Counted from the stretch's first letter, positions 1 through 53,906 are shown. The stretch: 53,906 bases of DNA from a virus (IMGVR_UViG_3300036850_000179:1-53906), one strand, 5' to 3'. Notes: generated from the sequence alone by a model not told the origin. A program made the numbers and translations.

Positions 1-127
1 CCGCCCACGGCGAGCTGCACAGAAGGGAGCGAGGGTGAGCACCCCGGACTACCGCGAGACCCTCGCGTCGGTGGCCGGCGCGCTCGACCCATCGCCGGCC
101 GACTACCGCGAGGTCGCCCAGTGGGCG
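1..127. repeat. Terminal direct repeat, copy 1 (circular assembly overlap)
   Basis: 1..127 is identical to 53780..53906. Confidence 0.97.
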
Positions 128-238
128 TACGACGCCGCCGACGACATGCGGTCCCGCTGGGGGCTGTCCGCGCTGGACGCGCTCGGCTGGGAGCTGGAGC
201 GCGCCGCGCAGGACCTTGAAGAGCTGGAAGGGGCTTAA
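35..238 (+). CDS. Early hypothetical protein
   Basis: GTG start overlapping the stop of the ORF ending at 53817; tightly packed operon. Confidence 0.75.
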   Translation: MSTPDYRETLASVAGALDPSPADYREVAQWAYDAADDMRSRWGLSALDALGWELERAAQDLEELEGA

Positions 239-240
239 CC

Positions 241-495
241 ATGTCCGACCACGGCTACCGTGACGACCTCCACGCCGAACCGGCGTTCGTCGAAGGTGAG
301 GAGTACAGCGACAGCCAACGGCTCGACGAGCTGTACACCGCCGACGACTACAACCGGTTCGAGGAGAACATGCTCGCGCTCGACCACGACCTGGAGCCCG
401 ACCCCGGCTGGGATGTGGTCGACGACCAGGAGTACGCCGAGCGGGACTTGGACATCGGCGACGGCGACCCGGGCGACTGGATGGAGGAGGGCTAA
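241..495 (+). CDS. Highly acidic small protein (DNA-mimic candidate)
   Basis: 30 of 84 residues D/E, 4 R, no K. Confidence 0.75.
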   Translation: MSDHGYRDDLHAEPAFVEGEEYSDSQRLDELYTADDYNRFEENMLALDHDLEPDPGWDVVDDQEYAERDLDIGDGDPGDWMEEG

Positions 496-496
496 C

Positions 497-790
497 GTGA
501 AGCTGCACATCCGTGCGGTCGGTGCGGAGCCGTACGACCTGACCGACGACTACTGGACGCTGGAGGAGGCGGTCGAGGAGGAGGCCCGGAAGCTCGCCGC
601 CGACGCCGGCTCCGAGGTGCTGGAGTCCCCGTCGGAGGCGTGCCGGGACGCCTACCGGCGGCAGGTCGCCCAAGAGGCCCTCGCCGGCCTGAACTACTAC
701 GGCGTGTACACCGACGACACCGGCGTCCAGTGGACGCTGGAGACGACCACCGAGGACGACTACCTCGACGACGGAGAGGACGGGTTCTGA
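497..790 (+). CDS. Acidic hypothetical protein
   Basis: GGAGG then GTG at 497 (MKLHIRAVG...), within ORF 260..790. Confidence 0.75.
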   Translation: MKLHIRAVGAEPYDLTDDYWTLEEAVEEEARKLAADAGSEVLESPSEACRDAYRRQVAQEALAGLNYYGVYTDDTGVQWTLETTTEDDYLDDGEDGF

Positions 791-792
791 CC

Positions 793-1197
793 ATGGACAG
801 CCGGCAAATTCGCAGCCTCGCGGAGCAGGAGCGCGGCATCCTGGAGTCGCTCGCGGCGACGTACAGCCTCCGCAACGGGGAGCTGGTCGCCAGCGCGAGC
901 TGGTCGCCCCGCCACATCGACCTGTGGGGCACCACTCCACTACCGGACCCGACGCCAGTCCAGGTCGGCGACCACGTCCTGGTCGAGTCGCGCGGGCATA
1001 TCCGCGCCGCGCGGGTGTACAGGGTCGGACGGAAGAACGTCACGGTGGCGTACGTGACCCCCGGCGGCATCCAGGAAGCCCGCGACTACATCGCGAAGGG
1101 CGGCCTGCGGCCGTGGAGGGCGACCATCACCGTCAAGACGGTCCCGGTCGAGGAGCTGCACGGCTGGGACGCGAACCCCGCGAACAGGAGGCCGTAA
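793..1197 (+). CDS. Hypothetical protein, possible SH3/KOW-like barrel
   Basis: ATG at 793; VQVGDHVLVESRGHIRAARVYRVG pattern. Confidence 0.7.
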   Translation: MDSRQIRSLAEQERGILESLAATYSLRNGELVASASWSPRHIDLWGTTPLPDPTPVQVGDHVLVESRGHIRAARVYRVGRKNVTVAYVTPGGIQEARDYIAKGGLRPWRATITVKTVPVEELHGWDANPANRRP

Positions 1198-1199
1198 CC

Positions 1200-1391
1200 A
1201 TGCTCAGGAACATCACCCAGGCGGACCTGGCCCGCATCCAGCTCGCGCTCCGACAGGACGCGCGATACTGCAAGAAGCTCGCGAAGGACAACCCCAACGG
1301 CGCCCAGACCGCCTACTTCACCCAGGAGGCGAACGCGCTGCGCGCGCTCGACGCCCTACTTCAGGGCGCGACCGTCATCCACGTCAAGTAG
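1200..1391 (+). CDS. Hypothetical protein
   Basis: AGGAGG RBS, ATG at 1200 (MLRNITQADL). Confidence 0.75.
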   Translation: MLRNITQADLARIQLALRQDARYCKKLAKDNPNGAQTAYFTQEANALRALDALLQGATVIHVK

Positions 1392-1394
1392 GGC

Positions 1395-1410
1395 TGCCCC
1401 CCCCAGTCAG
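1395..1410 (+). promoter_or_regulatory. Copy of 16-bp TGCCCCGCCCAGTCAG-like motif
   Basis: TGCCCCCCCCAGTCAG, 15/16 match to the copy at 48781..48796 (-). Confidence 0.55.
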
Positions 1411-1424
1411 GGACCAGTCAGGAG

Positions 1425-1448
1425 GTGTCCCCAGGGTCCTGCTACACT
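1425..1448 (+). promoter_or_regulatory. Phage-type promoter (box + extended -10)
   Basis: GTGTCCCCAG-N5-TG-C-TACACT, intergenic. Confidence 0.7.
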
Positions 1449-1524
1449 AGACGTACCACGCCCGCGACAATGCCCCGGGTGATGAGCCGGGCTATGGACG
1501 CCCGAGAGAGGGAGGAACTCCCCC

Positions 1525-1839
1525 ATGTTCGACATTCTGGTCTTCGACCACCGCCTCGGTGAGAACCGTCAGCTCGACTCGAAGTCGGAGCTGACCCGCC
1601 TGCTGTTCGGTTACACCACCGGCAACGGGCAGAAGTTCCCCGCGCAAGCGGAGTACGTCACCTTCGTGGAGCGGCCGTACGGCGGCGACGTGGTCGCCCA
1701 GTCGACTCCTCTAACTGGGGCGGAGGCAATCCGGTTAGTCGAGGCGCTCCACCAGAGGGTCCGGTTCACGTACCGGGCGGAGGGGCGGCGGGTCGAGGGC
1801 GAGCTGGCCTGGACCCGAGCCGGGCTGAGGGTGCGCTGA
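1525..1839 (+). CDS. Hypothetical protein
   Basis: GGAGG RBS, ATG, downstream of promoter. Confidence 0.8.
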   Translation: MFDILVFDHRLGENRQLDSKSELTRLLFGYTTGNGQKFPAQAEYVTFVERPYGGDVVAQSTPLTGAEAIRLVEALHQRVRFTYRAEGRRVEGELAWTRAGLRVR

Positions 1840-2507
1840 TGCCGACCTTGGAGCTGAACTGGCCGGAGCTGGCTGCGGTCCGGAAGGTCCTCGGCCGCTC
1901 CGCCTACAACACCGACGCGTCCATCAGCTCGGCGTTGGCGAAACTGGATACGCTCGCCGCGTCGAAGGTACTGGCGGCGTCCGGCCGGACGGTGTACTAC
2001 AAGGCCGCTCGGACCGACCTCCTAGGCCCGCACTACTCGGCCGGCATCGGCCGGTACCTCCCCGGCGGCATCTACACGCCGGACTGGCTCGACCCCGACG
2101 ACCGGGTGTCTTGCACGCATGGGCTGTACTACACCAGCCACATCCGTGTCGCGGCCCGGTGGGGGCCGGTCATCCTCCGGGTGAGGGTCCTCGGCGAGAA
2201 GGTGAAGGTGCAGCGGCCCGTCAAGCCGACGCAGGGCATCCCGGATAAGTCGGGGAGGTACTACAAGTACCGGACCGACCGGATGCTCGTGGAGGACATC
2301 GTCGCGCTGTCCGTCCACACCAGCGCCAACGGCGACGGCGCCCAGGCGTACCGGGCCGGTCTGCTACTCGGCCACCTCAACGGCGGTCTGGAGGGGACCG
2401 GGAACCACTACCGTCTGACCGGGAAGGTGCTGGAGCATCTCCGCACCCAGCCGGGCGACAGCGAACAGCACCGCGTCTGGGAGCTGGAGAGGGACGCGGC
2501 GTGGTGA
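1839..2507 (+). CDS. DUF7666-like phage protein
   Basis: YYK...RY.PG..Y...C.HGLYY...ILRVRV...KYR pattern, recalled from the DUF7666 family. Confidence 0.55.
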   Translation: MPTLELNWPELAAVRKVLGRSAYNTDASISSALAKLDTLAASKVLAASGRTVYYKAARTDLLGPHYSAGIGRYLPGGIYTPDWLDPDDRVSCTHGLYYTSHIRVAARWGPVILRVRVLGEKVKVQRPVKPTQGIPDKSGRYYKYRTDRMLVEDIVALSVHTSANGDGAQAYRAGLLLGHLNGGLEGTGNHYRLTGKVLEHLRTQPGDSEQHRVWELERDAAW

Positions 2508-2623
2508 AACGATGCAACGGGTGTGGCCGGCGCATCTGGCGCGCCGGGGTGACCGACTACCTCGGCATGCCTTACCATCGTCACTGCTTCCCGTGGGGAC
2601 GAGCGCAAAGGTGGAAGCTGTGA
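2504..2623 (+). CDS. 39-aa zinc-finger microprotein (CxxC...HxxC)
   Basis: Hand translation MKRCNGCGRRIWRAGVTDYLGMPYHRHCFPWGRAQRWKL; GTGA overlaps at both ends; below the ORF-track cutoff. Confidence 0.65.
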   Translation: MKRCNGCGRRIWRAGVTDYLGMPYHRHCFPWGRAQRWKL

Positions 2624-2934
2624 AGGACCAGGAGCAGGTCGTCCAGCGGGCCGCGACGTTCGGCTGGCGGCCAAAGTCGGCATACCCGGACCCGTGCCCG
2701 GCGAGCTTCCAGGGAGACTTCTCGGAGTGGATACGGCAGGCGAAGACGCCGGGGAGCTGCCCAACATGCGGCGCGCGGGTGCTGCTCGTCGTCACGACCA
2801 TCAAGGAGGAGGCCGTCTGGACGGCACCGCACAACCGGCAGGCCGACCGGGTGGAGGAGCTGCTCGGCGGTCGGCTCTCGGAACTGGAGACGGCCATCAG
2901 GAACGTGGAACGGCCGCCATCCTCCGGGAGGTAA
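2620..2934 (+). CDS. Hypothetical protein with CPTCG knuckle
   Basis: GTG at 2620, in frame with ORF 2512..2934. Confidence 0.65.
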   Translation: MKDQEQVVQRAATFGWRPKSAYPDPCPASFQGDFSEWIRQAKTPGSCPTCGARVLLVVTTIKEEAVWTAPHNRQADRVEELLGGRLSELETAIRNVERPPSSGR

Positions 2935-2988
2935 GGACGGCAGCCGCGGAGGACGCGGACCGTTTCGGGACGTGGGAAGGAGACCTGC

Positions 2989-3234
2989 ATGTGCCAGGCA
3001 GAAGTTCAGCCGGACAGCAGCCTGCCGGAGGCGCTGACCATCGTCAACCACAACGCCCGGACGCTCTGGGAGCAGCTCGACAACGCCGCGAAGGTCGCGC
3101 GCGCCAGGCGCGACCGGGTCGTCGCCCGAGACCTGGAGCTGATGGGGCAGACCGTCGATGAGGTCGTCGTCCGACTCGGGGGGCTGTTCTCCATCGAGGC
3201 GAAGTTCCAAGCGACGAAGAAGGACGGGTCTTGA
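2989..3234 (+). CDS. Hypothetical helical protein
   Basis: AAGGAG RBS, ATG. Confidence 0.75.
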   Translation: MCQAEVQPDSSLPEALTIVNHNARTLWEQLDNAAKVARARRDRVVARDLELMGQTVDEVVVRLGGLFSIEAKFQATKKDGS

Positions 3235-3419
3235 TGGCCGCCATCGTCGCGACATTGACCATCCCCATCTCCGACGGCACCGCCGTCTCGGAGGTGGCGA
3301 AGGCGGTCGACTTCATCCGGGCGGGGGTGCACAACGTCGTGAAGCAGGTTCCTGCGGCGGTGTGGTCCGGTAAGACGGGACTGCCCGCCGTTCGCGTCGA
3401 GCTGGACCTGGACAAGTAG
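3234..3419 (+). CDS. Hypothetical protein
   Basis: TGATG coupling to the upstream gene. Confidence 0.65.
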   Translation: MAAIVATLTIPISDGTAVSEVAKAVDFIRAGVHNVVKQVPAAVWSGKTGLPAVRVELDLDK

Positions 3420-3911
3420 ATGCTTGAAGTTCACGGAGACTTCTGGAGCTACGGTCCCGTCGACGCGCGCTGCATCACCACCAACGGGCATGTCACCGCC
3501 GCCGGGAACGCGGTGATGGGGCGCGGTGTCGCCAGGCAGGCGAAGGACCGCTACCCCGGCATCCATATGGTCCTCGGGCCGATGCTGCGACAGTACGGTC
3601 ATCACGTGCTGGAGGTCCTGCCCGCCGTCGCGCCGGGTAAGGGCTGGGGCCGGCCGGCGCTGCTGTCGTACCCGGTGAAGCCGCACATCACCTCGACGTG
3701 CGCCCCGTCGACGCCGTGCTGGCGGAACAACGCCAGCCTCGACCTCATCATCCGGTCGGCGTATGAGCTGGTCGAGCTGACCGACGCCCGGCGGTGGTCC
3801 CGGGTACTACTGCCGCGGCCCGGCTGCGGGGCCGGCGGGCTCGACTGGGACGTGGTGCAGTGGCCGCTGTCGGTCATCCTCGACTACCGCTTCCATGTCA
3901 TCGACTGGTGA
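3420..3911 (+). CDS. Macro-domain (ADP-ribose binding/hydrolase) protein
   Basis: GD..., TTNG...VMGRGVARQ, PVK...W...SLDLI, PRPGCGAGGLDW motifs. Confidence 0.9.
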   Translation: MLEVHGDFWSYGPVDARCITTNGHVTAAGNAVMGRGVARQAKDRYPGIHMVLGPMLRQYGHHVLEVLPAVAPGKGWGRPALLSYPVKPHITSTCAPSTPCWRNNASLDLIIRSAYELVELTDARRWSRVLLPRPGCGAGGLDWDVVQWPLSVILDYRFHVIDW

Positions 3912-4356
3912 CATCCTGACCCACCTGCTGGTGGAGCACGGGTGGGGGCCGGCGGACGAGCGCCGCTGGCCCGCCCCGTGCGACTGGCACGCCACCGTGC
4001 ACTACTGGCGGGCAGCCGACCACGGTCACCGGAGTATCCGGCCGGTGGTCGCGGTGGACCCACCGCCTCGCAGCCTGGAGTCGCCGTGGGACCGGTTCCG
4101 GGGGCAGCTCGAACGGCAGCAGCGCGGACCTATGGTCCCGTCTGGCCTTCGCCGTCGACGCCCCGTCCTTCCCTCCGCGGCCGAGAGGGACGCCCGAAAT
4201 GCATCTTTGGCTCGCGGCGCGTGGGGGCGCCGAGGCGTTCCTTCAGGCGGAGTTCGTGATACTCCCGGTTCGCCTGGACGGCTCGGGCGTTACAGCCCCG
4301 GCATAGATGTAGCCCCGTCGGGCCATTCCAGGTCGTCGGAGTCTTCAGGCAGGTAG
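3895..4356 (+). CDS. Possible hypothetical protein (3' half antisense to 4130..4435)
   Basis: Fills the gap after the macro gene; C-terminal half is low-complexity. Confidence 0.35.
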   Translation: MSSTGDILTHLLVEHGWGPADERRWPAPCDWHATVHYWRAADHGHRSIRPVVAVDPPPRSLESPWDRFRGQLERQQRGPMVPSGLRRRRPVLPSAAERDARNASLARGAWGRRGVPSGGVRDTPGSPGRLGRYSPGIDVAPSGHSRSSESSGR

Positions 4357-4435
4357 CACCGGTCGCGAGTGTCCCCTCGCACTGTTCCTTGCCGCGTTCG
4401 CCGCCGCGGTCGAAGATGTTGCTGGACAGCCCCAT
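4130..4435 (-). CDS. Cys-containing (possible Zn) hypothetical protein
   Basis: ATG at 4435; C...C...CRGC. Confidence 0.55.
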   Translation of the reverse strand: MGLSSNIFDRGGERGKEQCEGTLATGATCLKTPTTWNGPTGLHLCRGCNARAVQANREYHELRLKERLGAPTRREPKMHFGRPSRPRREGRGVDGEGQTGP

Positions 4436-4439
4436 GCTG

Positions 4440-4928
4440 TCACCGTCCCGGGGTCCAGATGTGCTTCTCCGCGGCGTCCTTCCGGGCCTGCTGCGCTTTG
4501 AGCCGCTGCTCGGCGACATGCTGGTTGTAGAGGTCGGTCACTTCCGGGTCGAACATCGGGTCGGGCCGGTTCACCGGCCGTCCTCCCATCCGCCGGCCGC
4601 CGGGGAGGAACACCACCGCATTTGTCCAGCGGAATCTTGCGAACACGAGGGTGTCGCATGCGACGCATTCCGCGGCACATTCGAACACGCTGTCGGGGCC
4701 GTAATGCCCGCCGTACAATCCGACCGGGAACGCGAGCACACGGACGTACCATTTCTCTTCCTCGTCGGCGGTCGCGAACCACGCCGCCGCATCCACGCCC
4801 GGCGCGAAGACGTATTCTGCCTCCTTGCAGTCGTGCGTCGCGACCGCTATTTGCAGGTCGTCGTTCTCGTTCCGGATGGGGAAAACCTTGCCCGGGTTAT
4901 CGCGGGGGAATTTCCGTGTGATGGGCAC
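4440..4928 (-). CDS. Hypothetical protein
   Basis: GAGGAGG RBS; protein-like composition; CVAC motif. Confidence 0.75.
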   Translation of the reverse strand: MPITRKFPRDNPGKVFPIRNENDDLQIAVATHDCKEAEYVFAPGVDAAAWFATADEEEKWYVRVLAFPVGLYGGHYGPDSVFECAAECVACDTLVFARFRWTNAVVFLPGGRRMGGRPVNRPDPMFDPEVTDLYNQHVAEQRLKAQQARKDAAEKHIWTPGR

Positions 4929-4929
4929 G

Positions 4930-5451
4930 TCACGCCTCCTCGGACTCGTTCAGCTCGTTAGTGACCCAGCGTGCGCACCATTCCCGAAGGTGACGGAGTG
5001 CCGCGGTCCGGGCACGCCGGAGCGCCTTGTTGTCGGCGGGCGGCAGCGCGCGGTCGCGCATTGGTGGAGGCTTCGGTGGTACCCAGTTTGGGTCGCGAGC
5101 GAGCATGAACTCCTGGGTTCCGACGGGGTCGTCACGCCACTGCTGCCACACCAGCTCGTCAAGGTCGAGCGGGGGGCTGTCGCCGTTGAGGCCGGCGAGC
5201 ATGCGGACTGTTTGCCGATGCGACGCCCGCTGCCAGTAGAGCGCGTCGACCACGTCCTGATGGCGGGGCGGGAGCGTCAAGACGCCCTCCTCGGCGAGCG
5301 CGTCGACGAGACCGCGTTTCCGGACCTCCAGTCCGGCGAGAAGGTCAGGTTCGTAGCCGAGTTCGGTGTCGAGGTTGAAGATGGACAGCGGCAGCCACCG
5401 GCCAGCCAAGATGCGGCCGTGGCCGTCGGCGCGGCGGACGCTGCTACTCAT
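4930..5451 (-). CDS. Stand-alone sigma70 region-4-like HTH protein with an insertion
   Basis: LTLPPRHQDVVDALYWQRASHRQTVRMLAG ... KALRRARTAALRHLRE resembles the sigma4 consensus LPxRQRxVxxLxYxxxxSxxE...V+R...RAL+KLR. Confidence 0.6.
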   Translation of the reverse strand: MSSSVRRADGHGRILAGRWLPLSIFNLDTELGYEPDLLAGLEVRKRGLVDALAEEGVLTLPPRHQDVVDALYWQRASHRQTVRMLAGLNGDSPPLDLDELVWQQWRDDPVGTQEFMLARDPNWVPPKPPPMRDRALPPADNKALRRARTAALRHLREWCARWVTNELNESEEA

Positions 5452-5668
5452 CGCCCGGCTTCCACGGTCGGAAGAACGTCTCGATGTCATCCCACCGGTC
5501 GCGAGTTTCCCACGGGTGCTCGCCGTGGCGGAGCAGCCGGTTCCGCATCATCAGCAGCACAGCCCGTTCGTCGGTGGCGAAATACGGGCCGCCGTGTCCA
5601 CGCACGTACGCCACAACACCGCCGCCATTCGACGGCGCCCGGTTGGCGACCAACGCGCTCATCCTCAT
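5444..5668 (-). CDS. Hypothetical protein
   Basis: ATGA overlap with the kinase stop (MRMSALVANR...). Confidence 0.6.
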   Translation of the reverse strand: MRMSALVANRAPSNGGGVVAYVRGHGGPYFATDERAVLLMMRNRLLRHGEHPWETRDRWDDIETFFRPWKPGDE

Positions 5669-6300
5669 CGCGGCCCCCTGATGTTTCCATAGGCGCCCCG
5701 CCGGTATTTCGACCCGGGAGGTGACCAGCCGTTGTGCCACACCGCGTCGAACAGGCCAGGCTGCCGCGAGCACGCGAACGCTTCCCGCTCCAGCGGATGG
5801 CCGAGTTCCTCTGGCGCCGGCGCCCTGCCGTTGCGGTGGATGAGCCGCTCCAGCCGCAGCTCCAGCGGCGACTCCATCCATATCAGCTTCCAGCCGTGCT
5901 GGTGGAGATACCGCAGCTCCGCCTCCCGCCGGGCGCCGTCGAGAACGACATCCTCGTCACGGTGATAGCGGGCAATCTCGTCGGTGATGTCGTAGACGAG
6001 ACCGAGACCGGCGTAGCCCGACAGCTCTGTGCCGAGCTGCTGAAGGGCGGCAACGTTCGGAGCGGGGAAACCGTGCCGTTCGTTCCAGACCTGCCGCACC
6101 TGGGCGCCGAACCCCCAACGCCACACCGTCCGTCCCCACTTCTCGCGGAACTGCTCGGCGATGCTGTCGGCGGCGAACGTCTTGCCGCTTCCCATCAGGC
6201 CGGAGACGGCGATGCGGAGGGGGCGCCGAAGGTCGAGAGCGATGCCGGCGAAGTCGCCGAGCGGCTTGTACAGGTGGTCGCCGTAACCATGAACGCTCAC
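5665..6300 (-). CDS. Deoxynucleoside monophosphate kinase-like P-loop protein
   Basis: IAVSGLMGSGKT, LQQLGT, VVLDGARREAE, HPLE motifs. Confidence 0.85.
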   Translation of the reverse strand: MSVHGYGDHLYKPLGDFAGIALDLRRPLRIAVSGLMGSGKTFAADSIAEQFREKWGRTVWRWGFGAQVRQVWNERHGFPAPNVAALQQLGTELSGYAGLGLVYDITDEIARYHRDEDVVLDGARREAELRYLHQHGWKLIWMESPLELRLERLIHRNGRAPAPEELGHPLEREAFACSRQPGLFDAVWHNGWSPPGSKYRRGAYGNIRGPR

Positions 6301-6767
6301 CAGTCACCTCCGTACGGGTTGTCGCCGCACCACGACCACCACTGGCCGACCCGGTCTCGGAGGCTATGGAGTTCGAGGGCTGGGAGGACCAGCGCGGGGA
6401 AGACGACACACCAGACACGCCGTCCGCCGAGCTGGACCCCCTGCCGTGTATGCGCCGGCGTCGCCCCGGCCCCGAGCGTGAGAATGTGCAGCGGACCGTC
6501 GGTCATCTTCTCGCCGGCGTGGGCGACGACCCACACCTGCTGGTTCGTGGGGCGGGCGAGCGTCTCCAGCATGCGGTACTGCCCGGTCGGGATGGTGAGT
6601 TTCCCGTCGATGATGGGTTTCCCCTCGAAGAACACCACCCAACCACGACGTTCGATGACCTGGTCGATGTCGGACGCGCCGGTGGTCACGTCGTCGAGCC
6701 ACGAGAAGTCGTTGATGCTGCCCCGCCAGCTATCGTAGCTGCGGAGGACGGATGCCTGATGCCCCAT
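6297..6767 (-). CDS. PD-(D/E)XK-like nuclease-fold protein
   Basis: SDIDQVIE...FFEGK...GQYRML; AAGGAG RBS before ATG 6767. Confidence 0.6.
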   Translation of the reverse strand: MGHQASVLRSYDSWRGSINDFSWLDDVTTGASDIDQVIERRGWVVFFEGKPIIDGKLTIPTGQYRMLETLARPTNQQVWVVAHAGEKMTDGPLHILTLGAGATPAHTRQGVQLGGRRVWCVVFPALVLPALELHSLRDRVGQWWSWCGDNPYGGDW

Positions 6768-6791
6768 ACGTGTCTCCTTTCGTCGTGGCGG

Positions 6792-6815
6792 ATGATAGCA
6801 TGCGGCTGGGGTCAC
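6792..6815 (-). promoter_or_regulatory. Phage-type promoter driving the reverse island
   Basis: Minus strand reads GTGACCCCAG-N5-TG-C-TATCAT. Confidence 0.7.
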
Positions 6816-6853
6816 CAGCCAGGAGGTCCAGATGTTCGGGTTTGTCGGAGAAG

Positions 6854-6862
6854 TGCTATGGT
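6854..6862 (+). promoter_or_regulatory. Extended -10 (TGCTATGGT), divergent from the island promoter
   Basis: TGnTAnnnT in an intergenic region. Confidence 0.45.
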
Positions 6863-6899
6863 GGGTTGTTACGCTCCTGTTCGTCTTCATCTGGTGTGC

Positions 6900-7105
6900 T
6901 TTGCAGGAGGACTGACTCCTATACGCGCGCGCGCGTTATACGCGCGCAGGCCCGCGCCATCGCGCGCGGTGTCGCTATAGCTCTTGCCCTTCTGTACTGT
7001 ATGCCCCGCCCAGTTAGAGAGAAAGATAACTACTACCGCGCACGCACGTATGCCTGCGCGCGATGGCGCGCGCGTACGGGGGCAGGCGCCTACGCGCACG
7101 CGAGG
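6900..7105. other. Candidate replication origin: (CG)n runs and inverted repeats around a lower-GC core
   Basis: Perfect 15-bp IR 6953..6967 / 7056..7070; repeated TACGCGC units on both strands. Confidence 0.5.
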
Positions 7106-7113
7106 GGAGCAGC

Positions 7114-7701
7114 ATGGTACGACCGGTGACGCCAGGTCTGACTCGGGGGCGGGTATGCAGGAACGGTCACGACGACTGGGTTCTCCGCGCATCCGGCAAG
7201 TGGGTCTGCAAACCGTGCAAGCGGGCTAACGTAGCCGACAATCGCAAATGGCATGAGGAGGAGGACATGAAACCGAAGCTGGACATCGGTCCGCTCGCCG
7301 GTGAAGTCGAGCGCCGGCTGAACGTCAATCGGGCCATCACTCGGTCAACGACTCGCGTGCACGTTGGCCCGACGAGCGAGCGCGCGCTGTTCGGCGCGGT
7401 GAACGGGGACGAGACGGCCGCCCACAAGGCGTGGCGGCGGGCGAAACGGCACGGGATGGTCACCCTCGACGCCCTCGACGACCTGTGCGTCTACCTCGAC
7501 GTTCACCCCCGGGAGCTGTACGGCGACGCCTACGACCAGCAGGCGTACGCCGGCGCGCTCCCGCCGGACTACATCCGTACCGACCAGGTCCCCCGCGACC
7601 TCGTCGCGCTGGTCCGTACCCGCCTCGCCGAGCCCCGGGAGGACCCATGGTGGTGGCATGCCGGCCGCCGGGGGCTGCCACGAGCGACCCGCCGGTTCTG
7701 A
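7114..7701 (+). CDS. Putative regulator: N-terminal Zn finger plus C-terminal Cro/C1-like HTH
   Basis: CRNGH...CKPC; VTLDALDDLCVYLDVHPRELYG; second strong RBS before ATG 7267. Confidence 0.6.
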   Translation: MVRPVTPGLTRGRVCRNGHDDWVLRASGKWVCKPCKRANVADNRKWHEEEDMKPKLDIGPLAGEVERRLNVNRAITRSTTRVHVGPTSERALFGAVNGDETAAHKAWRRAKRHGMVTLDALDDLCVYLDVHPRELYGDAYDQQAYAGALPPDYIRTDQVPRDLVALVRTRLAEPREDPWWWHAGRRGLPRATRRF

Positions 7702-7702
7702 A

Positions 7703-7726
7703 GTGTCCACACGGTTCTGCTACCCT
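7703..7726 (+). promoter_or_regulatory. Phage-type promoter
   Basis: GTGTCCACAC-N5-TG-C-TACCCT. Confidence 0.65.
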
Positions 7727-7752
7727 GTCCGCATGCCGCATCAGGAGGGACG

Positions 7753-7974
7753 ATGGACCCCATCACTAGGAACATCGCACACAAGGTCCGCGCCGCCAAC
7801 CCGGATGACCCGCCTCAGTACCTCGGCCCCCGCCGGCCCGGTGCCGTCGAGGCGTGCCTCGTCGACGGGATGCACGTCATCAGCTACAAGGTCCACCGGG
7901 AGACCGGCTTCCACAAGCGGGCGATGGCCCGGCAGCGCCGGCAGGAGCGCGCCGCGAGAGGCTTGCTGACGTGA
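7753..7974 (+). CDS. Hypothetical protein
   Basis: AGGAGG RBS, ATG. Confidence 0.75.
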   Translation: MDPITRNIAHKVRAANPDDPPQYLGPRRPGAVEACLVDGMHVISYKVHRETGFHKRAMARQRRQERAARGLLT

Positions 7975-8438
7975 TTCGGGTCGCGTTCGTGACCGGCAGC
8001 CGTGCGTTCAGGTCGACCGGTAGCGTGTGGGAGTGGCTGGACTGGCAGGCCCAGGCTGCCATCGCTCAGCGCGCGGACATGCTGGTGGTCATGCACGGCG
8101 CCTGTCCGTCCGGGGCCGACCACTACGCCCACACCTGGGTCGTCCAGCGTTCCTCCTCCTGGACCCGCCACGGCCTGAAGGTGCACGAGCAGGCCGACCC
8201 TGCGCTGTGGGCGGGTCTCCTCGGCAAGCATGCCGGCCCGGCGAGGAACAGCCGGCAGGCGCGCCGGCTCCAGGACTACCGCGAACATGGTGGCGTCGAC
8301 ATTCACATCGCGGTCGCACACTACGCCGTCGACCTCGATGCCTGCATGGCGTCCCACGGCGGCACCGCCGACCAGGCCAAGAGGTTGGTGCAGGCCGGGT
8401 TCGGCCGCGACGAGATGACCTACCTGGAGGAGACATGA
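7971..8438 (+). CDS. SLOG / YspA-like (DUF2493) protein
   Basis: VTGSR, HGACPSGAD, AGPARN, GGTAD motifs. Confidence 0.85.
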   Translation: MIRVAFVTGSRAFRSTGSVWEWLDWQAQAAIAQRADMLVVMHGACPSGADHYAHTWVVQRSSSWTRHGLKVHEQADPALWAGLLGKHAGPARNSRQARRLQDYREHGGVDIHIAVAHYAVDLDACMASHGGTADQAKRLVQAGFGRDEMTYLEET

Positions 8439-8650
8439 AGCTGTCGCTGCGGCTGTCCCGGACCAGCTCCAGCCACGGGCCAGACTACTGGTCTGGCCGC
8501 ATCTTCGACGGCCGTCACAAGCTGCTGCTGGAGTTTGAGATGGGCAACGAGCAGTTTGCGAACCTGCTGTCGTCGCGGGAGGCGTTCATCGACACGACTC
8601 TCATCCCGAGGAACGTCGAGTCGGCACTCCCGGTCGGCCGGGAGGAGTGA
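8435..8650 (+). CDS. Hypothetical protein
   Basis: GGAGGAG RBS, ATGA overlap. Confidence 0.7.
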   Translation: MKLSLRLSRTSSSHGPDYWSGRIFDGRHKLLLEFEMGNEQFANLLSSREAFIDTTLIPRNVESALPVGREE

Positions 8651-8802
8651 TGCAGGTCCTCACCGAAGTTGCCCAGCCGGCCATCCTCGGGTGGCACTGC
8701 GAAGGCTGGGATGACGCCACCGAGGACGCCTGCGGGGCGTGGCGGCTGACCCGCGCCGACGCTCCCGACGTGGTGCCATGCTGGAGGTGCGGGGACGAGT
8801 GA
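8650..8802 (+). CDS. 50-aa Cys microprotein
   Basis: Hand translation MQVLTEVA...WHCEGW...ACGAW...PCWRCGDE; coupled at both ends. Confidence 0.6.
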   Translation: MQVLTEVAQPAILGWHCEGWDDATEDACGAWRLTRADAPDVVPCWRCGDE

Positions 8803-9254
8803 CAAAGTCGAGCGCGAAGGGCTACCGCTGGGAGCGGGCCTGCGAGCTGTTCTGGAAAGCTCGCGGCGTTGAGGTGCGTCGCCCGCGCGCCGGCGACCCG
8901 GCTGATGTCGGGGACCTCATCGAAGCGCATCCTGCTACCAGCCTGTACGGCACCGTCCATGCCGGGGTGCTCGGGTGGACGCTCCAGTTGAAGAACTGGA
9001 GTCGCGGGTCGTTCGGCGACGGCACCCTTTGGGGTTGGTGGTTGGCGGTCCTGGCGCAGAAGCGGAACGGCTACGGCCGGTACGCCGCTCTCTGGGTGAA
9101 ACGGGAAGGCGTCGGTCACCCCGGCGGGAGCTGGGCCATCATGTCCATCGAGGAGCACGCGAAGCTGATGGAGGAGCTGCACAGCCTCCGCCGCACGGTT
9201 CGGGTTTACCAGCGTACATACGGAGATGGGAGGGTCCACCAGGATGCCACCTAA
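8799..9254 (+). CDS. Holliday junction resolvase (Hjc-like PD-(D/E)XK)
   Basis: KGYRWER...DVGDL...LQLKN...WVKR...WAIMSIEE. Confidence 0.75.
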   Translation: MTKSSAKGYRWERACELFWKARGVEVRRPRAGDPADVGDLIEAHPATSLYGTVHAGVLGWTLQLKNWSRGSFGDGTLWGWWLAVLAQKRNGYGRYAALWVKREGVGHPGGSWAIMSIEEHAKLMEELHSLRRTVRVYQRTYGDGRVHQDAT

Positions 9255-9423
9255 GCCGGGAGTTCCCCGCCGCGAGCGGAAAGCGGCCCGCAACGCCGAC
9301 CTGAAGGCCCGCCGGCCGCAGAAAAGCAAGGTCGGCATCGCCGGGAAGCAGGTCCAGCCGCCGCAACGGGTCGGCCGCAGCAAGGGCGCGACAAAGCGCG
9401 CCGTGAACAAGGGGAGTCGCTGA
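9244..9423 (+). CDS. Small K/R-rich protein
   Basis: GGAGG RBS; MPPKPGVPRRERKAAR... Confidence 0.6.
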   Translation: MPPKPGVPRRERKAARNADLKARRPQKSKVGIAGKQVQPPQRVGRSKGATKRAVNKGSR

Positions 9424-9662
9424 TGGCCGACAGGTACACCGGCCCGCCCATCAGGGGCGAAGGCACCGCGCTGCCGTTGCCGCCAACGCGGACGCTGACC
9501 ATCCGCTACACCGACGGCTGTATCATCTACGGGATGGTCGGTGCCGATGACCCGCTCATCATCGACGGGACGACGGAAGCTATCATCGACATCCCTGCGC
9601 CGGTCCGGCTGGTGCTCGGTCCTGCGCACCCCGCCGAGCGGGAGCGGTACCGTGGGGCGTGA
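9423..9662 (+). CDS. Hypothetical protein
   Basis: TGATG coupling. Confidence 0.7.
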   Translation: MADRYTGPPIRGEGTALPLPPTRTLTIRYTDGCIIYGMVGADDPLIIDGTTEAIIDIPAPVRLVLGPAHPAERERYRGA

Positions 9663-10011
9663 ACGGTGGGAGGAGGCGCCGGTTCCTGGTCACGACGACC
9701 TGATGGTGTCGCGCGACCGGCAACAAGGCGGTCATGTCTCCATCCTCGACAGGCAGACCGGCCTCGCGGTCGCGTCCGGCATCGGGTACAGCGACAGCCT
9801 CGCTGAGGCGCAACGACTCGCGGCGGCGTACGTCGACAAAACCGACGAGTTCGCCGTGAAACAGCCCAGGGAGATACTCAACGAGGCGAAGTCGAAGCCC
9901 CTGCGTGCCGCAACTGTCCGCATCACCGCTCGGGATGCGGTGAAGGCGGGGCTCATCACGCAGCAGCTCGCCGACAGCATCGGCGGCGACACAATGGTGG
10001 AGGTAAGCTGA
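9652..10011 (+). CDS. Hypothetical protein
   Basis: GTG at 9652 in ORF 9541..10011. Confidence 0.65.
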   Translation: MGRERWEEAPVPGHDDLMVSRDRQQGGHVSILDRQTGLAVASGIGYSDSLAEAQRLAAAYVDKTDEFAVKQPREILNEAKSKPLRAATVRITARDAVKAGLITQQLADSIGGDTMVEVS

Positions 10012-10262
10012 TGGCCTGCTGGGACTCGTTCAACATGCCGGGGGACATGCCGGACCTGCCCTCTCAGCAGGGGCGGGAGGCGTCCGACGCGGAGGTGGAA
10101 GAGTATCATCGGCGTGTCGCCGAGGCGTTCCCGATGAGCGACGACGAGTGGGGGGCGCTCGCTGCGGCCGGCCCGCTCCCGGAGGAAGACCAGGTCTTCA
10201 GTTCCGCCGGCGTGACCGACGTTTACTACTACGACGCCGCCGACGCCCCCGAGGAGGAATGA
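10011..10262 (+). CDS. Acidic hypothetical protein
   Basis: TGATG coupling, GGAGG RBS. Confidence 0.7.
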   Translation: MACWDSFNMPGDMPDLPSQQGREASDAEVEEYHRRVAEAFPMSDDEWGALAAAGPLPEEDQVFSSAGVTDVYYYDAADAPEEE

Positions 10263-10495
10263 TGCGGACGTTTGAGGTCACCGCCAGGGCCAGCTACCAG
10301 GTCACCGACGACGAGCTGCGTTCCAGCTACGGCGTCGACCCGCTGGAGCCGAACCGCGGCCAGCTCGCCGCCGACCTCGACGCGGAGAACTACATCGAGG
10401 ATGGCCTCGGGGCGCTCGAAGGCGACCTGGACTACGTCGAGGTCGTCGTTGTCGAGGACGGCACCATCATCGGCCGCGCGAGGAGGGACGCATGA
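10259..10495 (+). CDS. Acidic hypothetical protein
   Basis: GAGGAGG RBS, ATGATG start. Confidence 0.7.
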   Translation: MMRTFEVTARASYQVTDDELRSSYGVDPLEPNRGQLAADLDAENYIEDGLGALEGDLDYVEVVVVEDGTIIGRARRDA

Positions 10496-10587
10496 CGCCC
10501 GGGGCCGCATTCATCCTCCTGCTCATCATCGCCATCATCATCATCGCGTTCGGGCTCGCCGGCGCCGAAGTCGGCGTGTGGAAGTAA
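10492..10587 (+). CDS. 31-aa single-TM microprotein
   Basis: MTPGAAFILLLIIAIIIIAFGLAGAEVGVWK; RBS and ATGA overlap. Confidence 0.65.
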   Translation: MTPGAAFILLLIIAIIIIAFGLAGAEVGVWK

Positions 10588-10619
10588 CGCCCGCGACCTC
10601 AAGACTGGAGCGTGACAGC

Positions 10620-11000
10620 ATGGCTCGCACTACCGTGAAGGTGACCGCCGCGCGCCTCATCCTGGCGCTGGAGGCGAAGAAGGCGGAGCTGGAGGAGCAG
10701 CACCAGCGGAAGCTGGACGAGTACACCGACCGCGTCGACAAGGCGCTCGACGCGCAGCGGGAGACCCTCCGCGGCGCCTGGGCTGCCGTCGTTGGCGGCC
10801 AGCAGGTGGAGACGCTGCGGTACGCCGACAGCCAGCCGTCGTCGGGCTATCACGGCTTCCGGCTCCCACCCGCCGTTTACCCGCCGCGGCTCGACGTGGG
10901 CAGGTACGACAAGAGCATCGCCATCTTGAAGTTGGCGGACCCGGACGCGCTCATCCCCGTCCACGAGGACACCGACTATGCCAGGCTTCTGGCCGGCTGA
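10620..11000 (+). CDS. Coiled-coil hypothetical protein
   Basis: GGAG RBS, ATG 10620. Confidence 0.75.
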   Translation: MARTTVKVTAARLILALEAKKAELEEQHQRKLDEYTDRVDKALDAQRETLRGAWAAVVGGQQVETLRYADSQPSSGYHGFRLPPAVYPPRLDVGRYDKSIAILKLADPDALIPVHEDTDYARLLAG

Positions 11001-11173
11001 TGGTCCTCGGCCGGCTCCAGGTCGGGTGGCCGCATCGCGGCACCTGGCGTGACGGCGTCTGCTTCGACTGGCGCCTGAAGCCTCGCACCGGTGACCCGAC
11101 CTGGACCGACCGCGACGGTGGCCTGCATTACGTCCCGCGGTACCGGTTCATCCGGCTCTACATTCAGTGGTGA
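11000..11173 (+). CDS. 57-aa Trp-rich hypothetical protein
   Basis: Hand translation; TGATG coupling; fills the gap before the primase. Confidence 0.55.
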   Translation: MVLGRLQVGWPHRGTWRDGVCFDWRLKPRTGDPTWTDRDGGLHYVPRYRFIRLYIQW

Positions 11174-11177
11174 GGAG

Positions 11178-12254
11178 GTGGGAAACATCCTGCGCCCCGG
11201 CGACCCGGAGCTATTCCTCCAGAAGTTCGAGGGCCGCACCGACCGGTACGCCCTCCAGACCCCACTCACCGGGCCGGCATGCGGATGGTCGGCCTGCACG
11301 TCCGGCCCCGGACACTACCATCAGGTGCACAAACGCCTCACCGTCGGGGCGGTGGAGGAGCATCTGCTCGGCACCGCCGACGGCCGCTACACCATCGGCG
11401 CGTACACCGTCGGTGCCGGGAACATGACCCGGCTGCTGGTGTGGGACATCGACGACGGCAGCATCGACACGGCACTGCTGGTGTGCGAGACACTCCACGA
11501 GCTGGGCGTCGGAGCGGAGAAGGTATACCTGGAGTTCTCCGGCAGGAGAGGCTACCACGTGTGGCTGCTGCTGGAGCGGCCGATGGACGCCGAGCCGGCG
11601 TACCGGGCGGCGCAGGCGGTTGTGCAGGCGTCCGGCCAGGAGTACATGGAGGCGTACCCGAAGCAGCCGGCGCTGACTGGCAAGGGGTACGGGAACTGCA
11701 TCAAGCTGCCGTGGGGCGTCCACGCCGCGAACAACGGCTGGTCCCGGTCGGTCCTGGAACCGGCGCCCGGGTGGCGCTACCCCGAATGGCGCGACGTAGC
11801 CTGGACTACGGAGGACGACGTACGCCGACTCGCGCAAACATACCGGGAGACCGTACGTCCGGAGGCCCCCGCGCTGGTCGCGGCGGGGTCGCCGCTGCCG
11901 CCGTGCATGCATCGCGTCCTCCACGAAGGCGTCGACAAGGGCATGCGGGATGTCGCCGGGTACACGCTGGCCCGTCACGCCCGGAAGAACGGGCTGACGG
12001 AGGATGAAGCCCTTGCCCGTCTACTCGCCGCCAGTCAGCACTTCTCCGGTGTTCCCGCGCCGACGGAGGCGTGGGCGCGTACGAAGGTCCGGAATGCCTA
12101 CCGCACCCAGGGCGGCATCGATTGCACCCAACCGTTCCTGCATAACCCCAGCAACCTACTATGCTCGTCATTGTGTCCGCGCTACCGCACCATCCCGGGT
12201 GCGCTGGCTACATCCGACGCACCGGAAGGAAGCGCTCATGCCCGTCATGAATAA
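11178..12254 (+). CDS. Archaeo-eukaryotic primase (AEP) with PriL/PriCT-like Cys-bearing C-terminus
   Basis: WDIDD, EFSGRRGYHVW, GNCIKLPWG.H; C-terminal PPCM...GMRD...IDC...LCSSLCP. Confidence 0.88.
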   Translation: MGNILRPGDPELFLQKFEGRTDRYALQTPLTGPACGWSACTSGPGHYHQVHKRLTVGAVEEHLLGTADGRYTIGAYTVGAGNMTRLLVWDIDDGSIDTALLVCETLHELGVGAEKVYLEFSGRRGYHVWLLLERPMDAEPAYRAAQAVVQASGQEYMEAYPKQPALTGKGYGNCIKLPWGVHAANNGWSRSVLEPAPGWRYPEWRDVAWTTEDDVRRLAQTYRETVRPEAPALVAAGSPLPPCMHRVLHEGVDKGMRDVAGYTLARHARKNGLTEDEALARLLAASQHFSGVPAPTEAWARTKVRNAYRTQGGIDCTQPFLHNPSNLLCSSLCPRYRTIPGALATSDAPEGSAHARHE

Positions 12255-12642
12255 CCCTGACAGCCCGAACAGGGGCGGGCGACCGTCGTACACGGTCCTG
12301 GCCCAAGAAAAGGCCGCGCTGGCGGAGACGGTCGACAGCCTGACGCGGGAACTGGCGGAGCAGACCCAGCTCCGCATGGAAGCGGATGAACAGCTCGCGA
12401 ACGAGCAGAAGCAACATCAGTACGACAACCACGGCTGCGCCGAGGCGCTCGACATCGCCGCCAGGAACATCGAGCGAGCGCGCGGGGAGGTCCCCGAGGG
12501 GGTCCTGAAGTTCGGTTGCGCGCACCCGTACAGCGCGTTCCCGAAGGATTACAACGGCACCCTCGTCACCGACGGGACCTTCTGGTATTGCACCTTCAAC
12601 CACATGCGGGTCGGCATTCTGTCCCGCGAAGGCCAAGCCTGA
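12238..12642 (+). CDS. Coiled-coil hypothetical protein with Cys/His tail
   Basis: ATG 12238 after GGAAGG. Confidence 0.7.
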   Translation: MPVMNNPDSPNRGGRPSYTVLAQEKAALAETVDSLTRELAEQTQLRMEADEQLANEQKQHQYDNHGCAEALDIAARNIERARGEVPEGVLKFGCAHPYSAFPKDYNGTLVTDGTFWYCTFNHMRVGILSREGQA

Positions 12643-13697
12643 TGCCGCTCGCTCGCATCCGCTGCGCGTCGGCAAAACTGGAACGCCGCGGGGAGCTGTG
12701 GCTGCCGACCCCGGCGGAGTGCGTCCGGCATGGTATGGACCGCGAGGCGGACTGTGGCATGTCGGGGGAGCTGCTGGAGGCGATGTACGGGAAGCAGCAG
12801 AACCGCGGCGCGAACATCTCCACGACGGCGCTGATAGCGGACTGCCCGCGCCAGGTGGTGCTGGAGCGGCGGGAGAACTACACCGTCGACCCGCGTCGGC
12901 TGTACGCCGCGTTCCGGGGGGAGATGGCACACAAGGTCCAGGAAGGCCACATGCGGCCTGGCTCGTGGGGTGAACGCCGGGTGTGGACGGCGCATCCGCT
13001 GAACCCGGGGGAGTTCATCTCGTGCTCCCCCGACCGGGTCGACCCCGACCTCGGCTACCTGTGGGACATCAAGTCGTCGGAGGAGCTGCCGAAGGGGCAC
13101 TGGAAGACGCCGTACCCGAAACACGTCAAGCAGCTCCAAATCAACGCCTTCATCATCCGGAACGCCGAATGGATAGAACCGCTGGAGGCGTCGAAGGACG
13201 GCCTGCCGCCGCTGCCGAGACGGACGGTGATGTCCGGGGGGGTGAAATGGCGGGAGTTCTCCCCGAACCCGCTGTGGGAGCCGTTCCCGGAGGAGCTACG
13301 CCCCGCCAGGTTCGAGCGGCTGTTCATCGAGTACATCGCGTTCGAGGGTTCAACGGTGCTGGAGTGCCTGAAGTCCCAGCGTGTCCCGACCACCGACGGC
13401 AACGGGACGAAGTGGGGGCCGAAAGTCCCCGACGTATGGGACGACGGCCAGGTCATCGACATGATGGAAGAGAACTACTACGACGTGAAGCGCGGCCTCG
13501 ACAGCCTCGACGACCCCGTCGGCTATGTCCCTCCCGTCCCGCCGCGCCTGGCCGGCTGGCCGCTCGACAAGCGCTCCCCGTGCAACTGGTGCGATGTGCG
13601 CCCCCAGTGCATGCAGCGGGAACTGGACGAAGGGCTGCCGAGTCTGAAGGGCACCCCGGATGGGGTGCTCGACCCGAAGCTGCTGCCGGCGAGGTGA
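12642..13697 (+). CDS. Cas4/RecB-like PD-(D/E)XK exonuclease with Fe-S ligands
   Basis: ISTT...CPR, RGEMAH, PD...WDIKS, QLQIN, CNWC.....C. Confidence 0.85.
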   Translation: MPLARIRCASAKLERRGELWLPTPAECVRHGMDREADCGMSGELLEAMYGKQQNRGANISTTALIADCPRQVVLERRENYTVDPRRLYAAFRGEMAHKVQEGHMRPGSWGERRVWTAHPLNPGEFISCSPDRVDPDLGYLWDIKSSEELPKGHWKTPYPKHVKQLQINAFIIRNAEWIEPLEASKDGLPPLPRRTVMSGGVKWREFSPNPLWEPFPEELRPARFERLFIEYIAFEGSTVLECLKSQRVPTTDGNGTKWGPKVPDVWDDGQVIDMMEENYYDVKRGLDSLDDPVGYVPPVPPRLAGWPLDKRSPCNWCDVRPQCMQRELDEGLPSLKGTPDGVLDPKLLPAR

Positions 13698-13699
13698 GC

Positions 13700-13918
13700 A
13701 TGGGCAAGAAGCTGAACTTCGACCTGTTCTTCCTCGCGTCGCACTACAACGTCGAAGGCGACCAGGTGATGGACTCAACCGAGTTCGAGGTCGACGACGG
13801 CCAGCACGTCGAAGGGTGGGAACTGGTCGCCCACAAAGGGAATCTCGCGGTGCTGCTTGTCACCAGCGAGACGCTGCCAGCCAAGACAGTCGGCTTCAAC
13901 CGGAAGGAGCAGGCATGA
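13700..13918 (+). CDS. Hypothetical protein
   Basis: GAGGTG RBS, ATG. Confidence 0.7.
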   Translation: MGKKLNFDLFFLASHYNVEGDQVMDSTEFEVDDGQHVEGWELVAHKGNLAVLLVTSETLPAKTVGFNRKEQA

Positions 13919-14169
13919 GCCTCGCGCATCGCATCGGGCGCATCATCGTCGGGAAGCCGAAGCCGCCCGCCTTCACCACCGGCGAGTTCGTCATCAACAC
14001 CCTAGAGGTCCGCCTCGCCCCCGCCCCCGGCGACAAGCTGCTGCTGACGGCGTGGGGGTTCAACGGCGAGCCTCTCCACGAAGGTGATGGTGTCGTCGTC
14101 ACCCCCGACGAGGTGACCCAGGTGTTCATCCCCGTACGGCTGTGGGCCAAGCTCGGCGAGGCGCAGTAG
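13915..14169 (+). CDS. Hypothetical protein
   Basis: AAGGAG RBS, ATGA overlap. Confidence 0.7.
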   Translation: MSLAHRIGRIIVGKPKPPAFTTGEFVINTLEVRLAPAPGDKLLLTAWGFNGEPLHEGDGVVVTPDEVTQVFIPVRLWAKLGEAQ

Positions 14170-14172
14170 CCG

Positions 14173-14388
14173 ATGCAGCAGGGCGCGGGGCTGATGGGGC
14201 TGGTGCTTCTGCTGGCCGTCCTCGCCGTCCCGCTGCTGTTGCTCGGCCTGCTGTACCTCGGCGCGTGGTTGGAGAACTGGCTCCGCCGCCCGCCGGAACC
14301 GAAGGACTGGGACGACCGGTTGAAGGACTGGCCGCCGTACGTCCCGAAGCATGCCGCCCCAAGGAAGCGGCGCAGACCGGGGAAGTGA
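14173..14388 (+). CDS. Single-TM membrane protein
   Basis: Long N-terminal hydrophobic stretch. Confidence 0.65.
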   Translation: MQQGAGLMGLVLLLAVLAVPLLLLGLLYLGAWLENWLRRPPEPKDWDDRLKDWPPYVPKHAAPRKRRRPGK

Positions 14389-14408
14389 CCCCAGCGACAT
14401 GGTAAGAT
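14385..14408 (+). promoter_or_regulatory. Phage-type promoter
   Basis: GTGACCCCAG-N5-TG-G-TAAGAT. Confidence 0.7.
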
Positions 14409-14470
14409 TCTCGACATGGTGCAGTTGGGTCGCCACAGCGAGCGACCCACGAACGACCAGGAGGTCGTGT

Positions 14471-15280
14471 ATGTACGAAGTCCCAGCCCCACAGCCGCAG
14501 GCCCAGGCGAACAGCGGCGGCGGCTACAGGGGCAAGAGTGGCGGCGGTCGCAAGGAGTACGACCCGCGCGCCACCGAGAAGGACTACCTGATGGCGGCGA
14601 TGAACGGCTGGTCGACAGCCGCCACGCTCGTCCAGCTCGAAGTCGCGGCGCGCACGGCCGCCGGCGGGGTGTTCTCCGAGGCGGAGGTGCTCCAGCGTGC
14701 GACCGCGGTGATGGAGCAGGTCTACGAGTCCATCAAGAAGCGGCGCGCCGACATGCAGCGGCCCGGCGGCACCGGGGCCGCGACGGGAGTCGCGACAACG
14801 ACCGCCACCGCACCCGCGCCGGTTCCCGCGTCGCTCGCGCAGCAGGCGCCACCCGCCCCGCAGGCGGCACCAGCGCCGGCCTACCAGCCGCCGCAGACAC
14901 AAGCCGCACCGCCGGCGCCCCAGACCGCGCCGGTCTACCAGCCGCCACAGTCGGCGGTGACCCCGGGCCTGCCGGTCGCCGGCGCGACGCCGTACGACCG
15001 CTTCCCATACGCCGACCATCTGGTCCCGTTCGGGCGGCACGCGACGGTGGATGGGCAGAAGGGCGTGCCGCACATCACCATCGCCGAGCTGGCCGCCGGC
15101 ATCGACCCGGGCTACCTGCACTGGGCCGCGAAGAAGGCGCCGGCCGGGAAGTACACCGACGCGCTCACCCGCGCCGGCAACCAGGGCACCTGCCCGTCGT
15201 TCCAGGAGCGGGTCATCCACTTCCTGAACGGCGCCGAGCAGGCCGGCACGCCGGTCCCGAACCCGGAGTACACCGGCTGA
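14471..15280 (+). CDS. Protein with P/A/Q linker and C-terminal ExoX-C/DUF3820-like domain (recombination/ssDNA-associated)
   Basis: AGGAGG RBS; PFGRH...KG...TIAEL...DPGYLHWA. Confidence 0.65.
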   Translation: MYEVPAPQPQAQANSGGGYRGKSGGGRKEYDPRATEKDYLMAAMNGWSTAATLVQLEVAARTAAGGVFSEAEVLQRATAVMEQVYESIKKRRADMQRPGGTGAATGVATTTATAPAPVPASLAQQAPPAPQAAPAPAYQPPQTQAAPPAPQTAPVYQPPQSAVTPGLPVAGATPYDRFPYADHLVPFGRHATVDGQKGVPHITIAELAAGIDPGYLHWAAKKAPAGKYTDALTRAGNQGTCPSFQERVIHFLNGAEQAGTPVPNPEYTG

Positions 15281-15382
15281 CGTAGTACCCGAAGGGCAGT
15301 CGGGTCGCCCCCGCCAAGCCAGCCACCTGGCCGAGCCAGGTCGAGAGCAGCGGCGGGGGCGCAAGCCTCTGAGGAGGACATC

Positions 15383-15535
15383 GTGGACAAGTACCGTGTC
15401 ATTCAGGTCCTACGCGACCCGAACCTGCTGTCGCAGGCGCTCAACGAGGCCGGCGCCGAGGGCTACTGGCTCCAGGGCGGCATCCTGGACACCGGCACCC
15501 ACTTCGTCGCCGTCATGGTCCTGGAGGAGCAATGA
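15383..15535 (+). CDS. DUF4177-like microprotein
   Basis: MDKYRVIQV...LSQALNEAGAEGYWL; GAGGAGG RBS. Confidence 0.6.
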   Translation: MDKYRVIQVLRDPNLLSQALNEAGAEGYWLQGGILDTGTHFVAVMVLEEQ

Positions 15536-15984
15536 GACTGTGGGACGCAAGCGCCCGAGCCGAGAAGGCACTCGCCGCCTCGCACGAGAAGATGGTCGCG
15601 AAGCTCGCCGCCGACTCGGCGGTCGGGTCGTTCGTGTCGACCCTCCGGAACGAGGCCGCAACGTACGCCTCCGAGTCGGGCGACAGCCACCTCGGCAACC
15701 GCTCGTCCGTCAACGAGTTCTCCGCGCGGCTGGCGGAAGGGCATGAGCTGTCCCGACCTCCCGGCCGCACAGCACGGTCGGTCGACCCCGACACCCACAC
15801 CCACGGCCGCCCCGCCGCACAAATGTTCGCCGGCGGCGTCTTCGGTGCACGCCGCCCGGACGTTTACGGCAACATGCCGGTCGAGCGGTGGCCGTTCGAG
15901 TCGTGGCCCGCCGCCGACAGCGGCGGCGGTGGTGACAGCGGGCGCATCGAGAACCCGAACCCGCCGCCGGGGTACCGCTCGTGA
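15532..15984 (+). CDS. Hypothetical protein upstream of the helicase
   Basis: Coupled at both ends. Confidence 0.65.
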   Translation: MRLWDASARAEKALAASHEKMVAKLAADSAVGSFVSTLRNEAATYASESGDSHLGNRSSVNEFSARLAEGHELSRPPGRTARSVDPDTHTHGRPAAQMFAGGVFGARRPDVYGNMPVERWPFESWPAADSGGGGDSGRIENPNPPPGYRS

Positions 15985-16961
15985 TAGGACCCGACCAGCT
16001 CCTCAACAGCGGCCAGCAGGCGTCGCAGTGGCAGAAGGAGGCCACCGACACCACCGCTGTCGCACCGACGGGCTTCCGGGAAATCGACCGGTACCTCAAA
16101 CGCCGTGGCTTCAGTCGCGGCAACGCGCACGCCCTCCTCGGTCGCTCCGGTGTCGGGAAGACGATGTTCCTCTGCAACCTCATCGAGCGGTGGCTGCTCG
16201 GCGGCTGGGGCGTGTTGTTCTCCAGTCAGGAGATGACCGCTGCGCAGGTCACGAACCGCCTCCTCGCCATCCGCTACCGGCTCGCCGTCGGGAAGATTGA
16301 GGAGGAGTTCCGCGGCGGTGGGATGGTCTCGCAGGTCGCTCCGCACCTCCAGCAGTACCCCCGGGACTTCGCTGGGTTAACGCTGTTCACCCACGACCGG
16401 CCGTCGTTCCGAGACCTAAAGGAAGCATGGCGGAAGGCCGGCCAGCCGGCCATCATCGTCCAGGACTACATGGGCCGCATGGCGGAGGTCCACGACGACG
16501 GCAGCCGCATGTACGGGTCGAAGAAGGACAAAACCGAGGAAGTCGCGTGGGGCTTCAAGACGCTCGCCCGTCAGCTCAACGTCATCACCCTCACCCTCGT
16601 CCAGACCTCCCGGTCCGCCGACGGCAGCGACCGGAAGGACCTCGGGCACATCCCGTTGACGATGGACGATGCCATGTACGGCGGCGAGGCCAGCTTCGAC
16701 GTGATGCTCGGCATCTTCCGGCCGGGGAAGAACCCGGACAGCTACCACGAAGACCTCCAGGAGGGCACGAACGCGGAGCAGTCCCGCTACCACCGCGCGG
16801 TCGGCATGCGGGAGAAGTACGGCGACAACATCATCGCCCAGGTGTTGAAGAACCGGTTCGAGCGGGACAACATCGCCGGCCACAAGCTGGAGACCGACTG
16901 GTCGACCATGCGGGTCGAGAGCACGACTGGAGAGCTGGGCTGGGCGGATGATGCGTGGTAG
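15981..16961 (+). CDS. dnaB: DnaB-like (SF4) replicative helicase
   Basis: PTGF..ID, GRSGVGKT, FSSQEM, IVQDYM, QTSR, KNR. Confidence 0.9.
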   Translation: MIGPDQLLNSGQQASQWQKEATDTTAVAPTGFREIDRYLKRRGFSRGNAHALLGRSGVGKTMFLCNLIERWLLGGWGVLFSSQEMTAAQVTNRLLAIRYRLAVGKIEEEFRGGGMVSQVAPHLQQYPRDFAGLTLFTHDRPSFRDLKEAWRKAGQPAIIVQDYMGRMAEVHDDGSRMYGSKKDKTEEVAWGFKTLARQLNVITLTLVQTSRSADGSDRKDLGHIPLTMDDAMYGGEASFDVMLGIFRPGKNPDSYHEDLQEGTNAEQSRYHRAVGMREKYGDNIIAQVLKNRFERDNIAGHKLETDWSTMRVESTTGELGWADDAW

Positions 16962-16971
16962 GAGGTGAAGC

Positions 16972-17514
16972 ATGGCCCGGCGGGCGGTTGACGGCGTCAA
17001 GACTGGACGCCCCAGAAACGGCCAGAGCGGAACGCTGAACTCGCGCCAACGCCCCGATGGGCTGTACCCATGTTCCCGATGCAACCACGCTTATGCCGCT
17101 AAACACATGAGGGGCAACGCGAAGTACAGCGACCATATCGGGTCGGAGTGCCTCCGTTGCGTTAGGGTGCGTTCTCTCGCCCACAACATCGCCCGCCGCG
17201 CAGCAGTCCTCGTTCGCGTTCCGGACTGGTGCCGAGAGTGCGGTGAAGAACTTGACCCCGTAGTGGCAGAGTTCGACCACCTTCCGGGGCATGAGAAGAT
17301 GTTCGACATAGGCACGTGGGTCAACCGGTACGGCGGTCTCAGCCCTGAACTACGAACCATAGAAGCCCTGGCCGCCGAGCTAAAGAAGGGCGAGTGGGTT
17401 CACGGCGACTGCCATAAACGCCGAACGTACGAACGAGAAATAACGGACCAGGCTCGCGACGTACTCGAAGCCTGGGTGACCGAAACCGGTGCAATACCTT
17501 TGGAAACCACATGA
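16972..17514 (+). CDS. HNH-like endonuclease with Zn fingers
   Basis: CSRC, CLRC, CRECG, EFDH, HGDCHKRRT; lower GC than neighbours. Confidence 0.8.
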   Translation: MARRAVDGVKTGRPRNGQSGTLNSRQRPDGLYPCSRCNHAYAAKHMRGNAKYSDHIGSECLRCVRVRSLAHNIARRAAVLVRVPDWCRECGEELDPVVAEFDHLPGHEKMFDIGTWVNRYGGLSPELRTIEALAAELKKGEWVHGDCHKRRTYEREITDQARDVLEAWVTETGAIPLETT

Positions 17515-17702
17515 CCTGCCCCCAACACGGCTACCCCCTGAAAGCCGCCTGGCCATACCTCAACCGCTGCTGGCGCTGCCTCGACGAAGGGGTTATCCCG
17601 AAGCCTGCCGTAGCTCCTGCCCCCGCCAGTCAGATGTCCTCATCCAACGTCTACCATATCGGCACATGCCGTTCGTGCCGTACCCGAGGAGAAGTCGCAT
17701 GA
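17511..17702 (+). CDS. Cys-rich microprotein
   Basis: CPQH...CWRC...CRSC; ATGA coupling. Confidence 0.55.
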   Translation: MTCPQHGYPLKAAWPYLNRCWRCLDEGVIPKPAVAPAPASQMSSSNVYHIGTCRSCRTRGEVA

Positions 17703-17851
17703 ACTGGGAAAGATACGCAGACGCCATCCACGACGCCTACTTCCCGCCCGGTCGGCCGAAGCTGCCGTGGCACCGGACCCGTTCGGGGCGGCTCGCGCTC
17801 GCCCTCGGCATCGCGTTCGGCATCGCCGCGTGGGCGCTGACGACAGCATGA
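17699..17851 (+). CDS. Small protein with C-terminal TM
   Basis: GAGGAG RBS; hydrophobic tail. Confidence 0.65.
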   Translation: MNWERYADAIHDAYFPPGRPKLPWHRTRSGRLALALGIAFGIAAWALTTA

Positions 17852-18057
17852 GGTGGCCGAGGGTGCGCCGGCGGCATGTCGACCAGGTCGTCGCCTGGGC
17901 GGTCATCATCATTGTCGTGACGTTCACGTTCACGCTGCTGTGGCTGACCGCGATGCTCCTCGCCGGCGCGGTCGAGTACCGGGGGGAGCTGACGACGCCG
18001 CCCCCGACGGCTGCTGACTGGCGGGGCGGTACACCTGGAGGAGTGAAGCCGGAATGA
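17848..18057 (+). CDS. Small single-TM protein
   Basis: ATGA coupling; hydrophobic helix. Confidence 0.6.
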   Translation: MRWPRVRRRHVDQVVAWAVIIIVVTFTFTLLWLTAMLLAGAVEYRGELTTPPPTAADWRGGTPGGVKPE

Positions 18058-18500
18058 GCGCGTCGCGGTTCAAGTCGTGGTGGACGTGGTACTCCGGCCC
18101 GGACGCCCGTACGGAAGACCTCCGGATGTTCGACACGGAGGAGGAGGCGCTGGAGTACCAGGCCGACCCGAAAGGGCGCGGGTTCCTCGGCGGGAAGTGG
18201 GTGCAGCGAGTCGCGGTCCGGCCGTGGGAGACGCCGACGTTCACCACCGACCCTCCGGTCCATTACCCCGGACCTGAGACGCAGGAGGAGTCGCAGCGCC
18301 GCATCCGGCTGGAGCTGCTCATCACGCGGCTGCGGAAGGCCGGCGACAACCCCGAGAAGATGACCTACGTCGAGAGGGAGCTGGAACCGACCGACGACGA
18401 ACTCGCCCAGGCGTGGGCTATACTCGCTGAGGAGCAAGCCAAGAAGGACGAGCGCGCCCGGCAGCGGGCCGTCGCGAAGGGGGCAGCAGGACATGCCTGA
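18054..18500 (+). CDS. Hypothetical protein
   Basis: Coupled ORF, protein-like composition. Confidence 0.75.
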   Translation: MSASRFKSWWTWYSGPDARTEDLRMFDTEEEALEYQADPKGRGFLGGKWVQRVAVRPWETPTFTTDPPVHYPGPETQEESQRRIRLELLITRLRKAGDNPEKMTYVERELEPTDDELAQAWAILAEEQAKKDERARQRAVAKGAAGHA

Positions 18501-19062
18501 GTTGACCATCCCGGGGCTGGTGTTCATCGCCCTGGTCCCGTTCATCCTCGCCGCGGTGCTCGCGTGGCGGGAAGTCGCCAAGACGTACAAGGCGAGCCTG
18601 GAGCATCAGGACCGCATGGCGACGCTGCGGTACGACCAGGAGCAGCGCGACCGGGCCGGCGACTTCATCGCCGCGGCGGCGGTCGAGGCGGTGTTCGCGA
18701 CGGAAGAGTGGGCCGCGCGGGTCGGCTACCACGACCTCGCGAAGCTGGAGTACGCAACGACCTACCTGGAGAAGCTGCTCGACGACGAGGGCATCAAAGT
18801 CGAGCACGAGCAGCGGGTGAAGTACATCGACGCGGCGCTGACCCGGGTCCGCCCGCAGCTCCCCGCGACAGCGTCGGAGGTGGCGGAGCTGGCGCAGTCG
18901 CTCAACCGGGAGCAGCTTGACGCCGCGCTCGCGGGGCAGGAGCGCGTTCTCTTGGACGCGCCGGCCGACATCCCGGAGGAGCTGAACCGGCCGCTCAACA
19001 CCCAGGCGCGGGCGTTGTCCCCCGGGGAGCATCGGGCCGCCGCGGAAGGGAGCGCCGACTGA
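18493..19062 (+). CDS. Membrane-anchored helical protein
   Basis: N-terminal TM, helical remainder. Confidence 0.75.
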   Translation: MPELTIPGLVFIALVPFILAAVLAWREVAKTYKASLEHQDRMATLRYDQEQRDRAGDFIAAAAVEAVFATEEWAARVGYHDLAKLEYATTYLEKLLDDEGIKVEHEQRVKYIDAALTRVRPQLPATASEVAELAQSLNREQLDAALAGQERVLLDAPADIPEELNRPLNTQARALSPGEHRAAAEGSAD

Positions 19063-19322
19063 TGATACGAGTCACGGTCGAGCTACTACCGGCCGGCGAC
19101 GAGGAGCGGAAGCGGCTCCTCGGTGTCGCGACCATCGCCAACGACGGCTCCAGCCTCAACCCCTCGTTCGGCAACTACGTCGTGTACCTGTCGAAGTGGG
19201 CGCCCCATCAGAACCGGACGTGGAAGGCGGGGGCGGTGACGAAGTTCAACCGCCGCACCCGCGGCCCGTGGGACCTCTTGTACGTCGCGCTCCGGAACAT
19301 CGTCGGGGACAGGAACCCGTAA
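19062..19322 (+). CDS. Conserved-type phage hypothetical protein
   Basis: MIRVTVELLP.G...IANDG...GNY...WDL pattern. Confidence 0.8.
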   Translation: MIRVTVELLPAGDEERKRLLGVATIANDGSSLNPSFGNYVVYLSKWAPHQNRTWKAGAVTKFNRRTRGPWDLLYVALRNIVGDRNP

Positions 19323-19331
19323 GGGGGTAGG

Positions 19332-20072
19332 ATGCAGCGGCGGCCGTACCGGTCCCGGCAGTCGAAGTTGACGTACTGGCGTCGACGCCTGGTCGTCGTG
19401 TGCATCCTCATCATCGTCACGCCGTTCATCCTCGCCGAGGCTGCCGCCCTCGCCGACCGTGCCATCCATCCGGAGCCGCGCGCCCGGTCATGGGCGACGA
19501 ATGAGTTCGGGGCGCCGTACGCGCCGGCCGACAAGGCATGGGCACCGCCGACGACGCGGGCCAAGCCGAAGCCCAAGCCGAAGGTGAAGCCGGCGAAGGC
19601 GAAGCCTGGTGCCTGGCCGGCGTGTAAGCCGAAGCGCCGGCCGAAGGACATCCCCGCGAACGCCTTCCGGGAGTACGTGAGGGCGGGGAGGTGCGATTGG
19701 TGGGTTCTCGCCGGCGTCGGGTTCGTCGAGTCCAACCACGGCCAGTCGAACGCGCCGGGGGTGAAGTCGGGCGTCAACCGCTTCGGCTGCTGCGCCGGCC
19801 CGATGCAGTTCCACATGGGCGGCACCGCGCAGCAGTATGGACTGGACAGTCGCACGGTGTACCAGTTGAAGTACGCCGTTCCGGCGGCGTTCCGTCTGCT
19901 GCACGACAACGGCCTCGGGAACAGGAAGCTGGTCGGCCGCTGTGCGTCGACCGCCCGGCGCTACAAGGTTCCGACCGGGACCGCGAATGCGCTGTACCAC
20001 TACAACCGCGCCTGCTGGTATGTCGCCGGGACGCTAGGACCCGGACTGCACTACAGATATGAGGCTGGCTGA
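19332..20072 (+). CDS. Membrane-anchored lytic transglycosylase (SLT family)
   Basis: N-terminal TM, PK linker, LAGVGFVESNHG, AGPMQF, ALYHYN...YV. Confidence 0.88.
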   Translation: MQRRPYRSRQSKLTYWRRRLVVVCILIIVTPFILAEAAALADRAIHPEPRARSWATNEFGAPYAPADKAWAPPTTRAKPKPKPKVKPAKAKPGAWPACKPKRRPKDIPANAFREYVRAGRCDWWVLAGVGFVESNHGQSNAPGVKSGVNRFGCCAGPMQFHMGGTAQQYGLDSRTVYQLKYAVPAAFRLLHDNGLGNRKLVGRCASTARRYKVPTGTANALYHYNRACWYVAGTLGPGLHYRYEAG

Positions 20073-20308
20073 TGCAAGACCGCGACGAAGGTCGCGATGG
20101 CGATTACGTCGTCACCGCGCAGTGGATAGGGGAGCACCTCCTCGCCGGTGGGTCGTACTTCGGTAGCGTCCAGGCCGCCCGGGAGTGGGCGGCCGGGTGC
20201 CTCGGCGTCGACCCGTCGGAGGTGGAGGTAGTCGTCTCCGACCAGTCGTCGCCGGACCCTCCGCCGCAGCGTGCCCTCTTCGAGGAGAACGGAATCGCGG
20301 GCGTCTAA
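20072..20308 (+). CDS. Hypothetical protein
   Basis: TGATG coupling. Confidence 0.6.
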   Translation: MQDRDEGRDGDYVVTAQWIGEHLLAGGSYFGSVQAAREWAAGCLGVDPSEVEVVVSDQSSPDPPPQRALFEENGIAGV

Positions 20309-20325
20309 CACCGAAAGGGTAGAAC

Positions 20326-20628
20326 ATGACAGAAGAGACGATGGTGCTGTTGAAGCACTGCGAGAAGCACATGCCGGACGCTGCCCTCCGGGCCGACTTC
20401 CAGGACTGCGTCCTGCCGGAGGCGAAGGACGACCACGCTCGGGAGGTCCTCCAGGACTACTACAACCGCCGCCGGCGGCACCGGAGTTTCCAGCCGGGCA
20501 GCTTCACCCACAACAACCACATCGAGGCGCTCGCGACCGTGGCGGGTCGCTGCGAGGTCTGCGGGAAGCCCGCCCGCGGCCGGACATGCGGCGCCCGGTG
20601 CCGCAAGACCCTCTCTAGGGGGGTGTGA
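20326..20628 (+). CDS. Protein with C-terminal Zn finger
   Basis: CEVCG...TCGARC. Confidence 0.7.
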   Translation: MTEETMVLLKHCEKHMPDAALRADFQDCVLPEAKDDHAREVLQDYYNRRRRHRSFQPGSFTHNNHIEALATVAGRCEVCGKPARGRTCGARCRKTLSRGV

Positions 20629-20712
20629 CACCGACACCCCCCAGTTTTAGGTGTGACAAACCGCAGGTCAGAGGGGGTGCCCCCGGACGGTTTGGTCACT
20701 ACCCTACCGGAA

Positions 20713-20747
20713 ACACAAAAGCCCAGGTCAGAGACCTGGGCTTTGTG
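20713..20747. terminator. Bidirectional intrinsic terminator between the converging arms
   Basis: AAAGCCCAGGTC-AGA-GACCTGGGCTTT. Confidence 0.85.
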
Positions 20748-20769
20748 CGTCAGAACGGCTTGTAGAGGC

Positions 20770-21324
20770 TCAGTTGAGGGCGGCGTACGTCGGCCCCCAC
20801 ACCGACGACATGTTCTTCAGGACTTCGGTGCCGTCGGCGAGGAGGAACCGCACCTGGCCGGCTTCCGACTTCCCGCGGACGCGCATGAGGTCGTGGTCGT
20901 CGAGGTGCCCCGCCCACTCCCGCCCGGAGTCGGTTCGCCACCCCGTCGTCTCGGGGGTGCCGCATGGGACGCACCAGCCGACCGACGAGTGGACGTGCCA
21001 GTCGGGGATGTTCTCCAGCTTCCATTGCGTCTCGACGGTGCTCGTCCAGCGGCAGCCGTCGTAGATGGCGGCGTTGCGGTAGCAGCGGTGCCGGACGACA
21101 CCCTCGACCGTCCAAAAGTCGGCACCCTGAACCGGCACGCCGACACAGACGTTGACGGTGTCCTCGTAGAGGTTCCCCGCCGCGGTGACGTGGAACGCCG
21201 TCTGCTGCTCGCCGGTGCACGACTCGGCGGGGATGAGGTCGGTCGAGTCGTGCGCGCCCGCCGGCACCATGCCGACCAGGACGAACGCCACGCTGAGCAG
21301 CATGGCGACGAGAACTCTTCTCAT
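20770..21324 (-). CDS. Secreted 184-aa Cys-patterned protein B
   Basis: AGGAG RBS; signal peptide ending AGA; 6 Cys. Confidence 0.8.
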   Translation of the reverse strand: MRRVLVAMLLSVAFVLVGMVPAGAHDSTDLIPAESCTGEQQTAFHVTAAGNLYEDTVNVCVGVPVQGADFWTVEGVVRHRCYRNAAIYDGCRWTSTVETQWKLENIPDWHVHSSVGWCVPCGTPETTGWRTDSGREWAGHLDDHDLMRVRGKSEAGQVRFLLADGTEVLKNMSSVWGPTYAALN

Positions 21325-21334
21325 GCGTCTCCTC

Positions 21335-21514
21335 TCAGGAGCCGGCGAAGCGCCGCCGGCGCCGGCCTTCCTCACCGGGCTGCTTCCGGATGTTGGCGAC
21401 CTTCTTGCGGGTCGGAGCCATCGGGGCGGTCCCGGCCTGCATGTCCTCCCGGACGCCGGCGCCCCGCTGGCCGCCTTCCGGACCCGACTTCGAGCCCTTC
21501 CTGGCCTCGGCCAT
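21335..21514 (-). CDS. 59-aa basic peptide with ARKGSKSGPEGG motif
   Basis: Hand translation; GGGAGG RBS. Confidence 0.7.
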   Translation of the reverse strand: MAEARKGSKSGPEGGQRGAGVREDMQAGTAPMAPTRKKVANIRKQPGEEGRRRRRFAGS

Positions 21515-21527
21515 CGTACCTCCCCTC

Positions 21528-21752
21528 TTACGCCCCGTCGAGGCGGATTGCCGAACCCGCCATGTGCTTCTTGGCTCTGCCTGCCCTGGACACCCGTGCG
21601 GTTGTCGCCGGGTTCGTCTCGGCCGGCACCTGCTTGACGGCCTGCCGTGCGCCGCCTTCCGGCCCGGACCGGGAGCCGCGCCTTGCCGCCGGCGCCGGCT
21701 CCGGGAACTCCATCAGGTGCTCGCCGTAGAGCTGCTGGCCGTAGTCCGCCAT
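21528..21752 (-). CDS. 74-aa peptide with ARRGSRSGPEGG motif
   Basis: TGATG coupling; motif shared with the downstream gene. Confidence 0.7.
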   Translation of the reverse strand: MADYGQQLYGEHLMEFPEPAPAARRGSRSGPEGGARQAVKQVPAETNPATTARVSRAGRAKKHMAGSAIRLDGA

Positions 21753-21880
21753 CACCACACCACCCGCTCGTCGGGGTCGCTGATGCGCCGGACGGTGGCG
21801 CCATCGGTCGCCCTGATGAAGAGGATGTCCTCACCGGCGAAGCGGATGGTGTAGTCGTCGGGGATGTTGACGTGGTACAT
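21752..21880 (-). CDS. 42-aa microprotein
   Basis: AGGAGG RBS; MYHVNIPDDYTIRFAGEDILFIRATDGATVRRISDPDERVVW. Confidence 0.65.
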   Translation of the reverse strand: MYHVNIPDDYTIRFAGEDILFIRATDGATVRRISDPDERVVW

Positions 21881-21889
21881 GCGGTCCTC

Positions 21890-22039
21890 CTAGTAGGTGA
21901 GGCTCCCGCCCCCACCACCGCGGGTGTACCGACGGCGGATGCGGCGGGGAGGTTTCGTTCTGCGAACGGGCCGGCGCCGGCCGCCGGAGGTCAAGCTGAA
22001 CCGTTGCGGCCGGGGCAGCCCCTTCCGGCGGCGGGCCAT
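21890..22039 (-). CDS. 49-aa protamine-like Arg-rich protein
   Basis: MARRRK...; 18 K/R, no D/E; TGATG coupling. Confidence 0.65.
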   Translation of the reverse strand: MARRRKGLPRPQRFSLTSGGRRRPVRRTKPPRRIRRRYTRGGGGGSLTY

Positions 22040-22239
22040 CAGTAGCCCCGGCGTCTCGACCGGGTCGACAGCGGCCGCATCGGGCGGAAGCGGCCGACCC
22101 GCCGGGGGGTTCCCGGCGTCAGGTTCCTGCCGACCCGCCGTCCGGGCATGCGGGTCTGCCGCTTCGCCATCGGCCGGATGGGGGTGAAGCGGATGCTCCT
22201 TCGCATGCCCCATGCGCGCCGGCGTCGTGTCATCGCCAT
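22039..22239 (-). CDS. 66-aa protamine-like Arg-rich protein
   Basis: About one third Arg, no D/E; internal RRVGR and RPM repeats. Confidence 0.6.
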   Translation of the reverse strand: MAMTRRRRAWGMRRSIRFTPIRPMAKRQTRMPGRRVGRNLTPGTPRRVGRFRPMRPLSTRSRRRGY

Positions 22240-22670
22240 CGTTTCTCAGCCTCTCGTGTGGCTGCCCCGTCTACTGGTGTCCTCGCGGGCTCGCCCTTCC
22301 GTGCGGCGGCCTGCCGTTCTGCCTCCTCCTCGAACAGCCGGTCGAGCCCGACACCGAACGTCTGGTCGAACTGGTCGAGGTCGACCCGCCACGGCTCCTG
22401 CGCGACCGCCTGCGCGGCCTGCGCGCGGGTCATCTGACCGGCGTTGTACGCCGCGGCCTCCGCCGGGTGCCTCGCCGCCCACGCCTCACCGATGTCCTTC
22501 TCGGTGATGAAGTCGGCGGTCCACTTCTCATGTCCGGTCGCGGCGTCCGCCCACCGCGTAAGGGCGGCGGCGACGGTACCCGCGGCGGACCTGAAAGCCA
22601 CGGCCAACACGACCGCGGCGGAGACGCTCCCCGCGGCCAGGACCGCGCTGGCGGCCAAGACTGGGTCCAT
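22230..22670 (-). CDS. N-terminal TM protein
   Basis: GAGGG RBS; hydrophobic N-terminus, helical body. Confidence 0.7.
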   Translation of the reverse strand: MDPVLAASAVLAAGSVSAAVVLAVAFRSAAGTVAAALTRWADAATGHEKWTADFITEKDIGEAWAARHPAEAAAYNAGQMTRAQAAQAVAQEPWRVDLDQFDQTFGVGLDRLFEEEAERQAAARKGEPARTPVDGAATREAEKRWR

Positions 22671-23205
22671 GCGTCACCCTCACATTCGTCGAGATGTACT
22701 TCGCTGACGTGGCCTGCATCCGTCGGAAGCGTGCCATCGTGTCGGGGATGCCGTACGGGTTCGGCAGTGCCGTCCCGGGTGTGTTGTCGCCGCGGACGCC
22801 CCACTCGGCGAGGAGCTTCCCGGGGCCTTTCACTTCCAGGTCGAACTCCGTCGCGATGTGCATTTTCCAGCCGGCCTGCCGGAGGATGGCCTGTCCGAGC
22901 GCGACCTGCGAGATGACCGCGGGGATGGCCCCGAAGAACGTCCCGAGCACGACGATGACGGTCTTCTGGTTCGGGAGGTAGAACTCCGGCGCCCACGCCG
23001 GCAGCAGCGTCTTCGCGAACACCGGAGGGTTCGACCACTTCGACACGGGCAGGCGGTAGTAGAACCGGACGCCCCACCCGACGAGGGTCAGCCACATCTT
23101 CGCGTCGGCGCTGGAGATGTCCGGCATGGGGTTCTGCCAGCCGGGGACCGGGACATGGAACCCGCCACGGGTCCTGCGGGGGTACCGGTCCCGGTCCATG
23201 CTCAC
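22528..23205 (-). CDS. Degenerate Vsr/DUF559-fold protein with Arg-rich tail
   Basis: PEFYLP..KTVIVVLGTFFG...LRQAGWKMHIATEFDL parallels the Vsr pattern PDF..IEVDG.FWH...GW.V..VWE. Confidence 0.5.
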   Translation of the reverse strand: MSMDRDRYPRRTRGGFHVPVPGWQNPMPDISSADAKMWLTLVGWGVRFYYRLPVSKWSNPPVFAKTLLPAWAPEFYLPNQKTVIVVLGTFFGAIPAVISQVALGQAILRQAGWKMHIATEFDLEVKGPGKLLAEWGVRGDNTPGTALPNPYGIPDTMARFRRMQATSAKYISTNVRVTHGPSLGRQRGPGRGERLRRGRVGRGFQVRRGYRRRRPYAVGGRRDRT

Positions 23206-23209
23206 CGCC

Positions 23210-23278
23210 CTAGAAGATGTTCGTGACGAGCAGGTCGATGAACAGCAGCACGTCGATGATGATGAGGTTCACGACCAT
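23210..23278 (-). CDS. 22-aa hydrophobic micropeptide
   Basis: MVVNLIIIDVLLFIDLLVTNIF; exactly fills the intergenic gap. Confidence 0.5.
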   Translation of the reverse strand: MVVNLIIIDVLLFIDLLVTNIF

Positions 23279-23286
23279 CCAGCTTC

Positions 23287-23523
23287 TCAACGTCTCCTCC
23301 TCCTGCCCCGCAGAACGTTCTTCGCGAACAGCGCCCGCCGCTTCGCGAGCTTCCCGTACCGGCCGGCCCTGGCCGCCCGCATCTTCGACGCGGGTATCTT
23401 CCTGCCGGCGGGGACGCCGAGCTGCCGGTGCAGCGCGCCCTTCTTGAACCGGATAGTCTTCTGCCCCTTCCGTCGCGGCCGGACGTAGCCGTAGCGTGTG
23501 CTACGCCGGCGTCTCCGCGCCAT
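23287..23523 (-). CDS. 78-aa highly basic protein (KGALHRQLGVP..KIP motif)
   Basis: GGGAG RBS; no D/E; poly-Arg at both ends. Confidence 0.8.
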   Translation of the reverse strand: MARRRRRSTRYGYVRPRRKGQKTIRFKKGALHRQLGVPAGRKIPASKMRAARAGRYGKLAKRRALFAKNVLRGRRRRR

Positions 23524-23546
23524 GAAGGTCTCCCATCTTGCCCCGT

Positions 23547-24101
23547 TCAGACCGGACAGCCGGTGTTGGCCTCCGCGATGTAGCTGTCATGGTTGTGGTC
23601 GCTCCCGACCTGGCCACTGGAGGACTGCGCCTGGAGGTTGTTGGTGATGGTGCGGTAGTGGTCGATGCCGGGCTCGCCGTCGTTGGGGCACACCCAGGGG
23701 GTGTAGTAGTCCTCGGAGGTGTCGTTGTAGGTGCCGGTGGTGTAGATGGCCGTCGCCTCGGAGACGTAGTAGCCGTAGAAGGCGTCGTAGTGGTAGAGGT
23801 TGATGGTCACGTCGCCGTAGATGATGTTGCACTCGTCGTTGCTGTCAGGCCCGTATGTGCCGAGACGGCACCGGACCTTCGTGTGGCCTCGGAACGCACC
23901 TTCGTTCGGGCCGGAGGTGGCCCTCTCGGTACAGGTGCGAGCCTCGAACACCTGCCCGTTGTTGAACGCCGACAGGGTGCTGAACGTGCTCGCGCCAGGC
24001 TTGCAGTCCATCTCGACGGCGTACGCGGGGGTGGGCGCGAACCCGACGAGGGCGAACGCAACCGCCAAGAGGAGCGGAATGAGAGCAAGCTTCAGTTTCA
24101 C
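23547..24101 (-). CDS. Secreted 184-aa Cys-patterned protein A
   Basis: Signal peptide ending AYA; 6 Cys; coupled to the GH25 gene. Confidence 0.8.
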   Translation of the reverse strand: MKLKLALIPLLLAVAFALVGFAPTPAYAVEMDCKPGASTFSTLSAFNNGQVFEARTCTERATSGPNEGAFRGHTKVRCRLGTYGPDSNDECNIIYGDVTINLYHYDAFYGYYVSEATAIYTTGTYNDTSEDYYTPWVCPNDGEPGIDHYRTITNNLQAQSSSGQVGSDHNHDSYIAEANTGCPV

Positions 24102-24721
24102 AGCACGAACTCCCTGGTCAGGTCCTCAGCTTCGCCGAGGAACGTGTCATCATCGCACGGCCGGTCGATGCCCGCCACCACCCGTGCGTTGTCCCGCTGC
24201 CAGAACCGCAGCGCCCGCCGCCGGTCGTCCGGGAGCATGCCTGGCGTGTCGGACCAGCGCGCAACCCACAACGGCCATCCTGGCGGCCACGGCCGTCCGC
24301 CGTACACGTTCGTCCAGTAGTTCAAGTTGACGTACACGATGGGGTAGCGACCGAGCGCCGACCGCATCGCCTCCATGTACCCCTCCAGGACCATCCACGA
24401 CGGGTCGCTGAAGGACCCGTCCCGGAAGTGGCGGCGTTCCACGTCGACGGCGTGCATGATGCCGCGCGGGTCGCTGACGGTCCGGAGGTACTGGTCGGCC
24501 TGCTCCAGCCCGGTCCATTCCGCGCGGAGGAAGTGGTAGCCGCCGAAGACGACCCCGGCAAGCATCGCCCGGCGGCGGTGGTCCCCGAACGTCGGGTCCT
24601 GGTAGTCGCCACCCTCCGACGCCTTATGGAAGTCGAAGGTCACACCGCCCTGCTTCAGCTCCGTGTAGGAGCGGACGACGACCCAGTGGCTCGTGTCGAC
24701 GCCACGGCAGGTACTAGACAT
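24098..24721 (-). CDS. GH25 muramidase (catalytic domain only)
   Basis: GVDTSHW, KASEG, GGYHF, VDVE, LWVARW, FWQ, CDDD. Confidence 0.92.
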   Translation of the reverse strand: MSSTCRGVDTSHWVVVRSYTELKQGGVTFDFHKASEGGDYQDPTFGDHRRRAMLAGVVFGGYHFLRAEWTGLEQADQYLRTVSDPRGIMHAVDVERRHFRDGSFSDPSWMVLEGYMEAMRSALGRYPIVYVNLNYWTNVYGGRPWPPGWPLWVARWSDTPGMLPDDRRRALRFWQRDNARVVAGIDRPCDDDTFLGEAEDLTREFVL

Positions 24722-25028
24722 CGCCGACGACGAGCGGCCCGTACCGGTAGGTGACGGGGTGGGACGCGATGGTCACGACGATGCGGTACCAGCCGAACCC
24801 GACCGCGAGGGCGGTGACGGTGTCTTCGAGCTGGACGGTGAAGATGCCCGCCGCCTCGTCGGTGACGACCCCGGCGATGGTGACGCCGCTGGCGTCCGAC
24901 GCGGTCTTGCTCGACTTCGCGATGAACGCGATGCTAGCGCCGGCGAGGCTTTTGCCGGTCACGAACGTCAGCAGCGGTTCGTCGCTTTCGGGTATCGGGA
25001 GGGGGACCTCCTGCGGGAGCGTCGCCAT
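24714..25028 (-). CDS. Tail-fibre attachment protein (BppU-N-like)
   Basis: Beta-rich; SLAGASIAF...GIFTVQL..T...WYRI pattern; follows the fibre gene. Confidence 0.6.
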   Translation of the reverse strand: MATLPQEVPLPIPESDEPLLTFVTGKSLAGASIAFIAKSSKTASDASGVTIAGVVTDEAAGIFTVQLEDTVTALAVGFGWYRIVVTIASHPVTYRYGPLVVGDV

Positions 25029-28000
25029 CTACTCCTCCGGGTCGTAGTCGGGCGCCGGCGACCAGAACGTCCAGTCCGGCGGGTCGATGTAGAACGTGTA
25101 GTCCGGCGGGGGCAGGTCGACAACCTCGACGGGACCGGGGCCGGTCACGAACCCGTCGATAGGCTGCGCCTGCTCCGCCTCGACAACTTGGCCGAGCTGA
25201 TGGACCTGCGGGACACCGACGAGGCCGCCCATCGGCTGCGCCTGCTCCAGCTCGACGACCTGCCCGAGCATAACAGTCTTCGTGACGCCGAGAGGCTGCG
25301 CCGTCTCCGTCTCCACAGACGGACCTATCACCCAGAGCTGGTCGGGCGACTCCGCGAGGGCGTTCATCCCGAGGATGAGGTCCTGGTACGCCGCGCCGTC
25401 TTCGGTGGTGTTGTCCTCCAGCGAGACGCTGTCGCTGCGGGCGTTGAACAGCGTCAGGTACTCGCAGTGGTAGTCGACGTAGGTCTGGAGGGTCGCGAGT
25501 ATCCGCTGGAACCCGAGCGCGCGGTGCGCGCGGGTGCCGCGGTTCCCGCCGGACGCACACAGGACCGTCCCGCCGCCGAGGTCCATCCCGTACTCGGAGA
25601 CGGCCAGTTTCCGGCCGTCGAGGTCGGACCACTGCCGTGTCGCGGTGCGGTTGTCCCGGAGGTACTGGAAGTCCTCCGCGTGCTTCGTCGCGATGTTCGT
25701 CGTCGACCCGCACGCGATGTAGGACTGCTGCGACACGATGTCGATGAAGTTCACGCCGCCAGCCAGCGTCGGCCACAACGCCTCCATCCGAGATGGGGTG
25801 AAACTGTGGCTGTTCATGTAGGTCATCTGCCAGCGAACCCGCGTGCCGACGCCGGCGGCCTGGAACCGGGCGTACACCCGCCGCCATGCCGCGATGTAGT
25901 CGGTCGGGGTCATCCCCGAGCCGGGGGTGGTGTTCTGGTCGTTCTCCCCCTCATGGTGCCAGGTGTACTTGATGGGGCGGGCGGGGTCTATGTTCGCGAC
26001 GATGCTGGCCGCGAGCGCATCGAAGTTCGCGTCGCCAGCACCCGACCCCTGGCCGGCCCAGTTCACCCCGGCGGCGCCCTTGTGGTACAGGAGAATATCA
26101 TGGCCCTGGTTGTACGCGGTGATGACTTCCGCGGGGAGCGCGGAGCCGTTCGCAAGGTAGTACGACCACGGCCCGTCGAAGTTCCCGTCGAACATGGCGA
26201 TGTCGCGGTTCAGCTTCGTCCGCCACGACCCCGTCTCGCTGTTACCGGCGAGGTCCTGGTACCACTGGTTCTTGTCGCGCCACAGGCCGACCCGGAGCGG
26301 CGTCCCGCCGGTCGGGAGCATCGGCTGTGCCGTCTCCGTCTCCACGATTTGGTTGAGTGGCACCTCGCGCGCCCCAGTCAGCCCTTGCGGGGTCTCCAGC
26401 TCCGTGACCTGCCCGAGAGGAACCGTGATGGAGCCGCCGCCGAACACCATCGCCTGCGGCGTCTCCGTCTCCGTCACCTGGTTGAGGGGAACGTACTTCA
26501 CGACGCTGACGGCCTGGGCGGTCTCGACTTCGGAGGCTTGGCTGACTGCGGGGGCGGACTGGACAGTCAACCCCTGCGCCGTCTCGGTCTCCTGGACCTG
26601 CCCGACGGGGACCCGCGTCGTCCCGCCGGTGCCTTTCACCGCGACATGGATGATGGCCTGCCGGCCGGTGAACGTCCCCGCGTCGGTCGTGAACGTCTCC
26701 CCACCGAACGTCCCCGCCTGCCGCGAGTACGTCCCGCCCTGGTTGCGGATGCTGCACGACACCGCATAGTTCGTCGAGCCACCGGCGTCGTCGCTGTCCT
26801 TCTCCGACAGCTCCTCGTGGTTGGTCGCCTGCGCGAGGGTGAAGTCGGGTACGCTGCCTTTCCGGAACCCGTACCCGACGAGCAGGACCGACCCTGGCGT
26901 CGAGATGGTCTGGTTCGGCAGGACGATGCTGCTGTCGGTCCCGAGCGACGTATCGGAGGTGTCCGTCGCATCGAACCCGTTCGTGGACCGGAGGAGCTGC
27001 CCCGCGACAGCGCTGTTGCTTGACACGTCCAGGTTGATGGTCGCTTCCGGCTCCGACGCGCCCGCAATGCGGGTGAGGTGGTTGAGCTGCATGCTGCTGT
27101 TCATCACCGTCGTCCGGACGGTGTACGGCGCGCCGCCGAGGCCGGTGGCGGACACGACCGGGGTGATGGACGACACCAGCACAAACAGCTCGATGAGGTC
27201 GCCAGCTACGGCGACACCGGCGATGCCGGAAGTCTGGTACGACGTGGTCGACCGGGCTTCTCCGGTGATGTCGCCGACGGGGGTGATGGCGGCGCCCTGC
27301 TGGACGCCTATCGCTTGCGCCGTCTCCGTCTCGACCGTCTGAGCGACCGTGACCCGCTTCTCCGCGGTCATCCCGAACGGCGTCTCGGTCTCGGTGACCT
27401 GCCCGAGTGGAACGTACGTCGCTGGAGTGACCGCCTGAGCCGTTTCGGTCTCGGTGGTCTGACCGACGGCTACGTCCAGCTCGACTGTGAGGCCCTGGCC
27501 CGTCTCCGTCTCGACAACCTGCGCGACGGCGACACTCTTCTCAACTGTCACCGCTTGCGCGGTTTCCGTTTCGGTCACCTGGCCGACGGGGACGTTCTGG
27601 TCTCCACCGGCGCCGACGGTGATGGCCTGCGCCGTCTCGGTTTCAGTTACCTGCGCGACGGTGACATCTTTCTCGACCGTCAGCGCTTGGCCGGTCTCCG
27701 TCTCTGTCACCTGCGCGACCTGCACATCGAGTTCGACGGTGAGCGCCTGCGGCGTCTCCGCCTCCACGACCTGTCCCAACGGGACGTATGTCGCCGGCGT
27801 GACCGCCTGAGCGGTCTCCGTCTCGGTGACCTGCGCGGCAGCGACATCCTTCTCGACAGTCACCGCCTGGCTGGTCTCCGTTTCGGTGACCTGCCCGAGG
27901 TTGACGGTGACGCCGCTAGCGACCTCACGGACGGCGACGCCGACAGCGACCGCGTCGTCGGCGGCGGCGGTGAAGTCGACCGTGATGGTGCCGCCGGTCG

Positions 28001-28562
28001 CGATGTTCGTCCGTCGGACCGTGACTCCGCTCTTGGTGCCGTAGTCGAACGTGTTGGCGCTGGTGTAATCCGCCCCCACGGTGATGTCGGCAGGAGCGTT
28101 CGCGCCGGAGAACAGCGTCGCCGCGATGAACGTCTCCACACCCGCCGGCGTCACCAGTGACAGCGCCGGGTTTGCTAGCGAGTCGCTGTTCAACGTGTCG
28201 GTGTCGACGACCTCCGTGTCAGCCGCCGCTGTCGCCGTGAAAACGTGAACCTTCAGCGAGGTCGCTGCCGCACCCTGCCTGGTGACGACGCAGTCCTGGG
28301 TGCCGTCGGGGATGGTGTCGCGGTCGCCGAGAAACCACCCGTGAGCGGAGCCAAGCTCCCCGGTGGTGTGCAACACCGGCGAGCCGGTGACCTCGGCGAG
28401 GGACTGGCCGCCGTATGTGATGGACGCGACCTCGTCTGCTGACGTGAGGTACTGGACGAGGACGAGGACGCCGGCGACGTTCGCCGCCGCACCGGCGTGG
28501 GAGACGGTGACGGTTGCACCCGTGCCAGCGCCATTCGTGTAGGTGTCGAAGGCGATGGCCAT
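25029..28562 (-). CDS. Tail fibre with 20-aa QVTETETAQ repeats and GH26-like glycoside hydrolase
   Basis: 18 repeats in 3 blocks; WHHEGEN, YIAAWRRV, IDIVS, VSEYG. Confidence 0.85.
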   Translation of the reverse strand: MAIAFDTYTNGAGTGATVTVSHAGAAANVAGVLVLVQYLTSADEVASITYGGQSLAEVTGSPVLHTTGELGSAHGWFLGDRDTIPDGTQDCVVTRQGAAATSLKVHVFTATAAADTEVVDTDTLNSDSLANPALSLVTPAGVETFIAATLFSGANAPADITVGADYTSANTFDYGTKSGVTVRRTNIATGGTITVDFTAAADDAVAVGVAVREVASGVTVNLGQVTETETSQAVTVEKDVAAAQVTETETAQAVTPATYVPLGQVVEAETPQALTVELDVQVAQVTETETGQALTVEKDVTVAQVTETETAQAITVGAGGDQNVPVGQVTETETAQAVTVEKSVAVAQVVETETGQGLTVELDVAVGQTTETETAQAVTPATYVPLGQVTETETPFGMTAEKRVTVAQTVETETAQAIGVQQGAAITPVGDITGEARSTTSYQTSGIAGVAVAGDLIELFVLVSSITPVVSATGLGGAPYTVRTTVMNSSMQLNHLTRIAGASEPEATINLDVSSNSAVAGQLLRSTNGFDATDTSDTSLGTDSSIVLPNQTISTPGSVLLVGYGFRKGSVPDFTLAQATNHEELSEKDSDDAGGSTNYAVSCSIRNQGGTYSRQAGTFGGETFTTDAGTFTGRQAIIHVAVKGTGGTTRVPVGQVQETETAQGLTVQSAPAVSQASEVETAQAVSVVKYVPLNQVTETETPQAMVFGGGSITVPLGQVTELETPQGLTGAREVPLNQIVETETAQPMLPTGGTPLRVGLWRDKNQWYQDLAGNSETGSWRTKLNRDIAMFDGNFDGPWSYYLANGSALPAEVITAYNQGHDILLYHKGAAGVNWAGQGSGAGDANFDALAASIVANIDPARPIKYTWHHEGENDQNTTPGSGMTPTDYIAAWRRVYARFQAAGVGTRVRWQMTYMNSHSFTPSRMEALWPTLAGGVNFIDIVSQQSYIACGSTTNIATKHAEDFQYLRDNRTATRQWSDLDGRKLAVSEYGMDLGGGTVLCASGGNRGTRAHRALGFQRILATLQTYVDYHCEYLTLFNARSDSVSLEDNTTEDGAAYQDLILGMNALAESPDQLWVIGPSVETETAQPLGVTKTVMLGQVVELEQAQPMGGLVGVPQVHQLGQVVEAEQAQPIDGFVTGPGPVEVVDLPPPDYTFYIDPPDWTFWSPAPDYDPEE
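27295..27906 (-). repeat. Tandem ~60-bp coding repeats (10 units) in the fibre shaft
   Basis: VxxxQVTETETxQAxTVxxx; further blocks near 26310-26610 and 25160-25335. Confidence 0.85.
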
Positions 28563-28574
28563 TTCGCCTCCCTG

Positions 28575-29075
28575 TTACGCGGAGCGGTAGAACCCGGTGG
28601 CGGCCACCTGAAGCACGACGTTGTTGCCGTCGGGGGTGATGGAGACGGCGTGGGCGGTCAGGGGGATGACGGCCGTGTCGGCGGAGCCGGTGTCCGGACG
28701 GAAGCAGAGCAGCACCTTCCCGATGGCGTTCCCGCCGAGGGCGGTGTACGTCTGGTCGGGGACATCCAGCTCGAACCGGTTGTTGGTGTCGTCCGGTGCC
28801 GGCACCGCCGCCAGCTCCGTCTCGGTGAGGACCTTCCGGGCCTGGTTCGTCTGCTCGTTGTTCGCGGCGGCGAGCAGCGCCGACAGGTCATCATAGTTGT
28901 TGAGCGTGTCGTCCGCTTCGATGCCGGTCGTCTCGACGAGGACCACCACGAACGCGGCGTTCGCCGTCGACGTGAACTCACCCGCCGACGCGAGCACCAG
29001 CGAGTTCTCGACGGCGTAGTAGTAGTACTTCGCCTTCCCGCGGGCGAAGTTGAACATGAAGTCGGAGCCGGCCAT
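28575..29075 (-). CDS. Virion tail-associated protein
   Basis: DDTNNR...D.PD.TY...ITPDGNNVVLQ...GFY pattern typical of fibre-adjacent genes. Confidence 0.7.
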   Translation of the reverse strand: MAGSDFMFNFARGKAKYYYYAVENSLVLASAGEFTSTANAAFVVVLVETTGIEADDTLNNYDDLSALLAAANNEQTNQARKVLTETELAAVPAPDDTNNRFELDVPDQTYTALGGNAIGKVLLCFRPDTGSADTAVIPLTAHAVSITPDGNNVVLQVAATGFYRSA

Positions 29076-29076
29076 G

Positions 29077-29796
29077 TCAGACGGTCCCTTCTCTCAGGGC
29101 CGTCTTCACGGCCTCGACGGCTTGCTCTGGGGTGATGCCACCGCCAGGCCCGGTGGGGATGGCCGCGATGGCGGCGAGCACGCGGGTCTCCAGCCCGGCG
29201 ATGAGGACGCTGAGGGCGGTCTCCGCCGCGGAGACCTTGTTCACGACCTCACCGGCCTTGGTGTTGACCTGGTTGTAGGTCTTCTCGACCTTCTCGACCG
29301 CTTGTGTGATGTCCAGGCCCCGAGCGCCCCTCATGTCGGCGATGGCCGCCAGGATGTCTTCGCGTGCACCCACGAGTTCGTCCTCCTCTAGTGGAACGTG
29401 GTAGTGATGGCGGAACAGCGGGTCGTTCGCGCCGCGCGCTTCAGCGCCGACGAGGACACCCCGCCCGCCGCGGGCCTCGACGTTCAGGCCGTCGATGGTG
29501 CCGGCGGTGTGGCCGATGCCCGACGCCGACTCCCACGGGAAGATAACCCCGATGGTGAAGTCGACCGCCCCCCCTGCACCGGCACGGAAGCCGATGGCGG
29601 CGTACACCGAGTCGATGGTGCCGGTGCCGAATTGGCGGTTGTTACAGACCTGCCGGCCGTACAGGACGTTGAGGATGCCGCCCATGTAGCCGGAGCAGTC
29701 CCACCCGTCGCAGCCGTCGCCACCCCACACATACGGGTCGCCGGCTTCACCGCGGGCGAACGTGACCGCCCTCGCGAAGTCCTCGACGGTGGGCAT
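29077..29796 (-). CDS. NlpC/P60 endopeptidase endolysin
   Basis: GDPYVWGG...DCSG...HTAG; helical C-terminus; follows membrane genes. Confidence 0.88.
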   Translation of the reverse strand: MPTVEDFARAVTFARGEAGDPYVWGGDGCDGWDCSGYMGGILNVLYGRQVCNNRQFGTGTIDSVYAAIGFRAGAGGAVDFTIGVIFPWESASGIGHTAGTIDGLNVEARGGRGVLVGAEARGANDPLFRHHYHVPLEEDELVGAREDILAAIADMRGARGLDITQAVEKVEKTYNQVNTKAGEVVNKVSAAETALSVLIAGLETRVLAAIAAIPTGPGGGITPEQAVEAVKTALREGTV

Positions 29797-29912
29797 CAGT
29801 TCACCGTCTCGTCTTGCCAGTCGGGCGTGTCGTCCTGCTGCGCCGACTCGTAGATGGCGCGGACCTCCTCGGGGGTCAGGTCCGCCCCTTCCTCCGGGGC
29901 CTTCTCAGTCAT
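29796..29912 (-). CDS. 38-aa acidic peptide
   Basis: AAGGA RBS; TGATG coupling to the endolysin. Confidence 0.55.
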   Translation of the reverse strand: MTEKAPEEGADLTPEEVRAIYESAQQDDTPDWQDETVN

Positions 29913-30276
29913 GCTGGTCCTTTCTGCTCAGCCACCCCTGACCGCCACCACGGCGCGCGAAGTGAACGTACAGCCCGACCGTGAGTAACGCCATCGCCGG
30001 CACAACAGCCGCGAGGATGATGAACACGCTGATGAGCCTGCCATACAGCGTTGTCGCGACGGGGGCGTCGCCGAACACCAGCCGCCACGTCACGAGGATA
30101 CTGTACACGATAGCGGCGACGCTGTCGGTAACGAGCGCGACGGTGACGAGCAGCCGGACCGGTCCCGGCAGTAACGCCCGACCCGGCAGCCCTTTCCGGA
30201 AGTACAGAACCAGGAACGCGAAGCCGGCGATGCCGCCTGCACCAGCGAGCAGCTCCAGGAACAGACGGAATGTCAC
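29905..30276 (-). CDS. Three-TM membrane protein (holin-like)
   Basis: Three hydrophobic helices in the lysis cassette. Confidence 0.7.
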   Translation of the reverse strand: MTFRLFLELLAGAGGIAGFAFLVLYFRKGLPGRALLPGPVRLLVTVALVTDSVAAIVYSILVTWRLVFGDAPVATTLYGRLISVFIILAAVVPAMALLTVGLYVHFARRGGGQGWLSRKDQHD

Positions 30277-30288
30277 GGCTGAGCCTTT

Positions 30289-30468
30289 CTACGTTCGGGG
30301 TTTCGCGCCGAGGAGCGCCGCGGCGAGTGCCACAAGATGGTTCGCGTCGGTGAACTCGCGGGTGCGTTCCGTCTCCCGCTGCGCCTCCTTGACGACCTTC
30401 TCGGTCGCCCGAGCCTTCCGTCTCGCTTCGTCGAGCGGGTCTGGACCGGTACGCCGCCGCCAAGGCAT
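30289..30468 (-). CDS. Lysis-cassette small protein (DUF7620-like)
   Basis: MPWRRR...EARRKAR...NHLVAL; resembles actinophage lysis-cassette genes. Confidence 0.6.
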   Translation of the reverse strand: MPWRRRTGPDPLDEARRKARATEKVVKEAQRETERTREFTDANHLVALAAALLGAKPRT

Positions 30469-30470
30469 GG

Positions 30471-30749
30471 CTACCTTCTCTCCGCCTGCCCTGCGAGCCG
30501 CTCCGCCTGCAACCGGAGGGCGTCGAGCAGGTCGTTGTTAGCGCGTGCGCGCTCCACACCGGATTCCTTCAGTTCCGCTTCGAGCCTGTCTGCGCGCTTC
30601 TCATGGATTGCCGCGACCTGGTCTTTCAACGCCAGCTCACGGTCGACCTGGAAACCCCACCGGACGACACCGCGGGCTTGGGCGAGGATGAACGCGATAA
30701 GGAACGCGAGTACATCACCGCGCTGCTGGAGGAGCGTCACCCAATCCAT
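30471..30749 (-). CDS. TM plus coiled-coil lysis-cassette protein
   Basis: AGGAG RBS; TM then RGVVRWG and a coiled coil. Confidence 0.7.
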   Translation of the reverse strand: MDWVTLLQQRGDVLAFLIAFILAQARGVVRWGFQVDRELALKDQVAAIHEKRADRLEAELKESGVERARANNDLLDALRLQAERLAGQAERR

Positions 30750-30758
30750 GCGCCGCTC

Positions 30759-31325
30759 CTACTCCGGAAGTTCGTCGTTACCGGTGACCTCCAACGCGAA
30801 CCAGGTCTTGTTGTCGGCGGTGGCCTGAATGTTCCCAGTGCCCGACCCGGACACCCGGGAGTATTTCAACTGGAACGTTTTGTACGCGGTCGCGTCGGGA
30901 ATGTACATCCACGTGAACGTCCCGCCGAACGCGCCGACGTTCGCTATAACCATCTTCGGTCCGAGCGCCGCCCCTATCGCGGCGCCCCCTTCGTCACGGA
31001 CCTGGATGGCAAACCCGAACCCGACCGTGTCGGCGGTGAAGCTACGAGCGTGGAACGTCAGCTTGTACATGACGCCCTTCAGCACCCGCGTGCTGATGAG
31101 CAGACCGGCGTAGGAGACCTCCGTTGCGCCGGTGGCGTCAGGACCGTTCGATTCGGTCTCCTTGTACCAGTCGGTCCGCATGCCGAGAGCGGCTTCCGAC
31201 TTCGGTGCTTTCGACTCCCGGTCGAGCGCCGGGCCGCCCGGCTGCCCGTCCCGCCGGCGGGCTTTCCCGCGGAAGACAGCTTTCGTCTCCCGGTGCGGCT
31301 CCCGGTCCATCGCCAGCTCCGGCAT
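30759..31325 (-). CDS. Minor tail protein
   Basis: Beta-rich C-terminal domain after the nozzle gene. Confidence 0.65.
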   Translation of the reverse strand: MPELAMDREPHRETKAVFRGKARRRDGQPGGPALDRESKAPKSEAALGMRTDWYKETESNGPDATGATEVSYAGLLISTRVLKGVMYKLTFHARSFTADTVGFGFAIQVRDEGGAAIGAALGPKMVIANVGAFGGTFTWMYIPDATAYKTFQLKYSRVSGSGTGNIQATADNKTWFALEVTGNDELPE

Positions 31326-31326
31326 G

Positions 31327-33234
31327 CTACACCTCAGCCAGCGTCAGCCGGAACCAGTGCGACTCTGTCGCCTGGCCCTGGGCGTCCTGCCCACGGGGCA
31401 TGTCCGTCGCCTTCGTGTAGTCGAGCACGGCGACCTGGTAGGCGGTGCCGTCCTTGTCGACGAACTCGACGGTCTGCTTCTCCGGGTCGCGCAGCATCGT
31501 CTCCAGCTTCGCTTCCAGGCTTTCTGGCGTCTCGCCGTACTCCGCCCCACCGACCATCCGCATATCGGTCCGGCGCGCTGCGACGGTGAACGTCCAGCCC
31601 CACCGCACATCGGGGACGACCTGATAGTCGACCTCGAACGACGCGACGATGGGGCGGGCATTCGTGGCGGAGCCGCTGAACGTCGCTGGGGTCAGCGTCA
31701 GCCGGTACCGGAGCGTCTTCGAGCGGCGGAGGTTTGCGAGGGCCGGCACCGCAGCAGCCTTGAAGCGGGCGGTCTGCTCACCCGCGACCGCCATCGTCCC
31801 GACGGTCGCCCACGACCCGCCGGCGAGGAAGCTGGTGCCGTACACCTGGTCGGCGGTGACCTCCACCGTCACGGAACACCCCGCCGGAAGCGGTTCCTTC
31901 AGCCGCAGCCGGAACTCGTGCCACAGCTTGTCCTGGTCGGGCAGCTCCGCATCGAACTCGCTGCTGATGATGGTGCTGGCCTGATACTCCCGGAACGCGG
32001 GGTCTTCGACGTTGAGAAGGGCTTCGTTGTACGCCGCCGCGACGAGCCGGTTCTGGTACACGATGGTGTTCGACACCCACCCGTCGGTCGTGAGGTCCAT
32101 GCTTTTCAGGCTCGGGCCGGGCAGGACGGCATCCTTCCCGGGGTCGTAGTAGAACAGCCCGCCGTAGCCGTGGGTGAACACGAGCCACTGTCGGTACGAC
32201 ACCGACTTCGAGAACCGCGCGGTCAGCCCCCCAGGGCCTTGGTCGGCGAAATGGGCGGGGGCTTCGTAGATGAGTTTCATCGTCTCGCCGTCGTAGCCCC
32301 AAAGCTGCCCGACGGTGGAGACGTTATCGTCGGTGTACGCGAACCCGGTGACGTACAGGACACCCTCGTGGAGGGTGATGCCCCTCGCGCGGAAGTTCGA
32401 CGGCCAGATATGCACCGCCTGGATGGTAATGAGGTCGGTGATGTACAGGCACGACAACGTGCGGCGGTCGGTACCGAGGATGTAGAACCGCTGATTCCAG
32501 AACTCCCCGTCGATGATGTCGAGGTCGGTGTTCCCGACCGGCGACCATCCGGCGTTGTCCTCCCGCCACTTCCACAACCGCTGCTCCGCGGCCATGATGT
32601 CCTGCTTCCCGAACCCGCCCGCGAGCATGGTGATGGTGTCGGCCGCCTGGCCGTTCAGCTTCGTGTTGATGGTCTCGGAGGAGTGGCCGATGGTGTACAC
32701 CGAGCCGTCCTCGGCCCCGAGGTGCATCGCGTACATGCTCGCCGACGCGGCGTTCGACCGCGCCATTGCGGTGAGCAGGTCCGCGTTCGGCATGTTCATC
32801 AACGTCGACGCACCCGTCAGCGACGCGACCCGCCGGAGGTATGTCGCGCCCTCGCTGCCGAAGTACAAGTTCGGGTTGCTGTTCTCGTTCTGCGCGCGGA
32901 CGACTAACAGCTTCTCGCTCGCGCCGTTCACCAGCCCCTCCGTGCGTTGCTGGAGGGTGAACCGCGGCTGCGCGTAGCCGTCGCGTACGTCGGCGGTGCC
33001 CCAGTAGAACATGCTGGCGCCGGCTTCGTCGCCGTACCAGCGGAACCTGCCGATACCCCCCGCCCAGTCAGCCTGCTTCCATGTCGAGAACGGCCCGAGG
33101 GTCTGCGGCTCACCCTGCCTGACTGGGGCGCGGGCGTACAGGGCGGAGGCGTTCGACTTCACGTAGGAGTCCGGGGCGATGAGGAGCCCCGTCCCGTCGA
33201 GGGTGACGACACCGGCCGCCGGCGGGGTCGGCAT
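31327..33234 (-). CDS. Podovirus-type tail nozzle / stabilization protein
   Basis: 635 aa, beta-rich; WKQADWAGGIG, IISSEFD...DKLW; follows the adaptor. Confidence 0.7.
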   Translation of the reverse strand: MPTPPAAGVVTLDGTGLLIAPDSYVKSNASALYARAPVRQGEPQTLGPFSTWKQADWAGGIGRFRWYGDEAGASMFYWGTADVRDGYAQPRFTLQQRTEGLVNGASEKLLVVRAQNENSNPNLYFGSEGATYLRRVASLTGASTLMNMPNADLLTAMARSNAASASMYAMHLGAEDGSVYTIGHSSETINTKLNGQAADTITMLAGGFGKQDIMAAEQRLWKWREDNAGWSPVGNTDLDIIDGEFWNQRFYILGTDRRTLSCLYITDLITIQAVHIWPSNFRARGITLHEGVLYVTGFAYTDDNVSTVGQLWGYDGETMKLIYEAPAHFADQGPGGLTARFSKSVSYRQWLVFTHGYGGLFYYDPGKDAVLPGPSLKSMDLTTDGWVSNTIVYQNRLVAAAYNEALLNVEDPAFREYQASTIISSEFDAELPDQDKLWHEFRLRLKEPLPAGCSVTVEVTADQVYGTSFLAGGSWATVGTMAVAGEQTARFKAAAVPALANLRRSKTLRYRLTLTPATFSGSATNARPIVASFEVDYQVVPDVRWGWTFTVAARRTDMRMVGGAEYGETPESLEAKLETMLRDPEKQTVEFVDKDGTAYQVAVLDYTKATDMPRGQDAQGQATESHWFRLTLAEV

Positions 33235-33235
33235 G

Positions 33236-33823
33236 TCAAACCGCCAGCCCCGGTAGGGACATGCCGGCGCCTTCGCCCATCATCCTCGTGAACTTCGTGA
33301 AGTACATGTCCGCGAGGTTGAGCAGCTCGTTCTCGTCGACCCGGTCCGGGTCGGACGGCTCCCAGTTCTTCCACCGGGCCTTCTCGAACACCATGTTCTC
33401 CGCGACGAGACCCGCCGCGTACGTGAGCGCGCGGTCGAGGGCGGTGTCGGGGATGGTGTACGCCGTCGACGTGGGGACCGGGAACGGTTCGTGTGACACG
33501 ACGACATAGGCGGTGGACGGGTCCAGGCCACCGAGTTCGCTGCCGCGTTTGAACCACGGCAGGCTGGTGCTGGTGCCCTTCTCCGCGGCGTCTTCGATGT
33601 CGAAGACGTGGTCGACGTACTGGCCGACCGGTACCGCGACGAAGCCGGCGGTGTCGGTGGTGACGTTCGCGCTGTACACGATGCGGTAGTACACCGGGTA
33701 CAGCTCCGCCATTGCACCCTCAGCCACTTCGTCGAGCAGCTCGTCGGGGAAGGCCGCCCTCGTGTCGTCACGGAGACGACGGCGCAGCCTTCGCCTCCAG
33801 CCGGTCAAGTCGAGGGAGGCCAT
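33236..33823 (-). CDS. Head-tail adaptor
   Basis: L...RRRLRRRL.D...F.DE.L N-terminal helix; position after the capsid. Confidence 0.75.
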   Translation of the reverse strand: MASLDLTGWRRRLRRRLRDDTRAAFPDELLDEVAEGAMAELYPVYYRIVYSANVTTDTAGFVAVPVGQYVDHVFDIEDAAEKGTSTSLPWFKRGSELGGLDPSTAYVVVSHEPFPVPTSTAYTIPDTALDRALTYAAGLVAENMVFEKARWKNWEPSDPDRVDENELLNLADMYFTKFTRMMGEGAGMSLPGLAV

Positions 33824-33826
33824 GTC

Positions 33827-34072
33827 CTACTCCTGGTAGCTGGCGGGGGCGGAGGAGGGCTTCTGGGTCTCCCGGGCGATAGCGGCGATGGCTTGCTGCT
33901 GCGCCTCCGCCAGCTTCCGGACGGCGAGGGTCTGCTCCGGCCCGGAGGCGGTCCGGCGGACAACCTCCTGCGCGAGACGCTTGAACCGCTCCCGGAGCCA
34001 CTCCATCCGCTGCTGCTGCTCCTCGTCGGGGCGGTGGTAGTCGAAGATGTTGTCGAGGTCGAAGTAGGCCAC
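33827..34072 (-). CDS. Acb2/Tad1-like helical-hairpin protein (candidate immune-signal sponge)
   Basis: GGAGG RBS, GTG; FDYHRP..EQ...LR..FK.LA.....GPEQTLAVRKL.EA...A.AAIAR. Confidence 0.7.
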   Translation of the reverse strand: MAYFDLDNIFDYHRPDEEQQQRMEWLRERFKRLAQEVVRRTASGPEQTLAVRKLAEAQQQAIAAIARETQKPSSAPASYQE

Positions 34073-34158
34073 GCTGCCCTCCAATACGGGAGCAGCCCGT
34101 ACCCCTCGGGGGCATCCGAGGGGCCGGGCCACTCTGTCGTGTCGCCGTGGGCGGCGGC

Positions 34159-35298
34159 TCAGGTGTCGATGTCGGTGATGACGACGACCGCGTGGGCCTT
34201 CTCGTTCTTCACCTTCAGACCGAACTCGCCGACCATCTGCTCCTTCTCGGTGTCGCCGGTCTTCGCGAGCGGCTCCGAGAACCAGTCGTCGAACACCTCC
34301 AGCCACACGTACTCGTCCTGGATGGCGAGCGCGCGGTTCCGCGGGAAGTGCCGGTTGACCTCCAGGTTCAGCTCGCCGAAGTCCGACTCGTACACCGAAC
34401 GGACCTGGCCGGCGCCGGGGTCGTCCCGGTCGACGCGGACCTTGTCGGTGTTGAGGGAGGAGAACTTCCGCTTGAACAGCGGCGACACCATCAGCCGGCT
34501 CGGGGAGCCGCCGAGGTTGTACGCCGACTGGAGCGCGTCCGCGAGGGCGACCTCGCCGACGGCGAAGTTGGTGCCGGCGGTCGCGGCGGTCGCGACGTTG
34601 GTGGTCACCTGCGCGAGAAACCCGGCGAAGGTGCGCTGCTTCGTCGACGCGCCGCCGACGAGGTTCCGGACGGAGTGGACGAGCGCCCGCTCCAGCCGAA
34701 TCGCGAGTTCCTTCACCTTCCGCGCCTTCGCGCGGGCCAGCGGGTCGGTGATGCCCCACTGCCTCTGCTTCCGGGCCGACCGGGAGGCGTCCACCAGCTC
34801 TTGGAAGATGGCGGTGTAGTTGAACTTCCCGGACGGGTCGCCGTCCCTCGACGCCTGCGGGTCGGCCCCCTCGTAGGGGACCTGGCCGATGATTTCGAGG
34901 ACGACGCCGTTGGAGAGGGTGTCGGGGGTCGTCGACGCCCACATCGTCGCGTTGGTGGTGACCTGGGTCGCCGACGGCACCGCCGTGACCTCCCAGATAC
35001 CGGTCGGGTTCTCGACCAGCCCGGCCGCCGGCACGACCTTCAGCAGGTCGCGGACGCGGATGTTGGACGAGTCGACGACGGGGATGATGTCGGTCGCCTC
35101 GACGCCGGTCGCGGTGACCGTCTGCGTGTCGAGGTCATCCTCCAGCCACTCGTACTTCGTGTTGTCGACGCCTTCCCGCTGGAGGCTGGTCTGGAGCGGC
35201 ACGTCGAACTTGTTCAGCAGCAAGATGACATCGTCCATCGTCTGACGGACGGTGGCGGCTGCCTGGTTGCCGGTGGTGCGTGGTCCCTGGATTGCCAT
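34159..35298 (-). CDS. Major capsid protein (DUF5309/SU10-like)
   Basis: YEWLEDDL, NYTAIFQ, ERAL..., YESDFGEL, LAKTGD, GEFGLKVKNEKAH. Confidence 0.9.
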   Translation of the reverse strand: MAIQGPRTTGNQAAATVRQTMDDVILLLNKFDVPLQTSLQREGVDNTKYEWLEDDLDTQTVTATGVEATDIIPVVDSSNIRVRDLLKVVPAAGLVENPTGIWEVTAVPSATQVTTNATMWASTTPDTLSNGVVLEIIGQVPYEGADPQASRDGDPSGKFNYTAIFQELVDASRSARKQRQWGITDPLARAKARKVKELAIRLERALVHSVRNLVGGASTKQRTFAGFLAQVTTNVATAATAGTNFAVGEVALADALQSAYNLGGSPSRLMVSPLFKRKFSSLNTDKVRVDRDDPGAGQVRSVYESDFGELNLEVNRHFPRNRALAIQDEYVWLEVFDDWFSEPLAKTGDTEKEQMVGEFGLKVKNEKAHAVVVITDIDT

Positions 35299-35317
35299 GA
35301 CGGCGTGGTCTCCGGTC

Positions 35318-36103
35318 TCAGCCGGACTGGTCCGCCTTTCCGCTGCGGTCCCATGAGGAGTACACGGTGCCGCCCGGGACGAGCGTCACGTCCGGGTGTT
35401 GGGCCTTGAAGGCGAGGTAGTCCTGCATCTTCTTCTCCGGGGACTGCCTGGAGTTGAAGATGGCGCGCAGCTCGGCCGCCGGGTCTTCCCCACCCGTTGG
35501 GGTGGGAGACGGCGCGGAGGGCGCCCCACCAGCAACCCGAGGTTCCGGAGTCGCGGCAGGAGCCGCCGGCGCACTTCCGGGCACCGTTGCTGGTGCCGGG
35601 GCGGCCGGCGCACCACCAAGTCGGGTGTTCAGCTTCTCCGCGTCCGCGAGGATGGCCTCGGGCGTGTCGCCTTCGAGCCGGTCCCGGAACGGAGCGACCG
35701 CAGGAAACTTCGCCACCGCCGCGTCAACGGCGCTGGTGTAGCGGTCGAGCACCCGCTCGGTGAACAGCATCTCCACCATCGTCTCCAGGTCGGGCCTGGC
35801 GGCGGGTGGAGCCTGCGGGGTCGGCGCCGGTGCGGGACCTGGCTGGGTCGTCGCTGGCGCCGGCGTTGCCGCCGGCGGCGCTTGCTGGGTCTTCTGGCCG
35901 GTCTGCGGGTCGATACCCGCCGCCCGGAGGAAACCGAGGGCGCGCTGGTGGCTCGCCATGAGGCCGTCGTGTCTGGCCTTCTCCACGAAGCCATCGGGAG
36001 TCGTGCCAGGCTGACCGGCTGGCGGTGCGTCTGCCGCGGGGTTCGCCGTCCCAGGCTGAACCTGGGAAGGGTCCGCGGGAGGGACCGTCGGGTCGGTACT
36101 CAA
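35318..36103 (-). CDS. Capsid scaffolding protein
   Basis: AAGGAG RBS, TTG 36103; P/A/T-rich; LEGDTPEAILADAEKL; precedes the capsid. Confidence 0.75.
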   Translation of the reverse strand: MSTDPTVPPADPSQVQPGTANPAADAPPAGQPGTTPDGFVEKARHDGLMASHQRALGFLRAAGIDPQTGQKTQQAPPAATPAPATTQPGPAPAPTPQAPPAARPDLETMVEMLFTERVLDRYTSAVDAAVAKFPAVAPFRDRLEGDTPEAILADAEKLNTRLGGAPAAPAPATVPGSAPAAPAATPEPRVAGGAPSAPSPTPTGGEDPAAELRAIFNSRQSPEKKMQDYLAFKAQHPDVTLVPGGTVYSSWDRSGKADQSG

Positions 36104-36131
36104 CGTGCACTCCTTTACGTCGTCTGCCCCT

Positions 36132-36157
36132 TCACTATAGCCCGGCAACTGAGGACA
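36132..36157 (-). promoter_or_regulatory. Late promoter (scaffold/capsid operon)
   Basis: TGTCCTCAGTTGCCGGGCTATAGTGA; 22/26 identical to 48455..48480. Confidence 0.75.
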
Positions 36158-36158
36158 A

Positions 36159-39100
36159 CTAGTCCCGAAGTGCAGGTCTGCTCGTCACGCTCGCCGTCTC
36201 CGCGACCAGCGGTCGCATGCCCCACCGGTCGACGAGGACCTTGATGTACGCAGTCTGGTCGGCGAGGTACTGCTTTGCGAGGTCGGGGTAGTCCCCGAGG
36301 GTCTTCGCGACGAGACGGAGGAACTGCTCGTAGCGGCGGTGCCGCTCGTTCGCGAAGTACTCTTGCAGCTCCGGGTGGGACGCCGCGAACGCCTGCTTCG
36401 TCGACGGGTCCTTGATGGTGAAGTACCGCTGCGCCAGGTCGAAGAGCTGCCGCTCCCGCCCGGTCCGCAGCGCGCGCCAGTACGCGACCAGCTCCGGGTG
36501 CTTCTGGAGGAACTCATCCCGCGCGTACGTCGGCAGCTCGGAGAACTGCTCCATCAACGTCGACATCGGGTCCTGCCGTTCCGTCCACAAACCATACCGG
36601 AACATGATGTCCCGGACGACTTCCTGGTACGGCTCCGGCATGTTCGCCATCGGGCCGCGCTGGAGCCACCGGCCTATCTCCGGATGCAGCTCCAGGTACG
36701 ACGCCTTCTTTTTTCCCGACGGCATCTTCAGCCACAGCTCGTACGCCCGCGGCGCCTGCTCGCCCGGCTTCCGCTTCGTGTACTGCGCGAGCTGTGTCCG
36801 CGCAAAGCCTATCTCGATGGCGTCGTTGTAGGTCGCGGCGCCACCCTCGACGGTGTCGTCCCACCGGCCGTACTTCGTCATGATGAACCGGACGATTTCG
36901 GCGACGCCGGGCGGCATGTTGAACATCGGGCCGGCGCGGAACCACGCCTGCAACCGCGGGTGGGTGCGGATGTACTCCGCACGGAGGACAGGGTTGTCGC
37001 CGATTTTCTTCAGCTCGTCCAGCTCCGCCTGCGGCGCGGCCATTCCTTCCCGGCGGGAGTACTGCTTGAACATCTCCAGCGCGAACGCCAGCTCCCCGAA
37101 CCCGTCGCCAAGACGGTGGCCCCATACCTTCCATTCGTACCGCTTCCACCGGGACCAGCGGCCCCGACCGCGGGCGCCTGTCCCGCCGTCGCCGTCGGCC
37201 TGCATGCGCTTCCACTTCTCGATGGTGTCTTTGTCGACCATCCACGAGTCGCGGAGCAGGTCCTTCTGGAAGTTCGTCAGCCAGTCCCACTCCAGCCGGC
37301 CGCGACCGGACGCCTGATTCAGGCGGTCGCGTAGGTCCCGGATGGTCTCCTCCTGGACGTGCGGGGGCATCCACGCGAACCGACGCTCCTCGAAGCCTTC
37401 CTCCGTGTCGAAGCCCATCCGGCGGAAGTCGAGGGGGCTGCCGGCGCGGCCCATCTCCTCCCAGTTGCGATATGCCCGCATGAGGCGTATCTCGTCGTGG
37501 ACATCGTGGAGGATGGGGACGGTGTTGTAGAGCGAGTCGTTCAGGGCTTTCTTCTGCGCGTACAGCGCGGTCCGCTGCGAGGTAAGCTGCTTGATTTGGG
37601 CGCCGAGGCCATCCACCCAGACGTGGTTCGCTTTCGCCCACTCCAACTTCTCAAACAGCTTCGACAGCTTCGCGTTGACGGCGTCGAGCTGGCCATTCAA
37701 ATGGCCCAGCCGGGAGCCGACGTTGTCTTTCCGCTCCTCCCAGTACGTCTTCGCGGCCAGCTCGCCGTCGCGGTACGCCGGGTTCTTGCTGCCCAGCTCC
37801 TCGTGGTACTTGTCGTAGGTCTCCCGGCGGATGCCGTAGTACTTCCAGAACTCGTCGAGGTCGTCGGTCAGCCGCATCTGGTTCTCGACCCATTTGATAG
37901 CCTCGGCGGGGGTCAGCTTCTCCCGGGCGAATGTCTCCGCGTCCATGCCCTTCGTCTCGCGCCACAGCTCGTCTATCTGGTCGAAGGTGCGCGCCTCCGC
38001 CCACAGGTTCTTGTGCCGCAACCCGGCGCGCCAGTCAGCCGTGTAACCGTCGAACTTCGCCTGGGAGACGTTGTTGCCGACCCGCCACGCCTCCAGCTCA
38101 ACACGCCGGTCGCCGGCGGGCAGCGACATGATGGCGTCGAACTCGATGTCGCGGTCGTACAGCTCCTTCATCTTCGCCCACGCCGGCTCGTCGGACCACT
38201 TCCGCTCCCACTCCCGGATGGCGTCGACACGCTCGTACGGGTCGAGCAGGTCACCGATGGCGCGCCGCTCCGTGAACATCTCCCCGAGCTTTGCCGCGTC
38301 GTCGAGGACTTTCCGGTAGGCGGCCGGGTCCATAACCGAACGGGAGCCGACGAACGCAGCCCACTCCTCCTCGCTGGTGAGGTCACGCCAGTCCTCGACG
38401 GACAAGTTCACCAGCAGCGCCTTCGCGCGGTCGGGGTTGTCGGCCTTCAGCCGGTTCCACCAGTCTTTCCCGTACCGCTTCTGGTAGTCACCGACATCCT
38501 TCGCGAAGTCGTACCGGTTGACGTACGGGACGAGTTCCGGATGGTTGGTGAGGAGCATTCCCCACTGCACCTCACCGTCGCGGGTGTACCGGTCTATCTG
38601 CCGCTGGAACTCCAGTTGCCCGGCGTAGGTCTGCTGACTGGCGGCGGGGATGAACAGACCGAAGAAGAACTTCAGGGCGAAGGCGCCGCGGAGGGCCTGC
38701 TCAACCTCCTCCGCGGTCGGTGTGCGACCGAGGCGGAAGTACAGCTCCCGGACCATCTTGTCGGCGAGGACGTTGTTCTCCCGCGTCGACCAGCCACCTC
38801 CCACGAGCGCGCCGAGGAGATACCTGGCTTCGGGCCGGCCGATGACGGCGGTGAGGAGCTGCTCCGGTTCCAGTTCATGCGGCCGGACGCCGAGCGGCGG
38901 GCCGGCAGGGAACAACCACCGGCGCAGCATGCTCTTATGCGGGTACAGTTCCGGATGGGTCGACAGCGCGACCGCCATCCCCGAGCTGTACCACGGGCCG
39001 CCGGGGGTCGGGATGAACGCGCCGGCGACGTACTGGAGGAACAGGTTGTCGCCGATTCTGGCAGCCTCCAACGGCAGCGTCATGAAGATGTCCCGTAGTT

Positions 39101-42100
39101 TGAACGACAGCTCCAGGTCTTCCAGCGCGCGGCCGTAGCCGACTTCCTTCGCGGCGGCGTCGAACGGCACCCAGTCCGGCGCGATGTCCGCGTACCAGCG
39201 GGCGACACCCTCTACCGCCTCCGGTATCTTCAGGCGGACGCGCCACTCCCCGAAGTCGTCCTGCACCAGCGGGCTGTTCTCCGCGTGGGTGCCCTGCGAG
39301 AACAGACGGGCGTAGCGGATGTACGTCGCCGCGGCGGCGGCGGGACGCTCCCGCAGAAGACGACCGGCGACCCGGAGCTGCTCCTCCCGTGCTGACTGGA
39401 ATGGGAAGATGAGTTCCATCTTCTGCGCGAACACGGAGCGCTGACCGGCGTCGTACATGATTTGGTTGGTCCGCCGGACAGCGTGGAGGTTCGCGAGCCG
39501 CGACGCCTCCGGGTACGGCACACCAGAAGCGGTGAGGGCGCGCAGCTCCCGCTGGTATTCGATGAACGCGAACGGCTGCCGGGTCAGGCCGGTCGTGCCC
39601 GACTCGAACGTCATCCGCTCCAGCGACTTCCACGGGTGCTTCACGACATCCAGCGGGCCGCCTATCTGCGGACGGCCGTACACCGCGATAGGGAGGTCGC
39701 CCGGGGCGAGCGCGCGCACCTCCGCTAGCGAGATGAGGCCGCCGAGGCGGCGCTGCGCGACTTCGTCGCTGCGGACGATGGACCGTGCCCATTCGGTGAA
39801 CGCTTGGACGACTTCCTCCGCGTCTTTCGCGCCGTTCATGCTGCGGTACATCGCGAGGTACGGGCGCCCTTCGGCGCTGCGGAGCCACTCGACCGCGTTC
39901 CGGTACGCGATGTCCCACTCGTCGGTGCCTTCCCGCCACAGCACCCCGAGCATGTAATGCGCGACCGACTCCGAGTCGGGGTTGACCTGTCGGTTCAACA
40001 GGTGCCACAAGTTCTCCTCGAACCCGGCTTCGCCCTGCTCGATGACTTGGGTGTCGCCGCCTCGCGCCCAATGCTTGTACGCGAAGTAGTCGGGGACTTC
40101 CTCCAGTCCGATGCCGGACCAGGAGCCGAAACCTTCCCGTTCGACCGCCATCATGTGGTCGCTCGCGCGCCGCGCGGTCGCTCCGATAGCGAACGCCGGC
40201 CCCATTCCCTGCGCGACCTGCGCGCGGGTCTTCTCCTCTAAGGTGATGCGGAGGACGTACCGCGGGGCGGCGAGGGTCAACACCGACCACTTCCACAGCC
40301 GGTGGACGGGCCATAGCACCGATGAGGCGGCGGCCATCGCCCAGGTCGTTGCGTACCCGCTGGTGACGGCTGCGCCGATGGTGTTGCGGCCTTCGTCGAG
40401 GGCGCGCCGGAGCTGGATGGCGTGCGACCACGCCTTCAGCATCTCCGGGTCGACGAGGCCGACGAAGTTCGCCGACTGGGTGAGCGCCTGCGGCGACGTG
40501 ACCGCCTCCAGGACATCCTCGCCGTCCTTGTCGACCTTCACGATGGCGCCGTATACCTTCTCGTCGCCCGGTTTCGCGGGGCCGGTGCCCTTGCTGGTGT
40601 ACTCCATCCCGGAGCGGCCGTACCGGAAGTCCCGTTTCGCGGCCGGACCGACACGGAACGGGCCTATCTCCACCATCCCCCACTTTGGGGCGTTCTGGCG
40701 GAGCCATTCCCGGAACCCGTCGCGGTGGAGGGCCATCAGCTCGTTCACTTCGGCGACGGTGTGGCCGCGGCGGAAGGCGTACTGCTCCACGAGCCCGTCG
40801 ATGACGGCCTGGATGTCCTCAACACGTTTGCCGGGGTCGATGCCGGCCTGGTACACCCGCCACGCCGCCTCGCCGGCTTCCGCCTCCGACGCGCCAAGGT
40901 AGCGGGCATAGTCGGTCATCAGCTTCGCGGTCGTCTCGACGTTCTCGATGGACGCTGTCAGCTTCGTCGGGTACATATCGAACGGGGCCAGGAGCACCTT
41001 CGCGAGGCGCTGCCGCCCCCGCCCCGCCAGCCCGCGCATCTGGTCGGGTCCTATCTGGAATCGCTGCATCTCCCGGTACGCTGCAACATCCCGCAAGAAC
41101 GCCTGCTCGGCGAGGTCGTACGCCTCCTGCGGCGTCCGCAGCGCGACCGCGACATCCTTCTCCAGTTGCGCGAACCGCTGGTGCAACTCCTGGGACAGCT
41201 TCACCCGCCCGAACCGCTCCATCACCGCAGTCACGTCGTTGACGGCCTGCGCCCACTTCGCGTACATCGGGGTACCGAACGTCTTGAACGCCGACGCCGT
41301 CCGGAGGTCCCGCAATGCTTTCAGCCAGTCCGGGTCCTGACCGAACAACGCCTGCTGTGCCGGCGTCATCCTCGCGGCGATGTCATCGATTTCCTGCTGG
41401 TACGCCGCCCGGACACCTTCGAGCCGGCGGATGAGCGCGTCGCGCATCGCCGAGGGCGGCAGCAGGCCGATGTACGTCGCGGCGTTGACCTGCCGGACGG
41501 CCATCTCATGGACGGCCTTCCCGGGCTTCAGTTTCGGCGCGCCCGCCTTCGTGACCCCGACCTGGACGCGGGATATCTGGTCGAGGGCGGCCTTCAGGTC
41601 CTTATAGTCGGGGTCCTCAGCAAACCGGCGGAGATATGGCGCGATGTTGCGGAGGGTCGGGTCGTCGGCAAGACGCCGCCCGAGGTATGCCCGCCGTTCC
41701 GTCCCGCGTAGCGTCCGACGCATATGGTGGGACAGCGCGTAGGTGTGCGCGGAGCGAGTCCACAGCGGCATCTGCTGGAGGACTTCCTGGATACCGTCGA
41801 CGGTCCCGAGATGAGACATCAGCGCGACCTGACCGACGCCCTGAGCGACACGGGTCGGGAGGGAGATGAGTGGCTTCCACTCCCGCCCGAGCGCGAACGT
41901 CAGCAACGCCGCGAGCTTCTGCTCGTCGAGCGGTCCGTCGCCGAGCTGCTGCGCGAGCGTACGGGCTTCATTCTGTGCCTTCTCCGCGGCGGCCTGGTTC
42001 GGGCCGCGCCGCGGTCGGGCGTTGATGTAGCGAGCGAGGTACTCCCGCGCCTTCCCGCCGGTCGGGTCGGTCAGCGCGGAAACTAGCTTGCTTTCCTGCG

Positions 42101-43523
42101 CGGCAGCATTATCGAGGCCGCGAACGGTCTTCAGCAGCAGTGACACGTCCCGGTTCGCGCCGGCACGGGCCGCCTGTGTCGCAGCCTTCCCGATGATGGC
42201 GCGCCCCGCGGCGGTGGAGGCGAACCGTTCCGCCTTCGCGGCGTCGCTGATGATGAGCAGCGGCCGGACGCCCTTGCCGAGGACGAGGGTGGGGTCGAAG
42301 AGGAGCTGGTAGGAGAAGTCTCCGACCCGCGAGATGACGGAACCTTCGTAGGACGACTGGCCGTAGCCGGCTTCCGGGCGGCCGGCGGACAGCAGGAATG
42401 CCCGCCGTAGCCGCTCTGTACGGCGTGTAGCGTAGTCCTCTAGTGCACGGCCGGTCAATCCCTGTTGACGGCCGAGTTCACGGGCCGCCTTCATGGTGTG
42501 CTCGCGGCCCATCAGGTCACGTGCGAACCGCTGGCCGAACGACTCCATCTGACGGGTCAGGGCGAGCTGGTCCCGTTCCGCCCGGTCGTCGGTCGCCTCA
42601 GCGATGGTGCGGGCGAACGTCCCTTCCGGGAGCAGCCCCGCGGTCCGGGTCGCCGATGCGGCGCCAGCGAATACCGCCTCGCCGAACGCTCCGAGAGTCT
42701 CGTCGAACGCTTCGCGCGCCTCCCGGAACGCGACGCCGGGGACGAACAGCCGCTCGAAGATGCTCGGTCCGCCGCCGGTTTCCCGCCGGAGGTCCTGCGC
42801 GGTCTGAAGGTCGAGGCTGCGCTGGAAAGCGTACCCGAACCGGCTGGGGAACTCCAGCAGCGTCCGCGCGGGGGCGGTGTCCAACCCAGCCAGCCGCACG
42901 CCGGCCTCCAGGGCGGTTCCCGCCGCCGACTTCACCCGCCCGAGGAACGTGTGCGCCTCCGCCGCCTGGCGGGCCTGCGCTGCCGCCAGCGCCGCACTCT
43001 CCCGCGCCTGGCCGGTCTCCAGCTCCCCGAGGGTCTTCACGCGCTTCGCGGCAGCCTCCGCCTGCTCGCGGAAGATGCCCGACTCGCCGGTGAACCCGGC
43101 GATGAACCGGGCGATGGACGCCTCACGGGTGAGGGCGTCCTCGCCGCGCATCGCGCGCTGGATGCCCTGGAGCCCGCGCTGAAACGCCGCCTGGTCGCGG
43201 GCGACCTTCCGCTGGTACTCCGCGACCGCCGCGGCGGCACCCTTCGTCTGAAGTGTCACGCCCCTCTGGCGGGACAGATAGACGTAGGAGTGGTACGCGC
43301 GGGAGGTCTGCGGACCCCACTTCCCGTCGACGGCGACGTTGAAGCCGGCAGCGCGGAGGAGCCGCTGGAGGTCACGGACGTACGCCGGGTCGCGCGTGAG
43401 GCGGGCCTGCTGCTGCGGGATGGTCTCGAACTGGCCGGGGAGCCGGTTGTAGCGGGTCGGGAACCGACGCTTGATTTGCGTCGGTGTACCCGCCCGGCCA
43501 CCTACCCCTGGGACAGGAGGCAA
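36159..43523 (-). CDS. 2454-aa internal virion / DNA-ejection-type protein with N-terminal peptidoglycan-binding domain
   Basis: VRDLQRLL...GF.V.VDGKWGPQT (PG_binding_1-like); FDPT and TNQIMYD...LIFPF motifs; duplicated C-terminal domain. Confidence 0.7.
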   Translation of the reverse strand: MPPVPGVGGRAGTPTQIKRRFPTRYNRLPGQFETIPQQQARLTRDPAYVRDLQRLLRAAGFNVAVDGKWGPQTSRAYHSYVYLSRQRGVTLQTKGAAAAVAEYQRKVARDQAAFQRGLQGIQRAMRGEDALTREASIARFIAGFTGESGIFREQAEAAAKRVKTLGELETGQARESAALAAAQARQAAEAHTFLGRVKSAAGTALEAGVRLAGLDTAPARTLLEFPSRFGYAFQRSLDLQTAQDLRRETGGGPSIFERLFVPGVAFREAREAFDETLGAFGEAVFAGAASATRTAGLLPEGTFARTIAEATDDRAERDQLALTRQMESFGQRFARDLMGREHTMKAARELGRQQGLTGRALEDYATRRTERLRRAFLLSAGRPEAGYGQSSYEGSVISRVGDFSYQLLFDPTLVLGKGVRPLLIISDAAKAERFASTAAGRAIIGKAATQAARAGANRDVSLLLKTVRGLDNAAAQESKLVSALTDPTGGKAREYLARYINARPRRGPNQAAAEKAQNEARTLAQQLGDGPLDEQKLAALLTFALGREWKPLISLPTRVAQGVGQVALMSHLGTVDGIQEVLQQMPLWTRSAHTYALSHHMRRTLRGTERRAYLGRRLADDPTLRNIAPYLRRFAEDPDYKDLKAALDQISRVQVGVTKAGAPKLKPGKAVHEMAVRQVNAATYIGLLPPSAMRDALIRRLEGVRAAYQQEIDDIAARMTPAQQALFGQDPDWLKALRDLRTASAFKTFGTPMYAKWAQAVNDVTAVMERFGRVKLSQELHQRFAQLEKDVAVALRTPQEAYDLAEQAFLRDVAAYREMQRFQIGPDQMRGLAGRGRQRLAKVLLAPFDMYPTKLTASIENVETTAKLMTDYARYLGASEAEAGEAAWRVYQAGIDPGKRVEDIQAVIDGLVEQYAFRRGHTVAEVNELMALHRDGFREWLRQNAPKWGMVEIGPFRVGPAAKRDFRYGRSGMEYTSKGTGPAKPGDEKVYGAIVKVDKDGEDVLEAVTSPQALTQSANFVGLVDPEMLKAWSHAIQLRRALDEGRNTIGAAVTSGYATTWAMAAASSVLWPVHRLWKWSVLTLAAPRYVLRITLEEKTRAQVAQGMGPAFAIGATARRASDHMMAVEREGFGSWSGIGLEEVPDYFAYKHWARGGDTQVIEQGEAGFEENLWHLLNRQVNPDSESVAHYMLGVLWREGTDEWDIAYRNAVEWLRSAEGRPYLAMYRSMNGAKDAEEVVQAFTEWARSIVRSDEVAQRRLGGLISLAEVRALAPGDLPIAVYGRPQIGGPLDVVKHPWKSLERMTFESGTTGLTRQPFAFIEYQRELRALTASGVPYPEASRLANLHAVRRTNQIMYDAGQRSVFAQKMELIFPFQSAREEQLRVAGRLLRERPAAAAATYIRYARLFSQGTHAENSPLVQDDFGEWRVRLKIPEAVEGVARWYADIAPDWVPFDAAAKEVGYGRALEDLELSFKLRDIFMTLPLEAARIGDNLFLQYVAGAFIPTPGGPWYSSGMAVALSTHPELYPHKSMLRRWLFPAGPPLGVRPHELEPEQLLTAVIGRPEARYLLGALVGGGWSTRENNVLADKMVRELYFRLGRTPTAEEVEQALRGAFALKFFFGLFIPAASQQTYAGQLEFQRQIDRYTRDGEVQWGMLLTNHPELVPYVNRYDFAKDVGDYQKRYGKDWWNRLKADNPDRAKALLVNLSVEDWRDLTSEEEWAAFVGSRSVMDPAAYRKVLDDAAKLGEMFTERRAIGDLLDPYERVDAIREWERKWSDEPAWAKMKELYDRDIEFDAIMSLPAGDRRVELEAWRVGNNVSQAKFDGYTADWRAGLRHKNLWAEARTFDQIDELWRETKGMDAETFAREKLTPAEAIKWVENQMRLTDDLDEFWKYYGIRRETYDKYHEELGSKNPAYRDGELAAKTYWEERKDNVGSRLGHLNGQLDAVNAKLSKLFEKLEWAKANHVWVDGLGAQIKQLTSQRTALYAQKKALNDSLYNTVPILHDVHDEIRLMRAYRNWEEMGRAGSPLDFRRMGFDTEEGFEERRFAWMPPHVQEETIRDLRDRLNQASGRGRLEWDWLTNFQKDLLRDSWMVDKDTIEKWKRMQADGDGGTGARGRGRWSRWKRYEWKVWGHRLGDGFGELAFALEMFKQYSRREGMAAPQAELDELKKIGDNPVLRAEYIRTHPRLQAWFRAGPMFNMPPGVAEIVRFIMTKYGRWDDTVEGGAATYNDAIEIGFARTQLAQYTKRKPGEQAPRAYELWLKMPSGKKKASYLELHPEIGRWLQRGPMANMPEPYQEVVRDIMFRYGLWTERQDPMSTLMEQFSELPTYARDEFLQKHPELVAYWRALRTGRERQLFDLAQRYFTIKDPSTKQAFAASHPELQEYFANERHRRYEQFLRLVAKTLGDYPDLAKQYLADQTAYIKVLVDRWGMRPLVAETASVTSRPALRD

Positions 43524-43534
43524 AGTTCACCTAC

Positions 43535-45373
43535 TTAGGCTGGGGGCGCTCCAGGTTCAGGGGTGCCTTGGGCGCCCCGCTGCTGGCGTGCCTGGAAACG
43601 GACGAGGTCTGCCTCCTCGGGAGGCAGGGTGCGGCCGGTCAAGTCCTGGATGTTCCCGGCCGAGGTGGTACCGAACCCGGGCGGCGTCTCGTTGAGGGTC
43701 TCGAAGTCGGCGCCCTCCGGCGGCGTCTCCTCGCCTTCACCTTCGACGGCCTGTTGGTCGACCTGCTGCTGTTGCGCGTTCGCGCGGGTGAGTGTCGCCT
43801 GGCCCTCCGGGTTGAGGTCCGGGTCGCGCTGCTCCTCCTTGATGAGTTCCAGCTCGTCGCCGGGGTAGCGGACGCCCAGCTTCTCCATTCCGGTCCGGCG
43901 GGACAGGACGCCGGCACCGACCTGTTCGATGACGAGGCGGGCTGCGCCAATGTCGTCCTTCGGGAGCACGCCCGGCCAGGTGATGATGACCCGGCGGTGG
44001 CCCTTGATGTCCTTCCCGGTCAGTTTGATGAGGCCGCTGCTGCCGCCGGCGGACATCCCGCCGGTCTCGGTGACGATGCCGATGTCCTTCATCTTCTCCA
44101 TGTGGTAGAGCATCTGCCCCATCACGCGAGACAGCCCCGTCGTCCAGTTAGTCCGTTTCAGGTCGAGGGTGGCGAGGACGTTGGTGAAGTTCACCGTCAG
44201 GCTCGCGCCGGTGTTGATGCTGCCGCCGGCCTCGCCGGAGAATGCCAGCTCCGACAGGCCACCCAGCTCGACGCCGTACATGCGAAGCCGGTCGACAAGG
44301 TCGCCGTACTCGGCGGGGAGGACGGGGATTTCGAGGAGGCTCACGTCGCTGCGGCCGTACAGCGGCAGAATGCCGCCGCCACCAGCGATACGGGTCGCGA
44401 GGTCGACGTAGTTCTCGGGGGCCATGAGCCACTTGTATGTCGGGTTCATGTACCGCTTCTCGATGTACGCCATGTGCGACACGAGCTGGTTAAGTTCCTC
44501 GTTGATTTCGAGGATTTGGTCTACGTCAGATTCGCCGTAGATGCCGAACCCGCCGTCGATGTTCGGGATGAACGTGAACGGGATGAACTCGTACGGATTA
44601 CTACCGTTCTCCTGCTCCTGCCCGCCGACCCAGTAGGCATACTGGTCCGGCGTCCACACCTCCAGGACCGGAATGCGGCGGTCCTGCACCTGCGTCGACA
44701 CCGCCCCGGCGTAGTTGCCGGTGACGATGTACGGCTGCCCGCCGGTACCGGCGTTCGACAACCGCGCGCCGACGACACCCGGCCCCTTGTAGGTGTCCTC
44801 CACCTCCCGCTCCGACTGGAAGCTGGCCGCGTCCGCGCCGAACATCGCGGCGGCCTGGTGGCGGTCGATAGTGTAACCGTAGAAGACCTTCGCGAGGTCG
44901 AGGTCGTTGTCGCCGCGGGTGATAGGGAACGCCAGCTCCGGCTGGATGGCGTGGAAGTCGGCGACATCCTTCCCCTCGACCTTGTTCATAAACGTCTTGA
45001 AGCCGGACACGCCGAGCAGCGACCCCAGGATGGCGGAACGGTTGAGATGCTGCCGGCGGCTGCCGGTCGCGAGGAGATGCGCGAGCGCCTTCTCCGGCGC
45101 CTCCGTCGCGTCACGGGCGCTGGTGGAGTCGTCGAGCGGTTCCACGTCCAACTCGAACAGCTTCCCCATCAGCATCGCCGCGTGGACGAGGACCATCTTC
45201 TTGATGAGGGGAACGCGCAGCTTCGGCTTGTTCGCGGGCCAGTCGTCCGGCCAGCGGAACAACCCCTGGAACGCCTGCCGGAGCAGCCAGAAGTCGGCGT
45301 TGCGGGCCTGCTGGTCGCCGCGGAGCGCGCGGAACTCCTCCAGCTCGGCGGCGAGGTCAAGGGCGTCAGCCAC
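43535..45373 (-). CDS. Portal protein
   Basis: Follows TerL; NPYEFIPF, YGESDV..I.E.N.ELN, LSRRTGMEKLG. Confidence 0.88.
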   Translation of the reverse strand: MADALDLAAELEEFRALRGDQQARNADFWLLRQAFQGLFRWPDDWPANKPKLRVPLIKKMVLVHAAMLMGKLFELDVEPLDDSTSARDATEAPEKALAHLLATGSRRQHLNRSAILGSLLGVSGFKTFMNKVEGKDVADFHAIQPELAFPITRGDNDLDLAKVFYGYTIDRHQAAAMFGADAASFQSEREVEDTYKGPGVVGARLSNAGTGGQPYIVTGNYAGAVSTQVQDRRIPVLEVWTPDQYAYWVGGQEQENGSNPYEFIPFTFIPNIDGGFGIYGESDVDQILEINEELNQLVSHMAYIEKRYMNPTYKWLMAPENYVDLATRIAGGGGILPLYGRSDVSLLEIPVLPAEYGDLVDRLRMYGVELGGLSELAFSGEAGGSINTGASLTVNFTNVLATLDLKRTNWTTGLSRVMGQMLYHMEKMKDIGIVTETGGMSAGGSSGLIKLTGKDIKGHRRVIITWPGVLPKDDIGAARLVIEQVGAGVLSRRTGMEKLGVRYPGDELELIKEEQRDPDLNPEGQATLTRANAQQQQVDQQAVEGEGEETPPEGADFETLNETPPGFGTTSAGNIQDLTGRTLPPEEADLVRFQARQQRGAQGTPEPGAPPA

Positions 45374-45382
45374 GTCGTTCTC

Positions 45383-47017
45383 CTAGATGTTGATGTCGGC
45401 GAAGCCAGGCGTCGTCGCCTGCTCCAGCGATTCCAGGTCGGTCGGGTCGGCGGGACCGACCACCTCCGCGGTTGGCCGCGGGGCGTTCTCTCGGACGAGG
45501 TCCGCCAGGATACACATAGCCATGACGGTGTCCTGCTTCAGCTTCTTGTCGTCGGGGTAGCGGTAGCGGTAAAACTCGCTCCGGCGGTCGATGAGGAGCG
45601 GATAGTTCACCGGGTCGGGCCATCGCCACCGGCCGATGACGGCCTTCTGGACGATGGGACCGGTACCGTCGAGATGCTCATGTTCCCAGTACGTCCACCG
45701 CGCTTCCATGTCCGACTGGAGGCCGCGTACGAGGTCGTGCTTCTTAGCGGCGGTGCCACCGAAGTGGTACGGCTCGATGGGGAGCCCGCGCCGTTCCAGC
45801 TCCTCCTGGACGGCGTCGCCGGCGGGGCCGGTCACGTCGACACCGACGACGAGGGGACGGTGCGTCCGCCACCGCTGCTCGATGATTTTGTACTTCTTCT
45901 CCCACGACGCCTCGCCACCTTCCAGGTAGACAAGGTCGGCTACGAGGTACGGGAGGCGGTTGGGGTACACCACGCCGGTGATACCGACGGTGGCGTCGCT
46001 GTTGGGGCTGGAGCCACCGAGGTCCCACGCCTGGAACACCAGCGGCCGGACGGTGTCCCCGCGCCCGCCGCTGTGGCGTCGCACGAGCGGCTGCGGGACG
46101 TACCAGGTGTGGTCCGACTTGAACATCTGCCGGACCGCAGTCCGGAGGAACCACTTCCGGCCCGACTGGGCGAACTCCCCGAGAATGACCTGCCGCCCGA
46201 GCGGGGTGAACTCCCCATCCGGACGGACGAGGTCCGGGTCGGCCATGACGCGGTCGCGGTCCGACTGCGGCCAGAACGGATTCTCACGGGCGTCGCCGGT
46301 CTGGCTGTAGACCCGCGGGTGCTCCTCCTGGCCGTCCTCGAACATCTCGAACACGAACTCGTCCGTTTTCGGCTTCGGGGTGCCGTACCAGTCGTGCGCG
46401 CCAGACACGCCGAGCGTCCGCGGGTTGAGGATGTTCCCGTGGACGGTCCGCATGTCGGGGATGAGCCCGACCTCGTCCACTTTGATGCGGCGGCGACGGA
46501 CCGCCTCGACGTGCTTGCCGCCTTCGTCGAGGGAGCCCCAGTTGATGATAGCGCCGTTCTTCAGCCGCACCCAGGCGGGGTTGACCGCCGAGATACCGGC
46601 GATGATGCTGGCGATGGGGTCGCCGCGCTCATACCACTGCCGGACCCGCTCGAACGACTCCCTGGCGGTCGCGTACTGGAAGCTGGCGACAAGCCCGCGC
46701 CAGTCGAGCCGTTCCCACTCGTCCCACGTTTCGTCGCTGTCGGCGAACCACCGCCCCCGCCGGTCGAGGTCGAGTTTGTACCACGCCCGCATCAACATAT
46801 CGCGGGCGATATGCTCAGTCTTCCCCCACGAGTTCCCCGGGCTGAGCAGGTTGATGGCCTTCGTCGACTTCACCGAGAACTGGACCTGGCCCCACCACAT
46901 CGGGCTCATCCGCTTCCGGTCGTCCCGGAATAGCAGGGAGTTGAATCCGTGGACCCCCTGCGGGGTCGACGGGTCCAGCGCCATCAATGGATGGAGTTGC
47001 AGCCCCTTGCTCGACAA
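45383..47017 (-). CDS. terL: Terminase large subunit (start uncertain: 47017, 46984 or 46909)
   Basis: Walker A GNSWGKT, Walker B VDE, GTP, nuclease AWDLG, GVDVTG, DTVMA. Confidence 0.92.
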   Translation of the reverse strand: MSSKGLQLHPLMALDPSTPQGVHGFNSLLFRDDRKRMSPMWWGQVQFSVKSTKAINLLSPGNSWGKTEHIARDMLMRAWYKLDLDRRGRWFADSDETWDEWERLDWRGLVASFQYATARESFERVRQWYERGDPIASIIAGISAVNPAWVRLKNGAIINWGSLDEGGKHVEAVRRRRIKVDEVGLIPDMRTVHGNILNPRTLGVSGAHDWYGTPKPKTDEFVFEMFEDGQEEHPRVYSQTGDARENPFWPQSDRDRVMADPDLVRPDGEFTPLGRQVILGEFAQSGRKWFLRTAVRQMFKSDHTWYVPQPLVRRHSGGRGDTVRPLVFQAWDLGGSSPNSDATVGITGVVYPNRLPYLVADLVYLEGGEASWEKKYKIIEQRWRTHRPLVVGVDVTGPAGDAVQEELERRGLPIEPYHFGGTAAKKHDLVRGLQSDMEARWTYWEHEHLDGTGPIVQKAVIGRWRWPDPVNYPLLIDRRSEFYRYRYPDDKKLKQDTVMAMCILADLVRENAPRPTAEVVGPADPTDLESLEQATTPGFADINI

Positions 47018-47456
47018 CGTAGACCTCCGTACTCGTGGTGCCGCGGAGCAGCTCCCGAAGTGCGTCGAGGCCGCCTTCCTTCTTCGACTTCAGCGCGTTC
47101 GCTGCCGCCATGCCGGCTTTCAGGTCGGGACCGTGCCGGCCGAGGTACAACACCTGCTCCATCAGGACCATGTACAGCATACGGTCGACGGGGTCGTCGG
47201 CGCTACGGGCCTGCTTCACGAGGGCCTCGAACAGGCCGACCGCTTCCGTCTGGAGGAGGGTCACGAGGTCTTCGACATGGCCGGGAAGCATGTGGTGGAG
47301 GTGCTCCGAGATGCCCGGTTGCGAAACCGGCTTCGAGAGCGCGTAGTGCTCGGTGATGTACTCCCCCAGCTCCCGCTGTTTCAGGTCGGGATGCTCCCGG
47401 ATGAACCGGTCTATCTCCACTCGCGCCTTCGAGTGACAGATTGCACACCCTGTCAT
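46815..47456 (-). CDS. terS: Terminase small subunit
   Basis: CAIC...ID...S...ISEH..H Zn/HTH N-terminus; upstream of terL. Confidence 0.7.
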   Translation of the reverse strand: MTGCAICHSKARVEIDRFIREHPDLKQRELGEYITEHYALSKPVSQPGISEHLHHMLPGHVEDLVTLLQTEAVGLFEALVKQARSADDPVDRMLYMVLMEQVLYLGRHGPDLKAGMAAANALKSKKEGGLDALRELLRGTTSTEVYVVEQGAATPSIDGAGPVDPAGGPRIQLPAIPGRPEADEPDVVGPGPVLGEVDEGHQPAQPGELVGED

Positions 47457-47475
47457 GTTTGCCCCCTAAACTGCC

Positions 47476-47502
47476 AAAAGGCCGCCCCAGGCGGGGGCGG
47501 CC
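47476..47502 (-). terminator. Intrinsic terminator-like hairpin upstream of terS
   Basis: Minus strand GGCCGCCCC-loop-GGGGCGGCC-TTTT. Confidence 0.65.
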
Positions 47503-47612
47503 CTTGGCTTCTCGCCACTATCGCGTGCGGAGCGCCCTTGGTCTCCCGGCGGGTCCGGAGCCCCATCTGTTCGGGGGCGGGCGGCCGGGGCAGTAGCCGT
47601 CAGCCCCCGCCG

Positions 47613-48221
47613 TCACGCCTCCGCGGGCTTACGGGTGCGACGCTTGGGCACCTCGCCGGCGGCCCCGGAGCCGGCGGCCGGCGCCGCGTCGGCGCTGTCG
47701 CCTTCCCCCGCGGCCCTCTTCGCGGCCTCGACGCGGTCGGCGTAGCCCTGCGCGAAGCCGGGGTCGACCTCCGAGAGCATCAGGCCGGCGCGGAGGCCCT
47801 CCTCACGAGCCCGGGTGACGGCCTGGTGAGGGTTCGCGAACGGGTCAGGCAGACCCGCCTCGGCGGCGAGGTCGCTGTAGGACTGGTGCAGACCCGAGCT
47901 GACCATCGCCGGGTCGGGGTGCGCCAGGACGGTCGTGTCGACCGGCTCCGCCGGCGCAGGCGGCCCGCTCGGGGCGGGCTGGGCGCCCTTGAACATGCCG
48001 CTCCCGTCGAGCTGCTCCGCGTCGATGCGGGCGTCGAGGGCCTCGGTCTGCTCGTCGGTCGGGTCTTCGATGAGCCGGACCTTGCTGGCGGCCCACTGCT
48101 CCTGCGAGCTGAAGTGCTCCGGCTCGACGTTCAGGTAGCCGTCCTGGGTCGTGATGACACGCCCGAGACGGCCGTCGTCCATGTGCTGGACGACATCTCC
48201 GTGCTTGTAGCTGAGCGACAT
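47613..48221 (-). CDS. Hypothetical protein (SH3-like N-terminus, disordered tail)
   Basis: AAGGAGAGG RBS, ATG 48221; YKHGDVVQH..DGRLGRV. Confidence 0.75.
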   Translation of the reverse strand: MSLSYKHGDVVQHMDDGRLGRVITTQDGYLNVEPEHFSSQEQWAASKVRLIEDPTDEQTEALDARIDAEQLDGSGMFKGAQPAPSGPPAPAEPVDTTVLAHPDPAMVSSGLHQSYSDLAAEAGLPDPFANPHQAVTRAREEGLRAGLMLSEVDPGFAQGYADRVEAAKRAAGEGDSADAAPAAGSGAAGEVPKRRTRKPAEA

Positions 48222-48264
48222 GAGGGAACCCTCTCCTTCGGTCGGTCGCGAGCGGGCCGGTCGG

Positions 48265-48444
48265 TCAGCCGGCCTCGTGCTCGCCGGTGGACGTGTCGGC
48301 GTTCTTGACGAAGTACGTCGCGAGCCAGGCGGCGCCGGCGACGGCAGCCTTCGCCCACAGCGGCGCGTCGGCGGCGAGGGTCGCCGAACCGAACGCGGCC
48401 AGCATGGCGACGAACGCCTTGTTGGTGGTGAAACCTTGCAGCAT
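48265..48444 (-). CDS. 59-aa two-TM holin-like protein
   Basis: Hand translation MLQGFTTNKAFVAMLAAFG...AAWLATYFVKN; GAGGAGG RBS. Confidence 0.65.
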   Translation of the reverse strand: MLQGFTTNKAFVAMLAAFGSATLAADAPLWAKAAVAGAAWLATYFVKNADTSTGEHEAG

Positions 48445-48454
48445 GGTGACCTCC

Positions 48455-48480
48455 TCACTTAAGCCCGCGAACTGAGGACA
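48455..48480 (-). promoter_or_regulatory. Late promoter (first gene of the late arm)
   Basis: TGTCCTCAGTTCGCGGGCTTAAGTGA. Confidence 0.75.
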
Positions 48481-50080
48481 CCGCGCGAAGAACCTCTTGT
48501 TTTGCCCAGATTTGTCGCTCGCGACCGTTTTGCGAACCTGCCCCCTCAGAAGGCTCCGAGTCAGTCGTCGCCTTCTTTCACCCCCTGCGCTATCGGCCGC
48601 GAGCCTATCGCGAGCGGAGGGGATTGGTTCATTAGACCGCGTTCATGTACTAGAACGCAATACCCCATCGGTACCAGGTTTTGTACTATCGTCTCATGTA
48701 GTAGTCCTGGGCTAGTAGCATGCCCCCGCCAGTCAGAACCTCTTTCTCGAAGGATGGGAGACTGACTCCCCAACCCATGGCTGACTGGGCGGGGCAGTAG
48801 GGCTACAGACCACAACCCGCCACCCCGAGGAACCCCGATGGGTTCCACCCTTCTCCGCTCACTGGTCCTCTGACTGCCCGCCCCATTTGGGGGCCTCCTT
48901 TTCAAGAAATCGCCGTCATCAATAGGGGGTCATATTATATATACTCTCTTCTTATTTAATACTACCCCCTATTGGAACCTCCGGAGTCCATATAGGAACT
49001 AAAGAGACCGTTCTCTCTCCATTTCCCACTAAACATATGGGTATGGGGGTCTATATAGGTGAGAGAGGTCGTTCTACATCATAGTGAACACCATTCACTA
49101 TGTAAACGCTGTTTACCCAGTGGTTTAGTGGGTAAGATAGACCCTCCTCTCTCATCCCCACACTCACACCACTAGACAGACCTGTCTACCTACCCCATCC
49201 TGGGCTGACTGGGGCGGGCGACCAGTCCATACAGACGGCGGGCCACGCCGACGTAGGCTGGCCTACGGTGTACTCCGCATCTAGGATTCACTACCACACC
49301 GGTATGTCCGGTCTTGCCTGCCTGCTCCGTCTGTATGCATTCTCGTCTAGTCCTCTGACCTGCGACGTTGCAGGTCGCAAGTCTCTGACCAGGCCATTTG
49401 ACACGTCGGATAGGATGGGCGCGAACCATCGCCCACCAGGAAGGACCTCGACAAGACGGCAGCCGGAAGTGACTCCCCGGCTGGAATCGCAAGTACAGAG
49501 CACGGCCCGCCAGTAGGGGAAACGCCAAGACTCGACCATCGGACCTCACGGGCCGGTCGAGACAGAAGACATCCCGAGGAGCGGCAGGGCGGTTGGCCCA
49601 GCAAGCCAGACCAGGACCCTGGAATCGAGCGGATACCGCGAACCATCCGGTGTACCCACCTCCAGCGCATCCCGCGCTGCTGGGTAGCCTAGTGGTCGCG
49701 CCATCACTCCAGCCGGGCTAGCCTCGCGTCGCGAGGACCATCTAGCCGGGTGAGCCGGTAGGCGAGTGGGAGTGGCAACGCGAACAGCACGGGCTGCGCA
49801 AGCCAGCGGCAACGGAGCGCCCATGGTGGACGACGGGGAACCGAGATGCCACAAGCTATCCGCACGGCCGAGCATCGGCCTTAAGACAGCAGCGAACGGA
49901 CCTACCCTCATACCTCTGCGCCATCGCGACTTCTGTCGCGGTCTCGGGCCGTCGGGCATGGCGGCCGGCTACATGTATGCAGCGAACGGACCTACCCTCT
50001 GTCCTCTACTGCTGACGCTCGGATGAATCACGCGTCCACCTTGCGGACGCGCATGCTCGCGGGTATGCCCGACCAGCCAT
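48481..50080. other. 1.6-kb non-coding region with AT-rich core and inverted repeats (likely packaging / genome-end region)
   Basis: No convincing ORF; AT-rich 48930-48963 flanked by an 11-bp IR; lies between the divergent late and early arms. Confidence 0.6.
49889..49999 (+). repeat. 21-bp direct repeat pair, 90 bp apart (tandem early promoters?)
   Basis: GCAGCGAACGGACCTACCCTC at 49889 and 49979; contains the -10-like TACCCT. Confidence 0.7.
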
Positions 50081-50128
50081 CGCATGGCGCGCGAGCGCGA
50101 CCCGTATCCGACCTCCTTGGAGGTTCGC

Positions 50129-50407
50129 ATGTATTCTGTCCTGTTCAACCGTGCCGGCGCGCGGCTCAGCGGCTCCGCCGTCTATGAGCTGGAGACGCCG
50201 GACGGTATCATCATCGCGACCACGGGCATGGAGGTCCCGTCGGTCGTTGCGGCGCTTCTCGGCTACGACGTGGCGCGACCGCGGCGCTACAGCTACCGCG
50301 ACCTGGTCACCCTGGCGAACGCGCTCAACGGGGCGCGCCAGTCGGGTCTCCGGTCGCTGCTGGTCGACTACAGCGACCTGGTCGAAGCCAGGAAGCACCA
50401 GCGATGA
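50129..50407 (+). CDS. First early hypothetical protein
   Basis: GGAGG RBS, ATG 50129. Confidence 0.7.
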   Translation: MYSVLFNRAGARLSGSAVYELETPDGIIIATTGMEVPSVVAALLGYDVARPRRYSYRDLVTLANALNGARQSGLRSLLVDYSDLVEARKHQR

Positions 50408-50523
50408 GCGTCCTCCGCCATCTGGCCGACCGCCGTCACCATCCCGCGTCGCTTCCTGATGTCGGCGCGCTGCTCATCTGGGCTGGCGTGCTACTGTTCC
50501 TGTTCCCTGGCCTGCTACGGTGA
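50404..50523 (+). CDS. 39-aa TM microprotein
   Basis: Hand translation; ATGA overlap. Confidence 0.5.
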   Translation: MSVLRHLADRRHHPASLPDVGALLIWAGVLLFLFPGLLR

Positions 50524-50534
50524 AGGAAAACGCC

Positions 50535-50648
50535 ATGACGGAAGCGGAACGCTTCCTGGACTCGGACCCGTCCCGCTGGCTGAGCCAGGGCGGGGCTGTC
50601 AAGGACAGCAACGACGACTTGCCGGCCGATGTGTCGGCGGAGAGGTGA
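50535..50648 (+). CDS. 37-aa acidic microprotein
   Basis: AAGGA RBS; hand translation. Confidence 0.5.
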   Translation: MTEAERFLDSDPSRWLSQGGAVKDSNDDLPADVSAER

Positions 50649-50650
50649 CC

Positions 50651-50857
50651 ATGCAAATCGTGGCAGTGTTCACCGGTCGCGGACACGACGTTCTGACGGA
50701 GGACGGTCCGCGCGACCGGAAGGTGGCGCTGGTCCGTAACCTGCTCGACGGCGTCGACTCCGGCCGGGTCCGCGCGTTCGCGGTCATCGGTGCGGGCGTG
50801 CTTGGCCTCGGCGAAGAGGCTGAGCTGGTGGAAGCCCTAGACCCGTCACCGCGCTAG
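50651..50857 (+). CDS. Hypothetical protein
   Basis: GAGGTG RBS, ATG 50651. Confidence 0.65.
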   Translation: MQIVAVFTGRGHDVLTEDGPRDRKVALVRNLLDGVDSGRVRAFAVIGAGVLGLGEEAELVEALDPSPR

Positions 50858-50889
50858 ACGGTACGCCACGGCCGACGCCGTGGCGGTCC

Positions 50890-50906
50890 GCGTGGCACGG
50901 TGTCAC
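50890..50906. promoter_or_regulatory. Palindromic operator-like site, copy 1
   Basis: GCGTGGCACGGTGTCAC. Confidence 0.55.
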
Positions 50907-50923
50907 GAGAAACGGAGGCAATC

Positions 50924-51100
50924 ATGTCCGCAGAGCCTATCACCCGCTCGGCTGCCATCAAGGAGTTCTTCTCGGTGCCGGGCCACCCGGTCACGCTGAA
51001 GGAGCAGCGTGAGTTCATGTCCGCCGACCGCGAGGGCTACCGCTGGGTGGGCGAGCAGGCCGCCGCCGCGCTCGGCCGTCCCGTGAAGGAGACCGCGTAA
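50924..51100 (+). CDS. Hypothetical protein
   Basis: GGAGG RBS; AIKEFF...VTLKE.REF. Confidence 0.75.
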   Translation: MSAEPITRSAAIKEFFSVPGHPVTLKEQREFMSADREGYRWVGEQAAAALGRPVKETA

Positions 51101-51130
51101 GACACGCGCCAGACCGTAGCGCCCGGGTTG

Positions 51131-51162
51131 TTGACGGGCGCCTCGGCGTGGCACGGTGCCAC
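51131..51162 (+). promoter_or_regulatory. TTGACG -35 plus palindromic operator, copy 2
   Basis: TTGACG at 51131; GCGTGGCACGGTGCCAC at 51146..51162. Confidence 0.55.
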
Positions 51163-51204
51163 AGTATGACCCTTGCCCGTTGAGAAGGGCAGGAAGGGGA
51201 CAAG

Positions 51205-51876
51205 ATGAACGTCTTCGCGAGCGTCTCGGTCGACGAGATGACCGCCAACATCCTCACGGCATGGCGCGCCAGCGACGCGCATTGTCGCCACCAGGGCGCC
51301 ACCTGGTACCCGCGGGCGCACGCCTACGTCCGGGCGCTTGCCGACTACAGCGGCCTGGACGTTGCCCAGACGGCAGCCATTGTGGCGATGCTGTCGCCGC
51401 GTACGCCCTGGGCGCGGAACAAGGTCAACGCTGCGGCGCTGCTGGTCGAAGCCGGCCATTTGGCTCCGGCGGACGCCGTCAAGGTCCTGGCGGAGTCTGG
51501 AACGGCCGCTAGCGCCGACGATGTGTGGGAGCCGCGCGGGCTGCCCAACAACATCAGGAAGGCCCGCCTGGTCGCGAACGGCGGCAACACCGCGACGCTC
51601 GTGACCGGCCAGAAGGTGACGAGCTTCTACTACAACATCCTCGACCCCTGGAACAGCGACGATGTCACCGTCGACGCGTGGTCGGCCGGCGTCGCGGTCG
51701 GGCGGAGGCTCGCTAACGCGGAGCTGTCCGGTCTAACGGCCGTTCAGTATCAGCGGGTCGCACTGGCGTACACGTTCGCGGGGGTGAAGCTCGGCAAGCT
51801 GCCGTCGACGGTGCAGGCGACAGGATGGTGCTGGGCTCGGAATCAGACCGGCTACGGCCACGACCGACACCAGTAG
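51205..51876 (+). CDS. DUF7178-like protein (HhH/glycosylase-related)
   Basis: G..WY..AH, LSP.TPW..N, GQKV.SF..NI, VTVD.W, P..VQA..W. Confidence 0.75.
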   Translation: MNVFASVSVDEMTANILTAWRASDAHCRHQGATWYPRAHAYVRALADYSGLDVAQTAAIVAMLSPRTPWARNKVNAAALLVEAGHLAPADAVKVLAESGTAASADDVWEPRGLPNNIRKARLVANGGNTATLVTGQKVTSFYYNILDPWNSDDVTVDAWSAGVAVGRRLANAELSGLTAVQYQRVALAYTFAGVKLGKLPSTVQATGWCWARNQTGYGHDRHQ

Positions 51877-51883
51877 GGAGGCA

Positions 51884-52030
51884 ATGATGGCCGTGCAGAA
51901 GCGGCTCACCAGGGAGCAGCTCCGCGCGAAGCGTCGCATCCGCGCGAAGGACCAGGCGTGGCGCGAAGCCCGTGAGGTTTGGCGTCCGACTGTCAACCCC
52001 GTCACGGGGCGGGAGAAGGGCAGGGCATAG
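51884..52030 (+). CDS. 48-aa basic microprotein
   Basis: GGAGG RBS; hand translation. Confidence 0.55.
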   Translation: MMAVQKRLTREQLRAKRRIRAKDQAWREAREVWRPTVNPVTGREKGRA

Positions 52031-52458
52031 TGGCCGACCACATCAGTTTCCTCCCAGGGAGCGTGCAGAACATCATCATCCGGCTCGACGAGCGGCACGT
52101 CGCTGACGGCCGTTGGACAGCGGAAGACTACGCGAACCAGCGCGCCTACCGGGCGCTGTTCCACGAGCTGGGCGGCAACATCGCGAACGACCTCGACCTG
52201 GCGGTCCCGGAGCCGGGCGGACAGACCTGGGACGTGGAAGTCTGGGACCGCACCGGCACCGTGCGCTACGTCGGCCACAGGTGGGCGAACCTCCAGCTCG
52301 CGGGCGTGCTGGCCGACCTGGCGGTCCCGGACTACGACGGCTACGACATCTACCGGAACGACCGAGACCTCTGGACGGAAGTGGACGCCAACGGCGGCGA
52401 CTTCCACGACTTCGACGACCCGTTCGACGGCCCTCCTGGGCCTGAGCATGAGGAGTGA
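52030..52458 (+). CDS. Acidic hypothetical protein
   Basis: GTG coupled to the upstream stop. Confidence 0.7.
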   Translation: MADHISFLPGSVQNIIIRLDERHVADGRWTAEDYANQRAYRALFHELGGNIANDLDLAVPEPGGQTWDVEVWDRTGTVRYVGHRWANLQLAGVLADLAVPDYDGYDIYRNDRDLWTEVDANGGDFHDFDDPFDGPPGPEHEE

Positions 52459-52462
52459 CAGC

Positions 52463-52705
52463 ATGCCACTGCTGACCCCCGACCCGAGCATCGGCCCCGG
52501 TTTCAAGACGACCAGTCCGGAGCTTACCCTGAGAGGAGTACATAACCCAATCACGCTGGAACTCAACGAGCACACCAGCGGCGGGTTCTCCGCCGCCCTT
52601 TTCCAGACCGACTCGACCGGCCGGCGCAACATGGTCCTGCTGGGTTCAGAGCAGACCGACCGCCTCCGCCGGCTCCTGAACCGGGCCTACCGAGAGAGAG
52701 GGTAA
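52463..52705 (+). CDS. Hypothetical protein
   Basis: GAGGAG RBS, ATG 52463. Confidence 0.6.
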   Translation: MPLLTPDPSIGPGFKTTSPELTLRGVHNPITLELNEHTSGGFSAALFQTDSTGRRNMVLLGSEQTDRLRRLLNRAYRERG

Positions 52706-52707
52706 TC

Positions 52708-52932
52708 ATGGGGCCTATCCGCACCTCCCGCCCGCTACCGAAGACGCACGCGCAGAAGCGCACCGAGGACGGCGGCACCGTCCGGAAGCCGCTCTGCGGC
52801 ACGACCAGCATCCACCGCGACCCGTACACCGTCGACCCGCTGTTCGAGTATCAGGTGGACTGCGAGCGCTGCTGGCGCCTGCTCGACCAGGAAAAGGCCG
52901 CTAAGGCGGAGAAGGAGAACGCGACCTCATGA
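52708..52932 (+). CDS. Zn-finger-like small protein
   Basis: THA...PLCG...VDCERC. Confidence 0.7.
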   Translation: MGPIRTSRPLPKTHAQKRTEDGGTVRKPLCGTTSIHRDPYTVDPLFEYQVDCERCWRLLDQEKAAKAEKENATS

Positions 52933-53315
52933 CCGTCTACGCCGCTACCGTGACCATCGGCCGGAACATCCCGCCGTCGAAGTCGACCACCGGGGAGTCC
53001 GTTCCGATGCCCCCGGCTCCCTGGACCGCATTCCGCGCGAGCGTACGGAGCCTCCTCCTCGAACGGGGCGGCATCTTGACCGTCAGCAGCATCGGTCAGG
53101 GCGGCTGGGAGGGCGACCCGGAGGAGAACTACGTCGCTGTCGCCATCTTCGAGTTCGACGGCGCTGACGCCGGCCACCCTAACGGGTGGTTCGATGGCGG
53201 CGGGAACACCCCCAGCGACGTGCGAGTCGCGCTGGCCGAGGAGCTGACTGGCCTAAAGTTCATCTACAAGCAGGACGCCATCGCGTTCGCGTGGGGTCCA
53301 AGCGAGCTGCTGTAA
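52929..53315 (+). CDS. Hypothetical protein
   Basis: TVTIGRN...G.G.WEG.PEEN...Y.QDAIA pattern. Confidence 0.8.
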   Translation: MTVYAATVTIGRNIPPSKSTTGESVPMPPAPWTAFRASVRSLLLERGGILTVSSIGQGGWEGDPEENYVAVAIFEFDGADAGHPNGWFDGGGNTPSDVRVALAEELTGLKFIYKQDAIAFAWGPSELL

Positions 53316-53321
53316 CAACCG

Positions 53322-53469
53322 CCCTAGGGCGGCGCGGTGACGCCGCCTGCGCCGTCCTAGGGTCCAAACGTCCCGGCGTTTCACCGACGGCAGGCCGGCC
53401 AAGCACCCGCCCGGGGTAAGGCACCCCACCTGCGCGCACGGGTGTGCCTGCCGTCGGTCGAATGCCGGG
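53322..53469 (+). ncRNA. Candidate structured RNA element
   Basis: Long hairpin followed by a multibranch stem; perfect 13-bp helix 53383..53395 / 53446..53458. Confidence 0.4.
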
Positions 53470-53483
53470 GAGGAGGAAATCCG

Positions 53484-53606
53484 ATGGCTGCCGTCCCGGC
53501 GCCGCACTGCCACGCCTGCGGCCAGTTTGTCCCTGTCCGGCGTGAGCGCGACCCGCTCGACCATGACGAGCCCCAAGACGAGCATCTGTGCCCGTATGGG
53601 GACTGA
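53484..53606 (+). CDS. 40-aa Zn microprotein
   Basis: CHACG...HLCPYG; GAGGAGG RBS. Confidence 0.55.
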   Translation: MAAVPAPHCHACGQFVPVRRERDPLDHDEPQDEHLCPYGD

Positions 53607-53616
53607 GGAGGCATCC

Positions 53617-53817
53617 ATGCCCGTTTCCGGTTGGACCGGCGCCGGCCTCGGCGCCGGCGACAACGCCGAACACGTCCGGCTGCACCGCCGCATCGGTCTG
53701 CTGCGCCGCCACCAGGCGCGCATCGGCCCGGTGGGGTGGGCACGGTCGAAGGTCCGTCCGTATCTCGCCGAGGCGAACGCCGCCCACGGCGAGCTGCACA
53801 GAAGGGAGCGAGGGTGA
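53617..53817 (+). CDS. Hypothetical basic protein
   Basis: GAGGAGG RBS, ATG 53617. Confidence 0.65.
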   Translation: MPVSGWTGAGLGAGDNAEHVRLHRRIGLLRRHQARIGPVGWARSKVRPYLAEANAAHGELHRRERG

Positions 53818-53906
53818 GCACCCCGGACTACCGCGAGACCCTCGCGTCGGTGGCCGGCGCGCTCGACCCATCGCCGGCCGACTACCGCGAGGTCGCCCAG
53901 TGGGCG
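53780..53906. repeat. Terminal direct repeat, copy 2
   Basis: Identical to 1..127. Confidence 0.97.

Follow-up and report, generated by a model that had tools for sequence, protein, structure and literature searches.

A tailed soil phage (54 kb, 68% GC) has a late operon whose distal end is occupied by closely packed small genes, among which the gene for a basic 78-aa protein is certain. The original prediction for this region was a set of protamine-like, Arg-rich microproteins that condense the phage DNA. Instead, we consider it probable, if far from assured, that the region is a mixed run of packed small genes, made up of a VP2-like 78-aa gene, a probable 66-aa microprotein, a possibly translated 49-aa ORF and an Arg-rich tail derived from gene overlap, and not one functional cassette. 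The 78-aa gene adds one more member to a phage family that is already very common, and for the most part what was found is ordinary.

Organization of the distal late operon

All features described here lie on the minus strand of the window (i.e., the whole stretch of 53,906 nt that was analyzed). Upstream on the same strand are the genes for terminase, portal, scaffold, major head protein and a GH25 endolysin (24098-24721), and the late operon is closed by an intrinsic-terminator-like hairpin (20718..20744) with a 12-pair stem followed by a T-rich tail. A second minus-strand terminator-like site was absent from 20500-24800, and Rfam over the same interval produced one sub-threshold match only, at the terminator, and no other RNA element. 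Tiling of the operon by ribosome-binding sites and TGATG coupling, as initially described, was seen in part: TGATG overlaps couple the 66-aa to the 49-aa ORF and the 42-aa to the 74-aa gene, and the 42-aa, 59-aa and last genes each follow a strong AGGAGG-type site, whereas only weak sites lie ahead of the 49- and 74-aa ORFs. In addition, the stop codon of the 146-aa gene overlaps the 66-aa start region (ATGA).

Similarity searches returned little for this part of the genome. A blastn search of 20700-24800 against deposited phages gave zero matches, relatives of the 223-, 146-, 184-, 49- and 59-aa proteins were absent among viral contigs, and the endolysin was the sole match when all cassette ORFs were compared with Pfam, PHROGs and NCBIfam. 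Two OXA-type matches to cassette ORFs were rejected as noise, scoring 13-15 bits against cut-offs of 580-600. Over this region, three soil DNA runs yielded short contigs that do not differ from the window, together with scattered unlike matches of 40-50 nt.

Composition and coding signal of the Arg-rich ORFs

The 78-, 66- and 49-aa ORFs contain no Asp or Glu, Lys and Arg make up 41%, 35% and 37% of their residues, and their net charges are +32, +23 and +18, respectively, which bears out their earlier description as free of acidic residues with about one third or more Lys/Arg (35-41%). Two of them do begin with MARRR, as had been pointed out (MARRRRR in the 78-aa and MARRRK in the 49-aa ORF). 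Open frames of such length are common at 70% GC; since 67 ORFs reach 25 aa or more in the 5 kb around the site, an open frame by itself is uninformative. The combination of K+R ≥0.30 with D+E ≤0.03 occurs in 12 of the 477 genome ORFs of at least 40 aa. Among those 12, GC at the third codon position (GC3) is highest in the 66-aa (0.89) and 78-aa (0.88) ORFs, and the remaining ten have GC3 ≤0.80 and all lie inside known genes. Codon periodicity reached significance in the 78-aa ORF (p = 1e-4) and the 66-aa ORF (p = 7e-4), and not in the 49-aa ORF (p = 0.17; GC at the three codon positions in 33, 37 and 41 of 49 codons). Periodicity and GC3 favor the claim that these ORFs are not shadow frames of high GC content for the 78- and 66-aa ORFs, and not for the 49-aa ORF or the Arg-rich tail described below.

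Synonymous-codon scores of the 66-aa (0.129) and 49-aa (0.138) ORFs correspond to the 28th-32nd percentile of true 50-codon chunks. Both are higher than in any of the 45 shadow ORFs whose Arg content is 20% or more (maximum -0.074), and 17-24% of 63 high-GC3 antisense shadows match them. The total codon-usage score of the two ORFs is approximately -0.03, a value equalled by 26% of shadow ORFs, and two other frames in the 66-aa interval equal the total score of the 66-aa ORF. This score was dropped as a discriminator because the proven 78-aa gene itself scores just 0.177, in the bottom 5.5% of true chunks.

The probable 66-aa microprotein and the 49-aa ORF

The Arg/Pro-rich 66-aa ORF (22039..22239) contains 22 Arg, has G or C at the third position of 59 of 66 codons and is recorded as a called gene in a singleton cluster (JGI/IMG). 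A word-index protein search with it found only itself, and the ESM Atlas held no match at ≥0.9. An exhaustive phmmer search led to a metagenomic protein of 62 aa (P0126, E 7e-6), whose cluster has four variants. The Smith-Waterman score between the two proteins is 118, and none of 5,000 composition-preserving shuffles reached it (maximum 80). Both proteins contain the motifs GRR[VI]GRN[LM]TPGTPRRVGR and IR[FW]TPIRP[MV][AV]KR and have similar termini (MA...RR at the N-terminus, R-[GS]-Y at the C-terminus) and lengths (62-66 aa). Relatives of P0126 were absent from viral contigs, genome contigs and deposited phages; since the homologues of the 66-aa ORF are known as proteins only, selection at the protein level is deduced solely from conservative substitutions. 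Judging from its GC3 and these sequence comparisons, the 66-aa ORF is probably a gene of a small, separate family. Its Atlas model has a pLDDT of 0.25 and the protein is predicted to be disordered; it would bind a polyanion, most likely nucleic acid.

The adjoining 49-aa ORF (21890..22039; 16 Arg) gave a different picture. Its exact sequence is absent from the protein collection, no homologues were found by the word-index protein search or in viral contigs, and its similarity to P0126 does not go past composition, as 3,758 of 5,000 shuffles scored as high. By its sequence features the 49-aa ORF may or may not be translated. We also rejected a reading in which a frameshift joins the 66- and 49-aa ORFs into one gene, as the C-terminal part of P0126 aligns with that of the 66-aa ORF.

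These results bear on the explanation that only the 78-aa gene is real, with the 66- and 49-aa ORFs being untranslated or non-functional frames in a GC-rich spacer, or a decaying remnant. The frequency of such open frames at this GC content, the undistinguished total codon-usage scores and, for the 49-aa ORF, the non-significant periodicity, weak ribosome-binding site and lack of both a database entry and a homologue would all agree with it. We nevertheless judge it improbable, as it is opposed by the specific homologue family of the 66-aa ORF, with its two common motifs, similar termini and conservative substitutions, and by the GC3 and periodicity of that ORF. The gaps between operon genes are 0-25 nt, and dropping the 49-aa ORF would leave a gap of ~150 nt. 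More generally, GC3 together with exhaustive profile searching can tell conserved Arg-rich mini-ORFs from shadow frames in high-GC phages, with the 66-aa ORF as an example.

Another function considered for the 66- and 49-aa ORFs was that of arginine-rich-motif RNA or ribosome binders that tune late translation or transcription. RNA binding is well established for arginine-rich motifs and for very small basic proteins of the ribosome, and the peptides would suit such a role in being small, predicted to be disordered and extremely rich in Arg. We think it very unlikely, given their place far down the late operon, which is not a regulatory position, the lack of any Pfam, NCBIfam or PHROG match and the lack of an Rfam element or RNA structure nearby.

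The 78-aa protein and its remote similarity to fusellovirus VP2

The 78-aa ORF (23287..23523) has a GC3 of 0.88 and encodes a member of a family characterized by the pattern KKGALHRQLG-P...KIP. Relatives are encoded at 16 viral and 80 metagenome loci, and a profile search in which 8,000 candidates were scored put the family size at no fewer than 4,406 clusters at E≤1e-3. The closest relative among the matches listed (P0023) is 81% identical over 74% of the query (BLASTP), and the window's protein (P0004) matches the family profile with an E-value of 1.9e-20. Family members are ~60-80 aa long and have the core G-L-H-x-x-L-x-x-P...I...R-A-x-L-A, which is present in the 78-aa protein, including the invariant or nearly invariant columns G29, L31, H32, L35, P38, I43, R63 and A67. 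The family has no Pfam entry and a weak match to phrog_15706, and none of the 120 best-scoring family clusters listed carries a functional name or Pfam domain. No Foldseek match to solved structures in the PDB was found for the 78-aa model at E≤0.001 (best 1.6), the best Z in a wide VIA-align comparison was 3.1, a PDB sequence search with the family profile yielded nothing, and matches in BFVD were uncharacterized family members only.

Across the family, the K+R content is ~27% whatever the GC content, and the share of Arg climbs with GC (rho 0.38, p = 3e-4, 89 loci). The Arg-richness of the 78-aa protein is thus partly the high-GC version of a Lys-richness common to the family, to which poly-Arg ends have been added. 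The family gene lies within ~4.5 kb of head or packaging genes annotated by PHROG or in the record in 10 of the 14 loci examined (12.3 kb in HTVC027P, by its own annotation), and the remaining 4 loci have no annotated head gene nearby. At six loci it is located between portal and major head protein or right after the latter. Here, the 78-aa gene is located outside the head module: it follows the endolysin gene, and 10.6 kb separate it from that of the major head protein. Late transcription is on record for one cultured family member, gp44 of Pelagibacter phage HTVC027P, which Table S3 of PMC12753301 classes as 'Late'.

The Pfam family PF25632 (Fusello_VP2_Capsid) was matched at E≤1 by 56 of 113 family members, and the next family by 9 of 113. 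Alignment of the family with SSV1 VP2 by hhalign gave a probability of 91% and an E-value of 1.1e-6 over 34 columns, and an HMM search ranked VP2 first of 20,002 sequences, its own shuffles included, with a lead of only 0.5 bit over the best shuffle. When 40 family members were scanned singly, 8 matched PF25632 at E≤1e-3, the best at 25.3 bits against a gathering cut-off of 27 bits; these matches were confined to profile positions 1-26. The window's 78-aa protein had no direct match to PF25632. At the level of profiles, the 78-aa family is remotely similar to VP2, under the Pfam threshold. Like the family, SSV1 VP2 is small (74 vs 60-80 aa) and very basic, and in a full-length HMM alignment they have in common the N-terminal motif KW[IV]Q.A..K.G..HR.L and a basic C-terminal helix. 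Unlike VP2, the window's 78-aa protein is without the KWIQ part of the motif and carries extra poly-Arg termini; furthermore, it is encoded by a tailed phage with a terminase-packaged head, whereas VP2 belongs to a spindle-shaped virus.

VP2 of SSV1 is described as a DNA-binding protein that was purified from virions and is dispensable (PMC3367457), and homologues in bacterial viruses have already been noted in an SSV1 minireview (PMC9608457). Because of the similarity of the family to a protein with these properties, and because of its usual position in the head module, a DNA-associated virion role is reasonable for the 78-aa gene. By analogy with SSV1 VP2, the 78-aa protein would bind DNA non-specifically via its Lys/Arg-rich helices and termini, and it may travel in or with the virion. 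Among these ORFs, only the 78-aa one is a plausible candidate for a protein that binds DNA and associates with the virion. Should the family indeed be the counterpart of VP2 in tailed phages, a gene found very commonly in head modules has stayed uncharacterized. It would then represent a class of small DNA-binding virion proteins, with a bearing on how packaged DNA is neutralized and what enters the cell alongside it.

Neighboring genes and the origin of the Arg-rich tail

Downstream of the 78-aa gene lies a hydrophobic micropeptide ORF (23210..23290) of 26 aa, if started at a TTG that overlaps the 78-aa stop codon, or 22 aa, if started at the ATG at 23278. Its GC counts at codon positions 1, 2 and 3 are 11, 1 and 22 of 22, and its synonymous score (0.313) tops every shadow ORF. 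The sequence AGGAGGAGGAGA is found directly upstream, within the C-terminal Arg codons of the 78-aa gene, and one poly-Arg end may double as the ribosome-binding site for the following ORF.

The 223-aa protein encoded next (22528..23199; GC3 163/176 in its body, 22671-23199) has a possible DUF559/Vsr-like nuclease fold. It had been called Vsr-like, a label that no HMM match supports: PF03852 and PF04480 gave no match at E≤10 in a six-frame search of the window, and the protein is without a Pfam match at E≤0.1 or any NCBIfam or PHROG match. Relatives were found neither in metagenome contigs nor in genome contigs. The sole basis for the label is structural leads from the ESM Atlas, in which 7 of the 10 nearest structure rows of the 223-aa model (pLDDT 0.65) belong to clusters of DUF559 or Vsr, with TM values of 0.42-0.49. 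The Atlas record starts at residue 25 and may be the same genome's gene call; a single-sequence AF2 model of the protein reached a pLDDT of 38.8, too low for use.

The 223-aa ORF does end in the Arg-rich tail that had been reported (22528..22668; 17 R of 46), and this tail lies entirely in the 143 nt that the ORF shares, in a different frame, with the start of the 146-aa gene. Its GC counts per codon position (41/34/31 of 46) and synonymous score (-0.052) follow a shadow-like pattern, and the overlapped N-terminal 47 codons of the 146-aa frame have counts of 34/31/41. The tail is a by-product of frame overlap: it arises where the 223-aa ORF continues, in another frame, across codons for the Ala/Val-rich beginning of the 146-aa protein. 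The 146-aa gene itself (22230..22670) encodes an acidic protein with a hydrophobic N-terminus, and a GAGGGTGA site precedes its ATG.

Three further small genes follow the 49-aa ORF. The first encodes an acidic 42-aa protein (21752..21880) and has a strong AGGAGGA site, a GC3 of 40/42 and a synonymous score of 0.255. The others encode a 74-aa protein with a net charge of +4 (21528..21752; GC3 65/74) and a 59-aa protein with a net charge of +9 that ends in an RRRRR run (21335..21514; GC3 54/59; synonymous score 0.227). Both the 42- and 59-aa ORFs are recorded as called genes (JGI/IMG). The 74- and 59-aa proteins have a paralogous 16-residue stretch in common (12/16 identical, E 5e-6). They had been counted as two more basic peptides of the set; with K+R of only 15% and 25% and acidic residues in both, they are mildly basic paralogues only.

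The surroundings of the Arg-rich ORFs also raise the prospect that these are polycationic lysis accessories acting on the envelope alongside the endolysin. They are encoded 0.6-2.2 kb after the GH25 endolysin on the same transcript, interspersed with two secreted proteins, the hydrophobic 22-26-aa peptide and the N-terminally hydrophobic 146-aa protein, and a phage cationic peptide for outer-membrane disruption has precedent in the phiKT 'disruptin' (bioRxiv 10.1101/515445). However, the 78-aa family is normally found in head modules rather than lysis cassettes, the 66-aa protein is predicted to be disordered and non-amphipathic, and the Arg-rich microproteins have no lysis PHROG homology and no signal peptide. 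We regard this explanation as highly improbable.

Evidence on a multi-gene DNA-condensation system

According to the protamine-like reading, the 78-, 66- and 49-aa ORFs, the Arg tail and two basic peptides together condense or shield the genome in the capsid or during assembly. In its favor, three neighboring ORFs without acidic residues and with high net positive charge are located on one late transcript and are translationally coupled, one member is VP2-like, and the 78- and 66-aa ORFs have coding signatures unlike the other Arg-rich frames of the genome. Synteny in relatives does not bear it out: across 98 related loci, 89 of which contain a 78-aa homologue, none holds a homologue of another cassette gene, and no two cassette genes co-occur. 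The closest partial relative of the phage (L020, found via a 166-aa tail-region protein with 78% identity) has that gene and part of the fiber in common with it and is without the cassette. Moreover, the tail codons are shadow-like, the 49-aa ORF is without a homologue, and the 74- and 59-aa proteins are mildly basic. Tailed phages, as known from T4, pump their DNA into a procapsid that has already been built, and internal proteins have to get in ahead of it; neither a targeting signal nor a protease site was identified in the ORFs. Because co-occurrence is lacking in 98 loci, the tail stems from an overlap and the Arg-richness is partly a high-GC version of Lys-richness, a multi-gene protamine-like system is unsupported and, in our view, unlikely. 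What endures of the proposed condensation set is the membership of the 78-aa gene in a VP2-like head-module family; nothing ties the ORFs together as a multi-gene system.

A related notion is that a tailed phage head is loaded with several unrelated polycationic microproteins (the VP2-like 78-aa protein, the 66-aa protein and perhaps the 49-aa product) that would serve as DNA counter-ions, for which we see only a slim chance. Such a set could have gone unnoticed so far because tryptic proteomics loses its peptides and their reading frames are written off as GC shadows. If true, internal DNA-binding proteins would be widespread in tailed phages, in the form of the VP2-like family with its thousands of clusters and location in head modules.

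Comparison with known systems

A multi-gene set had been thought to be without example in tailed phages, which overlooked the T4 internal proteins IPI, IPII and IPIII, the nearest tailed-phage precedent for what was proposed here. As described in PMC9958956, these are small non-essential proteins of the prohead core, present at ~360 copies each, that stay with the DNA and are injected. T4 internal proteins have a capsid-targeting sequence and are cleaved by the prohead protease, neither of which was identified in the ORFs studied here, from a phage group for which no such signals have been defined, and IPI counters a restriction enzyme and is no condensing agent. Among lysis-associated peptides, 'disruptin' (phiKT gp28) is a small cationic peptide encoded with lysis genes (bioRxiv 10.1101/515445). 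The 66-aa protein differs from it in its predicted disorder.

With respect to protamine-like core proteins, no homology was found between the cassette ORFs, which have no Pfam-A family at E≤0.1, and baculovirus P6.9 or adenovirus VII and mu. These core proteins are small, Arg-rich and late, with few or no acidic residues. In the viruses that encode them, the capsid is built around or together with condensed DNA, whereas tailed phages move naked DNA through a portal.

Genome setting and operon layout

The 53,906-base window, a whole IMG/VR virus record, has direct terminal repeats and a GC content of ~68%, with plus-strand genes occupying 1-20628 and a minus-strand operon running from ~48458 down to 20770. 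PHROG matches within this operon identified the large terminase (45383-47017, -), portal (43535-45373, -), scaffold (35318-36148, -) and major head protein (34159-35298, -; phrog_1328, E 1.6e-57). Flanked by the portal and scaffold genes is a 2,454-aa ORF (36159-43523, -) with no PHROG match, which may encode a giant internal or ejection protein. As only one minus-strand terminator-like hairpin was present within 20500-24800 (20744-20718, -), the cassette at 21335-23523 (-) forms the distal end of one late transcript. This hairpin faces a second (20618-20642, +), giving convergent terminator-like hairpins at the junction of the two gene blocks (20618-20744), and produced a sub-threshold Rfam match to Acido-Lenti-1 (19 bits vs. 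the 37-bit cut-off). Three soil metagenome runs, each from a different study, contained low-depth contigs of 151-470 bases identical to parts of positions 20736-24664; this phage, or a strain nearly identical to it, thus turns up repeatedly in soil. From these contigs, the GC content and the 38-41% matches of a neighboring 166-aa protein to Streptomyces phage records (five of six hits), we infer a soil actinobacterial host.

Nine minus-strand ORFs make up the cassette in the order 78 aa (23287-23523), 22-26 aa (23210-23290), 223 aa (22528-23199), 146 aa (22230-22670), 66 aa (22039-22239), 49 aa (21890-22039), 42 aa (21752-21880), 74 aa (21528-21752) and 59 aa (21335-21514). They are bracketed by two secreted 184-aa proteins with similar signal peptides (23547-24101, - and 20770-21324, -); neither had a family match, and the two are paralogues in their N-terminal halves (29% identity across 82 residues, E 6e-6). 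The operon tiling, ribosome-binding sites and TGATG coupling described in the original prediction were all observed: TGATG overlaps link the 66- to the 49-aa and the 42- to the 74-aa gene, an ATGA within the start region of the 66-aa gene overlaps the stop of the 146-aa gene, and sites of the AGGAGG type stand before the 42-aa gene, the 59-aa gene and the last gene of the operon. Its acid-free, Lys/Arg-rich products were likewise recovered, with Asp and Glu absent from the 78-, 66- and 49-aa proteins and K+R at 41%, 35% and 37%, respectively. However, the 74- and 59-aa products, originally counted as two more basic peptides, are only mildly so (net +4 and +9). These two adjacent proteins have a 16-residue stretch in common (12/16 identical), which suggests a local duplication. 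The Arg-rich cassette microproteins are encoded downstream of a GH25 endolysin (family match; 24098-24721, -), and a cationic peptide has been described for phiKT (bioRxiv 10.1101/515445); a role for them as lysis accessories nevertheless appears improbable.

Directly after the 78-aa gene, and unmentioned in the original prediction, is a hydrophobic micro-ORF, whose length is 22 aa if it starts with an ATG at 23278 and 26 aa if it starts with a TTG overlapping the 78-aa stop. Its coding signature surpasses all others in the region (GC3 22/22, GC2 1/22), and it may encode a membrane micropeptide.

Coding potential of the cassette ORFs

With 67 ORFs of 25 aa or longer overlapping the surrounding 5 kb, an open frame alone is no evidence of a gene at this GC content. 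Codon statistics were trained on 28 long genes outside the cassette region, and 159 wrong-frame (shadow) ORFs within those genes served as the comparison set. Because Arg content depresses the total codon score (even the proven 78-aa gene reached only 0.177), a synonymous score that ignores amino-acid make-up was added. By this measure the 66-aa (0.129) and 49-aa (0.138) ORFs ranked in the 28th-32nd percentile when compared with true 50-codon chunks. Each scored higher than any of the 45 shadow ORFs whose Arg content was 20% or more (best score -0.074; highest GC3 0.79), but 17-24% of 63 high-GC3 antisense shadows reached their scores as well. Codon periodicity attained significance in the 78-aa ORF (p = 1e-4) and the 66-aa ORF (p = 7e-4) but not in the 49-aa ORF (p = 0.17). 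Of the 477 genome ORFs with 40 or more residues, 12 are strongly basic (K+R ≥ 0.30, D+E ≤ 0.03), and within this group GC3 is highest in the 66- and 78-aa ORFs. The called genes on record from JGI/IMG include the 66-, 42-, 74- and 59-aa sequences; the 49-aa sequence was not among the called genes in the protein collection.

The Arg-rich tail originally noted on a Vsr-like protein comprises the last 46 residues (17 Arg) of the 223-aa ORF, which fall wholly inside a 143-nt overlap with the 146-aa gene. The latter has a GAGGGTGA site and stop codons directly upstream of its ATG, and GC by codon position across the overlap follows a coding pattern in its frame (34/31/41 of 47) and a shadow pattern in the tail frame (41/34/31 of 46; synonymous score -0.052). 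The tail will be translated if the 223-aa ORF is read to its stop, but looks like the by-product of an out-of-frame run through an Ala/Val-rich segment rather than a selected domain. The exclusion of GC shadow frames was borne out by periodicity for the 78- and 66-aa ORFs, and not for the 49-aa ORF. HMM searches gave no support for the Vsr-like label of the 223-aa protein; among the ten nearest structural rows for its ESM Atlas model, seven were DUF559 or Vsr clusters (TM 0.42-0.49), making such a predicted fold a lead only.

A word-index protein search with the 66-aa sequence returned only itself, while exhaustive phmmer against 1.84 billion representatives yielded four proteins at E ≤ 0.001: the query, P0126 (62 aa, E 7e-6) and two long tandem-repeat proteins, which were discounted because of their repeats. 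P0126 heads a cluster of four variants, whose metagenome contigs, from ENA and JGI, do not exceed 3,059 bases; it was absent from viral_contigs, genome_contigs and deposited phages. P0126 and the 66-aa protein have two specific motifs in common, both begin with MA...RR and end in R-[GS]-Y, and they differ by conservative substitutions (V/I, L/M, F/W, M/V, A/V). Aligned by Smith-Waterman they scored 118; 5,000 composition-preserving shuffles averaged 43 and peaked at 80. Together, these comparisons provide good evidence for the 66-aa ORF as a genuine gene, one belonging to a small, undescribed family. The shared C-terminus also argues against the 66- and 49-aa ORFs being one frameshifted gene. 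For the 49-aa ORF the case is evenly balanced. Synonymous codon usage and TGATG coupling speak for it, as does the ~150-nt gap that would interrupt a gapless operon in its absence; against it are a weak upstream GGGG site, non-significant periodicity and the lack of a homologue in word-index and viral_contigs searches. Its similarity to P0126 is compositional only (3,758 of 5,000 shuffles scored as high). That both frames are non-functional, leaving the 78-aa gene as the only real one, is unlikely. The Atlas model of the 66-aa protein is disordered (pLDDT 0.25), and RNA binding by the 66- and 49-aa peptides is a reading to which we give little weight.

A probable VP2-like family for the 78-aa protein

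Relatives of the 78-aa protein were found at 16 viral and 80 metagenome loci (GC 34-62%), and a profile built from 13 members matched 4,406 clusters (E ≤ 1e-3) out of 8,000 candidates that were scored. The 120 clusters listed contained no Pfam domain and no name more specific than 'hypothetical protein'. Across 89 loci, family-core K+R is ~27% at any GC content and the Arg share of K+R increases with GC (rho 0.38, p = 3e-4); the poly-Arg ends of the window's protein are extra to this core. Arg-rich ends also occur on its nearest relative, P0023 (BLASTP, 81% identity over 74% of the query). The C-terminal Arg run (23287-23304, -) uses AGG and AGA, respectively 5% and 1% of the genome's Arg codons, and spells AGGAGGAGGAGA, the ribosome-binding site of the following micro-ORF, placing a dual coding and regulatory constraint on this run. 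AlphaFold 2 with a 113-sequence alignment predicted a hairpin and three helices (mean pLDDT 74); no similar fold was found among solved structures, and BFVD returned only uncharacterised family members.

The family is probably homologous to VP2 of the fusellovirus SSV1 (PF25632), as judged from sequence comparisons. PF25632 was matched at E ≤ 1 by 56 of 113 members (the next most frequent family by nine) and at E ≤ 1e-3 by 8 of 40 scanned singly, all at profile positions 1-26; the best single score (25.3 bits) is below the 27-bit cut-off, and the window's own protein gave no direct match. Aligning the family to VP2 with hhalign gave 91% probability (E 1.1e-6, 34 columns). The family HMM aligned VP2 end to end at 14.5 bits and ranked it first of 20,002 sequences, 0.5 bit over the best of 20,000 shuffles, and BLASTP of family member P0035 against VP2 gave 10/17 identities. 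Some contigs carry the VP2-like module inside longer proteins, or at their C-terminus (L003:5824-6183, L016:3159-3878, L022:2-331, whose frame may extend past the contig end, and L004:5707-6204; lengths from at least 109 up to 239 aa), and it thus occurs as a domain too.

After omission of duplicates or truncated copies (L006, L010, L012), the family gene was near head or packaging genes in 10 of 14 loci. Its positions include those between portal and major head protein (L008, L009, L015), directly after the major head protein (L005, L011, L014), directly before terminase (L017) or, in Pelagibacter phage HTVC027P, between terminase and a capsid gene; no annotated head gene was close in L004, L013, L016 and L018. 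Table S3 of PMC12753301 places HTVC027P gp44 in the 'Late' class of the infection transcriptome.

Linkage of the cassette genes and comparison with known systems

When 18 window proteins were searched against 98 loci by tblastn (E ≤ 1e-4), relatives were found only of the 78-aa protein (89 loci), the 166-aa protein and the fiber. Conserved synteny was not seen: no 78-aa relative had a second cassette gene beside it, many contigs being short, and the phage's closest partial relative (L020) lacks the cassette. The ORFs are consequently tied by adjacency and charge alone. The proposed interpretation is therefore supported in part, for one VP2-like protein, and not as a linked multi-gene DNA-condensation system, and a true protamine-like set is unlikely; what stands of the underlying observation is the 78- and 66-aa proteins, but not the Arg tail or the 74- and 59-aa peptides. 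Most likely, the cassette is a mixed tail-end of the late operon, in which a small basic VP2-like protein probably binds DNA and may be virion-associated, alongside a conserved, polycationic 66-aa microprotein predicted to be disordered, a candidate 49-aa ORF and an apparently overlap-generated Arg tail.

SSV1 VP2 is reported to have been purified from particles, to bind DNA and to be deletable without visible effect (PMC3367457). VP2 homologues in unrelated viruses of archaea and bacteria have been noted in a minireview (PMC9608457), so the link drawn here is not new in principle. No signal for procapsid entry was found in the cassette ORFs, and a T4-like internal-protein concept requires such entry before DNA. 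Contrary to the original prediction, which knew of no multi-gene set in tailed phages, T4 offers a precedent in IPI, IPII and IPIII, described as non-essential internal head proteins that are present at ~360 copies each and injected with the DNA (PMC9958956).
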